Shown piece by piece: positions 1 to 64,000 of a DNA stretch of 64,000 bases. Made by a program: the position numbers and the translations under genes. Origin of the DNA: an uncultured Alphaproteobacteria bacterium (lineage in GTDB: Bacteria; Pseudomonadota; Alphaproteobacteria; GCA-2731375); the NCBI GenBank assembly GCA_951812805.1, contig CATOSZ010000001.1, positions 1,600,017 through 1,664,016 of the forward strand, written 5' to 3'. Within the stretch, counting starts at the first letter, position 1. Each line of letters begins with the position of its first letter. The notes beneath the pieces were generated by a model, which worked only from the letters and a program-made list of their open reading frames with translations, did no database searches and was not told where the DNA came from.

Positions 1-368
1 ACGGCCCCGACGCTCGCCAGCAGGCCGAACAGGCCCCAGACCTCGCTCGCCTCGCCGATGAACAGCCAGCCGAAGGCGAAGATCAACGCCGGCACGAAGG
101 TCACGACGGCCGCGACGCCTTCGCGGCTGAGCCAGGAGGAACGCCATTGCGTCAGCGCGCGCCAGGCCCGTTCCGGGTGGCCGAGATGGAAGGTGGAGGA
201 GACCAGGCCGGCGGCGATGAACAGCAGGGCGACGAACATCGCCGGTGCGACGAAACCCGGCCGGTCGCTCAACAGCTGCAACGGGCCGAACAGGCCGAGC
301 CAAGCCAGCATGCCGTAGCCCATGCCGGAAACGGTGGTGAAGAAGATGATGGATGGCGCGGGATTCAT
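1..368 (-). CDS. Membrane anchor subunit of a DMSO-reductase-family complex (DmsC/YnfH-like), 3' end cut by the window edge
   Basis: Minus-strand ATG at 368 (plus 'cat' 366-368). It translates to MNPAPSIIFFTTVSGMGYGMLAWLGLF..., a polytopic hydrophobic protein. It lies immediately downstream of the Fe-S and catalytic subunits on the same strand. Confidence 0.55.
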   Translation of the reverse strand, partial: MNPAPSIIFFTTVSGMGYGMLAWLGLFGPLQLLSDRPGFVAPAMFVALLFIAAGLVSSTFHLGHPERAWRALTQWRSSWLSREGVAAVVTFVPALIFAFGWLFIGEASEVWGLFGLLASVGA

Positions 369-378
369 GGGCGGACAC

Positions 379-1113
379 TCAGGCCGAGAGGAGACGATCG
401 ATCCAGCCGAGGACGCCGCCGGGGCTTTCGGCGTCGGCAAGGACTTCATCGCCACCCTCGCCGCCCTTGCGGGCCGGACGGGGCGGCAGATACTTGTTGG
501 TCGGCGCGCAGCCCATCTCCGGCATCAGGTCGTAGCCGCCACGCTCGCGCGTGAGGCGCGAGACGTCGGAGTCGGGATCGTTGAAGTCGCCGTAATGGCG
601 GGCGTTTGCCGGACAGGTGGAAACACACGCGGGCACCCGTTCCACCTCTTCCAGGTTCTCGTTGTAGATCCGGTCGATGCAGAGGGTGCATTTCTTGATG
701 ACGCCGGCACTGGCGTCATATTCGCGCGCACCGTAGGGGCAGGCCCACGAGCAGAGCTTGCAGCCGATGCAAAGGTCCTCGTCGACCAGGACGATGCCGT
801 CCTCGGCCCGCTTGTAGCTGGCACCGGTCGGACAGACCGTGACGCAGGGGGCGTCGTCGCAATGCAGGCAGGACCGCGGAAAATAGACCGTCCGGCCGGC
901 GGCCCCTTCGCCGGCCTCGAAGGCGTGTACCCGGTTGAACCAGATGCCGTCCGTGCCGGCCGCGTAGGGCTGCTCGTCGGTCAGGGGCGCGTGATAGCCG
1001 CCGGTATTCCATTCCTTGCAGTTCACCGCGCAGGCGTGACAGCCGACGCAGGTGTCCAGGTCGATGACCAGGCCCAGCCGTTTCTCAGGCGCGCGCTCGG
1101 GAAGATCCGTCAT
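379..1113 (-). CDS. 4Fe-4S ferredoxin-type iron-sulfur (beta) subunit of a molybdopterin oxidoreductase
   Basis: Four CxxCxxCxxxCP-type cluster motifs (CVGCHACAVNC, CLHCDDAPCVTVCP, CIGCKLCSWACP, CTLCIDR...CVSTCP). ATG at 1113 overlaps the stop of the catalytic subunit. Confidence 0.85.
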   Translation of the reverse strand: MTDLPERAPEKRLGLVIDLDTCVGCHACAVNCKEWNTGGYHAPLTDEQPYAAGTDGIWFNRVHAFEAGEGAAGRTVYFPRSCLHCDDAPCVTVCPTGASYKRAEDGIVLVDEDLCIGCKLCSWACPYGAREYDASAGVIKKCTLCIDRIYNENLEEVERVPACVSTCPANARHYGDFNDPDSDVSRLTRERGGYDLMPEMGCAPTNKYLPPRPARKGGEGGDEVLADAESPGGVLGWIDRLLSA

Positions 1114-1114
1114 C

Positions 1115-4006
1115 TCAATTCCTCCGCCGGCGGAAATCGGCACCGTAATCCAGTCGGCCGACGCGGCCGCCGACACTCGGCGGCGGGGTCAGCGGCGCGG
1201 GCTTTGGCGACGTTTCGTCGCCCTCGCCCTCGCCCGCCTTCACGATCCGGATCCTGAGGTCGTACCAGGCCGCCTGACCGGTCACCGGATCGGCCAGGCC
1301 GTAACGGTGACCGCTTTCGTCCGCCGGCAACAACTCGTCGATGATGTGGTTCAACAGGAACCCCTCGCGCGCTTCCGGCGCGTTCGGGTCCAGGTTCCAG
1401 GCGCCGGCCCGCTTGCCGATGGCGTTCCAGGTCCACACCGTATCGGCGTTCACCCCCTCCATCAGCTTGGCCCGGGCCTTGACCCGGCCATGCCGGCTGA
1501 TCAGCCAGACCCAGTCCCCCTCGCCGATCCCCATGGCGCCGGCGCGCCCGCGTGGCAGGTAGATCGCGTTGGCGGCATGGATCTGCCGCAGCCATGCGTT
1601 CTGCGAGCCCCAGGAATGGTACATCGCCGCCGGACGCTGGGTGATCGCGTGGAAGGGATATTGTTCCAGGTCCTCGCTCGCCTGCTCCTCCAGCGGCGGG
1701 TACCAGATCGGCAGGGGATCGAAGTAGCGTTCGACCCGTTCGCGATGCCGATCGGGCGGCTGCACGGGACCATGGCCCCGGGCCGCTTGGCGGAAGCCGG
1801 CCAGGACCTCGCTATAGAGCTGCAGCACGATCGGCTCCGGCGCCGGGATGAAGCCGAGCCTTGCCGCCTTCTCCAGATAGGCCTTGTTGGCGTGCTTGTA
1901 ATAGCGCTCGTCCGGGGCCAGCTCGTGGCGCCAGAAGCACTGGTTGTCGATATAGGCCTGCAGCTGGTCCGGGTTGACCTCGCCCTTGCCCTCCGATTTG
2001 CCGTCGACGCCGCGGAAGCCGGCGAGCGAGCCGACGCCCGGCGTGCGTTCGTGATTGACGATATAGTCGGAATATCCGCCCGGATAGCGCGCCTTGCCCT
2101 CCTCCGTCGTCATCCCCGGCAGGCCGAGGCGGAAGCCGAGGTCGAGCAGGACGTCCTGGAAGGGACGCACGTCGCGGTCGGGCCGGAGCACCGGCTGGCG
2201 GATGGCGTCCGCCGCCCCGTCGGCGCCCGAGATCGGCCGGTCGAGCATCGAGATGCAGTCCCAGCGCTCGAGATAGGTCGTATCGGGCAGGATGATGTCG
2301 GCATAGGCCACCATCTCGGAATAGAAGGCGTCGACATAGAGGATCCGGGGGATCTTGTACTCACCGGTGTCCGGGTCCTTGTCGGTCAGCATCTCCGCGG
2401 TGCCGGTGGTGTTCATCGCCGAGTTCCAGGCCATGTTGGCCATGAACATGAAGAGCGTGTCGATTTTGTAGGGATCGCCCTTCCAGGCGTTGGTGATCAC
2501 CCGGTGCATGATGCCGTGGGCGGAGATCGGCGCCTCCCAGGAGAAGGCGTGATCGATCCGCCGCGGCGTGCCGTCCGCCTCGACCAGCAGATCCTCGGGC
2601 CCGAAGGTGAAGCCGAGCGGCGGGCCACCCATGGGCGAGCCGGCGGTGACCTGGTCGGGCTTGCCCGCGGGCTTCGGCCCGGGCGGGGCCGGCTTCGGGT
2701 ACGGCGGCTTGTAGCGAAAGCCGCCCGGCACGTCGATCGAGCCGAGCAACATCTGCAGCAAATGCAGGGCCCGGGTCGTATGGAAGCCGTTCGAATGGGC
2801 CGAGACGCCGCGCATGGCATGCATCGATACCGGGCGGCCGATCATCTTCTCGTGCCGGTGTCCGGTCCAGTCGGTCCAGGGCTGGTCGATCTCGATCTGT
2901 TCCTCGAAGGCGACCCGGGCCATCTCGGCGGCGATGCGCTGGATCGTCGCCGCGTCGATGCCGATTTCCCGTGCGACCTTCTCCGGCGCGTATTTGGCGT
3001 CGAGATAGCGTTCCGCCATCAGCTGGAAGGCCGGCACCGCCCGCCGCCCGTCGGCGAGCGTGACTTCGCCCTTGAGCGCCGGCGCCACGCCGGGCGCGCG
3101 TGCATTGGCCTCGGCGTCCGCGTTGCGGTCCCAGCACAGCGGGTTGCCGTCCCCGTCGCGGGCGAACAGCCCGTCCTCGGCCCCGCCCTCGTCGCGGATC
3201 ACCAGCCAGGGCGCGTTGGTATAGCGGATGAGATAGTCGACATCGACCTTACCGGCACGCAGCAGCTCATGCGCGAGGGAGAGCGCGAACAGTCCGTCGC
3301 GGCCGGGCCGGATCGGCAACCATTCGTCGGCGATCGCCGAATAGCCGGTGCGCACCGGATTGACCGAGATGAACTTGGCGCCCCGCGCCTTCAGGGTGGC
3401 GAGGCCGGTCTTGATCGGATTGCTGTCGTGATCCTCGGCGACGCCGAACATGATGAAATACTTGCTCTGTTCCCAGTCCGGCTCGCCGAACTCCCAGAAC
3501 GAGCCGCCGATGGTGTAGAGGCCGCCGGCCGCGATGTTGACGGAACAGAAGCCGCCGTGTGCGGCATAGTTGGGCGTGCCGAACTGGCTCGCCCACCAGC
3601 CGGTCAGGGCCTGGCTCTGGTCGCGGCCGGTGAAGAAAGCGAGCTTGCGGGGATCGTCCTTGCGGATTTCGCCCAACCACTCACTGGCCGTGGTCAAGGC
3701 CTCCTCCCACTCGATTTCCTTGAACTCCCCGCTGCCGCGCGGCCCGACGCGCTTCAGCGGTTTGGTCAATTTCGCCGGCGAGTTCTGGTGCATGATCCCG
3801 GCCGAACCCTTGGCGCAGAGCACGCCCTTGTTGACCGGATGATCGCGGTTGCCCTCGATATAGCGGATTTGCCCACCCTTCAGGTGAACCTTGATGCCGC
3901 AACGGCAGGCGCACATGTAGCAGGTCGTGTACTTCACCTCGTCCGATACATGCGGAGAGGTTTCCGCGGGCGCCGCAGGATGCGCCCAGCTTGCCGTTGA
4001 CGCCAC
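1115..4006 (-). CDS. Molybdopterin (bis-MGD) oxidoreductase catalytic subunit, DMSO reductase/polysulfide/tetrathionate reductase family
   Basis: 963-aa ORF with an N-terminal Cys cluster (TTCYMCACRCG) and molybdopterin oxidoreductase-like sequence throughout. GTG start at 4006 is preceded by GGGAGGAAGAGG. No RRxFLK twin-arginine motif is visible. Confidence 0.85.
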   Translation of the reverse strand: MASTASWAHPAAPAETSPHVSDEVKYTTCYMCACRCGIKVHLKGGQIRYIEGNRDHPVNKGVLCAKGSAGIMHQNSPAKLTKPLKRVGPRGSGEFKEIEWEEALTTASEWLGEIRKDDPRKLAFFTGRDQSQALTGWWASQFGTPNYAAHGGFCSVNIAAGGLYTIGGSFWEFGEPDWEQSKYFIMFGVAEDHDSNPIKTGLATLKARGAKFISVNPVRTGYSAIADEWLPIRPGRDGLFALSLAHELLRAGKVDVDYLIRYTNAPWLVIRDEGGAEDGLFARDGDGNPLCWDRNADAEANARAPGVAPALKGEVTLADGRRAVPAFQLMAERYLDAKYAPEKVAREIGIDAATIQRIAAEMARVAFEEQIEIDQPWTDWTGHRHEKMIGRPVSMHAMRGVSAHSNGFHTTRALHLLQMLLGSIDVPGGFRYKPPYPKPAPPGPKPAGKPDQVTAGSPMGGPPLGFTFGPEDLLVEADGTPRRIDHAFSWEAPISAHGIMHRVITNAWKGDPYKIDTLFMFMANMAWNSAMNTTGTAEMLTDKDPDTGEYKIPRILYVDAFYSEMVAYADIILPDTTYLERWDCISMLDRPISGADGAADAIRQPVLRPDRDVRPFQDVLLDLGFRLGLPGMTTEEGKARYPGGYSDYIVNHERTPGVGSLAGFRGVDGKSEGKGEVNPDQLQAYIDNQCFWRHELAPDERYYKHANKAYLEKAARLGFIPAPEPIVLQLYSEVLAGFRQAARGHGPVQPPDRHRERVERYFDPLPIWYPPLEEQASEDLEQYPFHAITQRPAAMYHSWGSQNAWLRQIHAANAIYLPRGRAGAMGIGEGDWVWLISRHGRVKARAKLMEGVNADTVWTWNAIGKRAGAWNLDPNAPEAREGFLLNHIIDELLPADESGHRYGLADPVTGQAAWYDLRIRIVKAGEGEGDETSPKPAPLTPPPSVGGRVGRLDYGADFRRRRN

Positions 4007-4097
4007 TTACCTCTTCCTCCCGGGCTCGCGCGTGAGTGGGCCGGACTGTACCCGCCGCCGGGCGCGGCCGGCAAGGGACGTTTGTCCGGCCCGTCGC

Positions 4098-5219
4098 TCA
4101 GTCGTCTGTCGAAGTGTCGTCGCCGTCCAGGCTGCGCAGCGCAAATCCGTAGGGCGGTTGCCAGGCCGCCTTGTCCGGATCGATGCCGAGCGAATCGGCC
4201 GCATGCAGGGGCCAGTTCGGATTCCAGATTGTCGGACGGACGAGGGCCACGAGCTCACCCAACCCGTCGGAAAGCGCGGCCTCGGAATCGACGTGCCCCT
4301 CGAGGCCACCGCCCACCATCACCGGCAGGCCGACCTCGCGGCGGATGGCGCGGGCCGTCGCCGCCTGTGCGCCATCGACGATGCCGTCCCCGGCCGCGAT
4401 CGGGCTGGCCCCGGAGGCGAGATCGATCACGTCGACGCCGGCTTGTTGCAACTCGTCGGCGAAGGCAACGGAATCCGCGACCCGCCAGCCGACCCTGCCG
4501 CTATCGACCGGTGCGGCGCGATAGAACAATGGCCGATCTTCCGGCCAGGCGGACCGTACGACCTCCGCCAGTTGCACCGGGAAGCTGATACGGGATTCCA
4601 CCACGCCGCCGTATTCATCGCCGCGCTTGTTGTCCTGGGGCGAGAGGAAGGCATGCGGGATGGTGCCGCGCCCGCCGTGAATCTCCAAGACGTCGAAGCC
4701 GGCCTCCGCACCGCGCCGCGCCGCCTGTTCGTAAATGCCGAGCAGTTCCTCGAGATCCTCGCGTGCGTATTCATGCGCGAGTGGATCCGACGCCACCTCG
4801 GTCATCGCCGGGTCCATGTCCCAGATCCCGAGGTTGGCCACATAAGGATCGACATCGCCTTCGGGCTCGTCCCAGGGCCGGAGGTTCAGCATGTCGTCGC
4901 CCCGGCAGGTCAGCTGGAGACCGACGGCCACCCCTTGCTGGTGTAGGAAATCCGTCAACCGGCGCAGCGCCACGATCTGCTCGTCCTGCCAAATGCCCAC
5001 CGCGCCTTGGAACATGCGGCCTTGCCGAGAGATGGCCGCCGCCTCGAGAAAGACGAGGGCCGAACCGCCGGCGGCGATCCGGCTCAGATGCGTCAAATGC
5101 CAATCACCGACCGTGCCGGCGACAGCCGAATAGGTCGCCATCGGTCCGAAAACGATACGATTGTCGAGGGTCAGGCCGCGAATCTCCAGCGGCGAGAACA
5201 GTTGTGGATCCCCGGGCAT
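4098..5219 (-). CDS. NADH:flavin oxidoreductase, Old Yellow Enzyme family
   Basis: 373 aa with the OYE TIM-barrel pattern (…GPMATYSA…HGGRGTIPHAFLSP…). ATG at 5219 with a GGAG RBS. Confidence 0.9.
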   Translation of the reverse strand: MPGDPQLFSPLEIRGLTLDNRIVFGPMATYSAVAGTVGDWHLTHLSRIAAGGSALVFLEAAAISRQGRMFQGAVGIWQDEQIVALRRLTDFLHQQGVAVGLQLTCRGDDMLNLRPWDEPEGDVDPYVANLGIWDMDPAMTEVASDPLAHEYAREDLEELLGIYEQAARRGAEAGFDVLEIHGGRGTIPHAFLSPQDNKRGDEYGGVVESRISFPVQLAEVVRSAWPEDRPLFYRAAPVDSGRVGWRVADSVAFADELQQAGVDVIDLASGASPIAAGDGIVDGAQAATARAIRREVGLPVMVGGGLEGHVDSEAALSDGLGELVALVRPTIWNPNWPLHAADSLGIDPDKAAWQPPYGFALRSLDGDDTSTDD

Positions 5220-5304
5220 GGCCTACTCCAGATGGGCGGCGCGTCGCTAATCCCAACGAGCCTAGCACACCTGTGCCCCGGCGGGCCATGGAGAGTGTGA
5301 GAAA

Positions 5305-6756
5305 TCAGCAGTTCTCATTATGGCTCTTGTTTCTGTCTCCTGGGTGATACTCGCTTGGGGTTCGGTTTCGGTTCAGAGGCTGGCTCTGGCAGGCGGTGGC
5401 TGCCCAGTGATGAGGGTCCGCACGAGGGCCGCCCAGGAGGGGAAGACGATGTAGCTGGTAATGGTGCGTAAGTGTTCGAAGAAGCGCCGACGTGAGCCAA
5501 GGGCGCCGCGGGCCTTTTCCCAGACGGCTTCGAGGATCTCGCACACGCCGTGGCAGGCGAAGGCGAAGAGGTTCATGGTGGCGAGCAGGGCCGAGAGGTT
5601 CTGTTTGCCATGTCCGAAGTTGTGCTCGAGATTGTAGCCGTTGTTCTTGAGCACGTTGAAGGTCTCGTTCTCGATCTTCCAACGGGCCCGCCCGCAGGCG
5701 GCGAGTTCGGCGACGTTGCTCCGGTCGACAGCGATGTCGGTGACGAAGCTGTTGCGGTACGTGACCTTTCCGGCCTTGTTGACGATCTCGATGTTGAGCC
5801 AGTTGACCCGGAGCGCGTCCTTACCGTCGCGGATCGGCACGTCGGCGAGCCAACGGTAGCGATGGGTCTGGAAGCCACGGCCTTTCTTGACCCGTTCCTC
5901 GTGGATCGGCAGTTCGATGCCGTCGAGCCATTCGTGGAGCGTCGGATGCGAGCCTGGCTTGGCGACGAACAGGAAGTTGCCGCCAACCGCTTGAACGGCC
6001 TCGCAAATCGGCTGGCGGGAATAGAGATCGTCGCCGAGATAGATCGGCTTCAGCCGGGCCAGGCCGGGCCCGTGCGCGACCAGCCAGCGCCGCGTCGCCC
6101 GGCTTTCGCAGTCCTGCTTCTCCCCGCCATCCTGGGGAACGACGAACTCCGGAGCCAGCGGTATCGCCCGGGCGTGGCCCGGGGCGACAAGCGCTGCCGT
6201 GACCATGTTGTGGTGATACTCCACGGCCCCGTCGTTGCGCTTGCGCTGCGAGCAGTTGGGGCAGGAGATCTTCCGCGAGCAGAAATATTCGGTGCCGTCG
6301 AGCGCGACCAGGAGATGGCCGTCCAGGCGTCGGAAGGGGCCGAGCCCACCGCCCGCCTCCAGACGTTCCAGCAGGGACGAGAAGAGCGGATAGAGCCTGT
6401 CCGGCACCACCGGGTCCAGCATCGCCCGGATCTGGTTGTCCGTCGGGATCCGCGACATGGAGAACAAGCTCTCACAATTCGAGCGCCCGTGCGCCCGCGC
6501 CAACGTGCGCTGATGGGACAGGAACGAGGGGCTCTGCATGAAGAACAGCGAGAAGGCCGAAAGCCCGAAGTCGGCCATGTCATAGCGGCTGTTGCTCCCC
6601 GTCCGCTTGTCCGGGAAGGACCCGCAGAGCGAGCGCAACTCCAATATCAGGTCTTTGAGCACCTTCATCGCCACTTTGAATCAGAAACCGGGCTCCTTGC
6701 ATAGGAAAAAATCAACGCAAATCGCCAAAATGAGAATTGCTGTCTACAGCCTGGGG
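5305..6756 (-). mobile_element. IS element (about 1.45 kb) carrying one DDE transposase; terminal IR approximately GCCAWAATGAGAAYTGCTG
   Basis: Imperfect inverted repeats at 5305-5326 (cagcagttctcattatggc) and 6738-6756 (gccaaaatgagaattgctg) flank the transposase ORF. Confidence 0.4.
5373..6668 (-). CDS. DDE transposase (IS4/IS701/ISNCY-like; family not resolved)
   Basis: 431 aa. The pattern VALDGTEYFCS…CPNC…YHHNMV…WKIENETFNVLKN is typical of IS4-superfamily transposases. Both ends of the ORF are flanked by IRs. Confidence 0.8.
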   Translation of the reverse strand: MKVLKDLILELRSLCGSFPDKRTGSNSRYDMADFGLSAFSLFFMQSPSFLSHQRTLARAHGRSNCESLFSMSRIPTDNQIRAMLDPVVPDRLYPLFSSLLERLEAGGGLGPFRRLDGHLLVALDGTEYFCSRKISCPNCSQRKRNDGAVEYHHNMVTAALVAPGHARAIPLAPEFVVPQDGGEKQDCESRATRRWLVAHGPGLARLKPIYLGDDLYSRQPICEAVQAVGGNFLFVAKPGSHPTLHEWLDGIELPIHEERVKKGRGFQTHRYRWLADVPIRDGKDALRVNWLNIEIVNKAGKVTYRNSFVTDIAVDRSNVAELAACGRARWKIENETFNVLKNNGYNLEHNFGHGKQNLSALLATMNLFAFACHGVCEILEAVWEKARGALGSRRRFFEHLRTITSYIVFPSWAALVRTLITGQPPPARASL

Positions 6757-6815
6757 GAAGTGATCCTGGGCTGAGCATCGGCTAGAATTCCCGCGATAGG
6801 CGCGATGGGTGGGGC

Positions 6816-8750
6816 ATGGTGGACGGCGGGCCGACACGGAGACTGACGACGATCCTCGCCGCCGATGTCGCCGGGTACAGCCGCCTGGTCGCCGCGGACG
6901 AGGAAGGCACACTCGCCCGGCTCGGGGACTATCGCCGCGGGCTGATCGACCCGAAGCTCGCCGGCTATCGTGGCCGCGTCGCTAACACGGCGGGCGACAG
7001 CCTGCTGATCGAATTCCCGAGCGTCGTCGACGCGTTGCGCTGCGCGCGCGAGATCCAGGCCGCCGTGGCCACCGCCAACGCCGACCTGCCGGAGGACGAG
7101 CGCCTGCACTTCCGCATTGGCCTCAACGTCGGCGACGTGGTCGAGGCGGGCGCGGACCTGCTCGGCGACGGGGTCAACGTCGCCGCCCGCCTGGAGGGCC
7201 TGGCGGAGCCGGGCGGCATCTGCCTTTCGCGCGCCGTTCGCGACCAGATCCGCGACCGCATGGACGTGTCGTTGGAGAACCTGGGCGAGGTCGAGGTGAA
7301 GAACATCGAGCGGCCCGTGCGGGCCTTCCGTGTCGCGGGGAAAGGCGCTGTGCCTCTGCCGCCTTCCGCGCCGACGGCGCGCCGCAAACTCCCGGTAGCA
7401 CTCGGTCTTCTCGTCCTTCTCGCCGTCGCGGCCGGCGGGGGCTGGTGGTGGCAGTCGGGGGCCGACGTCGCCCCCGGCGCCCCCGGCGAGGCGGTGCTTC
7501 CGCTGCCCGACAAGCCGTCGATCGCCGTGTTGCCGTTCGACAATCTCTCCGGCGACCCGGAACAGGCCTATTTCGCCGACGGCATGGCCGAAGACATCAT
7601 CACCGACCTCTCGAAACTCGACGGCCTGTTCGTCATCGCGCGCAATTCCTCGTTCCGTTATCGGGGTGGGGCGGTCGACCTGAAGGCGGTCGGGCGCGAG
7701 CTCGGCGTCAGATACGTGCTGGAGGGCTCGGTCCGCCGGGCCGGCGACGCCGTGCGGATCAACGCCCAGCTGATCGACGCGCAATCCGGCGGCCACCTTT
7801 GGGCGGATCGCTACGACGGCTCGCGGGCGAACGTCTTCGCGTTGCAGGACAAGGTGACGGCCGAGGTGGTCGCCGCGCTGGCCCTGAAACTCGATCCCGA
7901 GGCGAAGGCCCGCCTTGCCGCGCATGACGCCGGCAATCCGGAAGCCCACGACGCCTATCTCAAGGGCTGGCGGTTGATGCAGGTGGAGTCCCTGGAAAAC
8001 CTGCGTGCCGCCGAGCCCTATCTGAAGCAGGCGGTCGAGTTGGACCCGGGCCATGGCCGGGCGCATGCGGCGCTGGCATGGCTCTACTACGCCACGACCA
8101 TCATCGCGCGTGAATGGTACCCGGACTTCGGCTTCCTCTTCGCCTCCGACGCGGTCGCCCGCGCCCGCGGCCTGCTTGCCGTAGCGCTTCGCACCCCCTC
8201 CGCCTATGCGCACGGCGTCGAGGGTCGAATGCTTCGCTTTGCCTTGAAATCCGAGGACGCGCTTGCCGCGTTCGACCACGCGCTCCGCCTCAATCCCAAC
8301 GATGCCGGCACGCTCGCCTATCTCGCCGATACGCTGAACCGGCTGGGGCGGCCGGGCGAGGGGCTGGCGCATGCGGCGCGAGCACTCCGTCTCGATCCGA
8401 GGGGACCGGCCGTCTACCGGAAGGTGTTGGGGCAATTGCGCTTCGCCACCGAGGACTATGCGGGCGCGGTCGAGATCCTGGCGCCGGCGCTCCGGGACGA
8501 GCCGGACGACCTGTTCTCGCACTACTATCTGGTGGCCGCGCTCGGCTATCTCGGCCGAAAGGAAGACGCCGTGGCCGCCATCCGTCATTTCGACGAGCAG
8601 GTGGTGCCGGCCTATCTGCGGGCGGCGGACAACACGTTCAACATGGCCTGGGCACCCATGAGGGCGGGACACCTGGAACATGCCAAGTTGCTATCCAAGC
8701 GTCAGAAACAACAAATCCACGAGGGTCTGAGGCGCACCGGCGCGTTGTAG
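6816..8750 (+). CDS. Class III adenylate/guanylate cyclase with a TM segment, TolB-N-like domain and TPR repeats (paralog 1 of 5)
   Basis: N-terminal CYCc motifs (LAADVAGYSRL…NTAGDSLLIEF…GLNVGDVV…GDGVNVAARLE). One TM segment (LLVLLAVAAGGGWWW). TolB_N-like motif PSIAVLPFDNLSGDPEQAYFADGMAEDIITDLSK. C-terminal TPR region. Confidence 0.85.
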   Translation: MVDGGPTRRLTTILAADVAGYSRLVAADEEGTLARLGDYRRGLIDPKLAGYRGRVANTAGDSLLIEFPSVVDALRCAREIQAAVATANADLPEDERLHFRIGLNVGDVVEAGADLLGDGVNVAARLEGLAEPGGICLSRAVRDQIRDRMDVSLENLGEVEVKNIERPVRAFRVAGKGAVPLPPSAPTARRKLPVALGLLVLLAVAAGGGWWWQSGADVAPGAPGEAVLPLPDKPSIAVLPFDNLSGDPEQAYFADGMAEDIITDLSKLDGLFVIARNSSFRYRGGAVDLKAVGRELGVRYVLEGSVRRAGDAVRINAQLIDAQSGGHLWADRYDGSRANVFALQDKVTAEVVAALALKLDPEAKARLAAHDAGNPEAHDAYLKGWRLMQVESLENLRAAEPYLKQAVELDPGHGRAHAALAWLYYATTIIAREWYPDFGFLFASDAVARARGLLAVALRTPSAYAHGVEGRMLRFALKSEDALAAFDHALRLNPNDAGTLAYLADTLNRLGRPGEGLAHAARALRLDPRGPAVYRKVLGQLRFATEDYAGAVEILAPALRDEPDDLFSHYYLVAALGYLGRKEDAVAAIRHFDEQVVPAYLRAADNTFNMAWAPMRAGHLEHAKLLSKRQKQQIHEGLRRTGAL

Positions 8751-8759
8751 GCGCGGTCG

Positions 8760-9248
8760 CTAGAGCCTGCCGCCCTTCAGCCATTTCAGTTGCCAGCGGC
8801 CGTCCTGGGCCTCGGCTTCGAAGGCGAAGACCACGGTGCCCGCCTCGAAGCCGGCGCGCACCGTGCCGCCGCCCCACATCCAGCCGTCGCCCTGCTGGAA
8901 CTCGAATCCATCGAGGCCCTCGTAGGTGACGAGTTTGCCGAGCCCCCGCCAGCGCGCCAGCAGCTTTTCGCCCTCGGCCTGGTCCAGGCTCTCGCGGAAT
9001 ATCGGATTGGCGAAGGAATCGAAGGCGTCGGCGGTCCAGCCGTCGGCCGCCACGCTTTCGAACATCGGCTCGAGGAAGAGATCCAGCCGGGCCCGCTCCT
9101 CGGCAGCACCACTGAGCGCGACGACGAAGAGGGCGACGGCGCCGGCCAGCCCGAGCACCGGTGCGGCGACGAGGGCCGCGACCACCAGCTTCGCCTTGCC
9201 GCCGAGCGCCCGCCAGAAACCGCCGATACCCTTGCCGTCGCCCGCCAT
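8760..9248 (-). CDS. Hypothetical membrane-anchored protein
   Basis: ORF with an N-terminal hydrophobic helix (KLVVAALVAAPVLGLAGAVALFVVAL). High GC3. The start is uncertain (ATG 9248 or ATG 9302). Confidence 0.4.
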   Translation of the reverse strand: MAGDGKGIGGFWRALGGKAKLVVAALVAAPVLGLAGAVALFVVALSGAAEERARLDLFLEPMFESVAADGWTADAFDSFANPIFRESLDQAEGEKLLARWRGLGKLVTYEGLDGFEFQQGDGWMWGGGTVRAGFEAGTVVFAFEAEAQDGRWQLKWLKGGRL

Positions 9249-9355
9249 CGTACGGCCCCCGCCATTGTCCCCGACCGCGAGGGTCCCCCGGGCAGCCGGC
9301 ATCGTCAAGCCGTCGCGCGATTGACGCCGAATGCGAAACGACGGGATGATGTCGC

Positions 9356-10384
9356 ATGACCGAGAGCGAGATCCACCAACGCCCCGTAACGGACGCCAGC
9401 GCCTGGACCCGTGCGGAGATCGAGGTCGATACCGGTTGGCTGCATGTCCTGAACGCGGCGGAGATCGAAGATCTCGACCGTGCCCTACAGGGGGTACGCG
9501 GCTGGGCGGGAAAACTGTCCGACCTCTCGCGCGGAGACTTTCCGCTGCCGGTTTTGGCGCCGCGGCTCGCCGTGCTCGAGGCCGAGGTGCGCGCGGGGCG
9601 CGGCTTCGCGTTGCTGCGCGGCATCCCGGTCGAACGCTACGACGTCGACGACCTGTTCGTGATGAAATGGGGCATCGGCACGCATCTCGGTCGGGCGATA
9701 TCGCAGAACGTCTATGGCGACGTCCTGGGCCATGTCTTCGATCATGGCAACGAGGATCCGACGGCGACGCGAACGCGCGGCTATCAGACGAGCGGCGCGC
9801 TCGATTTTCATGTCGACCGGGCCGACATGACCTCGCTGCTCTGCGTGCGCCAGGGACGCTCGGGCGGGTTGAGCCGGATCGTCAGTTCGATGTCGGTGCA
9901 TAACGCCATTCTCGCCGCGCACCCGGAATACCTGCCCCCGCTCTATGAGGGCCTGCCCTACATCGTGACCGAGGCCGCCGGCGCCATGAAGACCTGGAAC
10001 GGGCCGGTGTTCGACGTGACCGACGGCGTGTTGAGCTGTTCGTTCCGCCGCGGCACCATCCAGAAGGCGATCGATACGCCGGGCGTCGAGCTGGCGCCCC
10101 CGAAGGCGGCGGCGCTCGCCTGTATCGACGAGGCCATGAACGACCCCGCGCTGGTCTACACCATGGTGCTGCAGCCGGGAGACATCCAGTTCGTGAACAA
10201 CTACACGGTGCTGCACGGCCGCACCGCCTTCGTCGACGGCCCGGACGCGGGCAAGCAGCGCCATGTGGTCCGGCTGTGGCTGAAGTTCCTCACGCCGCGG
10301 CCGGCCAGCGCCTATATCCAGGACCAGTACAAGGGTATCGCGAAGCGGCTGGAGCAGAACCCGGCGGGCTATCGAACGCAGTAG
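9356..10384 (+). CDS. TauD/TfdA-family Fe(II)/2-oxoglutarate-dependent dioxygenase
   Basis: 342 aa with an HxD…H facial triad context (FHVDRAD…, VLHGRTAF). Typical length and sequence character for taurine-dioxygenase-like enzymes. Confidence 0.85.
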   Translation: MTESEIHQRPVTDASAWTRAEIEVDTGWLHVLNAAEIEDLDRALQGVRGWAGKLSDLSRGDFPLPVLAPRLAVLEAEVRAGRGFALLRGIPVERYDVDDLFVMKWGIGTHLGRAISQNVYGDVLGHVFDHGNEDPTATRTRGYQTSGALDFHVDRADMTSLLCVRQGRSGGLSRIVSSMSVHNAILAAHPEYLPPLYEGLPYIVTEAAGAMKTWNGPVFDVTDGVLSCSFRRGTIQKAIDTPGVELAPPKAAALACIDEAMNDPALVYTMVLQPGDIQFVNNYTVLHGRTAFVDGPDAGKQRHVVRLWLKFLTPRPASAYIQDQYKGIAKRLEQNPAGYRTQ

Positions 10385-10397
10385 GCCGTGGCGGCGC

Positions 10398-10715
10398 TCA
10401 GGCCGGATCGGGGCGGTTCTTCTCGAAACCGGACCGGTACTCGGGATAGAGGCCGCAAATCTCCGCCCAGCCGATATAGCGCCCGTCGGAATAGCTCGTG
10501 ATGCCATCGGCGGCGGTGATGTCGGGGTTGTTCTTCGCCGCCGCCTCCGGGCCGCCCTGCAAGAAAACCCAGAAGCAGACGACGGCGAGGCTTTCCGCGT
10601 CGCGCGCGCGACAGGCCGCGCAAATCGAATAGGCGGTCGGCGCAATGCCGCTGTCGACAACCGTCCCGGGCCCCCGGCCGCAGACCGCGCAGGTGCCATT
10701 CGCCTCGGTTTCCAT
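10398..10715 (-). CDS. Small Cys-rich hypothetical protein (CxxC…CxxC, zinc-ribbon-like)
   Basis: 105-aa ORF with high GC3 containing CAVCG…CAAC. No recognisable family. Confidence 0.35.
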   Translation of the reverse strand: METEANGTCAVCGRGPGTVVDSGIAPTAYSICAACRARDAESLAVVCFWVFLQGGPEAAAKNNPDITAADGITSYSDGRYIGWAEICGLYPEYRSGFEKNRPDPA

Positions 10716-10823
10716 AGCTGTTCCCCGTCCCCGTGCCGCAACGCCTTGGTGCTACAGTCCGCTGGAATGTTAATCGAAGCCGGCCCGATGTCGAAAACGG
10801 GGCGGTGGGGGGAGGAGACGGAG

Positions 10824-11615
10824 ATGGATTTTGCGAGTTACCAGCGCCTCGGATTCGAGCGGCGGGGCCGCGAGCTTCGGGTCAGCATCGACAACGGGCG
10901 GATGAACGCCGTCGACTTTGAGATGCACGAGGAACTGGCACGGGTTTTCCCGGAGTTGCAGGGCGATGCGGAGAGCGACCTGATCGTGCTGACCGGGGCG
11001 GGTCGCGCCTTCTGCGCCGGCGGCGACATGGACTGGTTCCAGGCGATGATCGACGATCCGGCGCTGTTCCGCGGCATCGCCAACGACGCCAAGAAGATCG
11101 TCAACGGCCTGCTGGAGCTGGAGAAGCCGATCCTGTGCCGGCTGAACGGGGCGGCGGCGGGGCTCGGCGCGTCCATCGCGTTGCTCTGCGACGTCATCGT
11201 CGCCGACGAGACGGCGAAGATCGGCGATCCCCACGTCAAGGTCGGGCTGGTGGCCGGCGACGGTGGCGCCGTGATCTGGCCACAGCTGATCGGCTTCGCC
11301 CGGGCGAAGGAGATGCTGTTGACCGGCGACATGATCACCGGGGCGGAAGCCGCCGCCATGGGCCTGGTCAACCATGCCGTGCCGGCCGACCGGCTCGACG
11401 CCAAGACCGATGAGATCGTCGCCAAGATCCTCGGCAATCCCCGCTGGGCGGTGCGCTGGACCAAGACGGCGGTCAACCTGGTGCTGCGCGACGTCGCCAA
11501 CCGGGTGATGGACGCGGCGATCGCCTACGAGATCAGCTCCAACGCCACCGCCGACCGGCAGGAGGCGGTGACCGCCTTCGTCGAGAAACGCGCGCCGAAC
11601 TTCACCGGCGATTGA
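10824..11615 (+). CDS. Enoyl-CoA hydratase/isomerase (crotonase) family protein
   Basis: Crotonase fold motifs (FCAGGDM, LNGAAAGLGASIALLCDVIVA). ATG at 10824 is preceded by GGGGAGGAG. Confidence 0.85.
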   Translation: MDFASYQRLGFERRGRELRVSIDNGRMNAVDFEMHEELARVFPELQGDAESDLIVLTGAGRAFCAGGDMDWFQAMIDDPALFRGIANDAKKIVNGLLELEKPILCRLNGAAAGLGASIALLCDVIVADETAKIGDPHVKVGLVAGDGGAVIWPQLIGFARAKEMLLTGDMITGAEAAAMGLVNHAVPADRLDAKTDEIVAKILGNPRWAVRWTKTAVNLVLRDVANRVMDAAIAYEISSNATADRQEAVTAFVEKRAPNFTGD

Positions 11616-11687
11616 GGCGAGGAGCGCGAACGTGCGCCGACCGATCCGCAAGGACCCCGCCGGACGCCGGCCCGGCCGGCCCCAGGG

Positions 11688-12898
11688 GTGACGCCCGTCC
11701 GACTGATCGCCACCATGTGCGTGGTGCAGGTGCTGGGGATGTTGAGCTTCTCGAGCTTCCCGGCCCTGCTGCCGATGTTCCTGGACGAATGGTCGCTCAG
11801 CGGTACGGAGGCGGGCTGGCTCTCCGGCCTGTTCTTCGTCGGCTATATGGCGGCGGTGCCGCTGCTGGGCGCGGCGACGGACCGGATCGACGCCCGCATC
11901 GTCTATCTCGCCTCGACCGCGCTCGGCGGTGCGGCGATCCTCGGCTTCGCGGTGCTGGCCGAGGGGTTCTGGAGCGCGGCACCGCTCCGCGTGCTGGCCG
12001 GCGCCGCGCTCGCCGGGACCTACATGCCGGGCCTCAAGGCGCTCACCGACAGGATCGAGGACGCGCGCGCGGAAACCCGCGCCGTCACCTTCTACACATC
12101 GTCCTTCGCGATCGGCGTTTCCGTCTCCTACCTGTTGGCCGGCGAAATCGCCCGGGACTTCGGCTGGCGCTGGGCCTTCGCCCTGCCGGCCTGCTGACTT
12201 CGGTCAGTTTTGTCGTCGCCTGGATCGTCTTGCGGCCGAAACCGGTCGCGCGGCCCGTCGGCCACCGCCTCGACTTTCTCGATTTCCGCCCGGTCCTCAC
12301 CAACCGGCGGACCATGGCTTACGTCTTCGCCTACGCCGCCCACAACTGGGAGCTTTTCGGCATGCGGGCCTGGATCGTCGCCTTCCTCGCCTTCGCGGCG
12401 GCGCGCGCGCCCGGCGGCGAAGCGCCCTTCATCGCCGCCACGACGGTGGCCGCCCTGGTCGGCCTGCTCGGCATGCCGGCGAACGTGCTCGGCAACGAGT
12501 TGGCGCTTCGCTTTGGACGTGCGCGGGTGATCCCGGTGTTCATGGTGATCTCGGTGCTGGTTTGCGGCGGAATCGGCTTTTCCGCCGGCCTGGCCTACGG
12601 CGTGGTGGTCGGCCTCTGCCTGCTGCACGGCGTGACCGCAACCTGGGAGAGCGCGGCGGTGACGTCCGGGGCGGTGCAATCGGCCGAGCGGTCGCGCCGG
12701 GGCGCCACCATGGCGGTGCACACCTTCATCGGCCTCGGCATCGCCGTCCTCGGCGCCGCCGTGCCCGGCATCGCCCTCGATCTCGGTGGTGGGCCGGAGA
12801 GCGCGGTGGCCTGGCGCTGGACCTGGATTACCATCGCCGCCGGCGCCGCCTTCGGGCCGCTGGCGTTGCGGTTGTTGCCTCGCGAAGATATCAGTTGA
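11688..12898 (+). pseudogene. MFS transporter, interrupted by a frameshift near 12185-12195
   Basis: The N-terminal half (11688-12197: MTPVRLIATMCVVQVLGML…GWRWAFALPAC*) and the C-terminal half (frame of 11612..12898: …LLTSVSFVVAWIVL…LRLLPREDIS) form one 12-TM MFS protein only if a 1-nt shift is introduced around 'gccctgccggcctgctgacttcg'. Confidence 0.6.
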
Positions 12899-12981
12899 TT
12901 AATAAATATATAATCTTGACCACGACTATAATGTTTCTTAAAGTTGCAGATCTAACCCTAATTCATATGGAGAGTAGAATC

Positions 12982-13395
12982 ATGCGTCGCTTAACCAGCC
13001 TTTCCACCCTTCTGATATTCCTGCTGTGGGCACCGATGGCCGTGAATGCCGCGTCGGACTCCCTTAAGCTCGTGGCGGGTCAGACGTGGGTCAATCAGAG
13101 TGGATCGACATTGACGATCACCGGCTACGGGGCGAACAACTCGTTCACCGGCTATTACATCAACCGGGCGGCCGGCTTCGGCTGTCAAAACACGCAGTAC
13201 CCGGTTTCGGGCTGGGTGAACGGCTTCACGATCGGTTGGTCGGTCAACTGGGCCAACAGCACCCAGAACTGCGGTTCCGTCACCGCCTGGGCCGGATACT
13301 ATAGTTCGGCATCGGGCCAGATCCTCACCAAATGGAGCCTCGCGACGTCCGCCCCGGACATCATCGTCGGCGGCGACACGTTTACGGCGCAATAG
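12982..13395 (+). CDS. Avidin/streptavidin-family biotin-binding protein (rhizavidin/bradavidin-like), secreted
   Basis: Signal peptide (MRRLTSLSTLLIFLLWAPMAVNA). Core WVNQSGSTLTITG…GYYINRAAGFGCQNTQYPVSGWVNGFTIGWSVNWANSTQNCGSVTAWAGYY…ILTKWSLAT…GGDTFTAQ matches avidin-family beta-barrel strands and the rhizavidin Cys pair. Sits in a low-GC islet with a GGAGAG RBS. Confidence 0.8.
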   Translation: MRRLTSLSTLLIFLLWAPMAVNAASDSLKLVAGQTWVNQSGSTLTITGYGANNSFTGYYINRAAGFGCQNTQYPVSGWVNGFTIGWSVNWANSTQNCGSVTAWAGYYSSASGQILTKWSLATSAPDIIVGGDTFTAQ

Positions 13396-13436
13396 GTGGT
13401 TATCGGACCGGGCGGTCGCAGCCGCTCGGTCCGGGA

Positions 13437-13916
13437 CTACAAGGGAAAGACCAGCAGGACGTCCACGCGACGGCTTTCCAGGATCACCCGGCGTTCCGCC
13501 AGGCGCGGTGCGCCGTCCTCGAGGACGATGCGATCCAGGTATTTGCCGACCGCGAACAGCTCGCTCGCGCCGTCCTGCATAGTGCGCACCACGGTGAAAT
13601 TGGTCCGCGCCGTGATGCCTGCGCCGTTGGACGAGAGGGCCGAGCGGCTCAGCATGTGACAATAGGTGTGCGGCTCGAAGATGTTGGCGGTGCGCAGAGC
13701 TAAAATCCGGTCCGACATCATCGCCCGGCTCTCGCAATAGAAAATACCGAGCGGCAGGCCCGCCTCGTGGTTCTCCCGCGTGGTGATCTGATAGACCGCG
13801 TCCTCGGTGAAGTATCCGGGCCAGGCTTCCAGGTCGCCGTCGTCGATGGCGTGCGCATAGGCGAGGAGGAAATCCTCAATTCTTCCCCGCGTTCCGGGCT
13901 CGATTCCCTCGCTCAC
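13437..13916 (-). CDS. Aromatic ring-hydroxylating dioxygenase beta (small) subunit
   Basis: 159 aa, SnoaL-like small-subunit pattern. GTG start overlaps the alpha-subunit stop (GTGA). Confidence 0.8.
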   Translation of the reverse strand: MSEGIEPGTRGRIEDFLLAYAHAIDDGDLEAWPGYFTEDAVYQITTRENHEAGLPLGIFYCESRAMMSDRILALRTANIFEPHTYCHMLSRSALSSNGAGITARTNFTVVRTMQDGASELFAVGKYLDRIVLEDGAPRLAERRVILESRRVDVLLVFPL

Positions 13917-15172
13917 GCCTCGATCCCCATGATGCGGCGATAGCCGGTCCAGAAGCCGCGGATCGCGACCTCGGTGGCACGGCTGGCGTCGCTCGATTCG
14001 ACGTCGCGACCGCCCATTTCGATGAAGGCGTTGCGATCCCCGCTGCCGGCCGTGCCGCGCTGCACAAACTCGTTGATGCAGCCGTCCTCCAGGCTGACCA
14101 GGCCGGCGGCGCCGGTCAGGTTGCCCTGCATCACCCGCATGGCGGTCTTCGCTTCGTCGTCGTCGTCATAGCCGAGGTAGTGCCAGAACAGCTCCGTCTG
14201 ATCGACGCCGCGCGGCGCGAAATAGCGCACGCAGAGCGAATTCAAGGTGAAGTGGATGCCGAGATTGGGGAATACCGCCTGAATCGAATGGGTGATGCCG
14301 TCGTCGAATTCGTCCCAGGCGTCCAGCAGCTCCGGGCCTTCCAGCTTGGAATCGAACTGGTCCGAGTGGACGTCCGCCTTCTGGTATTCCTCCGCCTCGT
14401 CGAAGGTGGCGCGCTTGGCGTAGCTCACGTGGTGCCATTTGTCGTCGGCCATGATGATGCCGCCGTCCATGTCGAGGCGGTTGATCTTGAAGGTCGTGTA
14501 GAAGGTGTGCAGCAGGGTCGCGTGATAGGAATCGCGCAAGTTCTCCGCATAGAGCTTCCAGTTGTTGTGGATGATCTGGCTATGCATGCCGAGGCGGTGC
14601 AGGGGTCGGTCGAGGTTGCGGCGGATGAACTTGCTCATCACCGGGCCGAGGTAGCTTTCGACCGAGGGCATGTCGGGATCGAAGGTGCCGAAGACCAGGC
14701 CGGAAAACACCTCGACGCGGATCGGCTCCATGCGATGGCGGGCGAGATCGAAGTCTTCCGGCATGCCGCCCTTGCCCCGGAGGCCATGGCGAAAGGCCAG
14801 GCCCTTCAGACGCCCGCCCATGTCGTAGGTCCAGGAGTGATAGACGCAAGTCAGCATCTTGGCGTTGCCGCGTTCCTTCAGGCAGACCAGGGCGCCCTTG
14901 TGGGCGCAACGGTTGATCAGGCCGTGCACCTCGCCCTCCTCGTCCCGGGTGACGACGATCGGCACCTCGCCGACGTGGGTCGTCTTGAAGTCGCCCGGGT
15001 TCGGGATGTCGATCTCGAGACAGAGAAAATTCCACACCGGCCCGCGAAAGATCCGCTCCTGCTCCAACCGATAGATCTCCGGGTCGGAGAACAGGCGGAA
15101 GGGAATGCGCGTCACGCCCTCCTCCGGCCAGACCAGGGGTTCGCTCAACTCGTCGATTGCCGCGATGCTCAT
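13913..15172 (-). CDS. Rieske non-heme iron ring-hydroxylating dioxygenase alpha (large) subunit
   Basis: Rieske motif CAHKG…CVYHSW, followed by a mononuclear-iron catalytic-domain-like C-terminal half. 419 aa. Confidence 0.9.
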   Translation of the reverse strand: MSIAAIDELSEPLVWPEEGVTRIPFRLFSDPEIYRLEQERIFRGPVWNFLCLEIDIPNPGDFKTTHVGEVPIVVTRDEEGEVHGLINRCAHKGALVCLKERGNAKMLTCVYHSWTYDMGGRLKGLAFRHGLRGKGGMPEDFDLARHRMEPIRVEVFSGLVFGTFDPDMPSVESYLGPVMSKFIRRNLDRPLHRLGMHSQIIHNNWKLYAENLRDSYHATLLHTFYTTFKINRLDMDGGIIMADDKWHHVSYAKRATFDEAEEYQKADVHSDQFDSKLEGPELLDAWDEFDDGITHSIQAVFPNLGIHFTLNSLCVRYFAPRGVDQTELFWHYLGYDDDDEAKTAMRVMQGNLTGAAGLVSLEDGCINEFVQRGTAGSGDRNAFIEMGGRDVESSDASRATEVAIRGFWTGYRRIMGIEA

Positions 15173-15252
15173 GGCGGGGGCTCTCCAGTCGTCTCAAGTC
15201 GCCGGCATTATAGGAAAGGCGGGCGCGGGGTCGAGTTTGCTCCGCCGCTATT

Positions 15253-16962
15253 TCACCCGCCACCTTTCGGCAGGCCGCCGCCGGGGCGTGAGGCGCGGAT
15301 GGCGTGGCTCAGCAGGATGACCGGCAGGATGCCGACGACGACGATGGTGAGCGCCCAAAGGCCGCATTCCTCGAAGCGTTCGTCGCTGGCGTATTCGTAG
15401 ATCCGGGTGGCGAGCGTCGAGAAATTGAACGGGCGCAGAATCAAGGTCGCCGGCAGTTCCTTCATCACGTCAACGAAGACGAGGAGGGCGGCGGTCAGCA
15501 CGCCGCCGCGGATCAACGGCAGATGGACCGAGACGAGGGTCCCGCCCAGGCCGCGCCCCAGCGTGCGGCTGGCGCCGTCCATGTTCTGGGTCACCCGGCC
15601 GAGGCTCGCCTCGATGGTGCCGAAGGAGAGGGCGAGGAAGCGAACCAGGTAGGCGAAGCCGACGGCGACGACGGTGCCGCTCAACACCAGGCCGAAGGTG
15701 ATGCCGAAGACCGCCTCGCCGACGTCGTTCAGGACATGGTCGGCCCAGGCGAAGGGCATCAACACGCCGACGGCGATGATCGAGCCCGGCACCGCATAGC
15801 CGGTGCTGGCCAGCCGCACGGCGAGCGAGAGGCCGCGGCCGGCGCCTGCGATGCGCATGGCATAGGCGAGGTAGAGGCCGACGGCGACGGCGAGCGCCGC
15901 CGCGCCCGCCGCGAGCGCCAGCGTCGTCACGATGTCGGAGACGTAGTCCTCGACCCGGGCCAGCGCCACGGACTCGAGCGTCCAGCCGGCCAGCACCAGG
16001 GCCGGCAGGACGAAGCCGAGGATCAGCGGCGCGGCGCAGGCGGTTTGCGCGGCGAGCGCGCGCAGCCCGGTGAGCCGATAACCCGGCAGGGTCCGATAGC
16101 GGCGCGAGGTCTGGTGATAGCGGCGTTGGCGGCGGGAATGACGCTCCAGCGCCAGCACCGCCAGGACGAAGACCAGCAGCAGGCAGGCGAGCTGGGCCGC
16201 CGCCGGCGCGTTGTGCATGCCGAGCCAGACGTCGTAGATGCCGGTCGTGAAGGTGGTGACGGCGAACTGGCGGACGGCGCCGAAATCGTTCAACACCTCC
16301 ATCAGTGCCAGTGCCAGCCCGACGGCGATCGCCGGACGGGCGAGCGGCAGGGCGGTGGTGAGGAAGCCGCGCCAGGGCCCGCGGCCGAGCGTCCGGCTGA
16401 CCTCAAGGGCGCAGACCGACTGGTCGAGGAAGGCGGCGCGGGACAGCAGAAAGACATAGGGATAGAGCACGAGACTAAGGACGATCATGGCGCCCGGCAG
16501 GGAGCGGATCTCCGGGAACCAGTAGTCCCTGGGCGTTTGCCAGCCGGCGAGTTCGCGCAGCATCCCCTGCAGCGGGCCGGCGTATTCCAGCATCTCGACA
16601 TAGACGATGGCGATGACATATGTCGGCATGGCGAGCGGCAGCAGCAAGGCCCACTCGAACAGGCGGGAGCCCGGAAACCGGCACATGGTGACGAGCCAGG
16701 CCGTGCCGACACCGATCAGCACGACGCCGAGCCCGACGCCGAGCAGCAGGCCGGCCGTATTGAAAATATAGCCGGCGAGGACCGTTTCGGCGAGATGGGC
16801 GAAGGCGCCGCCGCTCGAGCGGAGCGCCAGGGTGGCGACGGCGATCAGCGGCAACGCGACCATGGCGGCGACCAGGAAGGCGCCGAGCGTCAGGCCGAGG
16901 CGGCCGGCGTCGCGCGCGGGCAGCCGCGCCGTCGATCCCGCCCCCTCGTCCAGCACCGCCAT
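15253..16962 (-). CDS. Iron(III) ABC transporter permease (FbpB-like, duplicated permease domains)
   Basis: 569 aa, about 12 TM, with two ABC-permease EAA-like regions. It lies adjacent to a periplasmic Fe3+-binding protein gene. Confidence 0.9.
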   Translation of the reverse strand: MAVLDEGAGSTARLPARDAGRLGLTLGAFLVAAMVALPLIAVATLALRSSGGAFAHLAETVLAGYIFNTAGLLLGVGLGVVLIGVGTAWLVTMCRFPGSRLFEWALLLPLAMPTYVIAIVYVEMLEYAGPLQGMLRELAGWQTPRDYWFPEIRSLPGAMIVLSLVLYPYVFLLSRAAFLDQSVCALEVSRTLGRGPWRGFLTTALPLARPAIAVGLALALMEVLNDFGAVRQFAVTTFTTGIYDVWLGMHNAPAAAQLACLLLVFVLAVLALERHSRRQRRYHQTSRRYRTLPGYRLTGLRALAAQTACAAPLILGFVLPALVLAGWTLESVALARVEDYVSDIVTTLALAAGAAALAVAVGLYLAYAMRIAGAGRGLSLAVRLASTGYAVPGSIIAVGVLMPFAWADHVLNDVGEAVFGITFGLVLSGTVVAVGFAYLVRFLALSFGTIEASLGRVTQNMDGASRTLGRGLGGTLVSVHLPLIRGGVLTAALLVFVDVMKELPATLILRPFNFSTLATRIYEYASDERFEECGLWALTIVVVGILPVILLSHAIRASRPGGGLPKGGG

Positions 16963-16974
16963 CGTGCGCGCCGC

Positions 16975-18045
16975 CTACTCGAAGCCGACCCGGTCGAAGA
17001 TGCGCAAGGCCTCCGGCGCCCGTTCGGCGATGCCCTGCAGGTTCTCGTCGTCGGGGCGAAAGCGGCCCCAGGAGGCGACCTCCGGGTTCCAGGGCACCGC
17101 CGGATTGACCGGATATTCGTAGTTGCTCGCGGCGTAGATCGCCTGCGCCTCGGGCCCGGCGAGGAATTCCATCAGCTTGCGGGCGGCGGCGGCGTTGGGC
17201 GCGCTCTTGGTCATCGCCATGCCGGAGAGATTGACGTGGGTGCCCCGGTCGCTCTGGTTCGGGAAGATCAGGCCGACGGCGGCGGCCCATTCCTTCTGCT
17301 CCGGCCGTTTGTCGTTGAACTTCATGACGCCGTAGTAATAGTGGTTGCCGATCGCCACGTCGCATAGGCCTTCCTTGATCGCCTTCACCTGGCCCCGGTC
17401 GCCGCCCTGCGGCTTGCGGGCGAGGTTGGCGCGCAAGCCTCGCGCCCAGGCCTCCGCCGTCTCCGCGCCGGCGGCAACGATGATGGAGGCCAGCAGCGCC
17501 TGGTTGTAATAATGGCGGGAGGAGCGCACGCAGACCCGTTCGCGCCACTTGGGATCGGCCAGGTCCTCGTAGCGGGTGATCGCATCTTCGGCGACCCGCG
17601 CCTTGGCGTAATAGATCACCCGCGCGCGCATGGTGAGGCCGAACCAGAGGTCGCCCGGATGGCGGTAGGCGGCGGGAATGGCGGCCCGCAGGCTGTCGGA
17701 GGGGACCGGGCGGGCGAGATCCGCCTCGACCAGGGCGTTGAGACGGGCGATGTCGGAGGTCAACACCAGGTCGGCCGGGCTGTGTCGGCCCTCGGCCTTC
17801 AGCCGCTCGATCATGCCGGTCTTGGCGAAGACGACGTTGACCTCGATACCGGTTTCGGCCGTGAACCGGTCGAGCAGGGGACGGATCAGGAATTCCTGGC
17901 GGTAGGAATAGACGTTGACCTCTTCGGCTTGCGCCGCGGACAGGACAAGCGGCGGGGCGATCAGGGCGCACAGCAGCGCCACCAACAGTCCACGGCCGAA
18001 CCCCCTTCGCGATGCGGATTTCCGCGCCTTCGATCGACTTGGCAT
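16975..18045 (-). CDS. Fe(3+) ABC transporter periplasmic substrate-binding protein (FbpA/AfuA-like)
   Basis: SBP fold with signal peptide (…RGLLVALLCALIAPPLVLSAAQA). ATG at 18045 is preceded by GAGG. Alternative ATGs exist at 18063 and 18093. Confidence 0.85.
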   Translation of the reverse strand: MPSRSKARKSASRRGFGRGLLVALLCALIAPPLVLSAAQAEEVNVYSYRQEFLIRPLLDRFTAETGIEVNVVFAKTGMIERLKAEGRHSPADLVLTSDIARLNALVEADLARPVPSDSLRAAIPAAYRHPGDLWFGLTMRARVIYYAKARVAEDAITRYEDLADPKWRERVCVRSSRHYYNQALLASIIVAAGAETAEAWARGLRANLARKPQGGDRGQVKAIKEGLCDVAIGNHYYYGVMKFNDKRPEQKEWAAAVGLIFPNQSDRGTHVNLSGMAMTKSAPNAAAARKLMEFLAGPEAQAIYAASNYEYPVNPAVPWNPEVASWGRFRPDDENLQGIAERAPEALRIFDRVGFE

Positions 18046-18067
18046 GTCTGAACCTCGGGTCATGGTT

Positions 18068-18118
18068 CCCAGTCCCGGTTTTGAGAATGACAATCATTCT
18101 CAAAACCGGGACTGGGAA
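18068..18118. promoter_or_regulatory. Perfect 23-bp-arm palindrome with Fur-box-like core (GAGAATGACAATCATTCTC) upstream of the Fe3+ ABC transporter genes
   Basis: cccagtcccggttttgagaatga caatc attctcaaaaccgggactggg. The core resembles the Fur consensus GATAATGATAATCATTATC. Confidence 0.45.
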
Positions 18119-18224
18119 ATTATCCTGACACCGTCATTTTGCGCAAGCCATATGGCAGGCCTGCGACAATGATGCGCAGTGTGACGTGTGATCGGGCGGC
18201 TTCGGTGGCGAGGCGGGCCGGCGG

Positions 18225-19325
18225 CTATGGGCGCAGCAACGCGACGACCTCGCGGGCCACGGCCCGGGTGCCCATGTCGCCGCCGAACTCCATGGGCCGC
18301 AGGCGGTTCTCCGCGAACCCCTGATGGACCGCCTGTTCGATCAGGGCGGCGGCCTCGCCCGGCGCTTCCAGATCCGCACGCTCGCCCAGGTAATCCAGCA
18401 TGAGGGCGCCGCTCAGAATCGCGGCGAGCGGGTTCGCCTTGTCCTGGCCGGTGATGTCGGGTGCGCTGCCGTGGGCGGGCTGGAACAGACCGTGCGCGTC
18501 GCCGATCTCGGCGCAGGCCGCCATGCCCATGCCGCCGACCAGGCCGCCGCCGAGATCGGAGAGGATGTCGCCGAACATGTTCTCCATCACCAGCACGCCG
18601 AAGGCCCAGGGCTGGCGGACCAGGTCCAGGGCCTGGGCGTCGACATAGTTGTAGGACACGTCGATATCGGGAAAGCCGGCGCGGCGCTCGTCGAAGATCT
18701 TGCGAAAGAAGGCCATGGAGCGGAAGACGTTCGCCTTGTCGACGCAGGTGACCAGGCCTTTGCCGCCACGCGCCCGGCGCCGTCCGGCGAGGCGGAAGGC
18801 GAAGTCGTGCAGCTTTTCCGTCGTCGCCCGGGTGATCCGCAGGATGTCCTGGACTTCCGCGTCGGTCTCGACCGGGGAGCGGTCGTGCACGGCGGCCGAA
18901 TAGAACAGGCCTTCGGTCGATTCCCGCAGGATCACCAGGTCGATCTCGCCGGCCCGGGGATCGGCCAGGCGTTGCGGCGCGTTCGGATAGGCCTTGACCG
19001 GACGGACGCCCGCATAGAGCTGGAGGTCCTCGCGCAGCCGCAGGTGGGGCGAGATTTCCGTGCCGTCGGCGTGGCGAACTTCCGGCAGGCCGATGGCGCC
19101 GAGCAGGATAGCGTCGGCTCCCGCCGCCGCGGCCTCGGCGCCGGGCGCCATGTCGCGCCCGGTTTCGCGGTAATAGGCAGCCCCACCGTCCAGGTCTTCC
19201 GCCACCAGACGAAACCCGCCGACCCGCGCCTCGGCCGCCGCGAGCACCGCGAGGGTGGCCTCGGTGACGTCGATGCCGATACCGTCGCCGCGGATCACGG
19301 CGACCTGGAAATCCCGGGTGTTCAT
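18225..19325 (-). CDS. Tartrate dehydrogenase/decarboxylase or 3-isopropylmalate dehydrogenase family (isocitrate/isopropylmalate DH superfamily)
   Basis: …ILLGAIG…NMFGDILSDL…GSAPDI… signature. The start overlaps the upstream SDR stop. Confidence 0.85.
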   Translation of the reverse strand: MNTRDFQVAVIRGDGIGIDVTEATLAVLAAAEARVGGFRLVAEDLDGGAAYYRETGRDMAPGAEAAAAGADAILLGAIGLPEVRHADGTEISPHLRLREDLQLYAGVRPVKAYPNAPQRLADPRAGEIDLVILRESTEGLFYSAAVHDRSPVETDAEVQDILRITRATTEKLHDFAFRLAGRRRARGGKGLVTCVDKANVFRSMAFFRKIFDERRAGFPDIDVSYNYVDAQALDLVRQPWAFGVLVMENMFGDILSDLGGGLVGGMGMAACAEIGDAHGLFQPAHGSAPDITGQDKANPLAAILSGALMLDYLGERADLEAPGEAAALIEQAVHQGFAENRLRPMEFGGDMGTRAVAREVVALLRP

Positions 19326-20206
19326 TACAGCTCGCTCGCCTTCGGCACCTCGAAGTAATCCGGCTTGGTATGGCACCAGGGATCACCCCAGTTCTGCTGG
19401 CCGCCGTCGACGGTGACGACCTCGCCGGTGATGAACTTGCCGGAAGGCGCGGCGAGATAGACGCAGGCCTCGGCGATGTCCTGCACGTCGCCGGTGCGCA
19501 TCATCGGATTGGCATAGCTGTAGAGCTTCGCGGCGTGCGGCGGATAGACGTTGAAGCCTTCCGTCTCGACACAGCCGGGGGCGACGCAGTTGACGCGGAT
19601 CTGGTTCGGCGCCCACTCGATGGCGACGGTCTTCGAGAGGTAGGTGACGCCGGCCCGCGCGGCGCAGGTGTGCGCGATGTCGGGCATGCCGCGAAAGAAC
19701 ACGGCGACGATGTTGATGATGCAGCCGGGCCGTTTCGCGGCCATCCAGCGCCGGGCCGCGGCCTGCATCATGTACCAGGTGCCGTTGAGGTTGGTGTCGA
19801 TCACCGCGTTCCAGCCCTTGACCGAAAAGTCGATGGCCTTCTGCGGGAACTGGCCGCCGGCATTGTTGACCAGGATGTCGATACCGCCCTGCGCCTCCCA
19901 GGCCGCGTCGATCATCGCGTCGACCTGCTCGGGGTCGCGGATCGTCATGGCGTGGATGTCGACCTCGGCGCCGAGCTCGCGCAGCCAGGTCTCGGTGCCG
20001 CGCAGCTTCTCCTCGTCCCGTCCGCAGATCACCAGGTCGGCGCCGAGCCGGGCGTAGAGATAGGCGACCGCCTTGCCGAGCCCGCTGCCGGCGCCGGAAA
20101 CCAGCGCGACCTTGCCTTTCAGCAGATCGTCCCGGAACACCGTTGGGAGTTTGACCAGCTCCTCGTCGGCCATGCCGTAGGTCTGGCGTTCGCTGGCGTC
20201 GCTCAT
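19325..20206 (-). CDS. SDR-family oxidoreductase (2,4-dienoyl-CoA reductase / peroxisomal enoyl reductase-like)
   Basis: VSGAGSGLG Rossmann motif, NNAG, catalytic S…Y…K context. 293 aa. Confidence 0.85.
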   Translation of the reverse strand: MSDASERQTYGMADEELVKLPTVFRDDLLKGKVALVSGAGSGLGKAVAYLYARLGADLVICGRDEEKLRGTETWLRELGAEVDIHAMTIRDPEQVDAMIDAAWEAQGGIDILVNNAGGQFPQKAIDFSVKGWNAVIDTNLNGTWYMMQAAARRWMAAKRPGCIINIVAVFFRGMPDIAHTCAARAGVTYLSKTVAIEWAPNQIRVNCVAPGCVETEGFNVYPPHAAKLYSYANPMMRTGDVQDIAEACVYLAAPSGKFITGEVVTVDGGQQNWGDPWCHTKPDYFEVPKASEL

Positions 20207-20221
20207 GACGTTCTCCCCAAA

Positions 20222-21316
20222 TTAGTTGTTGGCGCCGACGATGGAGTCGATTTCCGCCTGGTCGAGGCCGACGCCCCGCGCCGTTTCCAGAATGGCCGCC
20301 CAGGCTGCATCCGAGAGCGGGATGCCGTCGCGCCGCCGCTCCGCCTCGCGCCGCCGCTCGGGCTCGCCTGGCACGAGGACCTCGCCGCCGGGTTCCGTCG
20401 GCCGGCTGGCTTTCACGAAGTCGACATAGTCGCGCACCATGGCACCGACGCCATGGCCGTCGTCGAAGGCACCGACCGAAAGGTAGAAAGACAGCATGCC
20501 GTTGGCGACCTGGCGAACCTCCGGCCCGGCGCAGCCCGAACCGGTGAAGGCGCCCGCCAGCAGTTCGCACATCAGGGCCAGGCCCGAGCCCTTGTGATCG
20601 CCCATGGCACGCAGCGCGCCCGGGCCGTTGCGCGGGTTCGGCGCGCCGCCGCTGGCATCGGCCCCATAAAGCAGCAGCGGGTCGCCGGAGATCTCGCCGT
20701 CCGGCCCGACCAGGCTGTCGTCGGGAAGCGGCTTGCCCCCGTTGTAGGCGACCAGCGCCTTGCCCTCGGCGACGACGGAGGTGGCGAAGTCGAGGATGAT
20801 CGGCGGCCCGTCCTCGGAAGGAATGCCGACGGCGAACGGCGCGGTCGAGAAACGTCGGTCGATGCCGCCGAAGGGCGCGACCAGGCAGGAGCCCGCGACA
20901 TTGACGAAATGCACCGAGACCAGGCCTTCGGCGGCCGCGCGCAGGGGATAGTCGCCGATCCGGCCGAGATGGCCCGCGTTGCGCAGGGCCACCACGCCGA
21001 CCCCGTTGTCGCGCGCCATGTCCATGCCGAGGCGCGCCGCCTTGGGCCCGACGGTCTGGCCGAAGCCGAAACAGCCGTCGACCAGGACGAAGGACTCGGA
21101 CCGCGTCACCACGTCGATATCGCCGCCGGGCGTGATCTTGCCGTCGTCGATATATTGGACGTAGCGCGGCACGCGGATCACGCCGTGGCTGTCGTGCCCG
21201 GCGAGATTGGCGGCGACGAGGAAGCCGGCGATACGGTCGGCCTCGTCGGCCGGGCAGCCGCGCCGTTGGAAGATGGTGTCGACGAGACGGGTGAGCGGGT
21301 CGGCGTGAATGAGCAC
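20222..21316 (-). CDS. Ldh_2 family malate/L-lactate/ureidoglycolate-type dehydrogenase
   Basis: …AGHDSHGV…GHLGRIG…HKGSGLALMCELLAG… GTG start at 21316 sits 9 nt after AGGAGG. The longer ORF in the track is an upstream extension. Confidence 0.8.
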   Translation of the reverse strand: MLIHADPLTRLVDTIFQRRGCPADEADRIAGFLVAANLAGHDSHGVIRVPRYVQYIDDGKITPGGDIDVVTRSESFVLVDGCFGFGQTVGPKAARLGMDMARDNGVGVVALRNAGHLGRIGDYPLRAAAEGLVSVHFVNVAGSCLVAPFGGIDRRFSTAPFAVGIPSEDGPPIILDFATSVVAEGKALVAYNGGKPLPDDSLVGPDGEISGDPLLLYGADASGGAPNPRNGPGALRAMGDHKGSGLALMCELLAGAFTGSGCAGPEVRQVANGMLSFYLSVGAFDDGHGVGAMVRDYVDFVKASRPTEPGGEVLVPGEPERRREAERRRDGIPLSDAAWAAILETARGVGLDQAEIDSIVGANN

Positions 21317-21490
21317 GGGATCGAACCTCCTGAAGCGGAATGCACGCTGCGCTGATAGCACGTCGGTGAAACCGGCTCTAGGGAGCGCGAAACTTCCCGC
21401 ATCGGTGGCCGGGCTCTGGTAAGTGGTTCGCTGTTTTGGCAATATCCCGTCCCAGGTGCCATAGGGGGCACCCCGACAATTTGGTGGCCG

Positions 21491-21913
21491 ATGGGTAGCG
21501 GGTACGAGATCACGATGATCGCGGACGATGGCGTCATGGCGATTACGTGGCAGGGTGAAGTGGAAATCGGGTTGTGGCGGACGTTCGTCTCCGACCTGGT
21601 CGATGACCCGCGCATCCGCCCGGGGCTCGGTCGGCTGCATGATTTCCGTGCCGTGAAGGTCGATTTCAACCAGGACACGGTACGCCAGATGGCCGCCGTC
21701 ATCGATGCCAACGACGACAAGCTCGGCCGGCGGCGTGTCGCCCTCCTGGTCGGGGGTGATGTCGATTTCGGCGTCATGCGGATGCTGGCCTCGATGTCGG
21801 ATCCGCAAGGCTCGGACATGCGGGTCTTCCGGGACGGTGTGGCCGCGCTCGCCTGGGTCGGTGCGCCCGACGACAGCGTCCTTCCGGCGGATGGAGGGGG
21901 CGAAGGCCGATGA
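21491..21913 (+). CDS. Hypothetical protein, translationally coupled (ATGA) to the downstream SDR gene
   Basis: 140-aa ORF with high GC3. Its stop overlaps the SDR start at 21910. Confidence 0.45.
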   Translation: MGSGYEITMIADDGVMAITWQGEVEIGLWRTFVSDLVDDPRIRPGLGRLHDFRAVKVDFNQDTVRQMAAVIDANDDKLGRRRVALLVGGDVDFGVMRMLASMSDPQGSDMRVFRDGVAALAWVGAPDDSVLPADGGGEGR

Positions 21914-22704
21914 GCGACAATGCGGAAATCGACACGCTTCGGACCCCGAGCTTCGCCCTGCATGGCCGCACGGCCCTGGTGACCGGAGCGGGCCGTGGCC
22001 TCGGTGCCGGGGCGGCGATCGCGCTCGCCGAAGCCGGCGCCGACCTGGTGCTGATGAGCCGGACGGAGAGCGAGCTGGACCGGGTCGCGGAACGGGTTCG
22101 GGCGGAGGGCCGCGAGGCGCGGGTCGCGGTCTGCGACGTCACCGACACGGCCCGGCTGGAGGCGACGATCGCCGGGCTCGACGCCCTCGACATCGTGGTC
22201 AACAACGCGGGCATCAACTTTCCAATGCCGATGCTCGAACTGCCGGTCGAGAAGCTCGACCAGATGCTGAACCTCAATCTCCGCGCCTGCCTGATGGTCG
22301 CCCGCTTTTCCGTCGAGCGGATGCTGCGCGAGGAGAACCGCAAGGCGCGGGGCGGTGCCATCATCAACATGAGCTCGCAGATGGGCCATGTCGGCGCGCC
22401 CACCCGGGTGGTCTATTGCGCCACCAAGCACGGGCTCGAAGGCATGACCAAGGCCCTGGCGCTGGAGCTTGCGGAAAGCGGCATTCGGGTGAACTCCCTC
22501 GGCCCGACGTTCTTTGAAACTCCGCTCGCCCGGCCGATGCTGGCGGACCCGCAGTTTCGCACCGACGTGCTCGACCGTATCGCGCTTGGCCGGCTCGGCA
22601 AGACCGAGGACCTGATGGGCGCGATCGTCTTTTTGGCCTCGCCCGCCGCCGCGATGATCACCGGGACCAGCCTGCTGGTCGACGGCGGCTGGACCGCGCG
22701 CTGA
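21910..22704 (+). CDS. SDR-family oxidoreductase
   Basis: TGAGRGLG, NNAG, S…YCATK catalytic motif. Confidence 0.9.
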   Translation: MSDNAEIDTLRTPSFALHGRTALVTGAGRGLGAGAAIALAEAGADLVLMSRTESELDRVAERVRAEGREARVAVCDVTDTARLEATIAGLDALDIVVNNAGINFPMPMLELPVEKLDQMLNLNLRACLMVARFSVERMLREENRKARGGAIINMSSQMGHVGAPTRVVYCATKHGLEGMTKALALELAESGIRVNSLGPTFFETPLARPMLADPQFRTDVLDRIALGRLGKTEDLMGAIVFLASPAAAMITGTSLLVDGGWTAR

Positions 22705-22710
22705 CGCGGG

Positions 22711-23766
22711 CTATTCCCGACGGACCCGGGTCACGTGGCCCATCTTCCGCCCCGGCCGCACCTCCGCCTTGCCGTAGAGATGGACATGGGCGCCGGGCTC
22801 GGCCAGCAGGGCGGGGACCGTCGCGACGTCGTCACCGATCAGGTTGGTCATTTCGGCCCGGCCCAGCGAGGTCGTCGGGCCGAGCGGCAGGCCGGTGACC
22901 GCGCGGACATGTTGCTCGAACTGCGAGGTTTCCGCGCCCTCGATCGTCCAATGGCCGGAGTTGTGGACCCGGGGGGCGATCTCGTTCAACAGCAAGCCGC
23001 CGTCGGCGAGATGGAACAGCTCGATCCCCATGACACCCACATAGTCGAGGCCGTCCAGCAGCAAACCGGCGATCTCCCGCGCCCGGACCGCCACTTCGGG
23101 CGCCAAAGCCGCCGGTGCCGTCGAGGTGTGCAGGATGTGGTGGCGATGCACGTTCTCGACCGGATCGTAGCAGGCGATTCCGCCCTTGCTGTCGCGCGCG
23201 GCGATGACGGAAATTTCCCGTTCGAAACGGACCAACCCTTCGAGCAGGGCCGGCGCCCTGCCGATGTCGTGCCAGGCAGCCTCGGCCGCCGCCGGTTCCG
23301 CGGCTTCGATCCGGGTCTGACCCTTGCCGTCATAGCCGAACCGCCGGGTTTTCAGGATCGCCGGCGTGCCGATCTCCGCCAGTGCCGTGACCAGGTCGCC
23401 GGGACCGTCGACCGGGACGAAGGGCGCGGTCGGAATGGCGAGGTCCCTGGCGAAGCGTTTCTCCAGCAGCCGGTCCTGTGCCGTTTCGAGTGCCGCGGCG
23501 CCCGGCTGCACCGGTACTCGTTCGGCCAGATGACGCACGGTGTCGGCGGGCACGTTTTCGAATTCGTAGGTGACGACGTCGACGGTCGCGGCAAAGGCGT
23601 CGAGCGCGGCCAGATCGTCATAGGCGGCAACGGTCTCGGCCGTGGCCACCTGGGCCGCGGGTCCGCCCGGCGTCGGGTCCAGCACGTGGGTGGCGACGCC
23701 GAGATTGGCCCCGGCGAGTGCCAGCATGCGGCCGAGCTGGCCGCCGCCGAGGATCCCCAGCCTCAT
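22711..23766 (-). CDS. purK: N5-carboxyaminoimidazole ribonucleotide synthase
   Basis: ATP-grasp protein [14 protein letters not shown]… with conserved PurK sequence. The ATGA overlaps the purE stop. Confidence 0.9.
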
Positions 23767-24260
23767 GCCGGGTCGACCGGCATGAGCGGCACGGACTCCG
23801 TCAAGCGGTCCCGCCAGGCGGCCAGCGCGCGCGCGACCGCATCGTCCGACAAGGCGACGATCTGGGCGGCGAGTAGCCCGGCGTTGGTCGCACCGGCCCG
23901 TCCGATGGCGAGCGTCGCGACCGGCACGCCGCCCGGCATCTGGACGATGGACAGCAGGCTGTCGAGGCCGGAGAGGGCCTTGCTCTCGACGGGGACCCCC
24001 AATACGGGCAGGCGGGTCATCGAGGCGGCCATGCCCGGCAGATGGGCGGCACCCCCGGCCCCGGCGATGATGACCTGGAGACCGCGGTCCGCCGCACGCC
24101 GCGCATAGTCGTAAAGCCGGTCGGGCGTGCGGTGGGCGGAGACGACGCGTGTCTCGCGCGCCACCCCCAGCTCGTCGAGGATCTCGACGGCGTGACGCAT
24201 GGTCTCCCAGTCCGAGCGACTGCCCATGATGACGCCGACCAGGGGTGTCGAACTCTCCAT
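23763..24260 (-). CDS. purE: N5-carboxyaminoimidazole ribonucleotide mutase
   Basis: [14 protein letters not shown]…[14 protein letters not shown]… RBS GGGAGGAAGG. Confidence 0.9.
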
Positions 24261-24388
24261 GCCTTCCTCCCGAAAAAAGGGGGCCGACTATAGAGGATCG
24301 ATGGGGAGATCGGAACGGGGACGGCACCGGCGGCCGGGGTCGTCGAATCATATTCGCGTGCCCGAGAAGATTTGGTAATCTTTTTGGG

Positions 24389-25566
24389 TGTTATACCAAT
24401 CGACAATGATCAGAACCCGATGGCCCATGATCTTCGTCCGATGGATTTGATTCTGTCCGGCTGTGCGATGAGGTTGTTCCAGGCCTTGCAGCAATGATCG
24501 GTGATGTCGTCCTGGTCTTCGAAGACGATGTCGGAGAGCCAGTTGTTTCGGATGTACTGCCAGACGTTCTCGGCAGGATTGAGTTCGGGCGATCTCGGCG
24601 GCAGCGGCAGGAGGGTTATGTTGGCCGGGACGTCGAGCCGTTTCGTGGTGTGCCAGCCGGCCCGGTCGAGCAGCATCAAGGCATGGGCTCCGGGTTGAAC
24701 CTGGACGGAGATTTCCTCCAGATGCTGCTGCATGGCGGCGGTGTTGCAGCGTTGCTGGACGATGGCGGCGCCGGTGCCGCGCTCGGGGCAGATGGCGCCG
24801 AAGATATAGGCCGACTTGGTGCGCTGATCGTGCGGGGTGCGTGGCCGTGTGCCGCGCCGGGCCCAGCGCCGGGCATGCTTGTTCTTCTGTCCGACGCGGG
24901 TTTCATCCTGCCACCAGATCTCTATCCCGGTGCCGTCGGGGAGTGCTTTGCGAGCCCGCGCGACCAGCTCGGGGAATTTTTTTTGAAGTCCTCGATCACC
25001 CCCGGCTCCTGGGCGTGATGGCGCGGCCGCATCGTCATCCTGGCGAAGCCCATCGCCTTCAGCTCCCGGCTCACCGTCCGCTGGTCGAGCGTGATCGCGA
25101 AGCTCTCGCCGATCCAGTCGACCAGATCCGCTAGCCGCCAGCGCATGACGCCGTCGCGCGCCGGATCCGGTCCCGCTTCCACCCGGGCCGCCAAGGCGTC
25201 CCGTTGCGCCGGGTCCAGTTTCTTCGCCGCGCCCGGCGCCTTGCGGTCGATCAGGCCGGCCGGGCCCTCCGCGTTGAAACGCAGCACCCAGTCACGGATC
25301 ACCTGAAGGCCGACGTCCCCCGTCCGCGCGGCCTCCGTCCGACTCCCGCCCTCGTAGATCACAGCAAGCGAAAGCAAGCGCCGGATCTGTTTAGCATCCC
25401 TCGATCCCTTGGCCAGACGTCGCAACGCCGCCGCATCGAAATCCTCGCGCAAGGCAATACCCCGACCCATGGTGATCCCCCTCTTCCGAATCACCACAAT
25501 TGAGTCAGAAATCAGCCAGCAAGGGAATCCAACCGCGAGTTGACATCAATGTCGACTGGTATTACA
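24389..25566 (-). mobile_element. IS630-family insertion sequence (about 1.18 kb) with about 26-bp terminal IRs (TGTTATACCAATCGACAATGATCAGAAC / TGTAATACCAGTCGACATTGATGTCAAC)
   Basis: Inverted repeats at 24389-24416 and 25539-25566 flank a two-frame IS630-type transposase. Confidence 0.7.
24410..25497 (-). CDS. IS630-family transposase split into two frames at an A8 run (24974-24982): programmed -1 frameshift or inactivating slip
   Basis: N-terminal HTH part 24922-25497 (…VIEDFKKNSPSW…). The C-terminal DDE part (…QQHLEEISVQV…WHTTKR…NPAENVWQY) continues in the -1 frame after AAAAAAAA. Confidence 0.75.
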
Positions 25567-25611
25567 TGCGGGGGGCGCGATGTAAGGCGCCCTGGTACGA
25601 GTGGATTGGCC

Positions 25612-26346
25612 ATGAAGATCGGCGACGACAAACCGATTTCCCGTGCCCCGGCGCCGCGCGCGGCCGGGCGGGACGCGGCGCGTGCCTACCGCGCGGCGGA
25701 GGCCGTGGCGCCGGCGGGCCCGAGCGACAGCGCCACCATTCTCGGCATTCCCGAGGCCGAGCTGACGCCGAAGGTACGCGAAGCGATCATGGGGCTGATG
25801 CACGAGGTGGAAACACTTCGCCGCGAGCTGGACCGCACGCACGAGCGGTTGAACCAGATGGAGAAGCTGGCCGACCTCGACACCTTGGCGCCGATCGCCA
25901 ACCGGCGGGCCTTCGTCCGCGAGCTGACCCGTGCCATATCCTTTGCCGAGCGCTATCAAAATCCGTCCAGCCTGATTTACTTCGATTTGAATGGCTTCAA
26001 GGCCATCAACGACAATCACGGTCACGCCGCCGGCGACAAGGCACTGCTGCACGTCGCCGGAATCCTGCTGGAACGGGTGCGGGAATCGGATGTGGTCGGC
26101 CGCCTGGGCGGCGATGAATTCGGTGTCATTCTCGCCCAAACGGACGATCGCGGCGCACGGGAAAAGGCCATGCAGCTGGCTCAGGCGATCGAGGAACAGC
26201 CGATCGACTGGGAAGGCAAGGCTCTGCCGATCCAGCTCGCCTACGGCATCACGACATTCCGCGGCGGAGAGTCCGTCACCGATACCCTGGCCGCCGCGGA
26301 CCGGGAGATGTACGAACGCAAGGCCGACATGAAGGCCGGCCGCTAG
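25612..26346 (+). CDS. GGDEF-domain diguanylate cyclase
   Basis: …IANRRAF…DLNGFKAINDNHGHAAGD…RLGGDEFGVIL… (GGDEF motif intact). The start lies 46 bp from the IS630 end. Confidence 0.85.
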   Translation: MKIGDDKPISRAPAPRAAGRDAARAYRAAEAVAPAGPSDSATILGIPEAELTPKVREAIMGLMHEVETLRRELDRTHERLNQMEKLADLDTLAPIANRRAFVRELTRAISFAERYQNPSSLIYFDLNGFKAINDNHGHAAGDKALLHVAGILLERVRESDVVGRLGGDEFGVILAQTDDRGAREKAMQLAQAIEEQPIDWEGKALPIQLAYGITTFRGGESVTDTLAAADREMYERKADMKAGR

Positions 26347-26617
26347 CCCGCATTTCTCCCACCCTCCACGGCCTCAACGGTGCTGTCGGCCCGACAGGGC
26401 AGGAGCGGCGCGCCGTTCGATGTGGTTCATCGTACAAGCGGTGCGACGCACGCTTGATCGGGACGACAGCACCGCCCGAAGGGTCGACCTGGGCTGGCCG
26501 CTCGGCGAGGCGCGGTCCCTCGACGTAGCCCCGCTACGCCTTTGGGCCCGCACCTCGCCGAATCGACTCGGCCCAGGTCGATTGAGGCCATGGAGGGTGT
26601 GAGAAATACGGGCTAGG
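26343..26617. repeat. MITE-like element bounded by about 36-bp terminal inverted repeats (TTGAGGCCRTGGAGGGTGKGAGAAATRCGGGCTAG)
   Basis: The revcomp of 26343-26380 is ccgttgaggccgtggagggtgggagaaatgcgggctagcg. 26578-26617 is cgattgaggccatggagggtgtgagaaatacgggctaggtg. Related half-copies occur at 5281-5302 and 27288-27314. Confidence 0.4.
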
Positions 26618-26678
26618 TGAAAATCGTCGGGCGTTCGGCCCGGTCGGGCCACGCCCCGTCAGGGGCGCGGCGGTGCCG

Positions 26679-26960
26679 TTATTCCGGCCGTTCGACGATG
26701 ACGCGTCCCCGTCCGCGGCGAAGGATGTAGCCCCCACGCGGAATGGCGAGGCGGCCGTCGTCGATCAGTCCTTGCAGCGCCTCCTGGATCATCTCGGCGT
26801 TACGATCGACCACCATCGACGAGGGCGCCGGTTTATTCGCCAGCCATTCGGCGAATGCCTGGTCTGCAATTTCATCGCCCACGGATTTTCTCAGAGCATT
26901 GAGTTTTCTTATTTCCATGCGCGTAAGCGTACTCTCGTCGACGCGTTTACCTTTAGCCAT
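26679..26960 (-). CDS. Hypothetical protein in an AT-rich islet
   Basis: 93-aa ORF (MAKGKRVDESTLTRMEIRKLNALRK…) in a low-GC segment. No recognisable family. Confidence 0.3.
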   Translation of the reverse strand: MAKGKRVDESTLTRMEIRKLNALRKSVGDEIADQAFAEWLANKPAPSSMVVDRNAEMIQEALQGLIDDGRLAIPRGGYILRRGRGRVIVERPE

Positions 26961-27385
26961 GCCGATCACCAACTATCCTGTGTTTCAGAGACATCACCCG
27001 TCGATGTCACCGCTGGAAATAGACTGATTTGCTATTCAGTCAAGAAAGTCTTCGAAATAAATGTCGGGATTATGAAAATTATGCCAATGCTTATGTTGTT
27101 GGAGTTCGCGGTCCGAACGATGAGATTAATATTGGTTAACGATATGGTGAGCAACGGAATGGCCTTCTTGTGGGTAATACCGAGTTGATCGATAAAGTTG
27201 CCAATTGCCTCCCGGAACCTTGATGCTTGATTGTGATTAACCTCATGCACTGCGAACCGGCATGACCTGGATCTACCGGGAGCGTGGCTAGGGTGACGAA
27301 TACGAGCTAGGATCCCTCCGGCGTCGGGGTTCGGCCCGAACGCGGGATGGACGAGCCATGGGGCGTCCAGCGGGAGAGACGGACA

Positions 27386-27793
27386 ATGCGGGATGTATCC
27401 GCCTTCGGCGCAAAGGAAGCGCTCGTCGTCGAGGACTCCGAGTTTTCCGCAAAGATGCTGGAGCGGATTTTGAGCGTCGTCGGCTTTCGTCAAGTGACGG
27501 TGGCGCGCAACGGCGCTGAGGCTTTGGCGCTGCTGGCGGAGGTGCCGGGGCGGTTCGACGTCCTGGTAACCGACCTGGTGATGCCGGAAATGAACGGCTA
27601 CGAACTCGCATCCTCGGTGCGCGGCAACGAGGATGCGCAGATCAGCAACCTGCCGATTCTGGTGATCACCGCCTCGGACACGGACACCGCGCAGGGGCAG
27701 GCGGCGCCGTTGCCCCGTATCGATGGTTTCGTGCGTAAGCCGGCCACGGTCGGTGCCGTCTACGAGGCCCTGGTCCCCATGCTGCAGGCCTGA
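27386..27793 (+). CDS. Single-domain response regulator (CheY-like receiver)
   Basis: …EALVVEDSEF…VLVTDLVMPEMNGYEL… with conserved D/D/T/K positions. GGAGAG RBS. Confidence 0.8.
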   Translation: MRDVSAFGAKEALVVEDSEFSAKMLERILSVVGFRQVTVARNGAEALALLAEVPGRFDVLVTDLVMPEMNGYELASSVRGNEDAQISNLPILVITASDTDTAQGQAAPLPRIDGFVRKPATVGAVYEALVPMLQA

Positions 27794-27811
27794 AGAAGAT
27801 CGAGGACCATC

Positions 27812-28951
27812 ATGTCGCTTGCCGAGGAACAACGAATTATCCAGCACATGGCGCGGGAGTTCGCGGAGAGTGAACTTCGACCCCATGCCCGCGAGTGGGA
27901 TCGCGAGGGCCGGATCCCGCCGGACGTGTTGGCGCGTATGGGTGAACTCGGCCTGATGGGGGTCTGTGTCGACGAGGCCTGGGGCGGCGCGGGTGCCGAC
28001 TTCATGTCCTATATCCTGGCGCTCGAGGAAATCGCCGCGGGCGAGGGCGGGTGTTCCACGGTGATGAGCGTCAACAATTCACCGGTTTGCGCGGCGCTGG
28101 AAAAATACGGTTCGGAAGAACAGAAGGCGCGCTTTCTCACACCGCTCGCCCGGGGCGACGTCATCGGCTGTTTCCTGTTGAGCGAGCCGCAAGCGGGCTC
28201 GGACGCATCCAACCTGCGTACCCGTGCCGTTGCGGACGGCAATCACTGGGTCATCACCGGCAGCAAGCAATTCATCACCTCGGGTAGCATCGCCAAGCTG
28301 GCGATGATCTTCGCCGTCAGCGATCCAGATGCCGGAAAGCGCGGCATTTCCTGTTTTCTGAGCCCCCTGCCGGCCGAGGGCTATACGGTCGCGGCGCTCG
28401 AGGACAAACTCGGCCAGCGCAGTTCCGATACCTGTCATATCGTGCTCGACGGCCTGCGGGTCAGTGCTGACGACATGCTGGGCGCGCCCGGGGAAGGCTA
28501 TAAAATCGCGCTCGCCAATCTCTCGACCGGGCGTATCGGCATCGCCGCGCAGGCGATCGGCATGGCGCGGGCCGCCTGGTCCCAGGCGCACGCCTACGCC
28601 CAGGAGCGCGAGTCCTTCGGGCGCAAGATCATCGAGCACCAGGCGGTGGAATTCCGCCTCGCCGAGATGGCGACGGAGATCGAGGCGGCGCGCCAGCTGA
28701 CGCATCATGCCGCCCGGTTGCTGGACGCGGGCGAATCGAGCTTGAAGCAGGCCTCGATGGCCAAGCTGTTCGCCTCGGAAATGGCGGAGCGGGTCTGCTC
28801 GGCGGCGATCCAGACCTTGGGCGGCTACGGTTATCTCGCCGACTATGGGGTGGAGCGGATCTACCGCGACGTCCGCGTGACGCAGATCTACGAAGGCACC
28901 AGCGACGTGCAGAAACTGGTGATCGGCCGGGCGTTGCGGGCCGAAGGGTGA
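27812..28951 (+). CDS. Acyl-CoA dehydrogenase
   Basis: 379 aa with ACAD N-terminal, middle and C-terminal domain signatures (…GSDASNL…, …YEGTSDVQ…). Confidence 0.9.
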   Translation: MSLAEEQRIIQHMAREFAESELRPHAREWDREGRIPPDVLARMGELGLMGVCVDEAWGGAGADFMSYILALEEIAAGEGGCSTVMSVNNSPVCAALEKYGSEEQKARFLTPLARGDVIGCFLLSEPQAGSDASNLRTRAVADGNHWVITGSKQFITSGSIAKLAMIFAVSDPDAGKRGISCFLSPLPAEGYTVAALEDKLGQRSSDTCHIVLDGLRVSADDMLGAPGEGYKIALANLSTGRIGIAAQAIGMARAAWSQAHAYAQERESFGRKIIEHQAVEFRLAEMATEIEAARQLTHHAARLLDAGESSLKQASMAKLFASEMAERVCSAAIQTLGGYGYLADYGVERIYRDVRVTQIYEGTSDVQKLVIGRALRAEG

Positions 28952-28955
28952 GGCC

Positions 28956-29855
28956 ATGGAACAGGCCATCACATTCGACAGCGACGGTGTGGAAATCGCC
29001 GGCATTCTCTATTCGCCGGACCGTCCAGCCGCGGCCGGCCATCCCGGCGTCGTCCTCTGCCAGGGCATGATCGGCGTCAAGGAATTCTTCTGGTTTCCCC
29101 ACATCGGCCGGCGCCTCGCCGAGCTCGGCCATGTCGCGCTGATCTGGGATTTTCGCGGCGTCGGCGAGAGCGGTGGCGAGCCGGGCCGTCTCTATCCGCT
29201 GGAACAGGCCAACGACATTCGCAACGCGCTGACCTTCCTGGAAACCCGGGCGGAGGTCGACGCCGACCGCCTCGCCCTCGTCGGTTTCAGCTTCGGCGCC
29301 GGCATGGTGCCCTATGTCGCCGGCATCGACGAACGGGTACGGGCGGCGGTCAGCGTCGTCGGCTGGGGCGACGGGCGGCGCTGGATGCGCAGCGTGCGCC
29401 GCCAGGGCGAATGGCTCGACCTGCTGGCCCGCATCGCGGAGGATCGCAAGGCCCGGGTCGGTGGCGCGCCCTCAGCCTTGATGGGCCCGATGGGCGGCAT
29501 CCTGGTCGGCGATCCCAAGACCGCCGCCGCGCGCGGCGACATCGTCAAGGACATTCCGCACATGGACCGACCGGTGGCGACGGACTATTCGCTGGCGACG
29601 GCGGAGAAGTTGATCGAGTTTCGCCCCGTCGAGGTCGTCGCGCGGATCAGCCCGCGCGCCATCCTCTTCATCGCCGCCGAATTGGATGCGGTGACGCCGG
29701 CCGACGACGTCGTCGACATGTACGACGCGGCCCGCGCACCGAAGGACCTCTGGCTGATCCCCGGCGCCGGCCATTACGACGTCTATCTGCCGGACCTGCG
29801 TGATGCGATCTTCGAGCGGACCGTCGCCTGGCTGGCCGAGCACATGCCGGCCTAG
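28956..29855 (+). CDS. Alpha/beta hydrolase (dienelactone hydrolase/BAAT-like)
   Basis: GFSFG nucleophile-elbow motif, about 300 aa. No signal peptide. Confidence 0.8.
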   Translation: MEQAITFDSDGVEIAGILYSPDRPAAAGHPGVVLCQGMIGVKEFFWFPHIGRRLAELGHVALIWDFRGVGESGGEPGRLYPLEQANDIRNALTFLETRAEVDADRLALVGFSFGAGMVPYVAGIDERVRAAVSVVGWGDGRRWMRSVRRQGEWLDLLARIAEDRKARVGGAPSALMGPMGGILVGDPKTAAARGDIVKDIPHMDRPVATDYSLATAEKLIEFRPVEVVARISPRAILFIAAELDAVTPADDVVDMYDAARAPKDLWLIPGAGHYDVYLPDLRDAIFERTVAWLAEHMPA

Positions 29856-30520
29856 CCGCGGTTCTCCATCCCGAAGACGAGGTCGTAACGGCCGGTGACG
29901 ATGTCGCCGGCACCGCGCGCCCGCAAACCCGCCTCGAGGTCGGCGGCGGCGAGCGCGGGGGCGAGCCACTCGGCGCCGATACCCTCGACGATGATTCCCC
30001 AGGGCGCCCAGGCGTTGCCGCCGGTCTCGCCACGCATGCGGGCTTCGGTCGTGTCGGGCATGCTCTGTTCCGCGTCGGCCTCCAGCAGGCGTGTGCGGCA
30101 GATGCCGGACGCCTGGGCGAGGGCCGGCAAAGCCTCCTCCGCCAGCCAATCCCGGGCGTCCTCGCCGGCGCCATAGCGGATGGTGGCGATCGCGCCGCCG
30201 TATTGCGCGCCCCAGGTCTCCCGGACATGGAACACCGTACGCACGGTATTGCGGAAGTGCGGCATGATCCGGTTGGTCCAATCCGTCGGGTTGTTCAGCC
30301 GTTCCCGGTAGGCCTCGCTGGCGAAGACCTCGACGCCCGTCGCCTCGTAGAGTGCCAGGAACCGATTGGCTTGCGCCCCGGGTGCCGTATAGCGCCGGCC
30401 GGAGAGAAAGCCCGGCAGGGTCACTCGTTCGGGCACGTGCTCGCGAAAATACCAGTCCTGGAATTCGCTTTCCGCCTCGGCCGTGATGTCGACCCAGGCG
30501 GCCATCAATGCGTTCGCCAT
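29852..30520 (-). CDS. Hypothetical protein
   Basis: 222-aa ORF from ATG 30520 (MANALMAAWVDITAEAESEFQDWYFREHV…) preceded by GGAGG. The longer ORF in the track is an upstream extension. Confidence 0.5.
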   Translation of the reverse strand: MANALMAAWVDITAEAESEFQDWYFREHVPERVTLPGFLSGRRYTAPGAQANRFLALYEATGVEVFASEAYRERLNNPTDWTNRIMPHFRNTVRTVFHVRETWGAQYGGAIATIRYGAGEDARDWLAEEALPALAQASGICRTRLLEADAEQSMPDTTEARMRGETGGNAWAPWGIIVEGIGAEWLAPALAAADLEAGLRARGAGDIVTGRYDLVFGMENRG

Positions 30521-30650
30521 CACCACGCCTCCATCTTCCTTGCCGGGCGACGGTATCGGGTCGGACGGGGCGGCGCAAACGAGGGCGCGTCGGCGCGTTT
30601 GTTCCGTTGCCGCCGCCGTTCTAGTCTTTTGGTGCGGGGAGGGGGCCGGC

Positions 30651-32579
30651 ATGGCTGGACGCGAGCGGAAGCTGACAACGATCGTGGCGATCGATGTTGC
30701 CGGATACAGCCGGTTGATGCACGACGACGAGACGGGAACATTGGATGGCCTGAACCAGGTCCGCGCCACCCTGGACACGCTCGCCCTCACGCATTCCGGG
30801 CGGTTGTTCGGCTCGGCCGGAGATGGCTTTCTGCTCGAGTTCCCGAGTGTCGTCGAGGCCGTCGGTTTCGCGCTCCGCGCACAAACGCGCAACCAGGAGC
30901 ACCAGGCCGGGTCGTCCGAGGATCGGCGTCTGCTTCTGCGCATGGGCATCAATATCGGCGACGTGCTCGTCGAGGACGAGCAGTTGTTCGGAGATGGCGT
31001 CAATATCGCCTCGCGCCTCGAGGGGTTGGCCGAGCCGGGCGGTATCTGTCTCAGTCGTGCCGCGCGCGATCAGGTCCGTGATCGCCTCGACCTGGAGTTC
31101 GACGATCTCGGCGACGTCGAGGTCAAGAATATTGCCCGTCCGGTTCGCGCGTTTCATGTCCGGGCGGCGCCCGACGTCATCGCGGACCTGGCGCCGAGGG
31201 CTCCCGGCCATGTCGTGACACCGCCTCGACGGCTGCCGGTCCGGGTGCTGCTTGCCGTTGCCCTGTTGATTTTCGCCGCGGCGGCGATCGGGTTCTGGTG
31301 GACGGAACGACCCGACTTCGAGCCCCCGGATCCGTCCAAGTTTGCGTTTGCACTGCCCGAGAAGCCGTCGATCGTCGTTCTCCCGTTCGAAGATCTCTCC
31401 CGGGAAAAGGGTCAGGCCTACTTGGCGAACGGACTGACGGAGAACATCACATCGGTGCTGGCGGCGACGCCGGACATCTTCGTGATCTCCCGGGCCGCGA
31501 CGCCGTCGGCAAAAGGGACGACAGCGGAAATCCGGGAGGCAGCGGAACGCTATGGCGTTAGATATGTCCTGACGGGAAGCGTGCAACGCGAGGAGGATCG
31601 GCTGCGGGTTTCCGTCCAGCTTGCGGATACGCAGAACCGCCGTCATTTGTGGGCCGAGCGTTACGACCGCGAGCTTCGCGATCTGATGGTCCTTCAAGAT
31701 GAAATCGCCGACAAGGTCCTGACCGCGATGCAGGTCCGGTTGAGCCTGGGAAAGAGTGCCGCGACCTGGCGTGAGCAAGTCGGCACCCTGGACAACTATC
31801 TCTTGTTCCTCCGTTGCCGGGAAGAATTCCAGAAGTTCTCCAAACAGGGCCATGCGGATGCTAAAGCCAGCTGCGGCGAGCTCTATTCCCGGCTGCCCGA
31901 TGTCGCTATCGCCAACGACATGATGGCCTACCTGCTCTGGCAGCGTGTCCAATTCGGGCTCAGCAGCGATGCCCGCGGCGACATGGCAAAGTCGCGTGAG
32001 TTCGCCGAGCGGGCATTGTCGCTGGGCGGAGATCGTCGCCCAGCGACGCTGGTCCTGCTCGCGCAACTCGACGTGTACACGGGCAAGCATGATTCGGCGA
32101 TCGCCCATATCGACCGGGCCCTGGAACTCGCGCCCAATCACTCCACGGCTTACACCGTGGGCGGTTTTGTCAAACACGCAAGCGGTCAGGCGGCGGAGGG
32201 TGCCGCCCTGCTGAGGTTCGGCATGCGGATACAGCCTGTCTATCCGACCTTCGTCCCCCGGAACCTATCCTTTGCCCTGCTGGAAATGGGCGATTACGCG
32301 CAGGCGATGGACGTGGCCAAGGGTGTACTGCCGAGAGTGGCCGACAATCCACGAAACAAGGCGATTGTGCTGCGTCTCCTGGCCGCGGCGGCTGTGTTGG
32401 CTGGCGACGAGGACGCGGGGCGCCGCCACATGGACGAAATGCGGCGGATCGACCCGAAATTGACCGTTCAGGGTCAACGAAAACGCGCTTATTTCATGAA
32501 GAATCAAGACTTCGTCGAACGCTACGTCGGGGCTCTCCGTCGCGCCGGCCTGCCCGAGGCGCCGGAAGTCGAAAAATAG
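30651..32579 (+). CDS. Class III adenylate/guanylate cyclase-TolB_N-TPR protein (paralog 2 of 5)
   Basis: ATG 30651 after GGGGAGGGGG. Cyclase domain (IDVAGYSRLM…GDGFLLEF…GDGVNIASRLE), TM segment, TolB_N-like motif (PSIVVLPFEDLS…), TPR region. Confidence 0.85.
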   Translation: MAGRERKLTTIVAIDVAGYSRLMHDDETGTLDGLNQVRATLDTLALTHSGRLFGSAGDGFLLEFPSVVEAVGFALRAQTRNQEHQAGSSEDRRLLLRMGINIGDVLVEDEQLFGDGVNIASRLEGLAEPGGICLSRAARDQVRDRLDLEFDDLGDVEVKNIARPVRAFHVRAAPDVIADLAPRAPGHVVTPPRRLPVRVLLAVALLIFAAAAIGFWWTERPDFEPPDPSKFAFALPEKPSIVVLPFEDLSREKGQAYLANGLTENITSVLAATPDIFVISRAATPSAKGTTAEIREAAERYGVRYVLTGSVQREEDRLRVSVQLADTQNRRHLWAERYDRELRDLMVLQDEIADKVLTAMQVRLSLGKSAATWREQVGTLDNYLLFLRCREEFQKFSKQGHADAKASCGELYSRLPDVAIANDMMAYLLWQRVQFGLSSDARGDMAKSREFAERALSLGGDRRPATLVLLAQLDVYTGKHDSAIAHIDRALELAPNHSTAYTVGGFVKHASGQAAEGAALLRFGMRIQPVYPTFVPRNLSFALLEMGDYAQAMDVAKGVLPRVADNPRNKAIVLRLLAAAAVLAGDEDAGRRHMDEMRRIDPKLTVQGQRKRAYFMKNQDFVERYVGALRRAGLPEAPEVEK

Positions 32580-32678
32580 GACGACGGTGCTGGGCGCGAT
32601 GTCCGCCCCGCCATGACAGCGTGCGACGCCCGGCCTAAGATCGCTGCGCACGACGGCGGACAAGGGAGGACACGCGCC

Positions 32679-33527
32679 ATGGGCCCGGAACTGGTCGACT
32701 ATCTGCTTTACGAGAAGGAGGAGATCGGCATCCTCTGGATCAAGTTCAACCGGCCGGAAAAGATGAACGCGCTCTATGGTACGGCCGAGGCCATGGGCAC
32801 GGTCGCCAAGGTCGGCGAGTACATGCGGGCGGGCGATGATGATCCCGACGTCAGGGTCATGGTACTGACCGGTGTCGGGCGCGGCTTCTGCTCCGGCGCC
32901 GATCTCAAGAGCCGGCCGAGCGAGGACGAGATCGGCCCCAACGTCGACGGCGCGCGCGGTGCGCACGAGGGGCCGGACGCCATGCGGCAGCACTTCTTTC
33001 ATGGCTTCACCAAGCTGCACCGCGATATCTCCCAGGTCCGCAAGCCGACCATCGCCATGATCAACGGCGCCGCCGTCGGCTCGGGCATGGACATGGCGCT
33101 GCATTGCGACATCCGCCTCGGCTGCGAGAACACCCGCTTCATCGGCTATCAGCAGGCCGGCCAGATCATCGAGAACGGCGGTTCCTACTATCTGCCGAAG
33201 ATGGTCGGCCTCGGCCGCGCGCTGGAGTTCGCCTATACCGGCGCGCTGGACGCCGAGCGGGCCTATGCGTGGGGCATGCTGAACCATCTGGTCGCCGCGG
33301 AAGACCTGGAAACGACGACGCGCGAGCTCTGTGGCCGCATCATCGCCCAGCCGCCGCTGGTGCAATGGGTCTCCAAACGGATCATGCGCCAGGCCCTCGA
33401 CAGTTCGATGGAGACGACGACGGTACTGACCTCGAACGCCGGCGGCATCCTGCAAAGCTCGGAAGACGCGACGGAAGCCCGCCGCGCCTTCGTCGAGAAG
33501 CGCAAGCCGGAATTCAAGGGCGTGTGA
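32679..33527 (+). CDS. Enoyl-CoA hydratase/isomerase family protein
   Basis: Crotonase motifs (FCSGADL, INGAAVGSGMDMALHCDIRL). RBS AGGGAGGA. Confidence 0.85.
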   Translation: MGPELVDYLLYEKEEIGILWIKFNRPEKMNALYGTAEAMGTVAKVGEYMRAGDDDPDVRVMVLTGVGRGFCSGADLKSRPSEDEIGPNVDGARGAHEGPDAMRQHFFHGFTKLHRDISQVRKPTIAMINGAAVGSGMDMALHCDIRLGCENTRFIGYQQAGQIIENGGSYYLPKMVGLGRALEFAYTGALDAERAYAWGMLNHLVAAEDLETTTRELCGRIIAQPPLVQWVSKRIMRQALDSSMETTTVLTSNAGGILQSSEDATEARRAFVEKRKPEFKGV

Positions 33528-33552
33528 GGACAAACGGAGGAGGAGCATCGTC

Positions 33553-33948
33553 ATGCGCATGGCGGGCAAGAAGGGCATGGTCACGGCGGCGGCCTCGGGC
33601 ATCACGGGGTCGCCCTTCTCGCCTGTGTATTCGGCGGCCAAGCACGGTGTCGTCGGCTTCGTCCGCGCGCTCGCCAAGCGCCACGGCCCTGAAGGGATCC
33701 GGGCCAACGTGGTCTGCCCGGGGACGACGGACACGCCGATGCTGCGCGTCTTCCTGGCCCGACCCGACCAGCAGTCGACGCACGGCATGGACCCTGAGGA
33801 ACTGGTGGCCAAGCGGGCCGGGCAGAACGCGCTCGGCCGACCCGCCCGGCCGGAGGAGATCGCCAACGCGGCTCTTTTCCTGCTCTCGGACGAGGCCTCC
33901 TTCATCACCGGCACGGCGCTTCCCGTCGACGGCGGCAATACCGCATGA
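33553..33948 (+). pseudogene. SDR-family dehydrogenase remnant: C-terminal half only (YxxxK catalytic region), N-terminal Rossmann half absent
   Basis: 131 aa starting …SPFSPVYSAAKHGVVGFVRALA… No TGxxxGIG N-terminal part lies upstream; the enoyl-CoA hydratase stop is only 25 bp away. Confidence 0.55.
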
Positions 33949-35174
33949 CGCCGCTTGCCGACATTCGCGTCCTCTCGGTGACCGTCTTCCTGGCCGGTCC
34001 CTTCCTCTCCATGAGCCTGGCTCGCTTCGGCGCCGAGGTGATCAAGGTGGAGATGCCGGGGACCGGCGATCCGATCCGGGGCATCGGGCCCTTCACCGGG
34101 CCGAACGGCATCACGGCGGAGCGGGAAAGCGACGAGGATCTCTCCGTCCGTTTCCTCAAACGCTCCGAAGGGGTGAAGAGCGTCACCCTGAACCTGAAGG
34201 ACGACGAAGGCCGGGCCATGTTCCTGGAACTGGCGAAGCAGGCCGACGTGGTGATCGAGAATCTCTCGCCCGGTTCCCTGACCCGCCTCGGCCTCGGCTA
34301 TGACGAGGTGGCGGCGGTCAATCCGAAAATCATCTATTGCTCCATCGCCGGCTACGGCCAGAGCGGGCCCTACAAGGACCTGCCCGCGCACGACCACCAG
34401 ATCCAGGCGATGAGCGGCATCATGGACATGAACGGGGCCGCCGACGGCCCGCCGACGCGGCTCGGCGTCTTCGTCGGAGATCTGGTAACGCCGCTTTATG
34501 CCGCCTATTCGATCCTGGGCGCGCTGCGCCACCGGGACGCCACGGGGGAAGGACAGTATCTCGACGCCTCCATGATCGACACGCTGGCGACCTTGATGTT
34601 CATGGAGCCGTTGGAACACGTGCTGCACGAGGGCCTGCCGGTCAGGGCCGGCAACGATGCCCGCAACAACGTCACCGGCCTTTACCGGTTGACGGACGGC
34701 GACGTCATCATCACGGCGGGCAGTGCCGGGCGCTGGGAAAAGCTGTGCCGCGCCCTCGGCCTCGACCAGCTGCTGGAGGATCCGCGTTATGCCGGGACCG
34801 AGGGGCGCCAGGCCCATGTCGTCGAACTCCGCGCCGAGGTCCAGGCAAAGCTCGGCCAATATGGTTGCGCGGAGGGTATCGCCCTGCTGGAGGGCGTCGG
34901 CGTGCCGATCGCCCGGGTCCGTACCCTGCCGGAGGTGATCGAAGATCGCCATTTCTGGGATCGCGGCACCTTGAAGCCGATGCGCCGCCACGGTTCGCCC
35001 GAGCCGGTCGAACGGAGTATCATCCCTGGCTTTCCGGTAACCTTTTCCGGCGGCGACCTGCCGGCGCTGGAAGGCGGCGCGCCGCTCGGCGAGCACAACG
35101 ACGATATCTACGGCCGCTTGCTCGGCCTCGATCCGGCCGCGCTCGCAGAGTTGAAGCGCAAGGGCGTCATCTGA
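33945..35174 (+). CDS. Family III CoA-transferase (CaiB/BaiF)
   Basis: …RVLSVTVFLAGPF…VIENLSPG… family-III signature. ATGA overlap with the upstream ORF. Confidence 0.9.
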   Translation: MTPLADIRVLSVTVFLAGPFLSMSLARFGAEVIKVEMPGTGDPIRGIGPFTGPNGITAERESDEDLSVRFLKRSEGVKSVTLNLKDDEGRAMFLELAKQADVVIENLSPGSLTRLGLGYDEVAAVNPKIIYCSIAGYGQSGPYKDLPAHDHQIQAMSGIMDMNGAADGPPTRLGVFVGDLVTPLYAAYSILGALRHRDATGEGQYLDASMIDTLATLMFMEPLEHVLHEGLPVRAGNDARNNVTGLYRLTDGDVIITAGSAGRWEKLCRALGLDQLLEDPRYAGTEGRQAHVVELRAEVQAKLGQYGCAEGIALLEGVGVPIARVRTLPEVIEDRHFWDRGTLKPMRRHGSPEPVERSIIPGFPVTFSGGDLPALEGGAPLGEHNDDIYGRLLGLDPAALAELKRKGVI

Positions 35175-35187
35175 GGGAGAAGGCTCC

Positions 35188-36090
35188 ATGAGCGATCTCG
35201 GCGATATCCTGAAGCCGCAGGATGCGGTGCGCCTGGCGACCGGCTATGTCTTTACCGAAGGGCCGCTCTGGCATCCGGGCGGCTTTTACTATTTCAACGA
35301 TATCCGCCCGGGCGCGCTCTATCGGATGGTGCCGGGCGAGACGCCGGCGCTGATCCGCCGTACCGACAACGCCAACGGCATGACCTTCGACCTCGAAGGC
35401 CGGCAGATCCATTGCGAGGGGTTCGGCCGCCGGGTCACCCGGACCGGCGCCGACGGCGTGGTCGAAACCCTGGTCGACCGCTTCGAGGGTCGCCGCTTCA
35501 ACCGGCCGAACGACGTGATCTGCCGCAGCGACGGCAGCCTCTATTTCACCGACCCCTCCTACCGGGTGCCGTTCGCGGAACGGGAACAGCCGGGGCCGGA
35601 GGGGGTCGACGACGTCTGGGGTGGCGCCCGGGTCTACCGGGTCTTTCCCGATGGTCGCATCGAGATCGTCTTCGAGTGCGAATATCCCAACGGCCTCGCT
35701 TTCTCGCCCGACGAGCGCACGCTCTATGTCGCCAACACCCGGCTGACGAAATACATCCATGCCGTCGATCTCGATGCCGAGGGCTGCATGACCGGCCGGC
35801 GGATCTTCGCCGACCTCAGCGCCGGCGACGCGCCGGGCATTCCCGACGGCATGAAGGTCGACGAGGAAGGCCGGGTCTACTGCACCGGCCCCGGAGGCAT
35901 CTGGGTGCACGAGCCGGACGGCCGGCATATCGGCATCATCGAGCTGCCGGAAATGGCGGTGAACTTCTGCTTCGGCGGCGAGGACTTGAAGACGCTTTTC
36001 GTCTGCGCGGTGACCTCGGTCTATACGCTCAGGCTCGAGACGGCGGGCGATCCGCTTCCCTGGTATCGTGTACGTGACACGGCGGATTGA
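35188..36090 (+). CDS. SMP-30/gluconolactonase/LRE-family protein
   Basis: Beta-propeller lactonase-like sequence (…FTEGPLWHP…NGMTFD…PNGLAFSPD…PDGMKVD…). RBS GAGGGAGAAGG. Confidence 0.9.
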   Translation: MSDLGDILKPQDAVRLATGYVFTEGPLWHPGGFYYFNDIRPGALYRMVPGETPALIRRTDNANGMTFDLEGRQIHCEGFGRRVTRTGADGVVETLVDRFEGRRFNRPNDVICRSDGSLYFTDPSYRVPFAEREQPGPEGVDDVWGGARVYRVFPDGRIEIVFECEYPNGLAFSPDERTLYVANTRLTKYIHAVDLDAEGCMTGRRIFADLSAGDAPGIPDGMKVDEEGRVYCTGPGGIWVHEPDGRHIGIIELPEMAVNFCFGGEDLKTLFVCAVTSVYTLRLETAGDPLPWYRVRDTAD

Positions 36091-36107
36091 GATTGATCTG
36101 AAGCGCC

Positions 36108-36182
36108 CGGCCACCCACGCCCCCGGCCCAGCCACCCATGGTGTGTACCCTTGGGGTGGTTGGGCCGGGGGCGTGGGTGGCC
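36108..36182. repeat. Near-perfect 30-bp-arm inverted repeat (stem-loop) between convergent/serial genes
   Basis: cggccacccacgcccccggcccagccaccc [15-nt loop] gggtggttgggccgggggcgtgggtggccg (29/30 complementary). Confidence 0.4.
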
Positions 36183-36209
36183 GGGACTCAACTCGAAAGG
36201 ACTGAAAAA

Positions 36210-37436
36210 ATGGACGGCAACGGCACGGCTGCGGCACTCGACGGCATCAAGGTTCTGGATTTCACCCAGTTCGAGGCGGGTCCGTCCTGCACCCAGGCGC
36301 TGGCCTGGTTCGGCGCCGAGGTGGTGAAGGTGGAGGAGCCGACCCGCGGCGAGCCCGGGCGCTGGGGCTTCACCAACAAGCAGGGCGTCGATTCGCAATA
36401 CTTCATCTTCTACAACACCAACAAGAAGAGCGTGACCTGCAACCTGAAGTCGCCCGAGGGCAAGGCGCTGATCGAGGACCTGGTGAAGCATGCCGACGTC
36501 GTCGTCGAGAACATGGCGCCCGGCACCTTCGCCCGCCTCGGCTTCGACTGGGCGCGGTTGCGCGAGCTGAACCCCCGGCTGATCTTCGCCCAGGTGAAGG
36601 GCTTCGCCGCCGACGGCCCGCACGGCGACTTCCTTGCCTTCGACATGATCGCCCAGGCGGCGGGCGGTACCTATGCCATCAACGGCATGCCAAACCAGCC
36701 GCCGGTCCGCCCCGGCCCGACCATCGGCGATACCGGCACGGGCATGCTGGCGGCGATGGGCATCCTCGCCGCGCTGTTCCAGCGCAACGTCACCGGCACG
36801 GGGCAGCATATCGAGCTCGCCATGCGCGACGCCATGGTCAACTACAGCCGTACCTCGATGAGCCGCCAGGCCGCGCTCGAGGATGACAGCCTGCTGCCCC
36901 GCATCGGTAACGAGGTCTTCGGCACGGCGCCCGGCGGCCTCTTTCCCTGCAAGCCCGGCGGCCTCGACGACTGGGCCTATGTCTATACGAGCCGCGGCAA
37001 CGAGGAGCACTGGCGGCGCCTGTGCCGGGCGATCGGCCGCGAGGACCTGCTGGAGGACGAGCGGCTCGGCAACGGCGTGATGCGCTATGAGCACAAGGAC
37101 ATCGTCAACACGGCGATCAGCGATTGGACCAGCCAGCGCACCAAGCGCGAGGTGATGGACATCATCGGCGGCGCGGGCGTGCCCTGCGGTGCGGTGCTGA
37201 ACATGAAGGAACAGCTGGAGGACGCGGATCTGCATGCCCGCGGCATCATGGCGACGATCGATCATCCCCAGCGCGGCGAGATGACCGTGCCGGCCTGGCC
37301 GATCAAGATGTCGGAAAGCCAGGTGCCGATCCGTTCGGCACCGCTGCATGGCGGCGACAACGAAGAGATCTACGGCGACTGGCTCGGCCTGTCGGCCGAC
37401 GAGGTGGCGCGGATGCGCACCGAGAACGTGATCTGA
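36210..37436 (+). CDS. Family III CoA-transferase (formyl-CoA transferase/Frc-like)
   Basis: …IKVLDFTQFEAGPSCTQALAWFGAEVVKVE… ATG 36210 after AAAGGA. Confidence 0.9.
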   Translation: MDGNGTAAALDGIKVLDFTQFEAGPSCTQALAWFGAEVVKVEEPTRGEPGRWGFTNKQGVDSQYFIFYNTNKKSVTCNLKSPEGKALIEDLVKHADVVVENMAPGTFARLGFDWARLRELNPRLIFAQVKGFAADGPHGDFLAFDMIAQAAGGTYAINGMPNQPPVRPGPTIGDTGTGMLAAMGILAALFQRNVTGTGQHIELAMRDAMVNYSRTSMSRQAALEDDSLLPRIGNEVFGTAPGGLFPCKPGGLDDWAYVYTSRGNEEHWRRLCRAIGREDLLEDERLGNGVMRYEHKDIVNTAISDWTSQRTKREVMDIIGGAGVPCGAVLNMKEQLEDADLHARGIMATIDHPQRGEMTVPAWPIKMSESQVPIRSAPLHGGDNEEIYGDWLGLSADEVARMRTENVI

Positions 37437-37467
37437 GGCGACGACGGATTTCCGGAAAGGAAACGAC

Positions 37468-38124
37468 ATGACCAAAATCTGGGGCCGCAACGACGGCTCG
37501 AACGTCATCAAGGTAATGTGGTGCGTCGGCGAACTCGCCATCGCGCACGATCGGATCGACTGGGGCGGCGGCTTCGGCGGCAACGACGATCCCGAATACC
37601 GGGCCAAGAACCCGAACGGCCGCCTGCCGACCCTGGAAGAGGCCGACGGTTTCACGCTCTGGGAATCAGGCGCGATCATCCGCTATCTCTGCGCCAAACA
37701 CGCGGCCGGCACGCTCTATCCGGAAGATCCGCGGGCGCGGGCGGCGGCGGACAAGTGGATGGATTGGAGCTCGCTCAACTTCGCCGGCTTCAACGCGGCC
37801 TACCTCGACTATTACTTCCGGCTTTCGGAGGCCGAACGGGACCCGGAGGCGATTCCGCGCACCGTTGCCGCGCTCCGCCCCCAGCTGGAGATCCTGGAGG
37901 CCCATTTGGGCGAGAACGACTACCTCGGCGGTTCGGACCTGACGATCGCCGATTTTCCGGCCGGCTCCCTGATCGACCGCTGGATCCGCTGGACCCCGAA
38001 CCGGCCGGGCTATGCCAACGTCGAGGCCTATTACGATCGTCTCGCCGCCCGCCCGGCCTACCAGGCGCATGTCATCCAACCGAACGATGCCCGCACCGCC
38101 CAGGCCCAGGCGAGCTGGAGTTAA
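37468..38124 (+). CDS. Glutathione S-transferase
   Basis: GST N- and C-terminal domain pattern. 218 aa. Confidence 0.85.
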   Translation: MTKIWGRNDGSNVIKVMWCVGELAIAHDRIDWGGGFGGNDDPEYRAKNPNGRLPTLEEADGFTLWESGAIIRYLCAKHAAGTLYPEDPRARAAADKWMDWSSLNFAGFNAAYLDYYFRLSEAERDPEAIPRTVAALRPQLEILEAHLGENDYLGGSDLTIADFPAGSLIDRWIRWTPNRPGYANVEAYYDRLAARPAYQAHVIQPNDARTAQAQASWS

Positions 38125-38130
38125 TCGGGG

Positions 38131-39132
38131 TTAGATTCCCTCCTCGCGGAAGGGGCGGGCCAACAGGCGTTCGATCTCGCCGGCGAGATCGGCGCCCTCG
38201 TTGCAAATGCGGTGCACGGCCTGGGTGATCGGCATATCGAGGCCGAGCGTGTCGGCCCGCGCCGCCAGTGCCGCCGCGGTCGCCACACCCTCGGTGACGG
38301 CCCGGCGGGGCCCGAGGATCTCGTCGATGGTACGGCCCCGGCCGAGCGCGATGCCGAGGGACATGTTGCGTGACTTCTCGCTTCCACAGGTGAGCGCCAG
38401 GTCGCCCAGGCCGGCGAGCCCCATCAGGGTTTCGGCGCGCCCGCCCGCGGCCAGTGCGTACCGCATGATCTCCGCCAGGCCCCGGGTCATCAGGGCGGCA
38501 CGAGCGTTCTCGCCGAGGCCGGCGCCGGCGACGATGCCGCAGGCGATCGCGACGACGTTCTTGACCGCGCCGCCGATCTCGGTGCCGGTAACGTCGTCCG
38601 TCAGGTAGGGCCGGAAGTGCGGCAGGCCGATAGCGTCGCGAATGGCGCCGCCCTGTTCCCCGTCCGTGCAGGCGAGGGTGACGGCGGCGGGCAGCCCGCG
38701 CGCCAGCTCGTCCGCAAAGGTCGGGCCGGACAGGATGGCGATTCCGCGGCCGGGTAGCGCCTCGGCGACGACCCGGCTCATCGGCCGGCCCGAGGCCCGC
38801 TCGATCCCCTTGGCGGCGATCAGGACCGCGGCATCGGCGGCGATTTCGCCCGCCAGGCGCGCTGCGACCTCGCCCGTCGCCTGGGCGGGTGCGGCGAACA
38901 GCACGAGCTCACGCCCGGCCAGCACGGCGGGATCGGCACTCGCGTCGAGCCGCGGGTCGAGGTCGATTCCCGGCAGATAGACCTCGTTCCGTCGCGTCTC
39001 GACGATCGCCCGGGCGAGCTCGGCGTCCCGCGTCCAGAGCACGACATCGCGTCCCGCCGCCGCTAACAAAGTCGCCAGCGCCGTCCCGAAGGCACCTGCG
39101 CCGACAACGGCGATCGAGGTCATTCCTGCCAT
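38131..39132 (-). CDS. gpsA: NAD(P)H-dependent glycerol-3-phosphate dehydrogenase
   Basis: …IAVVGAGAFGTALA…GAVKNV…, typical GpsA length. ATG 39132 after GGGAGG. Confidence 0.9.
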   Translation of the reverse strand: MAGMTSIAVVGAGAFGTALATLLAAAGRDVVLWTRDAELARAIVETRRNEVYLPGIDLDPRLDASADPAVLAGRELVLFAAPAQATGEVAARLAGEIAADAAVLIAAKGIERASGRPMSRVVAEALPGRGIAILSGPTFADELARGLPAAVTLACTDGEQGGAIRDAIGLPHFRPYLTDDVTGTEIGGAVKNVVAIACGIVAGAGLGENARAALMTRGLAEIMRYALAAGGRAETLMGLAGLGDLALTCGSEKSRNMSLGIALGRGRTIDEILGPRRAVTEGVATAAALAARADTLGLDMPITQAVHRICNEGADLAGEIERLLARPFREEGI

Positions 39133-39190
39133 AGCACTACGCCTCCCATCCCGCCTTGTGCTGCATCCATGCGAATCTGCACGCTCCCTC

Positions 39191-40921
39191 TCATGCCGGC
39201 AGTCCGAGGCGACCCAGGACGTCGTCGACATGGGCCAGCAGCCCGGGGTCGTCATGCATGAAGAACTGCGGCAGATGACTTCGTCGGAACATCGGGGCGA
39301 AGCGCTGGAGTTCGGTCATAGCGGCCCGCGCCTCGTCGTGCCGGCCCAGGCATTCGAGGGCGTGGGCCCGGTAGATCCAGGTCATCTGAAAGCCGAGCCC
39401 GTGTTTCAGCAACCGCTCCGTGGCGGCGAGGCATTCGACGTGGCGCTCGAGGCACAGCAAGACGCGTGCATGGCCGTAGTGATACCAGCTCGGCGTCAAC
39501 GGATTGAGGTCGATCGCCGCCTCGAAGTGCTGGACCGCCTCGTCGTAGCGCCCGGCGTGCATCAGCGTGAAGCCGTAGATGGCGCGCGTGTCGGCGTTGC
39601 CGGGATGCAGGGTAAGGCCCCGCCGGGCGATCTCGACGCCGTCCGCATGGCGGTTCAACGCCGCCGCGAGCATGGCGTTCAGGCTGATCGCCGCCGGCTC
39701 GCTCTCGTTGAGGACAAGCGCCTTGCGGGCGTAGGTGTCGGCCTCCTCGAAGTGGGCCATCGCCTCCGGTCCCAGCGACAATCGACCTTCGTACATGACC
39801 GTCCAGCCGACCAGCGCCCAGGCGGTCGCATAGTCCGGGTCGATATCGATGGCACGCCGGGCCAGTTCCCGCGCCTTCGAGGCGGCGGCGGCGTCGAACT
39901 TCAGCCACAGGTCCCAGGCGGTGACGCAGTTTCGCCAGGCCTCGACATTGTTGGTGCCGCGGGACAACATCAGGGCCCGTTCGCCGTCGGTCAGGCGAAG
40001 GCGCAGGTTGGTGACGATTTCCTTGACGATCTCGTCCTGGATCTCGAAGACGTCGTCCATTCGCCGGTCGTAGCGTTCGGCCCAGAGATGGGTGCCGTCG
40101 GCGGCGTCGATCAGCTGTGCCGTCACCCGGATACGGCTGCCGCCGCTCCGCACGCTGCCCTCCAGCACATAGCGCACGCCGAGTTCCGTCGCGACCCGGC
40201 CAAGATCCGTCGCGTCGCCCTTGTAGGCGAAGCTCGAATTTCGGGCGATGACCTTGAGCCGGGAAACCATCGAAAGCGCGGTGATGACATCCTCGGCGAT
40301 GCCGTCGCAGAAGAATTCCTGTTCCGGGTCGCTCGACCTGTTGGCGAAGGGCAGCACGGCGATCGAGGGGATCTCGTCACGCGGCGCGACGGCCGGCATG
40401 GATCGCGCGGTTGTCTCCGGTGCCCAGCGCCAGACCCGGACGGGGCGCCGGATATTCTTCACCTCGTGCTCGCCATCGTCGCTGAAGACGGCATCGAGCT
40501 TGCCCCGGACCTGGTCGTGAACGGTGCCCGAGACGGCGATCCCGCCCGGTTCGGCCAATGCTTCCAGGCGGGCGGCGATGTTGACGCCCTCGCCCAGGAT
40601 ATCCTCGCCGTCGACGACGACGTCGCCGAGATTGATGCCGATACGGAACCGCATGCCGTCTGTCGTCGTCGCCATGGCCTTCTGGACCCCGAGCGCGCAG
40701 CCGACCGCGGCGACGGCGCTGGCGAACTCGAGCAGCATGCCGTCGCCCGTGGTCTTGACGATGCGCCCGCCGTTCGCGGCAATCGCCGGGTCGACATGGT
40801 CGCGCCGATGCGCCTTGAGGGTGCGGATCGTGCCCGCTTCGTCCGCCTCCATCAGCCCGGAATAGCCGACCACGTCCGCCATCATGATCGCCGCCAGACG
40901 GCGTTCCTCGCCGGCGCTCAC
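39191..40921 (-). CDS. Class III cyclase-TolB_N-TPR protein (paralog 5; third gene of tandem triplet)
   Basis: The probable GTG start at 40921 overlaps the upstream stop (GTGA), giving VSAGEERRLAAIMMADVVGYSGL… This parallels the N-termini of the two upstream paralogs. Confidence 0.75.
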   Translation of the reverse strand: MSAGEERRLAAIMMADVVGYSGLMEADEAGTIRTLKAHRRDHVDPAIAANGGRIVKTTGDGMLLEFASAVAAVGCALGVQKAMATTTDGMRFRIGINLGDVVVDGEDILGEGVNIAARLEALAEPGGIAVSGTVHDQVRGKLDAVFSDDGEHEVKNIRRPVRVWRWAPETTARSMPAVAPRDEIPSIAVLPFANRSSDPEQEFFCDGIAEDVITALSMVSRLKVIARNSSFAYKGDATDLGRVATELGVRYVLEGSVRSGGSRIRVTAQLIDAADGTHLWAERYDRRMDDVFEIQDEIVKEIVTNLRLRLTDGERALMLSRGTNNVEAWRNCVTAWDLWLKFDAAAASKARELARRAIDIDPDYATAWALVGWTVMYEGRLSLGPEAMAHFEEADTYARKALVLNESEPAAISLNAMLAAALNRHADGVEIARRGLTLHPGNADTRAIYGFTLMHAGRYDEAVQHFEAAIDLNPLTPSWYHYGHARVLLCLERHVECLAATERLLKHGLGFQMTWIYRAHALECLGRHDEARAAMTELQRFAPMFRRSHLPQFFMHDDPGLLAHVDDVLGRLGLPA

Positions 40922-42654
40922 ACCGCCATCCCCGCGTCGGTCAGGACCCCGGCCAGCCGTTCCAGCATCTCCGGGTCGTTCAGCAGGAAGAATTGCGGCA
41001 GGTGGCCGACCCGCAGCATCGGTGCCAGCTGCGACGCGCGGGTCATCGCCTCGCGCGCCTCGGCGTCGCGGCCCTGGCATTGATAGATATAGGCACGGTA
41101 GAGCCAAGCCTGATGATGGTCCGGCTGGGCTTCCAACAGGCCGTCGATCGCTTGAAGGGATTCGTCCAGCCGGCCGAGGCAGAGCAGCGCGCGGGCATGG
41201 CCGTTGCGATACCAGACCGGCGGCAGCGGATTGAGCGCGAAGGCGGATGCGAAGTGCACCAGCGCCGCCTCGTAGCGTCCGCCATGCAGCAGGGCGAAGG
41301 CGAGAAAGCCGCGGGCATCCGCATTGCTCGGCAGGTGCGAGAGCGCTTCTTCGGCGATGGCCACGGCCTCGACGAAATTACCGTCCGAAAGCGCTACCAT
41401 CGTGGCGATGCCGGCGGTGACGCTGTTGCGTGCGTCGAGCGCGATCGCCCGTTCGGCGCAGTCGCGCGCGGTCGCAAAACTTTCCCGCGACGTCTCCGCC
41501 ACGGTCATCCGGCCCTCGAACCAGTGGGCGAAGGCCAGCGTCCCCCAGGCCGCCGCATAGTCGGGGTCGAGCGCGATGGCCCGCTCCGCGTGCTCGCGCG
41601 CCCGCAGGTGGCCGGAAGCGTTGTGCTTGATGTATTCGTCCATGGCACGCTGGCAGTGTTGCCAGGCCTCGATATTGTCGGTGCCGCGGGAGAGCATCAG
41701 GGCCTGCTCGCCGTCGGTCAGGCGGAGACGCAGGTTGGTGACGATTTCCTTGACGATCTCGTCCTGGATCTCGAAGACGTCGTCGAGGCGGCGATCATAA
41801 TGCTCGGCCCAGAGGTGGCCGCCGTCGGTGGCGTCGATCAGCTGCGCGGTGACCCGGATGCGGCTCCCGCCGGTCCGCACACTGCCTTCCAGGACGTAGC
41901 GCACGCCCAATTCCTCGGCGACGCGGCGGATGTCGGGCGAGGTGCCCTTGTAGGCGAAGCTGGAATTGCGCGCGATGACCTTGAGGCGGGCGATCTTCGA
42001 CAGCGCGGTGATCACGTCCTCGGCGATGCCGTCGCAGAAGAATTCCTGTTCGGGATCGGCCGACATGTTGGCGAACGGCAGCACGGCGATCGAGGGATCG
42101 TCGCCCGTTGCGCGGGCGCTCGGCTCGGCCCCGGGCGCCGTCGGGGCCTCCGCACTCCAGCGCCAGACCTGGACGGGGCGCTGGATGTTCTTCACCTGTT
42201 GCGCGCCGTCGTCCGTGAAGACCGCGTCCAGTTTGCCCTGGACCTGGTCGTGAACGGTCCCCGAGACGGCGATCCCGCCCGGATCGGCCAATGCTTCCAG
42301 GCGGGCGGCGACATTGACGCCTTCGCCCAGGATATCCTCGCCGTCGATGACGATGTCGCCGAGATTGACGCCGATGCGGAAGCGCATGTCGCCCGCCCTA
42401 TCGGCCATCGCCCGCTGGATCCACAGCGCGCAGTCGACGGCGGCCACGGCGCTGGCGAATTCGACCAGCATGCCGTCGCCCGTGGTCTTGACGATGCGTC
42501 CGCCGTGCGCGTGGATCGCCGGGTCGACGATATCGCGCCGGATGGCCTTCAGGCGCCGGATCGTCCCCGCCTCGTCCACCTCCATCAGTCCGGAATAGCC
42601 GACGACGTCCACCGCCAGGATCGCCGCCAGCCGACGTTCCACACCCCCGCTCAT
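40918..42654 (-). CDS. Class III cyclase-TolB_N-TPR protein (paralog 4; middle gene of tandem triplet)
   Basis: ATG at 42654 overlaps the upstream stop (ATGA): MSGGVERRLAAILAVDVVGYSGL… The rest of the 1087-aa ORF in the track is an upstream read-through. Confidence 0.8.
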   Translation of the reverse strand: MSGGVERRLAAILAVDVVGYSGLMEVDEAGTIRRLKAIRRDIVDPAIHAHGGRIVKTTGDGMLVEFASAVAAVDCALWIQRAMADRAGDMRFRIGVNLGDIVIDGEDILGEGVNVAARLEALADPGGIAVSGTVHDQVQGKLDAVFTDDGAQQVKNIQRPVQVWRWSAEAPTAPGAEPSARATGDDPSIAVLPFANMSADPEQEFFCDGIAEDVITALSKIARLKVIARNSSFAYKGTSPDIRRVAEELGVRYVLEGSVRTGGSRIRVTAQLIDATDGGHLWAEHYDRRLDDVFEIQDEIVKEIVTNLRLRLTDGEQALMLSRGTDNIEAWQHCQRAMDEYIKHNASGHLRAREHAERAIALDPDYAAAWGTLAFAHWFEGRMTVAETSRESFATARDCAERAIALDARNSVTAGIATMVALSDGNFVEAVAIAEEALSHLPSNADARGFLAFALLHGGRYEAALVHFASAFALNPLPPVWYRNGHARALLCLGRLDESLQAIDGLLEAQPDHHQAWLYRAYIYQCQGRDAEAREAMTRASQLAPMLRVGHLPQFFLLNDPEMLERLAGVLTDAGMAV

Positions 42655-44402
42655 GCCGGCAGCCCGGCCCGGCCCAGGGCGTCCGTGAAGTGGACCAGCA
42701 ATTCGGGGTCGTCGTGCAGGACGAGATTTGGCAAATGTCCCAGGCGGAATAGGGGGGCCAGGCGCACAACCTCCGCCACGCAGGCTCGCGCATCGTTCGA
42801 TCGGCCGAGGGATTCGAACGCGTAGGCGCGGTAGATCAACACCGTCTGATGACTGCCCTCGAGTTCCAGGGCCCGGTCGGTGGCGGCCAGCGCCGCCTCG
42901 TAGCGTTCGAGGCCGAGCAAGGCGCTCGCGTAGCCGCCGTGGTACCAGCTGGGCGTGATGGGGTTGAGGGAAATCGCCGCCTCGAAATGAAGCGCCGCGT
43001 CCTCGTAGCGCGCGGCCTGCGCCAGGGCCAAGGCGTAGTAGGCGCGCATATCGGCGTTGCCCGGATGATGGGCGAGGCCGCGCTCGGCAATGTCGACGCC
43101 GTCGCCATATCGCCCGAAAGCCACGGCCACCATGGCCTCGAGGCCGATGGCCATGGGCACCGTCGCATCCAGCGCAAGGGCCCGTTGCACATATCGGGCC
43201 GCCTGCTCGAACTTCTCCGTCGCCGCTGCGCCGAGCGATGTCCGTGCCTCGAACCAGAAGGACCATCCGGCCAGCGCATGGGCGACGGCATAGTCGGGAT
43301 CCAGCGCGATCGCTCCCTCGGCCAACGCCCGGGCACGGAGGTTTGTCGCAACCTCGAATTTCAGGAAAAGGTCCCAGGCCGTGGCGCAGTTCTGCCAAGC
43401 CTCGACGTTGCGGGTGCCACGGGCGATCAACAGCGCGCCGTCGCCATCCGAGAGGCGGACGCGCAGGTTGGCGACGATTTCCTTGACGATCTCGTCCTGG
43501 ATCGCGAAGACGTCGTCCATCCGCCGATCGTAGCGTTCGGCCCACAAGTGTGCGCCGTCCGTCGCGTCGATCAGCTGCGCCGTCACGCGGACACGACCGC
43601 CCCCGCTCCGCACGCTGCCCTCCAGCACGTGGCGCACGCCGAGGTCCTCGGCGACGCGGCGGATATCCGGCGATGTGCCCTTGTAGGCGAAGCTCGAATT
43701 GCGCGCGATGACCTTGAGGCGGGAGATCTTCGAGAGGGCGGTGATCACGTCCTCGGCGATGCCGTCGCAGAAGAACTCCTGTTCCGGATCGGCCGACATG
43801 TTGGCGAAGGGCAGCACGGCGATCGAGGGCGTCGCCGTTGTGGGCGCGTCCGCCACGGCGGGCTCCACCGCCAACATCTCCGGTTCCCAGCGCCAGATGT
43901 GGACCGGGCGGGCGATGTTCTTGACCTTGTGCATGCCACCGTCGGCCCAGGCGAGGTCGAGGCGGTCGCGGATCTGGCGGTGCGCGTCGTCCGAAATGGC
44001 GATGCCGCCGGGTGTGGCCAGGGCTTCGATACGGGCCGCGATGTTGACCCCATCGCCGAGCAGGTCCCCGCCCTCGGCGACGACGTCGCCGACATGAATG
44101 CCGACCCGGAACTCGATCCGCCGGTCCGCGTCGACGGCCCGGTTGCGTTCCGCCATGGCGTTCTGTGCGGCCGTGACGCACTTCACGGCGTCGACTGCGC
44201 TCGGGAATTCCAGCAGCAGGCTGTCGCCGGCGGTGTTGGCGATACGCCCGCCGTGGGTGTCGACGAGGCCGTCGATCAGCTCGCGCCGGTGCGCGCGCAA
44301 GGCGGCCAGCGTCGCCTCCTCGTCCGCGCCGACGAGACGCGAATAGCCGGCAACGTCCGCCGCCACGATCGCCGCAAGTCGTCTCACCGTGTTCTCCGCC
44401 AT
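42651..44402 (-). CDS. Class III cyclase-TolB_N-TPR protein (paralog 3; first gene of tandem triplet)
   Basis: 583 aa: MAENTVRRLAAIVAADVAGYSRL…, TolB_N motif PSIAVLPFANMSADPEQEFFCDGIAEDVITALSK, TPR tail. Confidence 0.85.
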   Translation of the reverse strand: MAENTVRRLAAIVAADVAGYSRLVGADEEATLAALRAHRRELIDGLVDTHGGRIANTAGDSLLLEFPSAVDAVKCVTAAQNAMAERNRAVDADRRIEFRVGIHVGDVVAEGGDLLGDGVNIAARIEALATPGGIAISDDAHRQIRDRLDLAWADGGMHKVKNIARPVHIWRWEPEMLAVEPAVADAPTTATPSIAVLPFANMSADPEQEFFCDGIAEDVITALSKISRLKVIARNSSFAYKGTSPDIRRVAEDLGVRHVLEGSVRSGGGRVRVTAQLIDATDGAHLWAERYDRRMDDVFAIQDEIVKEIVANLRVRLSDGDGALLIARGTRNVEAWQNCATAWDLFLKFEVATNLRARALAEGAIALDPDYAVAHALAGWSFWFEARTSLGAAATEKFEQAARYVQRALALDATVPMAIGLEAMVAVAFGRYGDGVDIAERGLAHHPGNADMRAYYALALAQAARYEDAALHFEAAISLNPITPSWYHGGYASALLGLERYEAALAATDRALELEGSHQTVLIYRAYAFESLGRSNDARACVAEVVRLAPLFRLGHLPNLVLHDDPELLVHFTDALGRAGLPA

Positions 44403-44504
44403 GGCCCGACTTTAGCGAAAGCGATGCCAGACCGGAATAGCGTGCGATGTTTGCGGGCGTCGGCTAGGCTAACGGCCGGTTTCTGGCAAGCTAGGGAGGC
44501 AACG

Positions 44505-44951
44505 ATGGGGCTGCAGCGGGTAGGGCATGTGGTGTTGAAGATGCGGGACCTGGACAAGGCGAAGCACTTCTATCGCGATATCCTGGGCATGGAAATCACG
44601 GACGAGCGCGAGGGCTTCGGCGTCTTTTTCCGCTTCTCCGACTATCACCACGATCTCGCGGTCTTCAAGGTCTCGGACGGCGCGGCGGCACCGGAAGCCG
44701 ACCAGGTCGGCCTCAGCCATCTCGCCATCGTCGCCGACGGTTGGGACACGGTGCGCGCCTATCACGCCAAATTCGTCGAGAACGACATCGAGATCGTTCG
44801 CACGGTGGACCACGGCGTCACCCGCTCGGTCTATGCCAAGGATCCCGAAGGCAACGAGGTCGAGATCTATTGCGAGGTGCCCGAGGTCCGCTGGCAGGAC
44901 GTCGATACCATCATCGTCGCCGATCCGATCGACATGGAGGCCGCCGACTAG
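44505..44951 (+). CDS. VOC-family protein (glyoxalase/bleomycin resistance/extradiol dioxygenase fold)
   Basis: MGLQRVGHVVLKMRDLDKAKHFYRDILGM… RBS AGGGAGG. Confidence 0.8.
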   Translation: MGLQRVGHVVLKMRDLDKAKHFYRDILGMEITDEREGFGVFFRFSDYHHDLAVFKVSDGAAAPEADQVGLSHLAIVADGWDTVRAYHAKFVENDIEIVRTVDHGVTRSVYAKDPEGNEVEIYCEVPEVRWQDVDTIIVADPIDMEAAD

Positions 44952-44963
44952 CCGGGACCGGCC

Positions 44964-45824
44964 TCAGGCGACCGCGCGCGTGGCATCGCGGACCTCGAAC
45001 GGTTCGAGATGCGCCTCGACCTCGGAGAAGCCGACCGCGCGTTCCGCGAAGGTGAAGCCGCCGTCCTCCCGCACCTCGGCGACGGCGCGCAGGAACTCGC
45101 CGAGCGCGGCGCGGAAGAAGGCGGATCCCAGGCTGATGCGAACGACGCCCGCCGCCGCCAGTTCGTCGACCCTGAGGGTCGCGCCCGGCATGCCCATGAC
45201 CACGTTCACCGGCTTGCCGACGGCCGAGGTGACGGCGCGGACGGTCTCGATGTCGTGCAGGCCCGGCGCATAGAGCACGTCGGCGCCCGCCGCCTCGAAA
45301 GCCTGGAGGCGGCGAATGGTATCGTGCAGGTCGTCGACGCCACAGACCAGGTTTTCCGCCCGCGCCGTCAGCACGAAGCCGTCGTCGCCGGCCCGCGCGG
45401 CTTCGACCGCGGCCTCGACCCGTTCGACGGCGAAGCCGAAGTCGTAGATCGGATCGTCCCGGTGGTTGGTGTAATCCTCGATCGAGCAGCCGGCGAGCCC
45501 GGCCTCGCGGGCGAGGCGCACCGTCTCCGCCACCCCTTCGGGGCTGTCGGCGAAGCCGTTCTCCAGGTCGGCCGAAACGGGCAGGTCCGTCGCTTGGACG
45601 ATCTGGCGGCAGTGCGCCAGGACCTGATCGCGGCTCGGGGAGCCGTCGCGCACGCCGAGGGAAAACGCCAGGCCGGCGCTGGTCGTCGCCAGGGCCTCGA
45701 AGCCGAGGGAGGCGAGCAGCCGGGCCGAGCCGACATCCCAGGGGTTGGGGATGACGAAACAGGCCTCGCGCGCATGCAGGGCACGGAACCGGGTCGTGGT
45801 GGAACGCGGATCGGGGGTGGTCAT
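44964..45824 (-). CDS. Isocitrate lyase/PEP mutase superfamily protein (methylisocitrate-lyase/oxaloacetate-decarboxylase-like; KRCGH motif not evident)
   Basis: …ACFVIPNPWDVGSARLL…GCSIED… RBS GAGGAG. The ATGA overlaps the upstream CGNR gene stop. Confidence 0.8.
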   Translation of the reverse strand: MTTPDPRSTTTRFRALHAREACFVIPNPWDVGSARLLASLGFEALATTSAGLAFSLGVRDGSPSRDQVLAHCRQIVQATDLPVSADLENGFADSPEGVAETVRLAREAGLAGCSIEDYTNHRDDPIYDFGFAVERVEAAVEAARAGDDGFVLTARAENLVCGVDDLHDTIRRLQAFEAAGADVLYAPGLHDIETVRAVTSAVGKPVNVVMGMPGATLRVDELAAAGVVRISLGSAFFRAALGEFLRAVAEVREDGGFTFAERAVGFSEVEAHLEPFEVRDATRAVA

Positions 45825-46459
45825 GGCGCATCTCCTCGTGTTGTGGTCCCGCGCGCGCCGCGCCGGACCTGGTAGTGGCGGGCGACCTTTTCGCGGTTGC
45901 CGCAGACCTTCATCGAACACCAGCGCCGCCGTCGGCCCTTTGAGCTGTCGCGGAACAGCCAGCCGCAGCGTGGACAGGCGTGCACGCGGCCCCGCGGCAG
46001 GCGAAAGACGCCGTCCAGCACCAGCAACGCCAGCGCGGCGATGAGGCCCGGCGTGTCGAGCCGGGCGGGCCGGACCCGCGCCGCCGTCTTGCCGTCGTCC
46101 GGCACCTGGGCGAGTTCCGCCGCGCCGTCACCGGCGAGGCCCAGGATTTGGGCGAGGGCGGTCGGTGGCGGTGGTTGGTCGGCGGCGGCGGCGTCGAACA
46201 CGTGCGCCGCGGCGGCCCGCAGCCGGGCGACGCCGGGGACCAGGCCGTCGGGGGCCAGCCCCGCCGCCTCCCCCGCCGTCAGCACGCCGACCTCGACCAT
46301 CCAGGTCGCGATCTTGCCGGGCGCGTTCATGCGATCGACGGCGAGCGTCGGGTCCAGCCGGTGCGAGATCGTGTTCACCAGATCCAGCGCCGGATGCCCG
46401 CCGACGAAATGCCGGGGGCGCCAGGGCGGGACGTCTTCGAATTGCGATTGACTGACCAT
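45821..46459 (-). CDS. CGNR zinc-finger domain protein (ABATE + CGNR; putative stress-responsive regulator)
   Basis: C-terminal CPRCGWLFRD…RRRWCSMKVCGNREK motif. Confidence 0.8.
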   Translation of the reverse strand: MVSQSQFEDVPPWRPRHFVGGHPALDLVNTISHRLDPTLAVDRMNAPGKIATWMVEVGVLTAGEAAGLAPDGLVPGVARLRAAAAHVFDAAAADQPPPPTALAQILGLAGDGAAELAQVPDDGKTAARVRPARLDTPGLIAALALLVLDGVFRLPRGRVHACPRCGWLFRDSSKGRRRRWCSMKVCGNREKVARHYQVRRGARGTTTRGDAP

Positions 46460-46482
46460 TAAAAAGGATTTATAGGGTTAGT

Positions 46483-46723
46483 ATGGAAACGTCAAGCCCC
46501 CCGATCCCCGACCTCGTCATCCGCCCGCTCACCCCCCGTCTGATGGACGCCATGGGCCAGGCCCTGAAGGGCAGCTGGGGGGCAACCTGTTGGTGCCTCT
46601 ATCCCCGGATGTCGGACCGGGAAATGCGGGAATTGCCGGGGGACGGGCCGCTCGGTCCGCGCCGGCGGGCGGTGATGACGCGCCTCGCCCGCAAGCGCCG
46701 CGCGCCCGGTTTGCTGGCCTTCG
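46483..46723 (+). pseudogene. GNAT-like N-acetyltransferase N-terminal fragment, truncated by IS21 insertion
   Basis: METSSPPIPDLVIRPLTP…WGATCWCLYPR…RRAPGLLAFVR then runs into the IS21 left terminal repeats at about 46724. Confidence 0.45.
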
Positions 46724-46895
46724 TGCGCGTTTCGGAAAGTCCCGGACACCGATTACGGAAAGTCCTGGCCAGAGATTTCAGTAAGTCGCGGCCAGTGATT
46801 CCGGAAAGTCCCGGACAGCATCACGGGGCGATCTGAGTTCAGCTTTCGGGTGCGCCGTCTCGGCGTCTACCTCTTGGCTTTTGCCGGGAGGGGAC

Positions 46896-48449
46896 ATGCC
46901 CAGACGGAAGCAGACGAGACGAACGACGGTGAGAGATGCACGAACGATCCTGCGGCTGACGCATGACCAAGGCCTCTCGGCGCGAGAGGTGGCGGAACGG
47001 CTGAAGGTCTCCAAGACGACAGTGTCGACCTATTTGCTGCGGGCCCGCGAGGTCGGCCTTACCGCCTGGCCGCTGCCGGCGGAATACGAGGACGACGCGG
47101 TCCTGCAAGAGACGCTGTTCCGCCGCATGGGCCGGCCCCCGCGCGACAGGTGCGAGCCGCACTGGCCGACGGTCGCGGCCGAGCTGAAGCGCAAGGGGGT
47201 GACGCTGACCCTGCTCTGGCAGGAATACCGCGCCTCACATCCCGATGGCTACGGCTACACCTGGTTCTGCGAAGCCTTCACGGCGTTCAAGCGGCGCACC
47301 GGCGCCACCTGGCGCAACCGCCACGAGGCCGGTGCGGTCATGCAGACCGATTATGCCGGCCAGACGGTGGACATCGTCGACCCCGAGACCGGCGAGGTGC
47401 ACGACGCGCAGATCTTCGTCGCCGTGCTGGGCGCTTCCTCGCTCACCTTCGCCACCGCCAGCCTGACCCAGCGCCTGCCCGACTGGGTCGCCGGACAATG
47501 CCGGGCGCTCGCCTACTTCGGCGGCGTGCCCAAGAGCATCGTCTGCGATAACCTCAAGGCCGGCGTCGCCAAGCCGCTCTGGTTCGAGCCGACCCTCAAC
47601 CCGACCTTCGCCGCGCTCGCCGAGCACTACGACACCACCGTCCTGCCGACCCGGGTCCGCAAGCCGCGCGACAAGGCCAAGGTCGAAGTCGCCGTCCAGG
47701 TCGTCGAGCGCTGGATCCTGGCAAGACTGCGCAATACGCGCTTCTTCTCCCTCGACCAGCTCAACCGGGCGATCCGCGACCTCCTCGAGGAGCTCAACGA
47801 GCGGCCCATGCGCAACCTTGGAAAGAGCCGGCGCCAGATGTTCGAGGCCATCGAGCGCGAGGCCCTGGCACCCCTGCCGACGACGCCCTTCGAATATGCC
47901 GAATGGAAGACCGCCAAGGTCCATTCCGACTATCACGTCGACGTCGAGCGCAGCTTCTACTCCGTGCCGCACGGCCTGATCGGCCGCAAGGTCCAAGTCC
48001 GGCTCACTCACCGCACGGTCGAGATCTTCCACAACCACAAGCGCGTCGCCAGCCATCTCCGCCGCTCACCGCATGGCGGCCATGCCACGATCCCGGCCCA
48101 CATGCCCAAGGCGCACCAGCGCTATGCCGAGCGAACGCCACAAAGCCTGATCGACCAGGCCAGCCGCATCGGCCCCAACGCCGCCCTCCTGGTCGAGCGG
48201 ATGATCCGCGATCGGCCCCATCCCGAGCAAGGCTATCGCAGCGCCATGGGCGTCTTGTCGCTCGCCCGCCGATACGAACCGGAACGCGTCGAGGCCGCCT
48301 GCGCACGCGCGCTCACCATCAACACGACCAGCTACTCATCGCTCGCCGCCATCCTCAAGTCCGGCCTCGATCGCACACGCCCCGAGCGCGAACCGCTTCT
48401 GCCGCTGCCGCCACACACCAACATCCGCGGCCCCGGCTACTACCGATAA
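46896..48449 (+). CDS. istA: IS21-family transposase IstA
   Basis: HTH N-terminus plus DDE integrase core (…[33 protein letters not shown]…). ATG 46896 after GGGAGGGG. Confidence 0.9.
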
Positions 48450-48466
48450 CCAGGAGAAGACACCTC

Positions 48467-49243
48467 ATGCTGACACACCCGACCCTCGACCAGATGCAGG
48501 CCCTCGGCTTCAAGGGCATGGCAGAGGCTTACCGCGACATGGCCGAGCGAGGCCAATCATCGGAATTGAACCGCGAGGACTGGCTCGCCCTCATGCTCGA
48601 CCGCGAGGCCGCCACCCGCGCCGACAAGCGCCTCGCCAACCGCCTCAGACAGGCCAGGCTACGCTTCCCCGAGGCCTGCATCGAGGACATCGACTTCGCC
48701 GCCGAACGAGGCCTCGACCGCCGCGCCGTCCTCTCTCTCGCCCAGGGCGTCTGGCTCAAGGCACACGAGAACCTCATCGTCACCGGCCAGACCGGAACCG
48801 GCAAGACATGGCTCGCCTGTGCCATCGCCCATCAGGCCGCCAGGCTCGATCATTCCGTCCTCTACGTCCGCATGCCCAGGCTCTTCGAGGACCTCGCCAT
48901 GGCCCGCCTCGACGGCCGGCTGCCCCGCCTGATCGACCGCCTCGCCCGGGTCCAGCTGCTCGTCCTCGACGACTGGGGAACCCATGGCCTGACCGACCGC
49001 CAGCGCCTCGATCTCCTGGAAATCTGCGAGGAACGATACCACCGACGCTCAACCCTCATCACCGCGCAGATCCCCGTGACCGCCTGGCACGACCTGATCG
49101 GCGAGGCCACCATCGCCGACGCCATCCTCGACCGCGTCATCCACAACGCCCACCGCATCGGCTTGAAAGGCGACAGCATGCGAAAGAAGAAATCGACGAC
49201 CGACTTGACCCAGCCAACCACAACGGAAAACAATCCCGACTGA
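48467..49243 (+). CDS. istB: IS21-family helper ATPase IstB
   Basis: Walker [14 protein letters not shown]. Walker B LLVLDDWG. Confidence 0.9.
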
Positions 49244-49529
49244 CGGCAACAAGGCACCCGAAGCCAAACTCCCGGAACCGGCCGGGACTTTATGAAATCG
49301 GTGGCCAGGACTTACTGAAACCGCCGTCCGGAACTACCGAAATCCGCAGCCCGCCACGGAGGAAGAACTTTTCCCGTTCCTTGAAGGTCCTGGTGTCCCC
49401 GAAGGGGAGCGGTGTCCTGGGCCCGCGCACGCATCGAATCCAGTGTCGCCGCCTCGACGATCGCAGCCAGACGTCCTGCATCCAGAGCGGCGTCGAAAAT
49501 CCCCGCCAAAACTCTGGTGTCCCCAGATT

Positions 49530-51461
49530 TCAGACAGGATTATACCCGGGTATAATCGGGTAGGAGGGGTCCTCTCGGCGCCCCTCCTCCCACACCACCG
49601 GGCATACGTTCTACGTACCACGGCGGTTTCCGGTCAGTTGTAACGCGAGATACCTATCGGTCATAGGGACAAGCCCCTGGCCTTCGAACCAAGCCAGGGT
49701 CATGGCTTCGGTGGCTTGATAGCTGAGGGACTTGCGCCACCAGCCCTTGCCGGAGAGAGCCAAGATCCAGGCCCGCCGCTCGGGCACCCCGAGGCTTCGC
49801 AGGAAGTCCGCTTGCGCCTTGGTGCGCTTGCATTGCTTGAGCCGGACACAGCGCAGTTTTCGACGGATCCAGCCGTCGAGACGCCGAAGCTGGCTCGCGC
49901 AACGGGCATGGCGGAAGTACGTCACCCAGCCGGCGAGGAAGCCGTTGAGTTCGCCGACCATGCGCGCGAGGCTGATGCCCCGGTTGCGCCGGGTGATCTC
50001 GCGAACCCGTTGCTTCGCCCGCCGCAGGCTTTGCGGCGCGATGCCGAGCGATCCATCCGACAACAGCCGGTGGCCGAGGAACTTGCGGTCCCCGGCCGGA
50101 GCGACGGCACTTTTCTCCTGGTTGACCCGCAGATGCAACCTGCCTTGGAGGAATTCGGCGACCGAGGCCATCACCCGCTCGCCCGCCGCTCGAGTGCGAA
50201 CGTAGATGTTCACGTCGTCGGCATAACGGCAGAAGCTATGGCCCCGCGCCTCCAGCATCCGGTCCAGATCGTCCAGTAGAAGATTGGCCAGCAGCGGCGA
50301 CAGCGGGCCGCCTTGCGGCGTGCCCTCATGGCGCCGGATGCAGACGCCGGTCTGCATCATCCCCGCTTGCAGAAAGCGACGGATGGTGCGCAGCAGGCGC
50401 TTGTCGCCAATCCGCCCAGCCAGTCGGGACATCAGAATGTCGTGATTGACCCGGTCGAAGAACGCCTCCAGATCCAGGTCGACCACAATCCCGCGGCCTT
50501 CGGCAACGTACTTACCCGCTTGGGCCAGAGCATCGTGAGCGCTCCGGCCCGGACGGAAGCCGAAACTCGAAGCCGAGAAACCCGGATCGAGGATCGGCTG
50601 AAGGACGTGCAGGATGGCTTGCTGAACCAGACGATCCAGCACCGTCGGGATGCCCAATTGCCGCATCCCGCCTCCCGGCTTGGGGATCGAGACCCCCTTC
50701 ACCGGTTGGGGCCGATAGTCGCCTCGCGACAACGCCGCCACCAGCGCGTCCTTGTGATCGACGAGCCAGAGCCGCAGGTCTTGGATGGTCATCCCATCCA
50801 CGCCCGCCGACCCCTTGTTCGCCTTCACCCGCTTGTAGGCTTGGTTCAGGTTGGCGGAACTCACCACCCGTTCCATCAGGTCTTGCGTCAAGGCTCGTTG
50901 CCGGTCCAACGCCGTGCGCACTTGTGGCACCTCGCAGGCTCCAGTTCCGGTTCCGCCGTCACCAGGGGCCTCGGGGCGCAGCGCCTTCATCAGGGCCTCG
51001 TCGAAAAGGTCCAATTGATAGCCACCGCCTTGCTGCCGCTCCATGCTCATCGAGTTGGTCCAGACTGCTCCTTGCTATTCGGATTCGGCCCTTCGGCGCC
51101 TCGCGGCCCCTACTATGGCCTCGGCTGACTTCTCCACCGCCGTCGCTCCCCGTCGCCGGGTCGCTACTCGGTTCCCCCGAGAGCGCTGGAGATCTCCCTG
51201 GGTAAAACCTTGATCTTTCCGCCGGTCGCGGCCGGATTTACCAATGCGATGTCCGAACGACTATCGGGCATCGCCATCCATTGCTGGCTTACCCCATCGC
51301 ACCGGCCTGATATCCGGTTTCTGTTCGTCCGCTCCGGATTTTGCCTCCGGCTTCCTCCCCACCCCACCTCGCGGCGACGCAGTTGCCTTCAGCTAACGGT
51401 TCCGGTCGTTACGGCCCGTAGAGAACTTCCATCTCCTAGATCAACGCCATGCCAGGCACAC
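49530..51461 (-). mobile_element. Group II intron (class C-like, about 1.9 kb) inserted immediately 3' of a terminator hairpin; 3' boundary approximate
   Basis: The minus-strand 5' end GUGUG at 51461-51457 directly follows the hairpin plus U-run. A 479-aa RT/maturase ORF sits in domain IV. GNRA-capped D5-like hairpin at 49558-49596. 20-bp palindrome at 49538-49557. Confidence 0.6.
49611..51050 (-). CDS. Group II intron-encoded reverse transcriptase/maturase
   Basis: RT domains 0-7 (…AYKRVKANKGSAGVDGMTI…FGFRPGRSAHDAL…YADDVNIYV…) and X/maturase region. 479 aa. Confidence 0.9.
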   Translation of the reverse strand: MSMERQQGGGYQLDLFDEALMKALRPEAPGDGGTGTGACEVPQVRTALDRQRALTQDLMERVVSSANLNQAYKRVKANKGSAGVDGMTIQDLRLWLVDHKDALVAALSRGDYRPQPVKGVSIPKPGGGMRQLGIPTVLDRLVQQAILHVLQPILDPGFSASSFGFRPGRSAHDALAQAGKYVAEGRGIVVDLDLEAFFDRVNHDILMSRLAGRIGDKRLLRTIRRFLQAGMMQTGVCIRRHEGTPQGGPLSPLLANLLLDDLDRMLEARGHSFCRYADDVNIYVRTRAAGERVMASVAEFLQGRLHLRVNQEKSAVAPAGDRKFLGHRLLSDGSLGIAPQSLRRAKQRVREITRRNRGISLARMVGELNGFLAGWVTYFRHARCASQLRRLDGWIRRKLRCVRLKQCKRTKAQADFLRSLGVPERRAWILALSGKGWWRKSLSYQATEAMTLAWFEGQGLVPMTDRYLALQLTGNRRGT

Positions 51462-51488
51462 AAGAAAAGGGGCCGCCGAAGCGGCCCC
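51462..51488 (-). terminator. Rho-independent terminator (GGGGCCGC-UUCG-GCGGCCCC + UUUUCUU) serving as the intron target
   Basis: Perfect 8-bp GC stem with a UUCG loop and a U-run on the minus strand. The intron 5' end abuts it. Confidence 0.55.
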
Positions 51489-51680
51489 TAACGATGTCCT
51501 CGATAACCTCACCATTTCCCGGAACATTGGGCGGATGCTCCCGATGTCCATGATGCCGTCAGCAAGTTCATCCTCCTTCAACCACGAAGTTGGTGGAAGA
51601 TGCGCCCTCGGCGATTCCCTGTCAAGGGCAAATGTGAGGCCGTCGGAGATATCGCCCGGTCCCGCCCCGGTCGATCAACC

Positions 51681-53081
51681 ATGCAACAGCACAACACCTC
51701 CCACACCAGCTCCACCCCCCGTCCCTGGCTCGCCAACGAGAGCCTCAACCCGAGCGGCGGCCGGGAACGCTCCCCGGTCCACAAGCAGGCCGAGAGGGGC
51801 GCGGAGAGCTTTCTCGGCCTGCCCGAGGGCATCAAGCGCTTCGAGATCCTCGCCGTCCTGCGCCGGGTCGGCCTCGAGGACGGCTGGACACGCGGCCTGA
51901 TCAGCCACTACGAGCTGCTGCTCACCTACACCAGGGAGAGCGACTGGGCGCCGGGCGGACGACCCGTCGTCTGGCTCTCGGTGGAGAAGGCGGCCCAACA
52001 GCTCGGTATCTCCCCCCGCCAGGTCCGGCGCAACGAGCGGCGGATGATGGAACTGGGCGCCCTGGCCTTCCGTGATTCTCCCAACCACCGCCGCTTCGGG
52101 CGCCGCGACGGCGAGGGCCGGATCGTCGAGGCCTATGGCCTGGACCTCTCGCCCGCCGCCGCCCTGCTGCCCCGCCTGGCACGGCTGGAACAGACCCTGG
52201 TCCGGAACAGGGCCGAATGGCGCCGGCTCAAGCGGGAGATCGGCACGGCCCGCAAGGGCATCCGCGCCGCCATCGAATGGGCCCTCGAACACCAGCGCGT
52301 GAGCGACGAGATCGCCGAGACGCTCTGGCAGGGATTACAGGGCTTCGCAGAGCGGATCCGCGCCGAAACACCCCTCGATGGCTTGCGTCAACGACTGGCC
52401 GAACTCCGCGCCTTCGACGCCCGTCTGTGGCGTCTGATCGGGGAAGATCGGCCCGTGGACCCGCCCGGGGACAATTCCCCCAACGACGACAATGACTTGC
52501 CGGCCAATATGTCCGCCACGGGGGACCGATATGTCCGCCCTGGCGGACATCCGTGTCCGCCACCATTAGATGACAATACAAACCTAGTTCCTGATCAAGG
52601 AATACCGGTAAGCGGCGGCGAAGCGGCCGCCGGGCCGGCAAGGGACGAAGGGGGCGCGGCGGTGGCGGCTCACCGGCACCCGCCGGGGCGCGGCGGAGAG
52701 GAAGGGGGCCGGCACGGGGATGTGCCCCGGCCCCGGGTGTCGTGGGACAACCTGCTGGCGATCCTGCCGCCGGGCCTGCGCCATCGGCTGCCGCTCGATG
52801 AACATCCCTCCTGGTCCTCGTTGATCGACGCGGCGGGCGAGCACGCCGCCGAACTCGGCATCTCGCCCCATGCCTGGGGGGAGGCCTGCCGGGCAATGGG
52901 CCGGGAGGGGGCGGCGATGGCGGTGATCGTCGTCGCCGCCAAGCACCACCGGGGCGAGGTGCGCCGCCCCGGCGGCTACTTGCGCGCACTGACGGCGCGG
53001 GCCGGGACGGGGGAGCTGCATCTCGCCCGCTCCGTGTACGGCCTGCTCAACACAACCACGGGAAAGGAACAGAACCGATGA
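51681..53081 (+). CDS. repC: Replication initiator protein, RepC-like (HTH)
   Basis: …WLSVEKAAQQLGISPRQVRRNERRMMELGALAFRDSPNHRRFGRRDGEGRIVEAYGLDLSPAAALLPRL… matches the RepC family core. Followed by parA-parB with ATGA overlap. Confidence 0.7.
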   Translation: MQQHNTSHTSSTPRPWLANESLNPSGGRERSPVHKQAERGAESFLGLPEGIKRFEILAVLRRVGLEDGWTRGLISHYELLLTYTRESDWAPGGRPVVWLSVEKAAQQLGISPRQVRRNERRMMELGALAFRDSPNHRRFGRRDGEGRIVEAYGLDLSPAAALLPRLARLEQTLVRNRAEWRRLKREIGTARKGIRAAIEWALEHQRVSDEIAETLWQGLQGFAERIRAETPLDGLRQRLAELRAFDARLWRLIGEDRPVDPPGDNSPNDDNDLPANMSATGDRYVRPGGHPCPPPLDDNTNLVPDQGIPVSGGEAAAGPARDEGGAAVAAHRHPPGRGGEEGGRHGDVPRPRVSWDNLLAILPPGLRHRLPLDEHPSWSSLIDAAGEHAAELGISPHAWGEACRAMGREGAAMAVIVVAAKHHRGEVRRPGGYLRALTARAGTGELHLARSVYGLLNTTTGKEQNR

Positions 53082-53803
53082 CGAAGACCCACAACATTCA
53101 CCCCTTCCCGCGCCCCCTGGCGCGGAATACACAACCCCCGGGCGGACTTCGCCGGTTGGCGGTGCTCTCGCGCAAGGGCGGGGCGGGCAAGACGACGCTG
53201 GCGGTCAATCTGGCGGTGGCGGCGCAAGCGCGCGGTCTCCCCTCGGCGGTGCTGGACGTGGACCCGCAGGCCTCGGCCAGCGCCTGGGCGGAGGTCCGTG
53301 GCGCCACATCGCCGGTGGTCCGGCATTGCCCGGCGCGTCATGTCGAGCGTGTGCTGGGCGAGGCGGCCGAGGACGGCATCGCCCTGGCGCTGATCGACAC
53401 GGCGCCGCACGCGGAGGGGGCGGCGTTGACGGCGGCGCGGGCGGCCGATCTGGTGGTCATTCCCTGCCGCCCGGCGTTGTTCGATCTCTGCGCGGTCACC
53501 GACAGCCTGGACATGGCCCGGCTGGCAAATGTTCCGGCGGTGGCGGTGGTGAACGCGGCGCCGGCGCGGGGCCGGTTGGCGGCGGAGACGGCGGCGGCGC
53601 TGGCGAACCTGGGCCTGGACGCGGTGGCGCCGCCTCTCGGACAGCGCGCCGCCTTCGTGCATGCCCTGACGGCGGGCCAAGGCGTGGTGGAGTACGCGCC
53701 CCGTGGCAAGGCGGCGGGGGAGGTTCTGGCGCTGCTGGATCGATTGTTGGCCCATCCCGCCGTGCGGGCGACGGCGAAGAACAACGAAGGGAGGCTGGCA
53801 TGA
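53078..53803 (+). CDS. parA: ParA-family partition ATPase
   Basis: Deviant Walker A KGGAGKTT. 241 aa. Confidence 0.9.
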   Translation: MTKTHNIHPFPRPLARNTQPPGGLRRLAVLSRKGGAGKTTLAVNLAVAAQARGLPSAVLDVDPQASASAWAEVRGATSPVVRHCPARHVERVLGEAAEDGIALALIDTAPHAEGAALTAARAADLVVIPCRPALFDLCAVTDSLDMARLANVPAVAVVNAAPARGRLAAETAAALANLGLDAVAPPLGQRAAFVHALTAGQGVVEYAPRGKAAGEVLALLDRLLAHPAVRATAKNNEGRLA

Positions 53804-54759
53804 CGAAACAACGGAACTTGGCGGAAGCGTTCCGCTCGCTATCGCCGGAAGCAAGGACGGGCAATGGGGAAGGCCAAGCCGAACAGAGCGAACTGGAAAC
53901 GGCGCGTCCCCGGCGGACGCTGTCGGTGGCGCTGGCGGCGATCCGGGTCGAGGACCGCTTGCGGCTGGGTCTCGATGAAGCGAAGATCGAGACCATTGCC
54001 GCCTCGATGCGGGACATCGGCCTGCAATCGCCGGTGCTGCTGCGCCCCTGGCGGGAGGCGGATACGACGCGTCCCCATGCCTGGGGGGCGTCCGACGCGG
54101 GGGTGTTCGCCCTGGTGGCGGGCGCGCACCGGTTGGCGGCGGCGCGGGTGTTGGGCTGGACGGAGATCGAGGCGATGATCGTGGACGGCACGCCGGACGA
54201 AGTGCGTTTGATGGAGATCGACGAGAACCTGGCCCGGGCCGAGTTGACGGCGCTGGACCGGGCGCGGTTCCTGGCGGCGCGCAAGGCGGTGTACGAGCGG
54301 CTGTTTCCCGAAGCATGCAATGGGGGAGACCGCAAGAGCATTGAATTCGCGGAGAAAAATCGGATGGAAAACATTTCCATCCGATCCTTCGCCGACGATG
54401 CGAGCGCGAAGATGGGGCTGACGTCGCGCGCGGTTCGCCGCGCGGTGGCGATCGGCGAAGGCATCGACGACGAGGCCGCCGAAGCGCTTGCCGGGACGGC
54501 ATTGGCGGACCGGGAGGGGGATCTGCACCGCCTGTCGAAACTGTCGCGCGCGCGCCAGCGCGTGGTGGCGGGAGTTTGCGCGTCGATGCCGGGGTCGGCG
54601 ACGCTGGACAAGGCCTTGTCGGCGATCGACGGCAAGGCGGCGAGCGGCAGGGCGAGGTCATCGGAGGCGGCGCAGCTGGAGGCGCTACGCCGGGCCTGGC
54701 GGAAGGCGTGTCCCGAAGCCCGGCGGCGGTTCCGGGATGAGGTGTGCCGGGAGGCGTGA
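53800..54759 (+). CDS. parB: ParB-family partition protein
   Basis: ParB/Srx N-terminal domain plus HTH (…LQSPVLLRPW…, …GLTSRAVRRAVAIGE…). ATG 53800 after GAAGGGAGG. ATGA overlap with parA. Confidence 0.8.
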   Translation: MTKQRNLAEAFRSLSPEARTGNGEGQAEQSELETARPRRTLSVALAAIRVEDRLRLGLDEAKIETIAASMRDIGLQSPVLLRPWREADTTRPHAWGASDAGVFALVAGAHRLAAARVLGWTEIEAMIVDGTPDEVRLMEIDENLARAELTALDRARFLAARKAVYERLFPEACNGGDRKSIEFAEKNRMENISIRSFADDASAKMGLTSRAVRRAVAIGEGIDDEAAEALAGTALADREGDLHRLSKLSRARQRVVAGVCASMPGSATLDKALSAIDGKAASGRARSSEAAQLEALRRAWRKACPEARRRFRDEVCREA

Positions 54760-54764
54760 AGCAA

Positions 54765-54796
54765 GGGGGAGGAACGAATCTCTCCGTTCCTCCCCC
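54765..54796. terminator. Bidirectional terminator hairpin between convergent parB and recombinase genes
   Basis: gggggaggaacg aatctctc cgttcctccccc (perfect 12-bp stem). Confidence 0.5.
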
Positions 54797-54841
54797 TTCC
54801 GTGCCGCTGTTCATGCTGGTTTGCGATTTCCGGTTGGCCGT

Positions 54842-56422
54842 CTACGCGGCGGCAATGGCCAGGTCGACCAATCCGTCCGTGCGGGGGGTGACGGTGAGGT
54901 TCATGTCGTAACGATTGTCCGGATCGGGCGCGGCGACGATGCGTTCGATCAACGTGGAGAGGGTCATCAGCGCGTCATGCCGCTTGACCGGCGCGCGCGC
55001 GTTGGCGATGGCGGCGGCGAGCGTGTCGAGTTTATCCAGCAACCGTGCCGTCAGCACGTCGGGATCGACGGTGGGCGGGCTGGCGAGCGCGGCGTATTCG
55101 TATTTCAGCCGGGCCTCGGTGTTTTCCAGTGTCAATAGCTGGCGGTGCAAGCTCTGGGCCGCGGTGCCCTCCTGGATGGCCGAGACGATATTGGCGATGT
55201 GGCGCTGGTTGGCGGCCATGTGTTCGGCCATGGCCTCGCGGGCGGCCTGCCTGGCGGCGGCGGCTTCGGCCAGCAGGGCGGGCCAATCCTGCTGCCGCGA
55301 GAGTTGCCGGTGCAGGCTCTCCATGGCGTGCCGTTCCACGACATCGACGGCGATGCGCCGGTTCATCTCGCAGGTGCCGCTCTGGCGGCGATTGGTGCAG
55401 CCGTAGCGCCCCTTGTTGATGACGCTCATGGAGCCGCCGCAGACGGCGCAGTGGAGGAGAGGGCTGAGCGGCAGGGGGACGCGGGTGGCGTGGGCCTGGC
55501 GGCGGTCGTAGCCCTTGAGGCGGCGGGTTTGGACGGCGTCCCAGAGCGCGTCGTCGACGATGCGCAGGTTGGGGACGTCGGTCACGATCCATTCGGCGGG
55601 CGGATTATCGCGGGCGACGTGTTTGCCGGTGTCGGGGTTTCGTTTCTTGCGGGTGCGATTGAAGACGATCCGGCCGCGATAGAGTTCGTTGTTGAGGATG
55701 CCGGTGCCGCGCCGGGGCCGGCCGTTGATGGTGTAGGCGGTCCAGAGGCCCTTGCGAGGTCCGGGAATGCCATCGGCGTTGAGCAGCGCGGCGATGTTGC
55801 GCGGACTGGCGCCGTCGGCATAGAGGCGAAAGATACGGCGGACGACCTTGGCCTGTTCGCGGTTCACGGTGCGCAGGCCACGCGTGAGCTTGCCGTCGGG
55901 GCCTACTCTGTTGGCGACGTTGTATCCGTAGCTGAGCCCGCCGCCGGCGCGGCCCTCGCGGACACGGCCCATCTGGCCGCGCCGGGTCTTGCTGGCGAGG
56001 GCGACGAGTTGGCCCTGGTTCATGACGCCCTTGAAGGCGATGTGAATGGGCTGGACTTCGCCTTCCTCGATGGTGACGAGGTCGAGATCGTGAAAGACGA
56101 GGCGGTCGTAGATGCCGGAGGTGTCGGTCTGTATACGGCTGATCCGGTCGAGGGCCTCGGTGTAGATGGCGTCGAAGAGGCCGGCCTTGGCGTCCTGGAG
56201 CATTTGCGCGAGGCCGGGACGTTCGTGGAGGGTCTGGCCGGTCGAGGTTGAATCTGTATAGATGCCGGCGACGGTGCCGCCACGTGCGCGGATGCGTTCC
56301 TCGCAGAGGGCGATCTGGTCCGGGATGGAGCGCGGGTCCTGGAGGTGGGAAGAGTAGCGGGCATAGATGGCGTAACGCTGTGTCGTGCGGGCAAGCGCAG
56401 TCGGCATGATGGCATGGTTCAT
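54842..56422 (-). CDS. Large serine recombinase (resolvase/invertase catalytic domain + recombinase + zinc-ribbon domains)
   Basis: …YAIYARYSSHLQD…GGTVAGIYTD… catalytic Ser region. Recombinase domain and CxxC…C zinc ribbon (CAVCGGSM…GRYGCTNRRQSGTC). ATG 56422 after GGAGAC. Confidence 0.85.
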   Translation of the reverse strand: MNHAIMPTALARTTQRYAIYARYSSHLQDPRSIPDQIALCEERIRARGGTVAGIYTDSTSTGQTLHERPGLAQMLQDAKAGLFDAIYTEALDRISRIQTDTSGIYDRLVFHDLDLVTIEEGEVQPIHIAFKGVMNQGQLVALASKTRRGQMGRVREGRAGGGLSYGYNVANRVGPDGKLTRGLRTVNREQAKVVRRIFRLYADGASPRNIAALLNADGIPGPRKGLWTAYTINGRPRRGTGILNNELYRGRIVFNRTRKKRNPDTGKHVARDNPPAEWIVTDVPNLRIVDDALWDAVQTRRLKGYDRRQAHATRVPLPLSPLLHCAVCGGSMSVINKGRYGCTNRRQSGTCEMNRRIAVDVVERHAMESLHRQLSRQQDWPALLAEAAAARQAAREAMAEHMAANQRHIANIVSAIQEGTAAQSLHRQLLTLENTEARLKYEYAALASPPTVDPDVLTARLLDKLDTLAAAIANARAPVKRHDALMTLSTLIERIVAAPDPDNRYDMNLTVTPRTDGLVDLAIAAA

Positions 56423-56461
56423 GGCGTTCGGTCTCCGTAAGACGATGAAAAGCGCCCGCCG

Positions 56462-56700
56462 CTGGTCTCCAGGCGGCCCTCCAGCCTCGCTCGGGCTCCC
56501 CTCCGATGCGCGGTGCCGGCTGCGGGTTGTATCGCGGCACGAGCGAGCTGAAACGTCGTATCGAAGACGGCGACGAAACACCCATACATTAGCGATACCC
56601 GTATTGACTGCTGGTCCCTTGGAGTCATATGCTGGCGGCCTCTTCACGGGGCCTCTTTCTACACGCTAGGAGCCCTGAAGTGATGTTGATCTCTCGAAAG
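56462..56700. repeat. Copy A of an about 240-bp duplicated divergent promoter/5'-UTR segment (copy B at 60885-61190)
   Basis: Near-identical sequence (…ggtctccaggcggccctccagcctcgctcggg…cgacgaaacacccatacattagcgatacccgtattgactg…) upstream of both SLP genes and of both divergent minus-strand genes. Confidence 0.6.
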
Positions 56701-57951
56701 CCCCAGTGGGGAGTGCCAGCCGCGGCCATGGCTGCGGCGCTGCTTGTCGCCGGATGCGGCAGCAGCACCACAGGCACTACGTCCGATGCGGCGACGCCAT
56801 CGAAGCCGGTTGCGCCGACCGAGCAGGAAAAGGCTGACGCCGCGAAACCGGTTGCGCCGAACGAGCAGGAAAAGGCTGACGCCGCGAAACCGGTTGCGCC
56901 GAACGAGCAGGAAAAGGCTGACGCCGCGAAACCGGTTGCGCCGAACGAGCAGGAAAAGGCTGACGCCGCGAAACCGGTTGCGCCGAACGAGCAGGAAAAA
57001 GCTGACGCCACGGCAGTATTGAGTAGCGACAGTTTTGTTAGTATTAGTAGCCCTCCTGCCAATCAACTGATCGCTGCGGCCACGGCAGCTGATGATGTCA
57101 CGAAGAAGGTAGCTGAGGAAATTGCGAGTGCAGCAGCCGCTACTCCTTCACTCGGCAGTGTTCACCAATCAACGGCTGCTCCCGATGCGCGTAGGAAGAA
57201 GATTGGCGTGTTGTCGTCCCGGCACTACAAGAACAATGTAGTGTTTTATGCCAAAGACGGTAATGGAAACTTTTTCCACGATTCAATAACTGACGGCACC
57301 GTCGTGAACGCTCCTATCGATGGATGGAATGGTGTTGAGTGGAAAAATAAGGATGATACCGGCACACTTCGTGTCAGGGGTTATGGAACAGAGCGCGGCG
57401 TCATGCCTCTTTTTGCCCTCGGTTATTGGCTCCATGTTCCAGACGATGCCACGAGTGCCGATTCCTATGAGGTTGGGGTCTTCGCCCTCGGCGGCGGCGG
57501 TGGTTTCAATACGGGACATCTCTCGGGCCTCACCGGCACTGCCACATACGAAGGCGATGCGGTCGGTCTGTATGCCAAGAGAGCCGCAGTCGAAGACACC
57601 CCTGACATCAAGGAGTTCACTGCCGATGTCGCTCTGACGGCGGATTTCGGCGCTAACACCGAACTCGGTAGCGTGAGCGGGACGGTATCCAACTTCAATG
57701 TCGGCGGCATGGAGAAAGCGCTGAAGTTGAGCCTCGGAAGCGCAACTATCACTGGCACCCGATACGGAGGCTTCTTCAAGGGAGGAGACACCAGCGCCGC
57801 TGGCGGGTTCTCGGGCAAGTGGGCAGGCGCGTTCTACGGCGACGGACAAGCCACCACCGACAAGCCAGCCAGCATCGTCGGGACCTTCGGCGCTGCGAAG
57901 AGTGATAAGTTGGAGAGCTTCATTGGGGCCTTCGGCCCCAAGAAGCAGTAG
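56683..57951 (+). CDS. Surface lipoprotein (SLP) with TbpB/fHbp-like C-terminal 8-strand barrel (copy 1)
   Basis: Lipobox LLVAGC. 5× in-frame 13-aa repeats (KPVAPNEQEKADAA). C-terminal domain …ATYEGDAVGLY…FTADVALTADF…LGSATITGTRYGGFFKGG…GAFYGD…IVGTFGAAKSDKLESFIGAFGPKKQ, characteristic of Slam-dependent lipoproteins. RBS AGGAG. Confidence 0.75.
   Translation: MLISRKPQWGVPAAAMAAALLVAGCGSSTTGTTSDAATPSKPVAPTEQEKADAAKPVAPNEQEKADAAKPVAPNEQEKADAAKPVAPNEQEKADAAKPVAPNEQEKADATAVLSSDSFVSISSPPANQLIAAATAADDVTKKVAEEIASAAAATPSLGSVHQSTAAPDARRKKIGVLSSRHYKNNVVFYAKDGNGNFFHDSITDGTVVNAPIDGWNGVEWKNKDDTGTLRVRGYGTERGVMPLFALGYWLHVPDDATSADSYEVGVFALGGGGGFNTGHLSGLTGTATYEGDAVGLYAKRAAVEDTPDIKEFTADVALTADFGANTELGSVSGTVSNFNVGGMEKALKLSLGSATITGTRYGGFFKGGDTSAAGGFSGKWAGAFYGDGQATTDKPASIVGTFGAAKSDKLESFIGAFGPKKQ
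56806..57000 (+). repeat. 5× tandem 39-bp in-frame repeat within SLP1
   Basis: aaaccggttgcgccgaacgagcaggaaaaggctgacgccgcg repeated head-to-tail. Confidence 0.85.
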
Positions 57952-57975
57952 CTCCGGGCGGGCTTGACTTCAAAC

Positions 57976-58029
57976 GGGCGGGGTCCGGAGAGAAACGCTC
58001 CGAGCCCCGCCCGGCTTTTTTCCGTTTTT
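57976..58029 (+). terminator. Rho-independent terminator after SLP1 (identical arrangement after SLP2 at 63437-63490)
   Basis: gggcggggtccggag agaaacg ctccgagccccgccc followed by ggcTTTTTTccgTTTTT. Confidence 0.6.
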
Positions 58030-58041
58030 AGTTTTCCATGT

Positions 58042-58102
58042 GGGCTTCTCCGAGGCGAGCGAGGCCGCTCCGGCGGAGGCCCCGCTCGCCTCGGAGAAGC
58101 CC
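58042..58102 (+). promoter_or_regulatory. 20-bp perfect inverted repeat overlapping the putative SD of Slam (also at 63503-63565)
   Basis: gggcttctccgaggcgagcg [21 nt] cgctcgcctcggagaagccc ends 5 nt before the ATG. The GGAGAAG SD candidate lies in the 3' arm. Confidence 0.5.
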
Positions 58103-58107
58103 ATCTC

Positions 58108-58760
58108 ATGCATCCGTTATCGATATTCCGTGCGCTGGCGTTGGGAACGGCGCTGGCATGTGCCGTACCAGCCTGGGCAAGACCGGATTCGACGCCACCC
58201 CGCGCCGATGCGGCCGAGGCCCAGGAACTTGTCCGCGATGGCCGGTTCGAGGACGCGCTGGAGCGTCTCCGCCCCCTGGCCGAAGGGGGCACGGTGGATG
58301 CGGCGGCGATGTTCCAGTTGGGCCTCGCGGCGGTGGGCGCGGCGCAAGAAGCGGATTTGGCGGAGGCGAAGCGCGAGGCGCTGCTGGCCGAGGCGATCGC
58401 GGCCTTCCGGTCGCTTCTGGTGCGTCGGCCGGGCCTGGTGCGGGTACGCCTGGAGCTGGCCCGTGCCTTCTTCTTGAAGGGCGAGGACGATCTTGCGAAG
58501 GCGCATTTCGAGCGCGTGCTGGCGGGCAAGCCACCGGCGGCGGTGATTCACAACGTCAACCGCCTTCTGGCGGAGATCCGCGCACGTAAGCGCTGGAGCC
58601 TCAATCTCGGCTTCGCGCTCGCGCCGGACAGCAACGTTTCGGCGGCGTCGGACAATCGGACGATCTGGATCGACACGGCCTACGGTCGTCTGCCGTTTAC
58701 CTACGAGACGGCGCCGAAGTCGGGTATCGGCGTCTCGGTGTGGGCCGGGGGTGAGTACCA
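58108..58760 (+). pseudogene. Slam-like (DUF560) surface-lipoprotein translocator, copy 1: N-terminal TPR + start of barrel, truncated by an IS1182-family fragment
   Basis: Signal peptide MHPLSIFRALALGTALACAVPAWA. TPR-like region. …KRWSLNLGFALAPDSNVSAASDNRTIWIDTAYGRLPFTYETAPKSGIGVSVWAGGEYQY, then IS-derived sequence from about 58757. Confidence 0.6.
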
Positions 58761-59340
58761 GTATCCGCGACGGACCCGGACTCGCGCATCATGCCGGTGG
58801 CCGGCGGCGGCTTCGAGCAGTGCTACAACGCCCAGGCTGCGGTGGCCGCCGGCAGCCTGCTGGTGGTCAGCGCCGACGTGGTGCAGGCGGCGAACGACAA
58901 GCAGCAGATCGAACCGACGCTCGAAGCACTCGCCGGCCTGCCGGACGGGCTTGGCGAGGTCGAGACCCTGTTGGCGGACAGCGGCTACTTCAGCCAGGCC
59001 AACGTCGAGGCCTGCGGGGAAGCGGAGATCGCGCCGCTGATCGCGCTCGGCCGGGAGCACCACCATCTTTCCTGGCGGGACCGCTTCGCCGAGGCGCCGC
59101 CAGCGCCCGAGGATCCGACGCCGCTCGAGGCGATGTGCCATCGCCTGGCCACACCCGAGGGCCGGGCGCTCTACGCGCTTCGCAAGCAGACGCCGGAGCC
59201 GGTGTTCGGCATCATCAAATCGGTGATGGGCTTGCGTCAGTTCAGCCTGCGCGGCCTCGACAAGGCGAAGGGGGAATGGACCTTGGCCACGCTCTCCTGG
59301 AACATCAAGCGGATGTTCGTCCTCAGCCACGCCTGAACGG
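58757..59340 (+). mobile_element. IS1182/IS5-superfamily transposase fragment (C-terminal about 190 aa only)
   Basis: …TDPDSRIMPVAGGGFEQCYNAQAAV…ADSGYFSQANVEAC…EPVFGIIKSVMGLRQFSLRGLDKAKGEWTLATLSWNIKRM… There is no N-terminal half upstream. Confidence 0.6.
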
Positions 59341-60001
59341 GCGGGCCAACCCGCGTTCGCAACTTCATGGGGGTAAATCCATGACATCGACGCCCGCCAA
59401 GCCAATTTTACCAATCCTTGCATGCCCGAGTCCGACAGGCTGCTAGGCCCACTCGTTGGCCCTCCTCTGACCTCGCACGAAGACATCGAGCGGATGCTGG
59501 ACAGATCAGTAGGCGCTCGGGCGGAGAATGATGATGAAATCCCACCCGAGGCCGCCGCCGAGATCATGCGCGAATACCAGGACGATCATTATCGACGAGC
59601 GCTAGGCGATCCCTTGCCCATGCTTGACGGGAAGACGCCGCGACGCCGTCCTCCAACCCCTGATAACATGTCGGGGCAGGCCAAAAACCTGCATGGGGAT
59701 CTCCTTCAAGCTGTTGGTCTCGCAACTCACAGCTTCGGAGATCCCCGCCTCTGCCGCCAGAGGCGCGTCTCACATCTATCTGAACCTAGTCACCTCGCCC
59801 GGCGAAGCAAGACGCGAAAAGCGCTCCCACACCACGCGACGGGACACGACGTGCTGCCCGCCGCACCCGGGCTATGGGCCGGTCACGGTCCCAGAGCTGG
59901 GTAGTTTCTGCAAGGTACAGGCCGTCCTCCAGCCCCATGCCGATACCCCGGCTGATCTCCTGTTTCTGGCGGTGCGTTGGTTTCTCGCGGAACCACGGTG
60001 C

Positions 60002-60841
60002 TCAATCGCGCCGGCGAAGTCGACCCGCCCCGGCGACGGTCTCGGCGAGGCTCCGGCCCGGCTGTAGGGTGTATCCGGTCTTCTGTTCCAGGGCCGCGTA
60101 GCGGCGGTAGAGCGCGGGCCGGGCGCGGGCGGCGATGGTTAGATCGGCTTTACTGGCGAAGAGGCAAAAGCTGCACGACAGGCGTGAGGCGCCGAGATCG
60201 TAGGCTTCGTGCCGGCGCTGCCCGGAGGCCTGGATGGTTCGCCACACCTGATCCAGGGTCATGTCGCGGATAGGCAGGAAGTCGTATACCGTGCGTTTGG
60301 CGGTGGAGAGGCGTTTGTTCAGCGCCCAAGCGTCCCGGGCCGCGCGGCTGTGGGATTCTTCGGCGCGCAGACCGAGGCAATTCATGACCAGGGGCGCGCC
60401 GAGGCCGCGGATGAACTTTTCTACTGGGGCGCGCTTTAGATCCGAAGTGCGGAACCTCTGATTCGCCGAAGGGAAGGGTGAGGCGTCCCGCCCGTCGGCG
60501 CGCAACTTGCGGCGGCGGCAACGGACCATGTCGAGCAGGTGTTTTTCCGAGCCGTCGCGCCAGACGGCTTTCACCACGTTGAGCTCATGGGCGATATTGG
60601 CCCGAATGTGGTCCTGGACGCCGGGCCATTCCACCTCGCCGAGATCGGCGTGCACGACGATGATCCGCTCGTGGGGCACGAGGGAGGAGACGACGGCGTA
60701 CATGGCCTGGCTATCCTTGCCACCTGAATGGTTGAGGACGAAGACGGCGCCGGCGGCAAGGCTCTCGTGGCGTGACGGCCCTATCGGTAAACGCGGCCCA
60801 ATCGCATGGGGATGTGAGGAGGGCGTGGTGGCGTGGCTCAT
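60002..60841 (-). CDS. PP-loop ATPase, PAPS-reductase/DndC-like family protein
   Basis: PP-loop VLNHSGGKDSQAMYAV. ATG 60841 is preceded by GGAGAC and the shared promoter repeat. Confidence 0.75.
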   Translation of the reverse strand: MSHATTPSSHPHAIGPRLPIGPSRHESLAAGAVFVLNHSGGKDSQAMYAVVSSLVPHERIIVVHADLGEVEWPGVQDHIRANIAHELNVVKAVWRDGSEKHLLDMVRCRRRKLRADGRDASPFPSANQRFRTSDLKRAPVEKFIRGLGAPLVMNCLGLRAEESHSRAARDAWALNKRLSTAKRTVYDFLPIRDMTLDQVWRTIQASGQRRHEAYDLGASRLSCSFCLFASKADLTIAARARPALYRRYAALEQKTGYTLQPGRSLAETVAGAGRLRRRD

Positions 60842-61062
60842 GGTGGATTGTCTCCGAGACTGATGTTGAGAGAGGCGAGCCCGCTGCGGTCTCCAGGCGG
60901 CCCTCCAGCCTCGCTCGGGTTCCCCTCCGATGCGCGGTGCCGGCTGCGGGTTGCAGCGCGGCACGAGCGGGCTGAAACGTCGTTTCGAAGACGGCGACGA
61001 AACACCCATACATTAGCGATACCCGTATTGACTGATGGTCCCTTGGAGCCATATGCTAGCGG

Positions 61063-61140
61063 CCTCTTCACGGGGCCTCTTCACGGGGCCTCTTCACGGG
61101 GCCTCTTCACGGGGCCTCTTCACGGGGCCTCTTCACGGGG
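61063..61140 (+). repeat. 13-bp tandem repeat (cctcttcacgggg) ×5+ in the SLP2 promoter/5' region; single copy at the equivalent position of SLP1 (56646-56660)
   Basis: ggcctcttcacgggg cctcttcacgggg cctcttcacgggg cctcttcacgggg cctcttcacgggg cctcttg…. Confidence 0.85.
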
Positions 61141-61168
61141 CCTCTTGCTAAACGCTAGGAGCCCTGAA

Positions 61169-63421
61169 GTGAAGTTGATCTCTCGAAAGCCCCAGTGGGG
61201 ACTGCCCGCCACCGCGATGGCTGCGGCGTTACTCGTCGCCGGATGCGGCGGTGGAAGTAATAAGAACGATTCGGCGGCGGCGGAGCCCCCGCCGGTGGCA
61301 TCGACCGAGCAGGAGCGGTTTGATGCGCGTGATGCGGTGAGGGCAGCCGAGAGTGCCCGGGCGGCTGCGGAGCGGGATGTTGCGGATAACGCGGTGTCTG
61401 AGATCGCGGCAGTATTGAATGCCGTCGAAGGTGAAGTGGCGAGGGCCAATGAGGCCGTTGACGCGGCCAGACTCGCAGGCACGGATGATGCCAGAGCTTC
61501 GGAGGCTGCCGACAGCGCTGCGTCTGAAGTAGAGATGGTGAACCAGGCGATGCAAGAAGTAGAAGCGGCGAGGCTTGCGCTGGACCAGGCGACTGCCGAT
61601 TACGAACAGGCCACGAGGGATGCGGACATTGAGACGCAGGCAGGCGCGACGGTCATCCAGACGGCGGCAAACACTCTGAAGGACGCAGCCGAGAACGCGA
61701 GTATGGCAGCGGCGACGGCCATGGAAAATGCCAACGTTGCCCTTGACGAGGCCATGTCATTCGCCCAGATGGCGGCTGACGCTGCGGAGCCGGTGGCATC
61801 GACCGAGCAGGAGCGGTTTGATGCGCGTGATGCGCGGAGTCTTGCTGAGGACGCACGTGCGGAAGCGCTGCAGATAGTTACCGACGACGCGGCATCTCGC
61901 TCAGAAAGATACGCGGACGTCGCTTCTGAAGCGCAAGAAAGGGCTAGGGCCGCTCGCACAGATGCTAGGACGGCTTCGGAGCAGAGTGAGAGGGCGTCCG
62001 AGCAAGCGGAGATCGTGAGGTCCGCAAGGGCTGCCCTGGATGAGGCTATTGCCGAGTACGAAAGGGCAACGCAGGATGCGGACATTGAAACGCAGCAAGG
62101 CGCGAGGGCCATCACGGATGCTGCGAACAACTTGAGGGACGCTGCCGACACGGCAAGGACGAGTGTCGAAGCGGCCATCGTCTCCGCCGAGACTTTTGCC
62201 GAGGAGGCAACCGCCGCTGCGGGTACGCATGTGCTTGAGCTGTTCAGGACGGCGAATGCATACGGCGAAGAGGCCGCAGAGCAAGATGCTTTCATCGAGG
62301 CGGCCGGTGAAGCGATTGTGGGGGCAGCCAATGCTAATAACGCCGACACCGTTTCGGTCACCCCTATCTGGAACAATGTGCCGGTCAACGGCGATACGCC
62401 AGCCGACGTGGATTTGAAATTCCAAGTTGATGACATCGAAGTAGACAGCGACAACGTGAGGGTCATCGACCCGCTCGGCGACTTCGAGCATGGGCGTGAG
62501 ATGGAGGTGGAAAATGGGTTCAAGCTAATCGTCTTCACGGACAAAAAGCAGGCCGATGCTCCAAGAGAAGGAGTAACAGCAATAGAAGCCAAGGAATTCA
62601 ATACCGCCTCGGTCCGTCTCGGCAAAGTCCAAGGCGACAGGAGCGATCCTGCTAACGTCACCTTCTACGACGAGGAGGATTTAGTTGGTGGGGCATCGAG
62701 GGATTTTCCAGATGCCGCGTACGCGTATTCTGGAGGCTTGACATGCCCAGATGCCACAGTTTGCTCCATCGAAACGGACGGCACTGTCGTGGGCTACGTG
62801 TTCACGGGGAAACGAGAGGCCGTAGCTGCTGTTTCAGCAAGAACTGGGAGGGAGCAAAACGACGACTACCTCTCGTTCGGCATCTGGTTGAAGGGGGATA
62901 ACGTCAGTAATCTTGCCTTCGGTGCTTTCGAGGACGGTGGCGATCCGATTGGGACAACAGATGGCTTAACGGGGATCACGGGCAACGCGACCTACAGTGG
63001 TTCGGCTGCTGGTGCCCATCACAAGACCGGCGAAGGCGTGAACTGGTTCGATGGCAAAGCGAGCCTGACTGCCAAGTTCGGGGATGCTTCGAGTCGGGGT
63101 ACCGTCGAAGGTGATATTAGCGAGATCAGAGTGGGTGGTGGCGCAGCACTGGAGGACAAGATTCGCCTGCAAACGACTCCTATTGGGGTCAGTGATACTG
63201 TTGCGGCCGGTGTGGCTGTGATGGGTTCGATCCTGGATGCGAATTCGAACGTACAGCACAAGTTCGAGGGCACGTGGAACGCGACTTTCTACGGGCCGGA
63301 TACGAACGATGAGGAAGAGAACATCGCCCCCAAGGCGATTGGCGGCACTTTTGGCGTCAGTGATACCACCGATGAGATTACCGAGAGCTTCATTGGTGCC
63401 TTCGGCGCCAAGAAGCAGTAG
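61169..63421 (+). CDS. Surface lipoprotein (SLP) copy 2: conserved signal/lipobox and C-terminal TbpB-like barrel, divergent Ala/Glu/Asp-rich repeat-containing middle
   Basis: GTG start (the ATG of copy 1 is AAG here). Lipobox LLVAGC. Two about 170-aa internal repeats (VASTEQERFDARDA…ATxDADIETQxGA…). C-terminus …NATFYGPD…IGGTFGVSDTTDEITESFIGAFGAKKQ. Confidence 0.75.
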   Translation: MKLISRKPQWGLPATAMAAALLVAGCGGGSNKNDSAAAEPPPVASTEQERFDARDAVRAAESARAAAERDVADNAVSEIAAVLNAVEGEVARANEAVDAARLAGTDDARASEAADSAASEVEMVNQAMQEVEAARLALDQATADYEQATRDADIETQAGATVIQTAANTLKDAAENASMAAATAMENANVALDEAMSFAQMAADAAEPVASTEQERFDARDARSLAEDARAEALQIVTDDAASRSERYADVASEAQERARAARTDARTASEQSERASEQAEIVRSARAALDEAIAEYERATQDADIETQQGARAITDAANNLRDAADTARTSVEAAIVSAETFAEEATAAAGTHVLELFRTANAYGEEAAEQDAFIEAAGEAIVGAANANNADTVSVTPIWNNVPVNGDTPADVDLKFQVDDIEVDSDNVRVIDPLGDFEHGREMEVENGFKLIVFTDKKQADAPREGVTAIEAKEFNTASVRLGKVQGDRSDPANVTFYDEEDLVGGASRDFPDAAYAYSGGLTCPDATVCSIETDGTVVGYVFTGKREAVAAVSARTGREQNDDYLSFGIWLKGDNVSNLAFGAFEDGGDPIGTTDGLTGITGNATYSGSAAGAHHKTGEGVNWFDGKASLTAKFGDASSRGTVEGDISEIRVGGGAALEDKIRLQTTPIGVSDTVAAGVAVMGSILDANSNVQHKFEGTWNATFYGPDTNDEEENIAPKAIGGTFGVSDTTDEITESFIGAFGAKKQ

Positions 63422-63576
63422 GTCCTGGCGGGCTTGACTTTAAACGGGCGGGGTCCGGAGAGAAGCACTCCGAGCCCCGCCCGGCTTTTTTCCGTTTTGT
63501 TTTTCCATGTGGGCTTCTCCGAGGCGAGCGGGGCCGCTCCGGTGGAGGCCCCGCTCGCCTCGGAGAAGCCCATCTC

Positions 63577-64000
63577 ATGTATCCGTTATCGATATTCCGT
63601 GCGTTGGCGTTGGGAACGGCGCTGGCATGTGCCGTACCAGCCTGGGCAGCGCCGGATCCGGCACGGCCCAGCGCCGATGTGGCCGAGGCCCAGGAACTTG
63701 TCCGCGATGGCCGGTTCGAGGACGCCCTGAAGCGTCTCCGCCCCCTGGCCGAAGGGGGCACGGTGGATGCGGCGGCGATGTTCCAGTTGGGCCTCGCGGC
63801 GGTGGGCGCGGCGCAAGAAGCGGATTTGGCGGAGGCGAAGCGCGAGGCGCTGCTGGCCGAGGCGATCGCGGCCTTCCGGTCGCTTCTGGTGCGTCGGCCG
63901 GGCCTGGTGCGGGTACGCCTGGAGCTGGCCCGTGCCTTCTTCTTGAAGGGCGAGGACGATCTTGCGAAGGCGCATTTCGAGCGCGTGCTGGCAGGCAAGC
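63577..64000 (+). CDS. Slam-like (DUF560) translocator copy 2, 3' end cut by the window edge
   Basis: MYPLSIFRALALGTALACAVPAWA… is more than 90% identical to copy 1 over the available 141 codons and is not interrupted within the window. Confidence 0.7.
   Translation, partial: MYPLSIFRALALGTALACAVPAWAAPDPARPSADVAEAQELVRDGRFEDALKRLRPLAEGGTVDAAAMFQLGLAAVGAAQEADLAEAKREALLAEAIAAFRSLLVRRPGLVRVRLELARAFFLKGEDDLAKAHFERVLAGK

Follow-up and report, generated by a model that had tools for sequence, protein, structure and literature searches.

The open reading frame at 12982-13395 of the 64-kb window (the whole stretch of DNA analysed here) has been described from its letters as a gene for a secreted, biotin-binding avidin. 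This raises the question of whether the product is a functional avidin, to which kind of avidin it belongs and how the gene came to lie between a transporter gene and a dioxygenase operon. The span given in the preliminary description begins at 12899, the base directly after the stop codon of the MFS gene, and comprises a spacer as well as the gene. The protein itself is real; its length is 137 aa rather than the 138 first reported, a figure that is reached only by counting the stop codon. The features of the locus are:

11688-12898, plus strand: MFS transporter gene, frameshifted, upstream of the avidin gene
12899-12981, plus strand: upstream spacer of 83 bp, AT-rich (28.9% GC), containing the promoter candidate and the ribosome-binding site
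12982-13395, plus strand: avidin ORF (ATG at 12982, TAG at 13393-13395; 137 aa, 138 codons with the stop)
12982-13050, plus strand: predicted signal peptide, residues 1-23 (inspection, hydropathy, low pLDDT, leaders in homologues)
13051-13395, plus strand: mature avidin domain, residues 24-137, and stop codon (profile, structure and alignment evidence)
13396-13440, strand not applicable: GC-rich hairpin between the convergent avidin and dioxygenase beta-subunit genes
13437-15172, minus strand: Rieske ring-hydroxylating dioxygenase genes (beta 13437-13916, alpha 13913-15172), convergent with the avidin gene and used as synteny anchors

The gene, its composition and its leader

A Shine-Dalgarno-like box, GGAGAG, is located at 12969-12974, 5' of the avidin ATG. 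The spacer carries a sigma-70-like match, TTGACC-17-TAAAGT, at 12916-12944, where 0.1 would be expected by chance, and two TATAAT boxes (12909 and 12927). By its match to the consensus, TTGACC-17-TAAAGT is a candidate promoter. No BioR-type operator (TTATMKATAA) was found upstream of the gene, the best match having two mismatches, and biotin-responsive regulation was rejected on this ground. Downstream, the hairpin at 13396-13440 has a folding energy of -34.2 kcal/mol (z = -6.1), which none of 200 shuffled sequences equalled, and was also recovered as inverted repeat I2. It has no T-run and the consensus terminator scan made no call there; it is probably a transcript-end or terminator structure. 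The hairpin sits in a stretch without DNA similarity to the related contigs L003-L006 described below, which have a classical T-run terminator instead. A family HMM built from 83 homologues gave exactly one match (139 bits) in the six-frame translation of the window, so the window holds no second avidin copy. No convincing direct repeats or target-site duplications flank the cassette.

The gene had been placed in a low-GC islet, with about 30% GC at 12899-13000; the computed value for these positions is 34.3%. The islet is confined to the 83-bp spacer, which marks the lowest-GC 100-bp stretch of the window (mean 66.7%), but the coding sequence is host-like. Its overall GC content is 60.6% (GC1 0.46, GC2 0.55), and its GC3 of 0.81 falls inside the range of 0.78-0.93 seen for 42 GC3-selected ORFs of the window. 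The lower overall GC is mostly due to the amino-acid composition of the protein, which is rich in Asn, Ser, Thr, Trp and Tyr and is reflected in the low GC1. In Bradyrhizobium, R. etli and two MAGs, the avidin genes depart from their own loci by the same 6-9 points, and their upstream regions are also AT-richer. Since GC3 is host-like and the same offset recurs in other avidin genes, composition offers no argument for recent transfer, and the compositional case for it was rejected.

The N-terminus of the protein reads MRRLTSLSTLLIFLLWAPMAVNA followed by ASDS and resembles a signal peptide. It consists of an MRR n-region, an 18-residue hydrophobic core, LSTLLIFLLWAPMAV, with a mean hydropathy above 2, and a V-N-A motif before A24; the call was made by rules (inspection and hydropathy). 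The leader has a pLDDT of 58-66 in the AlphaFold2 model, compared to 97-98 for the remaining protein, and homologues have equivalent N-terminal leaders. Neither a lipobox nor a convincing twin-arginine motif is present in the leader. Its n-, h- and c-regions, together with the AXA-type site, support Sec export with a predicted cleavage between A23 and A24, in line with the secreted protein proposed earlier. The predicted mature product has 114 aa, a mass of about 12.0 kDa and a pI of about 6.1. A Sec leader by itself delivers a protein only to the periplasm in a diderm, and we identified no route across the outer membrane for the avidin and no secretion system near its gene.

Family, fold and biotin contacts

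The Pfam Avidin profile (PF01382) matches residues 35-125 at 51.2 bits (E 1.9e-13), well above its gathering score of 24. Among PDB sequences the best matches were wilavidin (E 1.2e-28), shwanavidin (3.9e-28), afifavidin (4e-25) and rhizavidin (2.9e-22), followed by agroavidin (about 3e-19) and hoefavidin (about 1e-16), and E was only about 1e-8 for bradavidin 2, bradavidin, streptavidin and tamavidin. The NCBIfam streptavidin equivalog NF047623 scored 31.8 bits against a cut-off of 300, which rules out streptavidin proper. Judged by these E-values (1e-28 to 1e-16 vs about 1e-8), the protein is nearer in sequence to the dimeric-avidin clade than to the other avidin clades. Eleven clades of bacterial avidins have been catalogued, 'Dimeric avidins' among them, with signal peptides in about half of the proteins and some of the genes borne on plasmids (PMC8033661). 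The window protein therefore adds to a known family.

A HMMER search of 1.84 billion cluster representatives returned 321 proteins at E <=0.001, with 116 of them at <=1e-10; the closest full-length relative from this pass, P0002, is 54% identical. In a word-indexed search of 5.8 billion proteins the identical sequence occurred once (NCBI/ENA) and nothing else exceeded 50%. The identity to any other sequence found is at most 55%. The top-scoring match of the representative search (E 1.5e-39) was P0129, a protein of 405 aa with three tandem avidin domains and an N-terminal leader. This natural triple-domain avidin may merit a look of its own.

Modelled with AlphaFold2 on the alignment of the 83 homologues, the protein has eight beta-strands, with a pLDDT of 97-98 over residues 31-137. 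Foldseek against the PDB placed the wilavidin-biotin complex 7ouq_B on top (E 6.6e-14, rmsd 1.2 A over 112 columns, 49% identity), followed by shwanavidin, afifavidin, agroavidin and rhizavidin, and the best 50 matches were all avidins (rmsd 1.2-3.1 A). The modelled protein is thus an eight-stranded antiparallel beta-barrel. Profile match, similarity to solved structures, predicted fold and the residue alignment described next all bear out membership of the avidin family.

The identity of the residues with which streptavidin contacts biotin is established knowledge. Our alignment set the window protein beside streptavidin (sequence and numbering verified against 1stp), rhizavidin (from the R. 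etli p42d record), afifavidin, and the segments of wilavidin and shwanavidin given by the PDB matches. The predicted biotin contacts in this alignment are N38, S42, Y59, N61, W90, S99, T101, W103, W118 and D132. Streptavidin N23, S27, Y43, W79 and S88 correspond to N38, S42, Y59, W90 and S99, and its T90, W92, W108 and D128 correspond to T101, W103, W118 and D132. With streptavidin and rhizavidin included, N38, S42, W90, S99, T101, W103, W118 and D132 are invariant. The apparent conservation of the W/N/S/T/Y positions noted at the outset is thus upheld: all streptavidin contacts are kept, the contact residues are conserved relative to rhizavidin, and none of the key Trp, Asn, Ser and Tyr residues is lost. 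The fold and the contacts together make it very likely that the protein binds biotin.

The protein also carries the marks of the dimeric clade. The motifs GFGCQNT (residues 65-71) and QNCGS (95-99) contain Cys68 and Cys97, which are invariant among the 83 homologues and align with the disulfide cysteines represented by rhizavidin C50 and shwanavidin C45, so that the rhizavidin-type Cys pair (GCQN…NC) of the preliminary description is confirmed. A disulfide between the L3,4 and L5,6 loops is a hallmark of dimeric avidins and keeps the lid shut, and these avidins lack the Trp that a neighbouring subunit donates from its L7,8 loop (PMC5398887). F66 aligns with shwanavidin F43, whose Ala mutant was deposited as a 'low affinity mutant' (3t2x). 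The L7,8 loop of the window protein is a short turn, TSAP (in ATSAPD), with no Trp. The span from W118 to G130 comprises 11 residues, compared to 17 in streptavidin and a family range of 10-21; the short loop is common to 14 of about 80 homologues and is not unique to this protein. Collectively, the computations show the family, the predicted eight-stranded fold, the full set of streptavidin-type contacts, the Cys pair, the Phe lid and the lack of an L7,8 Trp.

A variable slot beside the dioxygenase operon

Related contigs were reached via homologues of the downstream dioxygenase beta subunit. In L003-L006, where this subunit is 81% identical, the gene order ECH, MFS, slot, RHD-beta/alpha is conserved and a DctP solute-binding gene occupies the slot in place of the avidin gene. 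DNA similarity to the window ends at the end of the MFS gene (12888) and restarts at the RHD-beta stop codon (13437). In L001 and L002 the beta subunit is 90% identical and the DNA is 93.7% identical to the window across 8.2 kb. Here the similarity starts within the avidin gene, at window position 13162, which leaves the 3' 78 codons with an in-frame TAG following '...NWNL'. P0134 and P0240 are the called products of such remnants in the sister lineage, and fragments of a group II intron (two matches to Rfam RF02003 and one to RF00029) lie 5' of the remnant.

The structure of the sister locus has further features. In L001:10739-11645 two RF02003 D1-D4 fragments and an RF00029 domain V/VI match take the place of the 5' half of the avidin gene, and a Transposase_mut gene follows the intron fragments. 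The L001 region is inverted relative to the window, in that window 6009-6742 matches L001 12241-12974 in the opposite relative orientation. At the 3' end of the remnant (L001:10520-10760, minus strand; L002:1480-1600) the final 57 nt are 56% identical to the window, compared to 88-90% in the flanks; 20 of the 25 differences are window G/C changed to A/T and many are synonymous, and the end still reads as an avidin-like strand 8 (IIHGKNTFSVQ*). Rather than random decay, this suggests a mosaic or a low-GC allele that has diverged.

Since the remnant lies at the same site in the L001 lineage, an avidin gene was present there in the common ancestor of the window and L001 lineages. The comparison supports the view that the avidin gene is an accessory gene in a rearrangement-prone slot, which the window lineage has, the sister lineage has lost and the next lineage out is without. 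The suggestion of horizontal acquisition is therefore supported by synteny but not by composition, and this support does not extend to a recent event.

The gene abuts a frameshifted MFS gene, as had been reported. The Pfam MFS_1 match is split between two frames, with profile positions 2-158 at 11688-12197 and 165-338 at 12200-12898, and compared to two intact orthologues 1 nt is deleted at about 12187 (CCGG vs CCAGGG/CCGGGG). The frameshift is either a true pseudogene mutation or an assembly error. Within 10 kb of the avidin gene lie genes for a TauD-family dioxygenase, an enoyl-CoA hydratase, the Rieske dioxygenase, an ABC permease with its binding protein, and dehydrogenases; farther out, besides a mobile block, there are genes for three cyclase-TPR proteins, CoA-transferases and acyl-CoA enzymes. 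Named homologues of the neighbouring genes are at best 64-67% identical and come from Rhodospirillaceae, Alphaproteobacteria, Reyranella and Bradyrhizobium MAGs; the host is probably an uncultured alphaproteobacterium with a high-GC genome. The roughly 40 window proteins scanned across the 64 kb are catabolic enzymes, transporters, cyclases and mobile elements, with no biotin transporter, bio gene, antimetabolite cluster or other biotin-related gene among them.

At the homologous avidin loci (L007-L010 from genomes, L012-L024 from metagenomes) the neighbours are unrelated and include a helicase, Tex, PepSY_TM, Sel1, AMP-binding enzymes and a tyrosinase. No conserved partner gene was found across loci L007-L024, in agreement with PMC8033661. 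We considered a secreted 'biotinophore' working with a TonB-dependent receptor and rejected it, as the large ORFs beside the homologues are the helicase, Tex and unrelated proteins of no known kind; two of these large ORFs, both unannotated, share no homology. An AMP-binding (acyl-CoA synthetase-like) gene lies about 0.3-0.7 kb 3' of the avidin gene in two loci (L021:5641-7179 and L023:3104-4645). One of these shares its avidin match with the Bradyrhizobium MAG locus L008, and the pairing may reflect common ancestry.

Elsewhere in the window, a mobile or plasmid-derived block extends over 46881-59336:

46881-48449: IS21 transposase
49611-51050: RT/maturase ORF of a group II intron, with RNA domains at 51088-51378, minus strand
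51600-53081: RepC (repABC-type), about 30% identical to alphaproteobacterial plasmid RepC
53078-53803: ParA-like ATPase
54842-56647: large serine recombinase
58791-59336: DDE transposase

The region upstream of repC showed neither repA nor repB. The contig could be a chromid or could have an integrated element in it. The short-chain dehydrogenase ORF at 33553-33948 covers only Pfam positions 125-236, and an enoyl-CoA hydratase gene directly before it fills the space where its N-terminal half would lie, so the ORF appears truncated. The three cyclase proteins (6816-8750, 39191-41107 and 42651-44402) look paralogous, each with an N-terminal adenylate/guanylate cyclase domain, and two of the three also have TPR repeats.

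Proposed mechanism, role and relation to known avidins

We consider it highly probable, taking the evidence as a whole, that the gene encodes a Sec-exported avidin of the dimeric clade that uses a lid mechanism to remove biotin and that has the history of an accessory gene. The protein would be exported and cleaved between A23 and A24, and the 114-residue domain would then fold in the oxidising periplasm. There, Cys68 in the L3,4 loop would bond to Cys97 in the L5,6 loop and so pin the L3,4 lid. Biotin in the barrel would receive hydrogen bonds from N38, S42, Y59, N61, S99, T101 and D132 and pack on W90, W103 and W118, and F66 would cap it in place of the Trp from a neighbouring subunit. With such a cap, tight binding should need only the conserved 1-4 type dimer. 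Free biotin would in this way be removed from the surroundings or the periplasm, starving competitors or grazers of the vitamin. The gene would have entered the variable slot between the MFS gene and the dioxygenase operon in an ancestor of the lineage and would already have decayed in the sister.

A role in competition or defence, including the antimicrobial one first suggested, is drawn by analogy: for streptavidin, sequestration of biotin forms part of an antibiotic network (PMC13336041), and bacterial avidins in general have been proposed to act in defence (PMC8033661). The locus has no biotin genes, antimetabolite clusters or conserved partners, so the ecological role draws no support from context. 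The frameshift in the neighbouring MFS gene and the loss of the avidin gene in the sister lineage also suggest that selection on the gene may be weak.

A periplasmic avidin could instead serve its producer, by capturing or buffering scarce biotin or by binding biotin-like antimetabolites to protect itself, and be no weapon against competitors. That a Sec leader is the only export signal found, with no secretion system nearby, fits such a role, and streptavidin has a documented second function as a binder of acidomycin (PMC13336041). However, the very tight binding typical of avidins is ill-suited to biotin delivery, the 64 kb contain no biotin transporter, bio genes or antimetabolite cluster, and neither a TonB-type receptor nor a conserved partner lies beside the homologues. 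We regard a producer-serving role as unlikely, though it deserves some weight.

A bolder extension of the preferred reading, in which the protein removes biotin as a dimeric-clade avidin, would place it with its few short-loop relatives in a subgroup whose quaternary behaviour departs from that of the characterised dimeric avidins. With its four-residue L7,8 turn and Phe66 cap, the protein could be a minimal high-affinity binder of only ~12 kDa, strictly dimeric or even monomeric, carried on a cassette of AT-rich promoter, ORF and hairpin that alphaproteobacterial genomes rapidly gain and lose. We think this doubtful at present.

The gene might also look intact and yet be silent or in decay, a relic of a past acquisition that is heading for loss as in the sister lineage, where only the 3' remnant with its in-frame TAG, beside group II intron fragments, is left (L001, L002, P0134, P0240). 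The frameshift in the adjoining MFS gene, the several mobile elements and the one truncated gene in the window would agree with this. Against it, the ORF is complete and has kept all functionally important residues and a host-like GC3, and it has a promoter-like site and a good ribosome-binding site on its 5' side and a strong hairpin on its 3' side. A relic is accordingly improbable in our judgement. It is more improbable still that the fold has drifted to another ligand or to none, as in the fibropellins or the doubtful 'metavidin' clade: Laitinen et al. (PMC8033661) stress that sequence alone is no proof of binding, and the identity to any characterised avidin is at most 55%, but the inactivating Trp to Lys/Arg changes of the fibropellin type are absent and every hydrogen-bonding and aromatic contact is conserved.

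The window protein is an ordinary addition to a well-studied family, and it opens no new question; its main use is as a candidate reagent. Natural avidins with tight biotin binding but no tetramer formation are sought-after reagents, and rhizavidin has found use in vaccine platforms and engineered monomeric hybrids. Being compact and divergent (<=55% identity) with all functional residues intact, the window protein is a reasonable candidate for expression. The locus also provides one more case of an avidin gene acting as a dispensable accessory, present in one lineage, decayed in its sister and absent in the next, a pattern that fits the published picture of patchy, horizontally spread bacterial avidins.

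Among known avidins, wilavidin (7ouq, 7our, 7p8y) is the best match in sequence (about 50-55% identity) and in structure (TM 0.86 on target). The Cys pair and contact residues are common to both proteins, as is the YINRAAG-x-GCQNT-YPV-GW core. They differ at the lid, where wilavidin has Tyr and the window protein Phe66, in strand 5, where wilavidin has Phe and the window protein Trp86, and in the L7,8 turn, which as LATSAPD is four residues shorter than the LVINGSTSTGQ of wilavidin. Shwanavidin (3szh, 3szj) is about 45-50% identical and has the Phe lid of the AAGF-x-CQN motif, the disulfide positions and the lack of an L7,8 Trp in common with the window protein, which has the shorter L7,8 loop. 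Its host, Shewanella denitrificans, is a marine gammaproteobacterium, whereas the window belongs to a high-GC alphaproteobacterium-like genome.

Rhizavidin (3ew1, 3ew2), encoded on plasmid p42d of Rhizobium etli CFN42, is 42-49% identical and also has an alphaproteobacterial host. Like the window protein, it has a Sec leader, keeps the Cys pair and every contact residue, and has no Trp in its short L7,8 loop, but it has Thr at the lid position of Phe66 and a C-terminal extension of about 18 residues that the window protein lacks. The rhizavidin gene lies on a conjugative symbiotic plasmid; the window contig is 1.73 Mb long and has a RepC gene 38 kb from the avidin gene. Streptavidin, from Streptomyces avidinii, shares the fold and the biotin contacts at an identity of only 34-36%. 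In contrast to streptavidin, the window protein has a predicted disulfide, a shorter L7,8 loop and no counterpart of streptavidin W120 (avidin W110), and its gene does not lie beside a biotin-antimetabolite cluster of the kind found in the streptavidin-type network. Together, these comparisons place the window protein closest to wilavidin, shwanavidin and rhizavidin.

Follow-up and report, generated by a model that had tools for sequence, protein, structure and literature searches.

Do three similar genes that overlap end to start in the genome of an uncultured alphaproteobacterium encode membrane-anchored sensors, and how did the copies come to differ? The genes A, B and C form a head-to-tail triplet on the minus strand (44402-39191) of the 64,000-nucleotide stretch of DNA that we analysed, called the window here (Table 1). 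We consider it likely that, as a whole, the locus is best explained as a recombining array of functional, probably co-transcribed soluble paralogs, for which we infer the mechanism outlined below. The original prediction of two further paralogs was borne out by genes D and E; the window contained no others.

Table 1. Positions of genes, domains and junctions in the window. L030, L031 and L032 are related loci; X1 and X2 are the two genes of L031.
Feature	Position	Strand	Description	Evidence
Paralog D	6816..8750	+	644 aa, Asn-type cyclase, predicted TM helix at aa 192-210 (about 7389-7445)
Paralog E	30651..32579	+	642 aa, Gly/Gln at substrate-specifying positions, predicted TM helix at aa 197-215 (about 31239-31295)
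gpsA	38131..39132	-	NAD(P)-dependent glycerol-3-phosphate dehydrogenase	Pfam, sequence; same order in L031
Gene C	39191..40921	-	576 aa, GTG start; beta-type (Lys56) cyclase, TolB-N-like domain, c-type TPR	ORF, Pfam, catalytic residues, domain trees
C TPR region	39194..39922	-	c type	81% aa identical to L031 gene X2
C central TolB-N-like domain	39938..40375	-	aa 183-328
C cyclase domain	40424..40921	-	aa 1-166, canonical residues	80-94% nt identical to that of B
GTGA overlap	40918..40921	-	B stop/C GTG start	sequence; conserved in L031
Gene B	40918..42654	-	578 aa, ATG start; beta-type (Lys56) cyclase, TolB-N-like domain, b-type TPR	ORF, Pfam, catalytic residues, domain trees, AF2
B TPR region	40921..41649	-	b type	80% aa identical to 3' half of L031 gene X1
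B central TolB-N-like domain	41665..42102	-	aa 185-330	AF2 pLDDT 77.6; Foldseek TolB N-terminal domain E 1e-7, TMq 0.6-0.66
Crossover zone in B	41969..42109	-	matches the zone in A
B cyclase domain	42157..42654	-	aa 1-166, canonical K/D/N/R and two metal-binding Asp	3mr7 TMt 0.90, 53% identity
ATGA overlap	42651..42654	-	A stop/B start	sequence; same in L030 and L032
Gene A	42651..44402	-	583 aa, ATG start; alpha-type (Asn56) cyclase, TolB-N-like domain, c'-type TPR	ORF, translation, Pfam, catalytic residues, domain trees
A TPR region	42654..43382	-	c' type	54% aa identity to that of C, 42% to that of B
A central TolB-N-like domain	43398..43835	-	aa 190-335
Crossover zone in A	43702..43842	-	L031 chimera turns from A-like to B-like here, at 5' edge of conserved central domain	A/B 90-96% nt identical
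A cyclase domain	43887..44402	-	aa 1-172, Asn at Lys position
Glyoxalase-family gene	44511..44951	+	divergent from A	conserved neighbour in L030 and L031

Gene order and domain architecture

The reading frames of A-C are backed by high minus-strand GC3; plus-strand ORFs over the same region (641, 610 and 700 aa) were dismissed as antisense artefacts caused by high GC. The protein database contains all three proteins on a single contig, and the one encoded by B is identical to its entry P0001. Relatives and the RepC gene indicate an alphaproteobacterial origin. Stop and start codons overlap at both junctions, as had been claimed; the A/B junction reads GGCATGAGC and the B/C junction GCGGTGTGAGC. 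X2 in L031 is the ortholog of C, and the GTGA junction is common to both. An intergenic region of 108 nt separates A from the glyoxalase-family gene, and gpsA starts 58 nt past the C stop. There were no terminator-like sites in 37900-44700, so none lies between A and gpsA. A promoter scan found no promoter, and an Rfam search of the A-C region found no RNA family. As is typical of an operon, A-C share one strand and overlapping stop and start codons, with no intervening terminator. Judging from this layout, A-C are probably co-transcribed, gpsA included, and their translation is probably coupled via the 4-nt overlaps.

In each of the three proteins, an N-terminal catalytic domain of the Rv1900c/Ma1120/3mr7 type is joined through a short disordered linker to a TolB-N-like alpha/beta domain, after which come about seven TPR hairpins, and the family to which the proteins belong comprises widespread soluble class III nucleotidyl cyclases of Alphaproteobacteria. 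The predicted order of cyclase, TolB_N and TPR domains was confirmed, the two outer domains by Pfam and the TolB-N-like domain by its predicted fold. All five paralogs exceeded the curated Pfam cut-off of 21.9 bits for Guanylate_cyc (PF00211; A 38.1, B 32.1, C 39.5, D 29.8 and E 32.5 bits), and TPR_2, TPR_14, TPR_19 and other TPR families also scored above their cut-offs. TolB_N (PF04052) stayed below its cut-off of 22.4 bits in A (13.8), C (17.2) and E (21.0), as did FlgO (14-18 bits; cut-off 22.6), and in NCBIfam no family named the A-C proteins, with all scores far below the cut-offs. The AF2 model of full-length B had a pLDDT of 84, and its TPR part comprised 14 helices (residues 328-573, pLDDT mostly above 85). 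Using the central-domain model in Foldseek, the top matches to TolB N-terminal domains had E values of 1e-7 to 1e-5 (TMq 0.57-0.66, rmsd 2.6-5 Å), and the predicted fold also matched FlgT, PelC, LpoB and the periplasmic domain of CadC. A full-length Foldseek search returned per-domain matches only and no solved three-domain relative. The TPR regions are the most divergent part between the copies (40-54% identity), suggesting that the inputs of the three enzymes are probably different.

Catalytic residues and a possible pairing of Asn- and Lys-type genes

The catalytic residues are not degenerate. The metal-binding Asp pair (D16/D60 in A, B and C, D17/D61 in D, D15/D58 in E) and the transition-state Asn/Arg of the VNxAxR motif (N120/R124 in A, N114/R118 in B and C, N121/R125 in D, N118/R122 in E) have been preserved in every one of the five paralogs. 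The substrate-specifying pair is K56/D107 in B and C, N56/D113 in A, N57/D114 in D and G54/Q111 in E. Glu, which stands in for Lys in guanylate cyclases, is found in none of the five.

Local amplification of this kind had been called striking, a view not upheld by other Alphaproteobacteria: tandem pairs of the same soluble family are present in Bradyrhizobium and several alphaproteobacterial MAGs, along with one four-gene array, and those of B. altum and B. lablabi have the cyclase-TolB-N-TPR architecture. A general rule that Asn- and Lys-type genes are paired looked strong in the first ten loci and failed when more loci were sampled (17 Asn-type singletons, Lys-Lys arrays); we kept it as an improbable alternative.

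The arrangement of the triplet also raises the possibility, in our view an unlikely one, that Asn-type A forms an asymmetric dimer with Lys-type B or C, with one canonical and one variant or regulatory site. Such a heteromer would be a bacterial analogue of mammalian C1/C2 in which the central domain is both common transducer and recombination hinge, which we regard as equally unlikely. Translational coupling would then set the stoichiometry, and B and C would be alternative sensor partners. Class III cyclases need dimerisation. In the window, and likewise in L030, L031 and L032, an Asn-type first gene is followed by a Lys-type gene with a 4-nt overlap; the Bradyrhizobium and MAG loci L004-L007 have K-then-N or divergent N/K pairs, and the Asn motif RIANTAGDS is conserved throughout the alpha clade. 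However, A has the full catalytic set, which does not force a heterodimer, and Asn-type genes are mostly singletons (all three examined individually and 14 more in a metagenome sample). Lys-Lys arrays exist as well, including the four-gene one in L048/L049. Moreover, the Asn-type enzyme Rv1900c, whose N342 and H402 we take from alignment to be the variant substrate and catalytic positions, is reportedly active as a homodimer.

It is more doubtful still that A-C are guanylate cyclases or inactive scaffolds and not adenylate cyclases. The Xanthomonas protein XC_0250, which combines a CYC domain with TPRs, produces cGMP (PMC3770947), and the ATP-specifying Lys is absent from A, D and E. Against this, B and C have the adenylate cyclase Lys/Asp pair, which specifies ATP in Ma1120, and the guanylate-type Glu is found in none of the paralogs (PMC4215837); all metal-binding and transition-state residues are kept, and omega is well below 1. 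We favour adenylate cyclases, in which the catalytic domains would pair head to tail and produce cAMP, with the adenylate-type Lys/Asp in B and C and Asn/Asp in A. The cytoplasmic TolB-N-like and TPR module would regulate this activity by binding a protein or ligand.

Predicted location of the proteins

The original prediction placed A-C in the membrane with a periplasmic sensor. Hydropathy and alignment revealed neither a signal peptide nor a TM helix in A-C; TM helices are found only in D and E. A signal peptide is missing because the cyclase domain begins at residue 5, and the ORF of A has no upstream extension. The linker between the cyclase and central domains of A-C has 27-29 non-hydrophobic residues (hydropathy -0.5 to 0.2), and 19-residue windows above 1.6 are confined to the cyclase fold or a TPR helix. 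At the position of this linker, D and E are longer by about 47 residues, the TM helix included, with Kyte-Doolittle values of 2.0 and 2.5 for the hydrophobic segment. Hence, A-C are predicted to be cytoplasmic, and the TolB-N-like and TPR module of D and E is predicted to be periplasmic on account of their single TM helix. Among 72 homologs shorter than 700 aa, 55 lacked a TM helix (all 55 that could be scored) and none had one.

That A-C are membrane-anchored receptor cyclases whose TolB-N-like and TPR regions sense external signals in the periplasm is thus very improbable. The strongly hydrophobic segment in D and E of the same window would be consistent with such receptors, as would the Foldseek result that the solved structures with the central-domain fold are all periplasmic or envelope proteins, and we know of no verified, characterised precedent for a cytoplasmic role of the TolB-N-like fold. 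The deletion in A-C lies, however, precisely at the position of the D/E helix, the linker is low in hydropathy, and the early cyclase start leaves no room for a signal peptide.

Copies recombine within the conserved central domain

The original prediction stated that the three genes share more than 60% identity, including long identical DNA stretches. The former applied to A-C (61.2%) and B-C (62.3%) and not to A-B (54.9%) at the amino acid level. Identical runs exist and are shorter than the claim implied, the longest measuring 56 nt (B-C), 38 nt (A-B) and 31 nt (A-C). At the nucleotide level the copies are 66-72% identical, with dS of 0.35-1.2; D and E are distant from A-C (32-42% identity). 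By domain, omega was 0.12-0.58 between paralogs and 0.17-0.30 between orthologs, and the linker was the sole region, a short one, with omega above 1. Hence, every domain except the short linker is under purifying selection. A scan of a genome-contig collection found no close ortholog of A-C, the best match being 45-52% identical. We give practically no credence to an assembly artefact, in which a single gene was falsely expanded to three copies or copies were mis-joined: nothing beyond the repeat structure itself speaks for it, and against it stand the 28-34% nucleotide difference between copies with its dS values, omega below 0.6 and purifying selection on each copy, an ortholog or orthologous half of each in L031, and the same overlapping tandem layout in L030, L031 and L032, which are independent assemblies.

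Gene conversion, which had been suggested, or other recombination among the copies is supported by the following evidence. First, the genes are mosaics: A combines an alpha-cyclase with a c'-TPR, B a beta-cyclase with a b-TPR, and C a beta-cyclase with a c-TPR. Domain trees were incongruent with 100% bootstrap, grouping (A,X1) and (C,X2)+B by cyclase and (B,X1) and (C,X2)+A by TPR region. Second, the informative-site chi-square was 82.6 (p = 5e-17), a value reached by none of 200 permutations. Third, the syntenic metagenome locus L031 has two genes instead of three between the same flanks (glyoxalase ... gpsA, GST, CoA-transferase, SGL), and its first gene, X1, is a chimera of A (5' part) and B (3' part) whose junction lies in the conserved central domain. 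At the nucleotide level, X1 is 83-96% identical to A over the first ~700 nt and 77-98% identical to B thereafter; it is A-like to alignment column about 560-700 and then B-like, and a single breakpoint fits 436 of the 514 discriminating sites.

These data show that recombination between the copies takes place inside the highly conserved central domain, that it reassorts cyclase and TPR modules and that it alters copy number between related genomes. The two-gene locus with its chimera shows unequal crossing-over. Loss of one unit in L031 is favoured because the B cyclase and the A TPR branch outside C/X2. The first gene of L030 is also of the alpha+b type, which under loss in L031 would need a second deletion or another history. 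Constrained synonymous sites, and not gene conversion, could account for part of the low dS in the central domain. In a stretch of Cs, X1 has a frameshift of +2 nt, which could mark a real pseudogene or a long-read sequencing error.

A soluble subfamily and its known relatives

In soil and marine Alphaproteobacteria, class III cyclases have undergone heavy expansion, and hardly any paralog has an assigned input. The locus is a natural example in which a conserved middle domain serves as a homology patch that lets genes swap their catalytic (output) and TPR (input) halves and lets the number of copies rise or fall. It also predicts that a TolB-N-like and TPR module, usually taken as periplasmic, works in the cytoplasm in a large subfamily, of which we found no experimentally studied member. 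Cytoplasmic protein or ligand partners are therefore what should be sought, and an annotation habit would likely be corrected. The value lies mainly in annotation and in the choice of targets for biochemistry; no major concept is altered.

A literature search for the TolB-like, cyclase and TPR architecture (COG5616) returned nothing relevant. The closest solved relative of the cyclase domain is PDB 3mr7 from Silicibacter (Ruegeria) pomeroyi (53% identity, E 1e-51, TMt 0.90), with which it has the motifs RIVKTTGDGML, GD.VNVAARLE and a VW.W tail in common. In this structural genomics entry the catalytic domain alone was solved, and we know of no functional study of it. Rv1900c (LipJ) of M. tuberculosis and Ma1120 of M. 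avium (PDB 1ybt/1ybu, 4wp9) also matched the cyclase (E about 1e-14, TMt 0.85-0.9). Ma1120 has the Lys/Asp pair in common with B and C; Rv1900c aligned with Asn at the Lys position, as in A and D, but has His for the catalytic Asn that is kept in all five paralogs here. TolB-N- and TPR-type domains are absent from both, and the partner domain of Rv1900c is an alpha/beta-hydrolase.

By described domain order, A-C resemble XC_0250 from Xanthomonas campestris (886 aa), a proven signalling enzyme (PMC3770947) in which a class III cyclase at the N-terminus precedes an uncharacterised region and TPRs; it is about 300 aa longer and its product is cGMP. The predicted fold of the central domain is like that of the TolB N-terminal domain, FlgT, PelC, LpoB and GNA1162, which are envelope proteins, whereas A-C are predicted to be cytoplasmic and, unlike TolB, lack a beta-propeller. 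The periplasmic sensor of CadC (Foldseek 3ly7) and HilA/EilA-type proteins likewise place an alpha/beta subdomain of TolB-N fold and helical repeats as a sensor on an output domain. There the output is a DNA-binding domain and not a cyclase, and the CadC module is periplasmic; CadC/HilA NCBIfam profiles matched the same residues weakly, with scores far below cut-offs, which makes this an architectural analogy and not family membership. Bradyrhizobium japonicum has 37 class III cyclases and Sinorhizobium meliloti 28 (PMC1183210). Compared with these Rhizobiales expansions, the recombination history is readable here through the syntenic two-gene relative.

Gene structure of the tandem array

The window has a GC content of 65-70%, and spurious long ORFs therefore occur on both strands. 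Analysis of GC3 combined with translation picked out three genuine minus-strand genes, A, B and C, which encode cyclase–TolB-N-like–TPR proteins (Table). Stop and start codons overlap at both junctions, as ATGA between A and B and as GTGA between B and C, where C begins with GTG. The ORF of A has no upstream extension. A tblastn search with each domain found, besides A, B and C, just the distant paralogs D and E, which makes five family members in the window. Translation, the junction sequences and tblastn thus bear out the tandem triplication with overlapping stop and start codons and two further paralogs described in the original prediction. The amino acid identity is 55% for A-B, 61% for A-C and 62% for B-C, so that the earlier figure of more than 60% holds for the latter two pairs and was slightly generous for A-B; A, B and C are 39-42% identical to D and 32-34% to E. 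At the nucleotide level they share 66-72% identity, and the identical DNA stretches noted before do exist but are modest in length (longest exact common runs of 56, 38 and 31 nt). The dN/dS analysis proposed alongside these pairwise comparisons showed each domain to be under purifying selection. This selection, the large divergence of the copies (dS 0.35-1.2) and the same tandem layout in independent assemblies rule out an assembly artefact. A-B-C is a genuine three-gene array, functional by the activity predicted from its sequence.

Table. Features of the window and domains of protein B
Feature	Position	Strand	Remark
Gene A	44402-42651	-	ATG start, 583 aa
Gene B	42654-40918	-	ATG start, 578 aa
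Gene C	40921-39191	-	GTG start, 576 aa
Paralog D	6816-8750	+	tblastn
Paralog E	30651-32579	+	tblastn
B cyclase domain	residues 1-166		full-length model
B disordered linker	residues 170-184		full-length model
B central domain	residues 188-307		full-length model
B 14 helices	residues 328-573		full-length model; about seven TPR-like hairpins
Linkers of A, B, C	about 43836-43886, 42103-42156, 40376-40423	-	between cyclase and central domains
Glyoxalase-family gene	44511-44951	+	upstream of A, divergent
gpsA	ATG at 39132		downstream of C, 58 nt past C stop; GGGAGG before ATG
Tail after C resembling B start	39170-39194 vs 42634-42654	-	match by eye
433-aa ORF	5373-6674	-	coding-like GC3; no Pfam match at E <= 1e-5
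488-aa ORF	11929-13395	+	avidin-family domain at C-terminus (aa 386-476, E 3e-12)
457-aa ORF	22735-24108	+	coding-like GC3; no Pfam match at E <= 1e-5
GGDEF diguanylate-cyclase-domain protein	25540-26346	+	between D and E
Stand-alone response-regulator receiver	27347-27793	+	between D and E
IS21 istA/istB	46881-49243		
Group II intron RT/maturase	49611-51050	-	
Group II intron D1-D4	51088-51378		Rfam matches
RepC	51600-53081		
ParA-like ATPase	53078-53803		directly after RepC
Large serine recombinase	54842-56647	-	
DDE transposase	58791-59336		
862-aa ORF	60833-63421	+	no Pfam match at E <= 1e-5

Domain architecture, location and catalytic residues

Each of the five proteins scores above cut-off with Pfam Guanylate_cyc and also matches several TPR families, and matches to TolB_N and FlgO in the profile search fall below the cut-offs. 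We modelled 158 residues of B covering the central domain (pLDDT 77.6) and compared the model with the PDB using Foldseek. The top match was the N-terminal domain of TolB (E 1e-7, TMq 0.6-0.66), ahead of FlgT, PelC, GNA1162, LpoB and the CadC periplasmic domain. Hence, the label 'TolB-N-like' is justified by the predicted fold and not by Pfam membership, and the three-domain make-up anticipated for the family is confirmed by Pfam for the cyclase and TPR parts and by the predicted fold for the part between them. A full-length model of B, built from 46 homologs (pLDDT 84), delimited these domains, and a fold search with it found no solved structure combining all three. Databases name the homologs 'adenylate cyclase' or 'TolB-like protein/...', and NCBIfam has no model for the soluble ~580-aa family.

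The original prediction described a membrane-anchored cyclase with a periplasmic sensor. In D and E the cyclase and central domains are indeed set about 47 residues further apart, and the extra stretch includes an unmistakable hydrophobic helix (Kyte-Doolittle 2.0 and 2.5). In A, B and C the linker has 27-29 residues, is rich in Pro, Ala and Glu and is not hydrophobic (Kyte-Doolittle -0.5 to 0.2), and there is no signal peptide because the catalytic domain starts as early as residue 5. A-C thus lack a membrane anchor, and the topology first assigned to them has to be corrected. The catalytic domain needs cytoplasmic ATP, and together these features predict that A, B and C are cytoplasmic over their full length. 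The soluble ~580-aa form is a large subfamily: a hydrophobic linker was present in none of the 55 scorable homologs out of 72 listed with fewer than 700 aa. Of all segments, the A-C linker alone has a dN/dS that exceeds 1 (1.1-2.5, calculated from few codons). It is predicted to be disordered and occupies the place of the transmembrane helix of D and E.

Catalytic residues were read from an alignment to the class III cyclases 3mr7, Ma1120 and Rv1900c and by motif mapping. All five proteins retain the Asn/Arg pair and both metal-binding Asp residues, so that the possibility raised earlier, of catalytic residues degenerate in every copy, does not apply. At the substrate-specifying positions A has Asn56/Asp113, D has Asn57/Asp114 and E has Gly/Gln; the Glu characteristic of guanylate cyclases occurs in none of the five. 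Rv1900c, like A and D, aligns an Asn at the Lys position, and this Asn is reportedly dispensable for activity (Sinha et al., 2005). The Asn motif RIANTAGDS is kept in the orthologs and relatives of A, and the Asn form is therefore a stable variant rather than a product of decay. B and C carry Lys56/Asp107, the pair conserved in adenylate cyclases (PMC4215837).

Across the first ten loci, neighbouring genes almost always combined an Asn-type with a Lys-type, which suggested obligate heterodimers. However, Asn-type genes looked up individually were singletons in three of three cases, a metagenome scan added 14 further Asn-type singletons, and Lys-Lys arrays exist as well, leaving a heteromeric Asn-/Lys-type cyclase with a low probability.

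Mosaic ancestry of A, B and C

The amplification had been called striking, but a tandem array of this family is not very unusual. Neighbouring paralogs of the same soluble architecture are present in Bradyrhizobium altum, B. lablabi and several MAGs, the same 4-nt overlaps recur in the loci L030, L031 and L032, and an alphaproteobacterial MAG (L048/L049, contig JAAHTH010000006.1, 2151-9436) has four tandem Lys-type genes of 585-592 aa each, with a period of about 1832 nt and intergenic gaps of about 70 nt. Rhizobiales have long been known for their expanded class III cyclases, which number 37 in B. japonicum and 28 in S. meliloti (PMC1183210).

In sliding windows, B and C have cyclase domains that share 80-94% of their nucleotides with each other and only 55-75% with A. 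Over the first part of the central domain, A and B reach 93-96% identity, and the TPR regions are most alike between A and C (60-76%) and least alike for A-B and B-C (40-74%). The patterns of informative sites vary by segment (chi-square 82.6, p = 5e-17), and the observed maximum chi-square was reached in none of 200 permutations. The syntenic metagenome locus L031 shares the flanking genes on either side but carries just two cyclase genes. The second of these, X2, is orthologous to C (80% amino acid identity), and the first, X1, is 83-96% identical in nucleotides to A across the first ~700 nt and 77-98% identical to B across the remainder. Of the 514 discriminating sites, 436 agree with one breakpoint at alignment column 560-700, where the conserved central domain has its 5' edge. 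The 2-nt insertion that X1 carries in a stretch of C residues could be a true frameshift or a sequencing error.

Neighbour-joining trees, one per domain, with 100% bootstrap for two groupings, grouped the cyclase domains into an alpha clade, (A,X1) with the relative Y1, and a beta clade, (C,X2) with B and the relative Y2. The TPR regions formed type b, (B,X1) with Y1, and type c, (C,X2) with A. A is therefore alpha + c', B is beta + b and C is beta + c, and in both L031 and L030 the first gene is alpha + b. Hence, A, B and C have mosaic ancestry, and a syntenic relative has a copy-number variant that is chimeric; the earlier suggestion of gene conversion is supported in that mosaic identity, the chi-square test, the domain trees and the chimera all reveal recombination among the copies.

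The B cyclase and the A TPR region both branch outside the C/X2 ortholog pair, and the three-gene state therefore probably preceded the split from L031, which would then have lost one repeat unit through a crossover between A and B. L030 complicates this direction of the copy-number change. The dS between the B and C cyclases is 0.35 versus 0.52 for B-X2, which suggests some later gene conversion between B and C. No full-length ortholog of A with more than 62% identity was found in the protein database. In L030, a stop codon and a brief duplication, in which RVGRKPP appears in two frames, divide the second tandem copy (11749-13490) into two ORFs. The TPR part of this copy shares only about 30% identity with A, B or C, and either gene decay or misassembly may explain the broken copy.

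Neighbourhood and proposed function

Downstream of C, gpsA is followed by GST, two CoA-transferase genes and an SGL gene. We found no terminator-like site within 37900-44700, and a single A-B-C-gpsA transcript is therefore likely. The 18 nt from the C stop onward (ATGAGAGGGAGCGTGCAG) resemble the start of B (ATGAGCGGGGGTGTGGAA) at 13 of 18 positions, and a similar tail lies behind X2; from its sequence, the tail looks like what remains of a boundary between repeat units or of a fourth copy since lost.

A mobile-element cluster (46881-59336) begins just past the A-C locus and resembles a plasmid-like element that has integrated; both GC skew and AT skew change at 48-52 kb. The 488-aa ORF, whose long N-terminal region has no Pfam match, may encode a bacterial avidin-like biotin binder fused to that region. 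No cNMP-binding or Crp-like gene was detected among the window ORFs scanned.

We propose that dimers of the cyclase domains make cAMP under regulation by the cytoplasmic TolB-N-like and TPR module, and that the three TPR regions respond to differing inputs. Translation of A, B and C would be coupled and their transcription probably shared with gpsA. Overall, our analysis corrects the topology of these proteins and documents the recombination history of their array. The closest characterised proteins to the catalytic domain of A-C are Rv1900c and Ma1120, and the closest to the cyclase and TPR signalling architecture is XC_0250, which makes cGMP (PMC3770947). CadC and HilA are analogues of the sensor module.

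Follow-up and report, generated by a model that had tools for sequence, protein, structure and literature searches.

Group II introns of class C (IIC) insert just downstream of intrinsic-terminator stem-loops (PMC4424553, PMC3898094) and class C proteins carry no endonuclease domain (PMC4424553). B.h.I1 of Bacillus halodurans is the prototype IIC intron (PMC1702495; Robart et al. 2007 as cited in PMC4424553). The RNA of the class is marked by a basal CGC replacing AGC in domain V (D5), by a distal D5 stem which is 2 bp shorter, and by an 11-nt bulge in the epsilon-prime region with a conserved AGGAA (PMC1702495). For the IIC intron of Oceanobacillus iheyensis, the crystal structure 3IGI is cited in PMC3898094. 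In the case of the IIB1 intron EcKTE56.groEL, a second copy enters an occupied site and the pairing of EBS3 with the resident 5' end governs the outcome (PMC12584367).

In our study, a stretch of 64,000 nucleotides from an uncultured Alphaproteobacteria bacterium (the window) was found to carry a minus-strand element, GUGUG...CCCGAU (49555..51461), which is very likely a complete bacterial group II intron retroelement of class C and probably still mobile. The analysis has established its anatomy, class assignment, boundaries and exon-pairing elements, and the intron is an intact, ordinary example of IIC in its habitual setting, a textbook case. A class C intron behind an intrinsic terminator had been proposed in the sequence-only reading and is supported here by the evidence from ribozyme, D5, protein and exon recognition; all sequence features given in that reading were found at their positions. 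The extent proposed at that time, 49530-51488, contains the intron but also a surplus, namely the hairpin and some of the flank; the element was identified by Rfam matches, and its boundaries follow from the alignment of the family together with the covariation of EBS1 and EBS3. The intron is 1907 nt long, of which 467 nt are ribozyme sequence outside the ORF, and all the features by which membership of group II is judged (5' GUGYG, 3' AY, D5, and D6 with a bulged A) are present, the termini GUGUG (5') and GAU (3') being canonical.

The ribozyme was recognized by an Rfam scan of the whole window, and as two group II families scored above their curated thresholds the intron signal is not due to chance. 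The domain I core (51207..51378, minus strand) gave a full-length model match to RF02001 (group-II-D1D4-3) with 132.8 bits against a gathering threshold of 32, and the region of domains II-III and J2/3 (51088..51167, minus strand) matched RF01998 (group-II-D1D4-1) with 54.1 bits against 35, the E-values being 3.6e-27 and 6.1e-07, respectively; both D1 and D2-D3, which the earlier reading had proposed to look for on the 5' side, were found by these covariance models. The domain I core holds the EBS1 loop, the EBS3 region and the AGGAA motif (51356-51352), which was recognized in the sequence alignment opposite the conserved GAAGGAAG of RF02001. D5/D6 was matched by RF00029 with 31.9 bits (E = 8e-4), which is under the curated cut-off of 40, and this match stops exactly at CCCGAU. 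In spite of the sub-threshold score the two domains were accepted because of covariation across 38 relatives, among which paired cells make up 94.4% as against 36-47% with slid partners, compensatory changes occur at 10 D5/D6 pairs, and the covariation score is 0.314 as against 0.137 when shuffled. D5 and D6 thus both fold and covary at the 3' end, the point on which the first proposal had declared itself vulnerable.

Domain V (49594..49627, minus strand) was placed by the RF00029 alignment, with helix 1 being 97.4% paired and having 5 compensatory pairs in the 38 relatives. It shows the triad CGC at 49625-49623 and a distal stem of 3 bp, where the alignment is gapped at 3 model positions, i.e. 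shorter than the group II consensus, and its apical loop contains the UAG stop codon of the intron protein (49613-49611). Domain VI (49558..49591, minus strand), with a GAGA loop, was delimited by the RF00029 alignment, the MFE fold and helix 2 with 5 compensatory pairs; its bulged branch-point A is located at 49561, 7 nt from the 3' end, and is followed by GAU (49557-49555). The GNRA-capped hairpin taken earlier for a D5-like element does exist at 49591-49558, but it is D6, and D5 lies upstream at 49627-49594. The CGC triad, the short distal stem of D5 and the AGGAA in D1 place the RNA in class C according to the diagnostics of PMC1702495.

The gene of the intron-encoded protein (49611..51050, minus strand) sits in domain IV, and its product of 479 aa contains RVT_1 (1.2e-38) and GIIM (2.2e-17), in agreement with the 479-aa RT/maturase of the earlier reading. 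The YADD of the RT domain is intact at residue 276, and TIGR04416, the equivalog model of group II RT/maturases, is passed with 394.6 bits against a cut-off of 300. RVT_1 and GIIM were the only domains found in the protein, the endonuclease domain being absent, and the alignment with GsI-IIC RT, an enzyme that also lacks it, reaches residue 471 of 479. This enzyme (6ar1) is the closest solved relative (1.1e-132, residues 58-471), followed by the IIC structures 7uim (4.6e-84) and 5hhj and 5hhl (both about 1e-70), whereas the non-IIC structures TeI4h (IIB, 1.3e-38) and LtrA (IIA, 1.6e-32) are weaker; the best IIC enzyme is separated from the IIB and IIA solved RTs by about 94-100 orders of magnitude in E-value. 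The four top solved relatives are all IIC enzymes (1e-132 to 6e-70), and this ranking of solved structures by similarity, as distinct from a tree, supports the predicted class C assignment of the protein.

At the DNA level, the 5' exon carries an intrinsic-terminator hairpin, A-GGGGCCGC UUCG GCGGCCCC-U (51468..51489, minus strand), recognized in the sequence and by a terminator scan, which reports 9 pairs (8 of them G-C), a loop of 4 and a T-rich tail. The U-rich tail UUUCUU (51462..51467, minus strand), read in the sequence, ends in the UU (51463-51462) that forms IBS1, and the gap between the hairpin end and intron G1 is 6-7 nt. It had been stated that the minus-strand GUGUG at 51461 comes immediately after GGGGCCGC-UUCG-GCGGCCCC-UUUUCUU; this is what the sequence reads, and the terminator scan agrees. 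Hairpins precede nearly all of the relatives' insertion points, and among relatives the 5' flanks, 44 distinct ones outside tandems, have a mean fold of -18.95 kcal/mol compared to -8.66 kcal/mol for controls (p = 4e-22). The IIC-attC sublineage, with attC of an integron cassette, was considered and set aside as the perfect G+C stem, UUCG loop and U tract score as a terminator; no integron context was seen at the locus, the neighbours being repC, parA and IS21. A repC antisense RNA was also rejected, since no Rfam ctRNA family was matched and the promoter scan found no sigma-70 promoter upstream of the terminator.

Class C introns are expected to recognize their exons by a short IBS1-EBS1 and one IBS3-EBS3 pair, with no EBS2/IBS2 pairing. 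Family covariation and alignment place EBS1 in the loop GCAAUGGA (intron 178-185; 51277..51284, minus strand), and the candidate positions in the single-stranded GAUAGUCGUUCGGAC and in GAAAGAUCAAGG were dropped on this basis. EBS1 begins at A180 (51282), and with AA in register with UU only, the EBS1-IBS1 pairing is of 2 bp, which is weak for a family in which it spans 0-6. When in-register consecutive pairs with the last 5'-exon nucleotides were summed over the family, the total was 86 as against 24.6 +/- 7.3, and 0 of 2000 permutations were as high. A related locus (L002) has the same EBS1 loop and the 5' neighbour UUUUUU, also a UU site. EBS3 is A224 in GGUAAAUCC (51238, minus strand) and pairs with U 49554, the first base of the 3' exon; a standard EBS3/IBS3 pair (A-U, G-C, U-A, C-G or G-U) is present in 25 of 30 distinct relatives, compared to a permutation mean of 18.1 (2 of 2000 as high). 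The family alignment offers clean natural covariation for both EBS1 and EBS3, drawn from a sizeable uncultured IIC clade.

The earlier placement of the intron between an IS21 copy and repC was borne out, with IS21 (46724-49348) on one side and RepC (51600-53081) on the other. The IS21-family element (46724..49348, plus strand) is bounded by the terminal inverted repeats TGCGCGTTTCGG... (46724) and TGCGGATTTCGG... (49348) and encodes IstA (46881-48449) and IstB (48446-49243) on the plus strand (Pfam rve, Mu-transpos_C_2 and IstB_IS21); it is 206 bp away from the intron 3' end. The sequence TGTCTGAAATCTGGGG (49536 downwards) was tried as an IS21 end abutting the intron and rejected, the true inverted repeats being those at 46724 and 49348. 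A duplicated target site was looked for and not seen. On the other side, the plasmid replication gene repC (51600..53081, plus strand; RP-C 1.2e-32, RP-C_C 7.4e-25), followed by parA, is divergent from the terminator and the intron. As the insertion is 6-7 nt past the hairpin at which a short transcription unit directed away from repC terminates, no protein-coding gene is interrupted.

The perfect 20-bp palindrome GATTATACCCGGGTATAATC (49538..49557) noticed in the sequence-only reading is real, but its attribution to the intron did not hold. With the intron ending at 49555, the 3' splice site falls inside the palindrome, such that 3 of its 20 bases belong to the intron (GAU, 49557-49555) and 17 are 3' exon (TATACCCGGGTATA + ATC); it is not an intron feature. 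The sister locus L081 has no palindrome, and there a near-identical downstream copy (B) is followed by TGTCGCG.... None of the other retrieved loci has the 206-bp 3' flank. No intron-less repC site was found in an exact scan of metagenome contigs with the 27-nt hairpin and tail, and as all 3 matches have unrelated flanks, this 27-nt string is a common terminator sequence. In the plasmid collection, the intron gave only matches of 72-74% over the RT region, and no match was obtained for the repC-parAB region or for a truncated ORF of 54 aa located in the 3' flank.

From these features and from the behaviour of the family, splicing, mobility and priming of the intron can be inferred along the following lines. 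The intron RNA would adopt a six-domain ribozyme fold, and the RT/maturase made from domain IV would, as in its family, bind the RNA and aid splicing. The excised RNA-protein particle would reverse-splice into single-stranded DNA just past a terminator-type hairpin, the site being selected by the hairpin together with the AA:UU pairing of EBS1-IBS1 and the one EBS3-IBS3 pair (A224:U). The inserted RNA would then be copied to DNA, and because the protein is without an endonuclease domain the primer would be expected from the replication fork, the source assumed from the family.

At the same terminator, sister contigs were found to contain two copies in tandem, one of 1907 nt that is 100% identical and another that differs by one SNP, and this speaks for very recent mobility; the window itself has only the single-copy state. 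In these contigs the second copy separates G1 of the resident intron from its U2 (CUUG/GUGUG...GAU/UGUGCC..., slashes marking the junctions). Such an arrangement would constitute a one-nucleotide-deep twintron, in which the inner copy must splice first and would thereby rebuild the outer 5' splice site. Origin of the tandem by homologous deletion or duplication, or by crossover at TGT or TTGT microhomology, was rejected, as the predicted junction or 5' flank differs from that observed; by this reasoning only insertion at G1/U2 would give both junctions in one step, and its weak point is that EBS1 forms 0 bp with CUUG in register. Comparison of related loci points tentatively to a rule for occupied terminators, by which EBS3 U or C leads to a perfect tandem and EBS3 A to insertion one nucleotide inside the resident. 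L081 and L007/8/24 (A, shifted), L032 (C, perfect) and L027 and L056 (U, perfect) fit the rule, and L051 and L068 (A, perfect tandem) are exceptions. That the terminator by repC acts as a reusable landing pad, with EBS3 (A) dictating the unusual nested re-insertion, is a tentative proposal towards which we lean slightly less than against it. At three different terminators of another alphaproteobacterial MAG, the G1/U2 position of a full-length intron is taken up by an ORF-less mini-intron of 664 nt, which suggests that ORF-less parasites may home into the 5' end of a helper intron.

As the endonuclease domain is missing from several bacterial classes (PMC4424553), the element may be imagined to belong to one of the other group II classes without this domain (IIB-like D, E or F, or IIA-like A) and to adjoin the hairpin by coincidence. 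This is very improbable and already largely refuted: IIC enzymes take the first three places among the solved relatives and lead IIB by about 94 orders of magnitude, the D5 CGC, short distal stem and D1 AGGAA are IIC-specific as per PMC1702495, nearly all the relatives are positioned after hairpins, and the EBS1 pairing is of only 2-5 bp, unlike that of homing-site introns. Far less probable still, to the point of being negligible, is an RT from a non-intron system (retron, DGR or defence RT) whose flanking RNA similarity is incidental. Retron and Drt models do match the protein weakly, but all below threshold, the best being retron St85 with 72.3 bits against a cut-off of 235, while the group II RT/maturase equivalog model is passed, the GIIM maturase domain is present, and the RT is embedded in a D1-D3 and D5-D6 ribozyme with canonical GUGUG and AU ends. 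This explanation is already refuted, and the sequence-only reading, which had named a grouping with retrons or DGRs as an outcome against itself, is upheld in favour of group II, with IIC structures first by similarity.

More weight has to be given to the idea that the intron, though structurally intact, is now an immobile relic which the neighbouring IS21 has left stranded and whose exon pairing is insufficient for splicing, but this too is unlikely. The EBS1-IBS1 pairing of just 2 bp, the reported failure of B.h.I1 to give ligated exons from a copy whose 5' exon was poor (PMC1702495), and a 3' flank unlike that of the sister contigs, with IS21 only 206 bp away, are in its favour. Against these stand the undamaged ORF, YADD, D5, D6 and both intron termini, the identical and one-SNP copies of the sister contigs with their indication of very recent mobility, and the hairpin, IBS1 UU and IBS3 U, all in place, as well as the UU site of L002, which shares the EBS1 loop. 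A complete and probably mobile IIC intron is our preferred reading, and it is useful mainly for annotation, as it provides exact boundaries, leaves no gene disrupted and makes the palindrome and IS21 unrelated neighbours.

In comparison to the prototype, the intron of the window is like B.h.I1 in its position downstream of an intrinsic terminator stem-loop, its short IBS1 and single IBS3, its CGC triad, shortened D5 and AGGAA, and a protein without endonuclease domain. It differs from B.h.I1 in its host lineage and its high-G+C replicon with repC and parA, the nearest relatives being in alphaproteobacterial MAGs, as well as in the EBS1-IBS1 of just 2 bp and the stop codon inside the D5 loop. 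With the Oceanobacillus iheyensis intron it presumably has in common the 5' GUGUGCC(C/U)GGCAUGG, the EBS1 loop at the same position after GC, GUAAAU around EBS3, and AACCGCCG...CGGUGGUGUG in D5; that intron is ORF-less in its crystallised form. At the protein level, the GsI-IIC RT of Geobacillus stearothermophilus (6ar1) has the same layout of RT, thumb and C-terminal domain, and the protein of the window is longer by about 55 residues at its N-terminus. Finally, the sister contigs resemble EcKTE56.groEL IIB1 in having a second copy at an already occupied site (PMC12584367). In EcKTE56.groEL, EBS3 is U, which wobbles with G1 and gives perfect head-to-tail tandems (PMC12584367), whereas in the sister contigs EBS3 is A and the second copy lies before U2.

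The group II intron occupies exactly 1907 nt of the minus strand (51461..49555); it was previously unannotated and belongs to a well-known kind, and hundreds of proteins 70-89% identical to its protein were found in metagenomes. The minus strand reads GGGGCCGC-UUCG-GCGGCCCC-UUUUCUU, followed by GUGUGCCUGGCAUGG from 51461. The sequence-only reading had described a GUGUG 5' end at 51461 directly behind a hairpin and U-rich tail, and this observation is real as described: the terminator scan has shown a minus-strand stem at 51489-51468 with 9 pairs (8/9 G-C) and a T-rich tail, oriented away from repC. Its placement of the intron between an IS21 copy and repC was also confirmed. To the left lies an IS21-family element with IstA and IstB (terminal repeats TGCGCGTTTCGG... 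at 46724 and TGCGGATTTCGG... at 49348; no target-site duplication was seen), and to the right the RepC gene (51600-53081), followed by parA. In the 206-bp gap between intron and IS21 (49349-49554) begins an ORF that is truncated by IS21 (LAGIFDAALDAGRLAAIVEAA...), and neither this flank nor the cut ORF matched plasmids or the fetched loci. On the repC side, minus-strand 51455-51600 (146 nt including the terminator) folds as an extended, imperfect hairpin together with the terminator (-59.8 kcal/mol, z = -2.7). By analogy with the ctRNAs of repABC systems, this fold could be a small antisense regulator of repC; neither a promoter nor an Rfam family for such an RNA was found there. Other repeats are also present in the window: a 42-bp unit repeated five times in tandem at 56759-57010 (95-100% identical except the first copy), probably within a coding region; three direct repeats of ~1.73 kb at 39772-44250 (66-85% identity) and, some 33-37 kb distant at 6970-7650, a partial relative in inverted orientation; and 58006-58305, which recurs at 63475-63774 with 91% identity.

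The 479-aa ORF (51050 to 49611, minus strand) is an RT/maturase, as had been claimed. RVT_1 and GIIM are its only domains, YADD is intact at residue 276, and the group II RT/maturase equivalog model was passed with 394.6 bits (cut-off 300), whereas the protein fell short of the retron and Drt models. Among solved structures, GsI-IIC RT (6ar1, E = 1.1e-132) ranks first, followed by 7uim (E = 4.6e-84) and 5hhj and 5hhl (E about 1e-70), which we take to be IIC enzymes, the PDB names giving only group II or retron-type RT; the IIB enzyme TeI4h (6me0, E = 1.3e-38) and the IIA enzyme LtrA (5g2x, E = 1.6e-32) rank below. Class C proteins lack an endonuclease domain (PMC4424553), and the window protein is likewise without one. 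At the RNA level, IIC introns are recognized by CGC replacing AGC at the base of D5, a distal D5 stem shortened by 2 bp, a conserved AGGAA in a bulge, an IIB-type EBS3 and no EBS2 (PMC1702495). In the window, CGC is present in D5 at 49625-49623, the D5 distal stem is 3 bp long (3 gapped model positions in the RF00029 alignment), and AGGAA lies at 51356-51352. The IIC-like assignment is supported by both RNA and protein.

In Rfam searches at curated thresholds, group-II-D1D4-3 (51378-51207, 132.8 bits) and group-II-D1D4-1 (51167-51088, 54.1 bits) were identified on the minus strand, and at relaxed thresholds RF00029 (D5/D6) matched end to end at 49628-49555 with 31.9 bits (E = 8e-4). As this score is below the curated cut-off of 40, D5/D6 was tested independently in 38 distinct relatives. 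Standard pairs filled 94.4% of cells in the proposed helices compared to 36-47% with slid partners, two-sided changes were found in 10/20 pairs (6.3 in shuffles), and the covariation score of 0.314 (0.137 shuffled) was reached by 0/500 shuffles. The 3' end folds into D5 (49627-49594, minus) and D6 (49591-49558, minus; GAGA loop, bulged A at 49561, 7 nt before the intron 3' end). The interpretation of the sequence-only reading is therefore supported with two corrections. Its GNRA-capped "D5-like" hairpin is present but is D6, the real D5 lying just upstream. The 20-bp palindrome GATTATACCCGGGTATAATC (49538-49557) is likewise present, but only its GAU lies inside the intron; it is a property of the 3' flank of this intron copy, since behind a near-identical downstream copy in a related metagenome contig (L081, copy B) come TGTCGCG... 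and a DinB gene in place of the palindrome and IS21. Where the palindrome meets the 3' junction of the intron, a promoter-like TTCAGA-16-TATAAT (10/12; 49529-49556, plus strand) is created across both; it faces into the intron in antisense direction and is probably due to chance. The UAG stop codon of the intron protein (49613-49611) lies within the D5 apical loop, hence the end of the ORF runs through the 5' strand of this catalytic domain; the same arrangement is seen in the closest relatives (L002-L004, L009).

Scanning a single genome for each species yielded 80 related loci, in which the target site was analyzed. Over 44 distinct non-tandem 5' flanks, the mean folding energy of the last 40 nt ahead of the intron is -18.95 kcal/mol, compared to -8.66 kcal/mol at random positions of the same loci (n=880; Mann-Whitney p = 4e-22), with 0-11 nt between hairpin end and intron start. 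In the D1 alignment, the loop after the conserved GC covaries with the final 5'-exon bases, which places the exon-binding site EBS1 in this loop (GCAAUGGA in the window, 51284-51277, minus); summed over the relatives, consecutive in-register pairs number 86, compared to 24.6 +/- 7.3 when permuted (0/2000 as high). EBS3 is A224 (51238, minus), the fourth base of GUAAAU, and covaries with the first 3'-exon base, pairing in 25/30 relatives (A-U, G-C, U-A, C-G, G-U), a count reached by 2/2000 permutations. In the window, EBS1 pairs only by AA with UU, and the EBS3 A pairs with U 49554. This short exon pairing agrees with the recognition described for IIC introns, by "short IBS1 and IBS3 sequences" and a DNA hairpin (PMC3898094), and IIC introns behind terminators are textbook (PMC4424553, PMC3898094, PMC1702495). 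An intron-less version of the site was not found in the scanned metagenome contigs.

Four sister contigs of one ENA metagenome assembly (L081:1683-5497, and L082, L086 and L087) carry the same repC and terminator with two successive introns; the upstream copy matches the window intron at 100% identity and sits between G1 and U2 of the downstream copy, which has a one-base difference (SNP). These are signs of recent intron activity. Their junctions read CUUG|GUGUG...GAU|UGUGCC...GAU|UGUCGCG, with an additional G behind CUU relative to the window and G1 missing from the second copy. One single event, insertion of an intron at G1/U2 of a resident intron, would yield both junctions. GAU|UGUGCC recurs in another alphaproteobacterial MAG, where a 664-nt ORF-less mini-intron lies at G1/U2 of a full-length IIC intron behind three different terminators (L007:1926-4492, L008:1926-4492, L024:1260-4492). 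The full-length intron EBS1 (AACG) matches UGUU| at 2/3 of these sites, and the mini-intron EBS1 (CAUG) begins with C, matching the resident G1. L024 has an additional mini copy with a TG spacer and a period of 666. A weak point of the G1/U2 reading is that EBS1 forms 0 bp in register with CUUG in the sister contigs. Nested insertion is a lead and not a result, known from related loci and no feature of the window. One IIC lineage has an EBS1 GUCGG complementary to the intron 3' ends CCGAU or CGAC and is located immediately after other introns' D6-like hairpins (L027:1821, L055:2023, L023:1928), which suggests, from complementarity and position, that it may target 3' ends of other introns. The G1/U2 position in the sister contigs is consistent with EBS3 = A, which is able to pair with U2 and not G1, although perfect tandems in L051 and L068 despite EBS3 = A weaken this explanation. 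In an IIB1 intron, EBS3 is U and perfect tandems arise via a U-G1 wobble (PMC12584367), whereas in the sister contigs EBS3 is A and insertion would have occurred at G1/U2.

Follow-up and report, generated by a model that had tools for sequence, protein, structure and literature searches.

Toward the end of the window (the whole 64,000-nt stretch of DNA analyzed here), two lipoprotein genes that begin and end alike are each followed by a sequence for a Slam-type outer membrane translocator. This arrangement raises the question of whether the locus encodes two complete surface-display systems, each translocator serving its own cargo, or whether the two copies share a single working export route. 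The best overall explanation, and very probably the correct one, is that the locus consists of two modules of the Slam (type 11 secretion, T11SS) family, each made up of cargo plus translocator, located in a mobile-element-rich segment of an uncultured high-GC alphaproteobacterium. The module set is an ordinary addition to a widespread known family and not a novel type of system.

Organization and duplication of the modules

An ORF check recovered both surface lipoprotein (SLP) genes on the forward strand at the positions first proposed for them (56683-57951 for SLP1 and 61169-63421 for SLP2). Both modules follow the same order, namely SLP, terminator, 61-nt hairpin, then Slam gene, and in both the distance from the SLP stop to the Slam start is 156 nt. 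The features are listed below.

56454-56679, + strand: upstream block of module 1, 91-95% identical to 60879-61249; also included in a three-way alignment
56680-57951, + strand: SLP1, a 423-aa lipoprotein cargo with signal peptide, lipobox, linker and barrel
56801-57010, + strand: five tandem 42-nt coding repeats (KPVAP[TN]EQEKADAA) in the SLP1 linker (repeat search)
57975-58021, + strand: intrinsic-terminator-like GC hairpin (CGGGCGGGG...CCCCGCCCG) plus T6 after SLP1 (fold analysis)
58042-58102, + strand: 61-nt near-perfect hairpin of module 1 (fold z-scores of the two copies, -5.0 and -7.4)
58108-58768, + strand: Slam1 remnant with signal peptide, TPR region and the first ~55 barrel residues (220 codons)
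58769-59343, + strand: C-terminal fragment of an IS1182-family transposase, truncating Slam1 (Pfam DDE_Tnp_1_6 and DDE_Tnp_1; blastn)
60879-61168, + strand: upstream block of module 2, with promoter-like site, 13-nt repeat and RBS
61169-63421, + strand: SLP2, a 750-aa lipoprotein cargo with the signal peptide and lipobox of SLP1
63445-63491, + strand: terminator-like hairpin plus T6 after SLP2 (fold analysis)
63511-63571, + strand: second copy of the 61-nt near-perfect hairpin, in module 2, covering the Slam RBS (fold analysis)
63577-64000, + strand: first 141 codons of Slam2, with signal peptide and TPR region; the gene runs past the window

The duplication comprises a 5' block (56454-56760 versus 60879-61249, 91-95% identity) and a 3' block (57913-58768 versus 63383-64237, 95.7% identity over 856 nt), and it is far above chance expectation. 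An assembly artefact was rejected as its source: contigs L002 and L003 show exactly the same arrangement and match the window without a difference over 7318 nt, although this support is only weakly independent because both contigs come from one metagenome sample. The surrounding region is rich in IS elements and group II introns, and a plasmid megablast with positions 50000-64000 returned only fragments of such elements, at 71-77% identity, without any related replicon. Near the locus there is no TonB-dependent receptor or other partner that would hint at a function.

Cargo proteins

The likely start codons of both SLPs (GTG 56680 or ATG 56683 for SLP1, GTG 61169 for SLP2) lie 7 nt past an AGGAG motif. 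Both proteins begin with M(M/K)LISRKPQWG.PA.AMAAALLVAG-C (hyphens in motifs mark the predicted cleavage site), with 69% identity over 54 aa; the lipobox reads LLVAG-CGSS in SLP1 (Cys26) and LLVAG-CGGG in SLP2. Both end in ESFIGAFG[PA]KKQ, their last ~190 residues are 31% identical (BLASTP 5e-18), and no alignment could be obtained between their middles. The initial annotation, which had described a common lipobox and a common FIGAFG[PA]KKQ end around wholly different middles, was thus accurate on these points. Beyond the lipobox, SLP1 has a disordered linker rich in Pro, Glu and Lys, which leads through a short helical stretch and a beta handle into a C-terminal 8-strand barrel; the 42-nt linker repeats are absent from an SLP1-like allele on contig L001. 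Residues ~30-430 of SLP2 form two ~165-aa Ala/Glu/Asp-rich repeats, presumably helical; C-terminal to them lie an additional beta domain that contains a conserved pair of Cys residues, then a handle and finally an 8-strand barrel.

The C-termini had also been assigned to the TbpB type of barrel, a proposal that fared differently by structure and by family model. In AF2 models of the SLPs, eight C-terminal strands are preceded by a beta handle, and the top structural matches are exclusively Slam/T11SS cargo, handle domain included (170-199 aligned residues). At E<=0.1, searches of Pfam and NCBIfam returned no family for either SLP, so the expected Pfam assignment failed. A family profile matches the NHBA barrel over its whole length (E=0.014), the homologues P0143, P0149 and P0150 score barely above the cut-off of Pfam TbpB_B_D (PF01298; 26.3-27.1 bits, cut-off 26), and TbpB_B_D or a related cargo model matches 2 of 46 SLP2 relatives. 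As the SLPs fall below every Pfam and NCBIfam threshold, their membership among Slam cargos rests on predicted structure, weak profile matches and synteny.

With the SLP2 C-terminus as query, a word-index search returned only 5 matches, and an exhaustive search of cluster representatives was required. The SLP2 family comprises 356 such representatives, which are unannotated large lipoproteins (many of 600-1500 aa) whose conserved C-terminal module of ~300 aa is preceded by long, often Ala/Glu-rich N-terminal extensions. The helical region of SLP2 had 0 sequence matches in the PDB.

Translocator genes

The claim that a Slam gene follows each SLP held for Slam2 but not for Slam1. The likeness of Slam1 to Slam2 stops at 58768 (codon 220), foreign sequence is fused beyond that point, and blastn matches 58769-59343 to annotated IS1182-family transposases. 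Pfam gave a TPR_Slam score of 27.8 bits for Slam1 and detected no SlipAM domain in it. Truncated by the transposase remnant, Slam1 is therefore a pseudogene, and consequently the locus contains at most one working translocator. Slam1 was cut after its 220 codons by a rearrangement that left the IS1182-family remnant behind.

Slam2 is the only intact Slam of the two. Its complete sequence, read from L002 and L003 rather than from the window, encodes 454 aa, extends to the window-equivalent position 64941 and ends in ...SFVRLF; the final Phe is, by inspection, an aromatic residue of the kind typical for outer membrane barrels. By inspection, too, the N-terminus is a Sec signal peptide with an AVPAWA-A site (MYPLSIFRALALGTALACAVPAWA-APDP). 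The L003 sequence matches PF04575 (SlipAM) at 8e-30 (104.8 bits, cut-off 22) over residues 163-452, corresponding to profile positions 1-286 of 288. The TPR models reach E-values of 1e-4 to 1e-6 on the Slam genes, with bit scores under the curated thresholds (TPR_Slam, PF24575, 27.2-27.8 versus 35.2; TPR_16, 27-28 versus 32.7; TPR_19, 22.5-22.8 versus 25); these scores agree with a possible periplasmic N-terminal TPR domain. No solved homologue of Slam2 was found by sequence in the PDB.

Leaders, terminators and hairpins

A promoter-like TTGACT-18-TATGCT is located at 56604-56633 in module 1, with its counterpart at 61028-61057 in module 2, although the two sites found compare with 1.4 expected in the promoter scan and are not statistically meaningful. 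Between the -10 element and the RBS (AGGAG, 56668-56672 in module 1) lies a 13-nt repeat, GGCCTCTTCACGG, present in 1.6 copies in module 1 (56637-56657) and 6.6 copies in module 2 (61061-61146). Over three alleles the copy number is 1.6, 4.6 or 6.6 in leaders that are otherwise 92-100% identical. In module 1 and L001 the SLP shares its reading frame with an upstream ATG; in module 2 that ATG lies in another frame, and its ORF terminates on the RBS. Two JGI metagenome scans sought further variants of the 13-nt repeat and the conserved 3' arm and yielded 0 matches each.

The terminator and conserved hairpin first noted after each SLP were both found again at the positions listed above. At least 11 related loci have a comparable GC hairpin with a T-run in the gap between SLP and Slam. 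A probable Slam RBS, GGAGAAG, lies within the 3' arm of the 61-nt hairpin, 6 nt ahead of the ATG. The predicted terminator and RBS-occluding hairpin probably hold Slam expression well under cargo expression. The 61-nt hairpin was also considered as a dispersed REP-like element, a candidate that was rejected when the 64-kb window proved to contain it nowhere but in the two modules.

Cargo replacement between conserved flanks

Between the two modules the flanks show 91-96% identity, which stops one codon past the lipobox Cys, returns 12 codons ahead of the stop and runs on through Slam; the cargo interiors in between are unalignable. The cargo genes have a GC3 of 0.63-0.65, against 0.80-0.83 for Slam. 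On L001, an SLP1-like cargo (89% identity) occupies the SLP2 context, with the PAPS-reductase flank and a Slam 99% identical to Slam2. The combination of conserved flanks with unrelated, low-GC3 interiors indicates that cargo genes have been swapped, or their flanks homogenized, through homologous recombination. Since cargo interiors are replaced between conserved flanks, the antigenic or ligand diversification that was originally suggested is plausible. The outcome of such recombination would be different surface proteins carried on a single export chassis.

By analogy with the characterized family, SLP1 and SLP2 would be exported through Sec, receive their lipid on the lipobox Cys and travel to the outer membrane, where the Slam protein would move them to the cell surface by recognizing the C-terminal 8-stranded barrel. 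The last 12 residues are common to both cargos, and Slam1 is ~96% identical to Slam2 over what remains of it. Slam2 is most likely the translocator of both cargos, acting in trans on SLP1.

Alternative explanations

There are several potential explanations for the paired modules besides shared use of one translocator. Two fully functional SLP-Slam pairs, in which each Slam serves only its own cargo and both are kept for antigenic or ligand diversification, would fit the intact cargo genes with their common signal peptide, conserved promoter region and differing interiors, and dedicated Slam paralogues exist in Neisseria (Hooda et al. 2017, PMC5449769). However, this reading is refuted for Slam1, unless a TPR-only product of 220 residues is active, since Slam1 runs into the IS1182-family fragment with no detectable SlipAM; the 95.7% identity of its remainder to Slam2 gives no hint of specialization, and such pairs are very improbable. 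It is unlikely, though deserving of some weight, that module 1 is instead a decaying by-product of IS-mediated rearrangement, that export or expression of SLP1 has ceased and that only module 2 matters. The truncation of Slam1 and the abundance of IS elements and group II introns in the region are consistent with decay, as is damage to other modules of the same sample (in L001 an IS21 lies inside the Slam gene; in L039 the SLP is split and the Slam falls into three ORFs). Yet the SLP1 ORF, lipobox, promoter-like block and RBS are all intact, an almost identical Slam2 lies only 5.5 kb away, and in Neisseria one Slam handles several cargos.

The locus could also be a dedicated cargo-swapping and switching device of a host-associated alphaproteobacterium. 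Near-identical homology arms would then flank a cassette site for compositionally foreign cargos, the 5' arm comprising promoter, leader and signal peptide through the lipobox Cys and the 3' arm extending from the last barrel strand through the terminator and the hairpin up to and including Slam, and the 13-nt repeat would toggle the frame of the leader ORF, tuning or phase-varying cargo expression. Flank boundaries that coincide precisely with the limits of the mature cargo, the presence of another cargo in the same context in L001, the variable repeat copy number in near-identical leaders, and a repeat unit that is not a multiple of 3 nt, with the upstream ATG in a different frame in module 1 and L001 than in module 2, all point in this direction. 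Against this, only three alleles are at hand, all from one sample, and two metagenome scans added no more; the upstream ATG is unnecessary because a strong internal RBS and start are present; ordinary gene conversion can yield mosaic flanks without a dedicated mechanism; and more distant modules, such as L039, lack the arms. A dedicated device is accordingly a doubtful explanation. Finally, the SLPs might face the periplasm or otherwise be independent of Slam, their adjacency to it being incidental; with best structural matches that are all Slam/T11SS cargo and same-strand adjacency kept across most related loci (see below), this is extremely improbable.

Distribution and relationship to known systems

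The initial annotation had called a Slam system unusual in this lineage. Hooda et al. (2017, PMC5449769) reported Slams from every clade of the Proteobacteria, and a 2025 survey of T11SS cargo covers Rhodobacteraceae and Sphingomonas systems (PMC12282271). The comparison set assembled here contained 34 related Slam loci, as many as 6 in one genome, from MAGs that are, with a few exceptions, alphaproteobacterial, the closest relatives being MAGs labelled Defluviicoccus, Rhodospirillales and Alphaproteobacteria. In 27 of these loci, an SLP-barrel ORF with the orientation of Slam ends ~300 nt or less upstream of it, and 29 of the 34 have an intact Slam ORF. Given the published surveys and these SLP-Slam pairs, several per genome, the idea of an unusual lineage is unsupported. 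The locus does extend Slam/T11SS with TbpB-like-barrel cargo to uncultured, IS-rich Alphaproteobacteria. Alphaproteobacterial T11SS surveyed previously (cluster 3 of Rhodobacteraceae/Roseobacteraceae, and Sphingomonas surface proteins) likewise combine a DUF560 outer membrane protein with a neighboring putative cargo whose C-terminus is an 8-strand barrel (PMC12282271, PMC8406197), but no DUF1194 or GloA neighbors occur in the stretches examined here.

Among the closest known systems are Neisseria Slam1 and Slam2 with the Slam-dependent surface lipoproteins TbpB, LbpB, fHbp and HpuA (type 11 secretion), and the T11SS-secreted haemophores hemophilin and HphA. Compared to the Neisseria cargos, SLP1 and SLP2 are too dissimilar for the Pfam cargo models and have unrelated N-terminal effector regions; moreover, the present locus has no TonB-dependent receptor partner nearby, belongs to an uncultured alphaproteobacterial host and has one Slam copy reduced to a pseudogene. 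The locus offers a clean natural case of cargo replacement between conserved export signals, which could help define what Slam recognizes. NHBA (GNA2132) of Neisseria meningitidis also belongs with the closest known systems; SLP1 differs from it in having a handle domain and a helical segment ahead of the barrel and in its repeats (KPVAPNEQEKADAA x5). SLP2 recalls the Pls-like T11SS cargos (Haemophilus parahaemolyticus Pls/TepS), lipoproteins with long alpha-helical repeats N-terminal to the barrel, and T11SS-dependent secretion has been demonstrated for the Haemophilus cargo (PMC12282271). In contrast to that cargo, the repeats of SLP2 are the two ~165-aa units rather than short EEARKA-type repeats, and SLP2 adds the conserved beta domain with its Cys pair.

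Organization of the duplicated modules

The SLP/Slam locus of the type 11 secretion system (T11SS) is genuine and was recognized correctly in the initial annotation, and its main interest lies in a cargo-replacement mosaic, a variable leader repeat and a large uncharacterized family of SLP2-type proteins. Each of its two modules consists of a lipoprotein cargo gene (SLP1 or SLP2) followed by a gene for a Slam outer-membrane translocator (Slam1 or Slam2):

56454-56679 (+), upstream block, module 1
56680-57951 (+), SLP1, 423 aa
57975-58021 (+), terminator-like hairpin and T6 after SLP1
58042-58102 (+), 61-nt near-perfect hairpin, module 1
58108 (+), ATG of Slam1
60879-61168 (+), upstream block, module 2
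61169-63421 (+), SLP2, 750 aa
63445-63491 (+), terminator of module 2, same as in module 1
63511-63571 (+), long hairpin of module 2, same as in module 1
63577 (+), ATG of Slam2, whose gene exceeds the window end

Two blocks are duplicated, namely 56454-56760 versus 60879-61249 (91-95% identity) and 57913-58768 versus 63383-64237 in window-equivalent positions (95.7% over 856 nt), and between them the SLP1 and SLP2 DNA does not align. The two proteins share 69% identity in their first 54 residues, including the lipobox LLVAG/C, and 31% over the last ~190 residues (E 5e-18), with the common ending ESFIGAFG[PA]KKQ, while their middle parts are unrelated in protein comparison; the claim of common ends around differing middles thus holds. 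The arrangement of terminator, hairpin and Slam gene after each SLP stands for both hairpins and for Slam2, and the terminator and RBS-covering hairpin would hold Slam expression low relative to cargo.

Translocators

The complete Slam2 was read not from the window but from L002 and L003, contigs of ENA sample ERZ18545485 that reach beyond the window end; over 7318 nt, L003 matches the window without a difference. In both, Slam2 is a 454-aa protein with a Sec signal peptide, a C-terminal Phe, TPR matches narrowly below threshold and a SlipAM/DUF560 domain matched over its full length (8e-30, positions 1-286 of the 288 in the profile), which bears out the proposed Slam family. The Slam1 N-terminus (219 residues) has hundreds of homologues, many with PF04575. 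Its gene is incomplete, and the expectation of a complete Slam with each SLP fails: because likeness to Slam2 stops at 58768, after 220 codons, and the sequence continues as the C-terminal portion of a transposase of the IS1182 family (58769-59343, +), Slam1 is a pseudogene and the locus holds one working translocator at most. By analogy with known systems, the SLPs would undergo Sec export, lipidation and Lol transport, and Slam would move them to the surface by recognizing the C-terminal barrel; SLP1 would be served in trans by Slam2.

Fold and family of the cargo proteins

No model of Pfam or NCBIfam matched either SLP at E<=0.1, so the Pfam search proposed initially fails at the level of sequence models. 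It is the predicted structures that settle the question. For SLP1 (alignment of 32 sequences), the N-terminal 125 residues are predicted to be disordered and include five tandem KPVAP[TN]EQEKADAA units (56801-57010), and the C-terminal half is confidently predicted as all-beta with eight strands at the end. The model of SLP2 residues 400-750 (46 sequences; mean pLDDT 83.9) also ends in eight strands, and the anticipated eight-strand barrel plus handle is predicted in both. Comparison of the SLP2 model with known structures gave 14.2 for fHbp, 12.6 for TbpB, 12.0 for both NHBA and hemophilin, 11.0 for HpuA, 10.8 for LbpB and 9.5 for PmSLP, in alignments covering 140-199 residues, that is, the handle and barrel; Foldseek was concordant. 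Weak sequence links exist as well, as the SLP1-family profile matches the entire NHBA barrel (E 0.014) and three homologues narrowly pass the Pfam TbpB_B_D cut-off. The family is too divergent for Pfam cargo models, yet is clear from predicted fold and synteny.

Residues ~30-430 of SLP2 (27% Ala, 20% Glu+Asp, scarcely any Pro or Gly) form two repeats of ~165 aa each and would make a long helical stalk. The C-terminal ~300 residues define a sizeable family without annotation: with clustering at 50% identity, 356 representatives match at E<=1e-3, and 57 at E<=1e-30. Many members are 600-1500 aa long with the domain C-terminal. The 150 best hits include 98 proteins of more than 450 aa, and a simple composition filter marks the N-region as Ala/Glu-rich in 31 of these. 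Described classes of T11SS cargo include some whose N-termini consist of helical repeats or are disordered (PMC12282271).

Related loci in other genomes

With Slam2 as query, GTDB species representatives yielded 35 loci. One of them (L038), the weakest at 31% identity, was excluded; the 34 kept have 47-64% identity to Slam2. All are in MAGs, labelled mostly Alphaproteobacteria, Defluviicoccus or Rhodospirillales, with some Paracoccaceae and a few other labels, and up to six occur per genome. Synteny is conserved: in 27 of the 34, an SLP-barrel ORF on the same strand stops no more than about 300 nt ahead of Slam, extra SLP genes lie downstream in some, the Slam ORF is intact in 29, and a GC hairpin with T-run separates cargo and Slam in at least 11. 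The initial view of a duplicated pair as something unusual for this lineage is unsupported, because Slams in all proteobacterial classes (PMC5449769), several T11SS in one genome (PMC8406197) and alphaproteobacterial T11SS (PMC12282271) have already been reported.

Mosaic flanks and cargo alleles

The 5' conserved flanks end one codon past the lipobox Cys (56760 and 61249) and the 3' flanks restart exactly 12 codons ahead of the stop (57913 and 63383), such that the part differing between modules is exactly the mature cargo without its last strand. GC3 is 0.63-0.65 in the cargo genes, 0.80-0.83 in Slam and ~0.85 in neighbouring genes (window GC 0.667), and in a 2-kb composition profile GC falls to 0.604 at both cargo genes.

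Contig L001, from the same sample as L002 and L003, has a cargo resembling SLP1 (89% identity) that lacks the 14-aa repeats; this cargo lies between the PAPS-reductase flank and Slam, the context of SLP2 in the window. The L001 Slam matches Slam2 at 99% over the first ~240 nt and at ~95% past an IS21 insertion that interrupts it. In place of module 1, L001 contains other genes (1879-4749: an ORF of 175 aa, genes for an M78 peptidase-domain protein and for a Beta_protein (PF14350), and an ORF of 132 aa) bounded by the recombinase and PAPS reductase, and the two haplotypes thus differ by block replacement. A further SLP and Slam module, with an unrelated promoter, lies at 7273-10500 of L039, another contig (178 kb) from this sample. 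The cargo, broken into 234 and 288 aa, contains Asp-rich repeats of the DxDxDG type that by eye resemble thrombospondin type 3. Slam is broken as well, into three ORFs, and the module has fragments of IS256-type transposases on its flanks.

Between a -10-like hexamer and the SLP RBS stands a 13-nt tandem repeat, GGCCTCTTCACGG, with 1.6 copies in module 1 (56637-56657), 4.6 in L001 (5834-5893) and 6.6 in module 2 (61061-61146), in leaders otherwise 92-100% identical. Copy number sets the frame of an upstream ATG: it shares the frame of the cargo in module 1 (56629) and in L001, and is out of frame with SLP2 in module 2 (61053), where a short ORF stops on the RBS. The repeat is possibly a repeat-based switch.

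The mosaic flanks, GC3, L001, the repeat and L039 are consistent with a shared export chassis on which cargo is exchanged by recombination, a reading based on three alleles, all from one sample; two metagenome scans for more alleles found none. Homologous recombination would exchange the cargo genes.

Genomic surroundings

Both modules lie within a segment rich in mobile elements:

46723-49350, IS21-family element (istA/istB)
49611-51050 (-), group II intron reverse transcriptase
51600-53081, RepC-like gene
53078-53803, ParA gene
ending at 54759, ParB-like gene
54842-56422 (-), large serine recombinase, divergent from SLP1
60002-60841 (-), PAPS-reductase-family gene, divergent from SLP2

The part from 49611 to 56422 is plasmid- or ICE-like and adjoins ordinary metabolic genes; the reported length of the contig is 1.73 Mb. 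No TonB-dependent receptor was found among the neighbouring genes. Because the window IS21 copy and the one breaking Slam in L001 (7362-9989) show 100% identity across 2628 nt, the sequences suggest recent transposition in this population. The divergently transcribed recombinase and PAPS-reductase genes have a similar start and 5' leader of ~60-90 nt (window 56415-56500 and 60840-60925; L001 1540-1625); this likeness coincides with the margin of the duplicated block upstream of the SLP genes and could indicate the recombination junction.

Converging on the Slam2 end is a 758-aa ORF (L003 8517-10793, -; window-equivalent 64986-67262), which is Ala/Arg/Glu-rich, ~95% conserved in L001 and without a match in Pfam. 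Three paralogues, each with a catalytic domain of the adenylate/guanylate cyclase type and TPR repeats at the C-terminus, lie within 14 kb (30483-32579; 39191-41107, -; 42651-44402, -).
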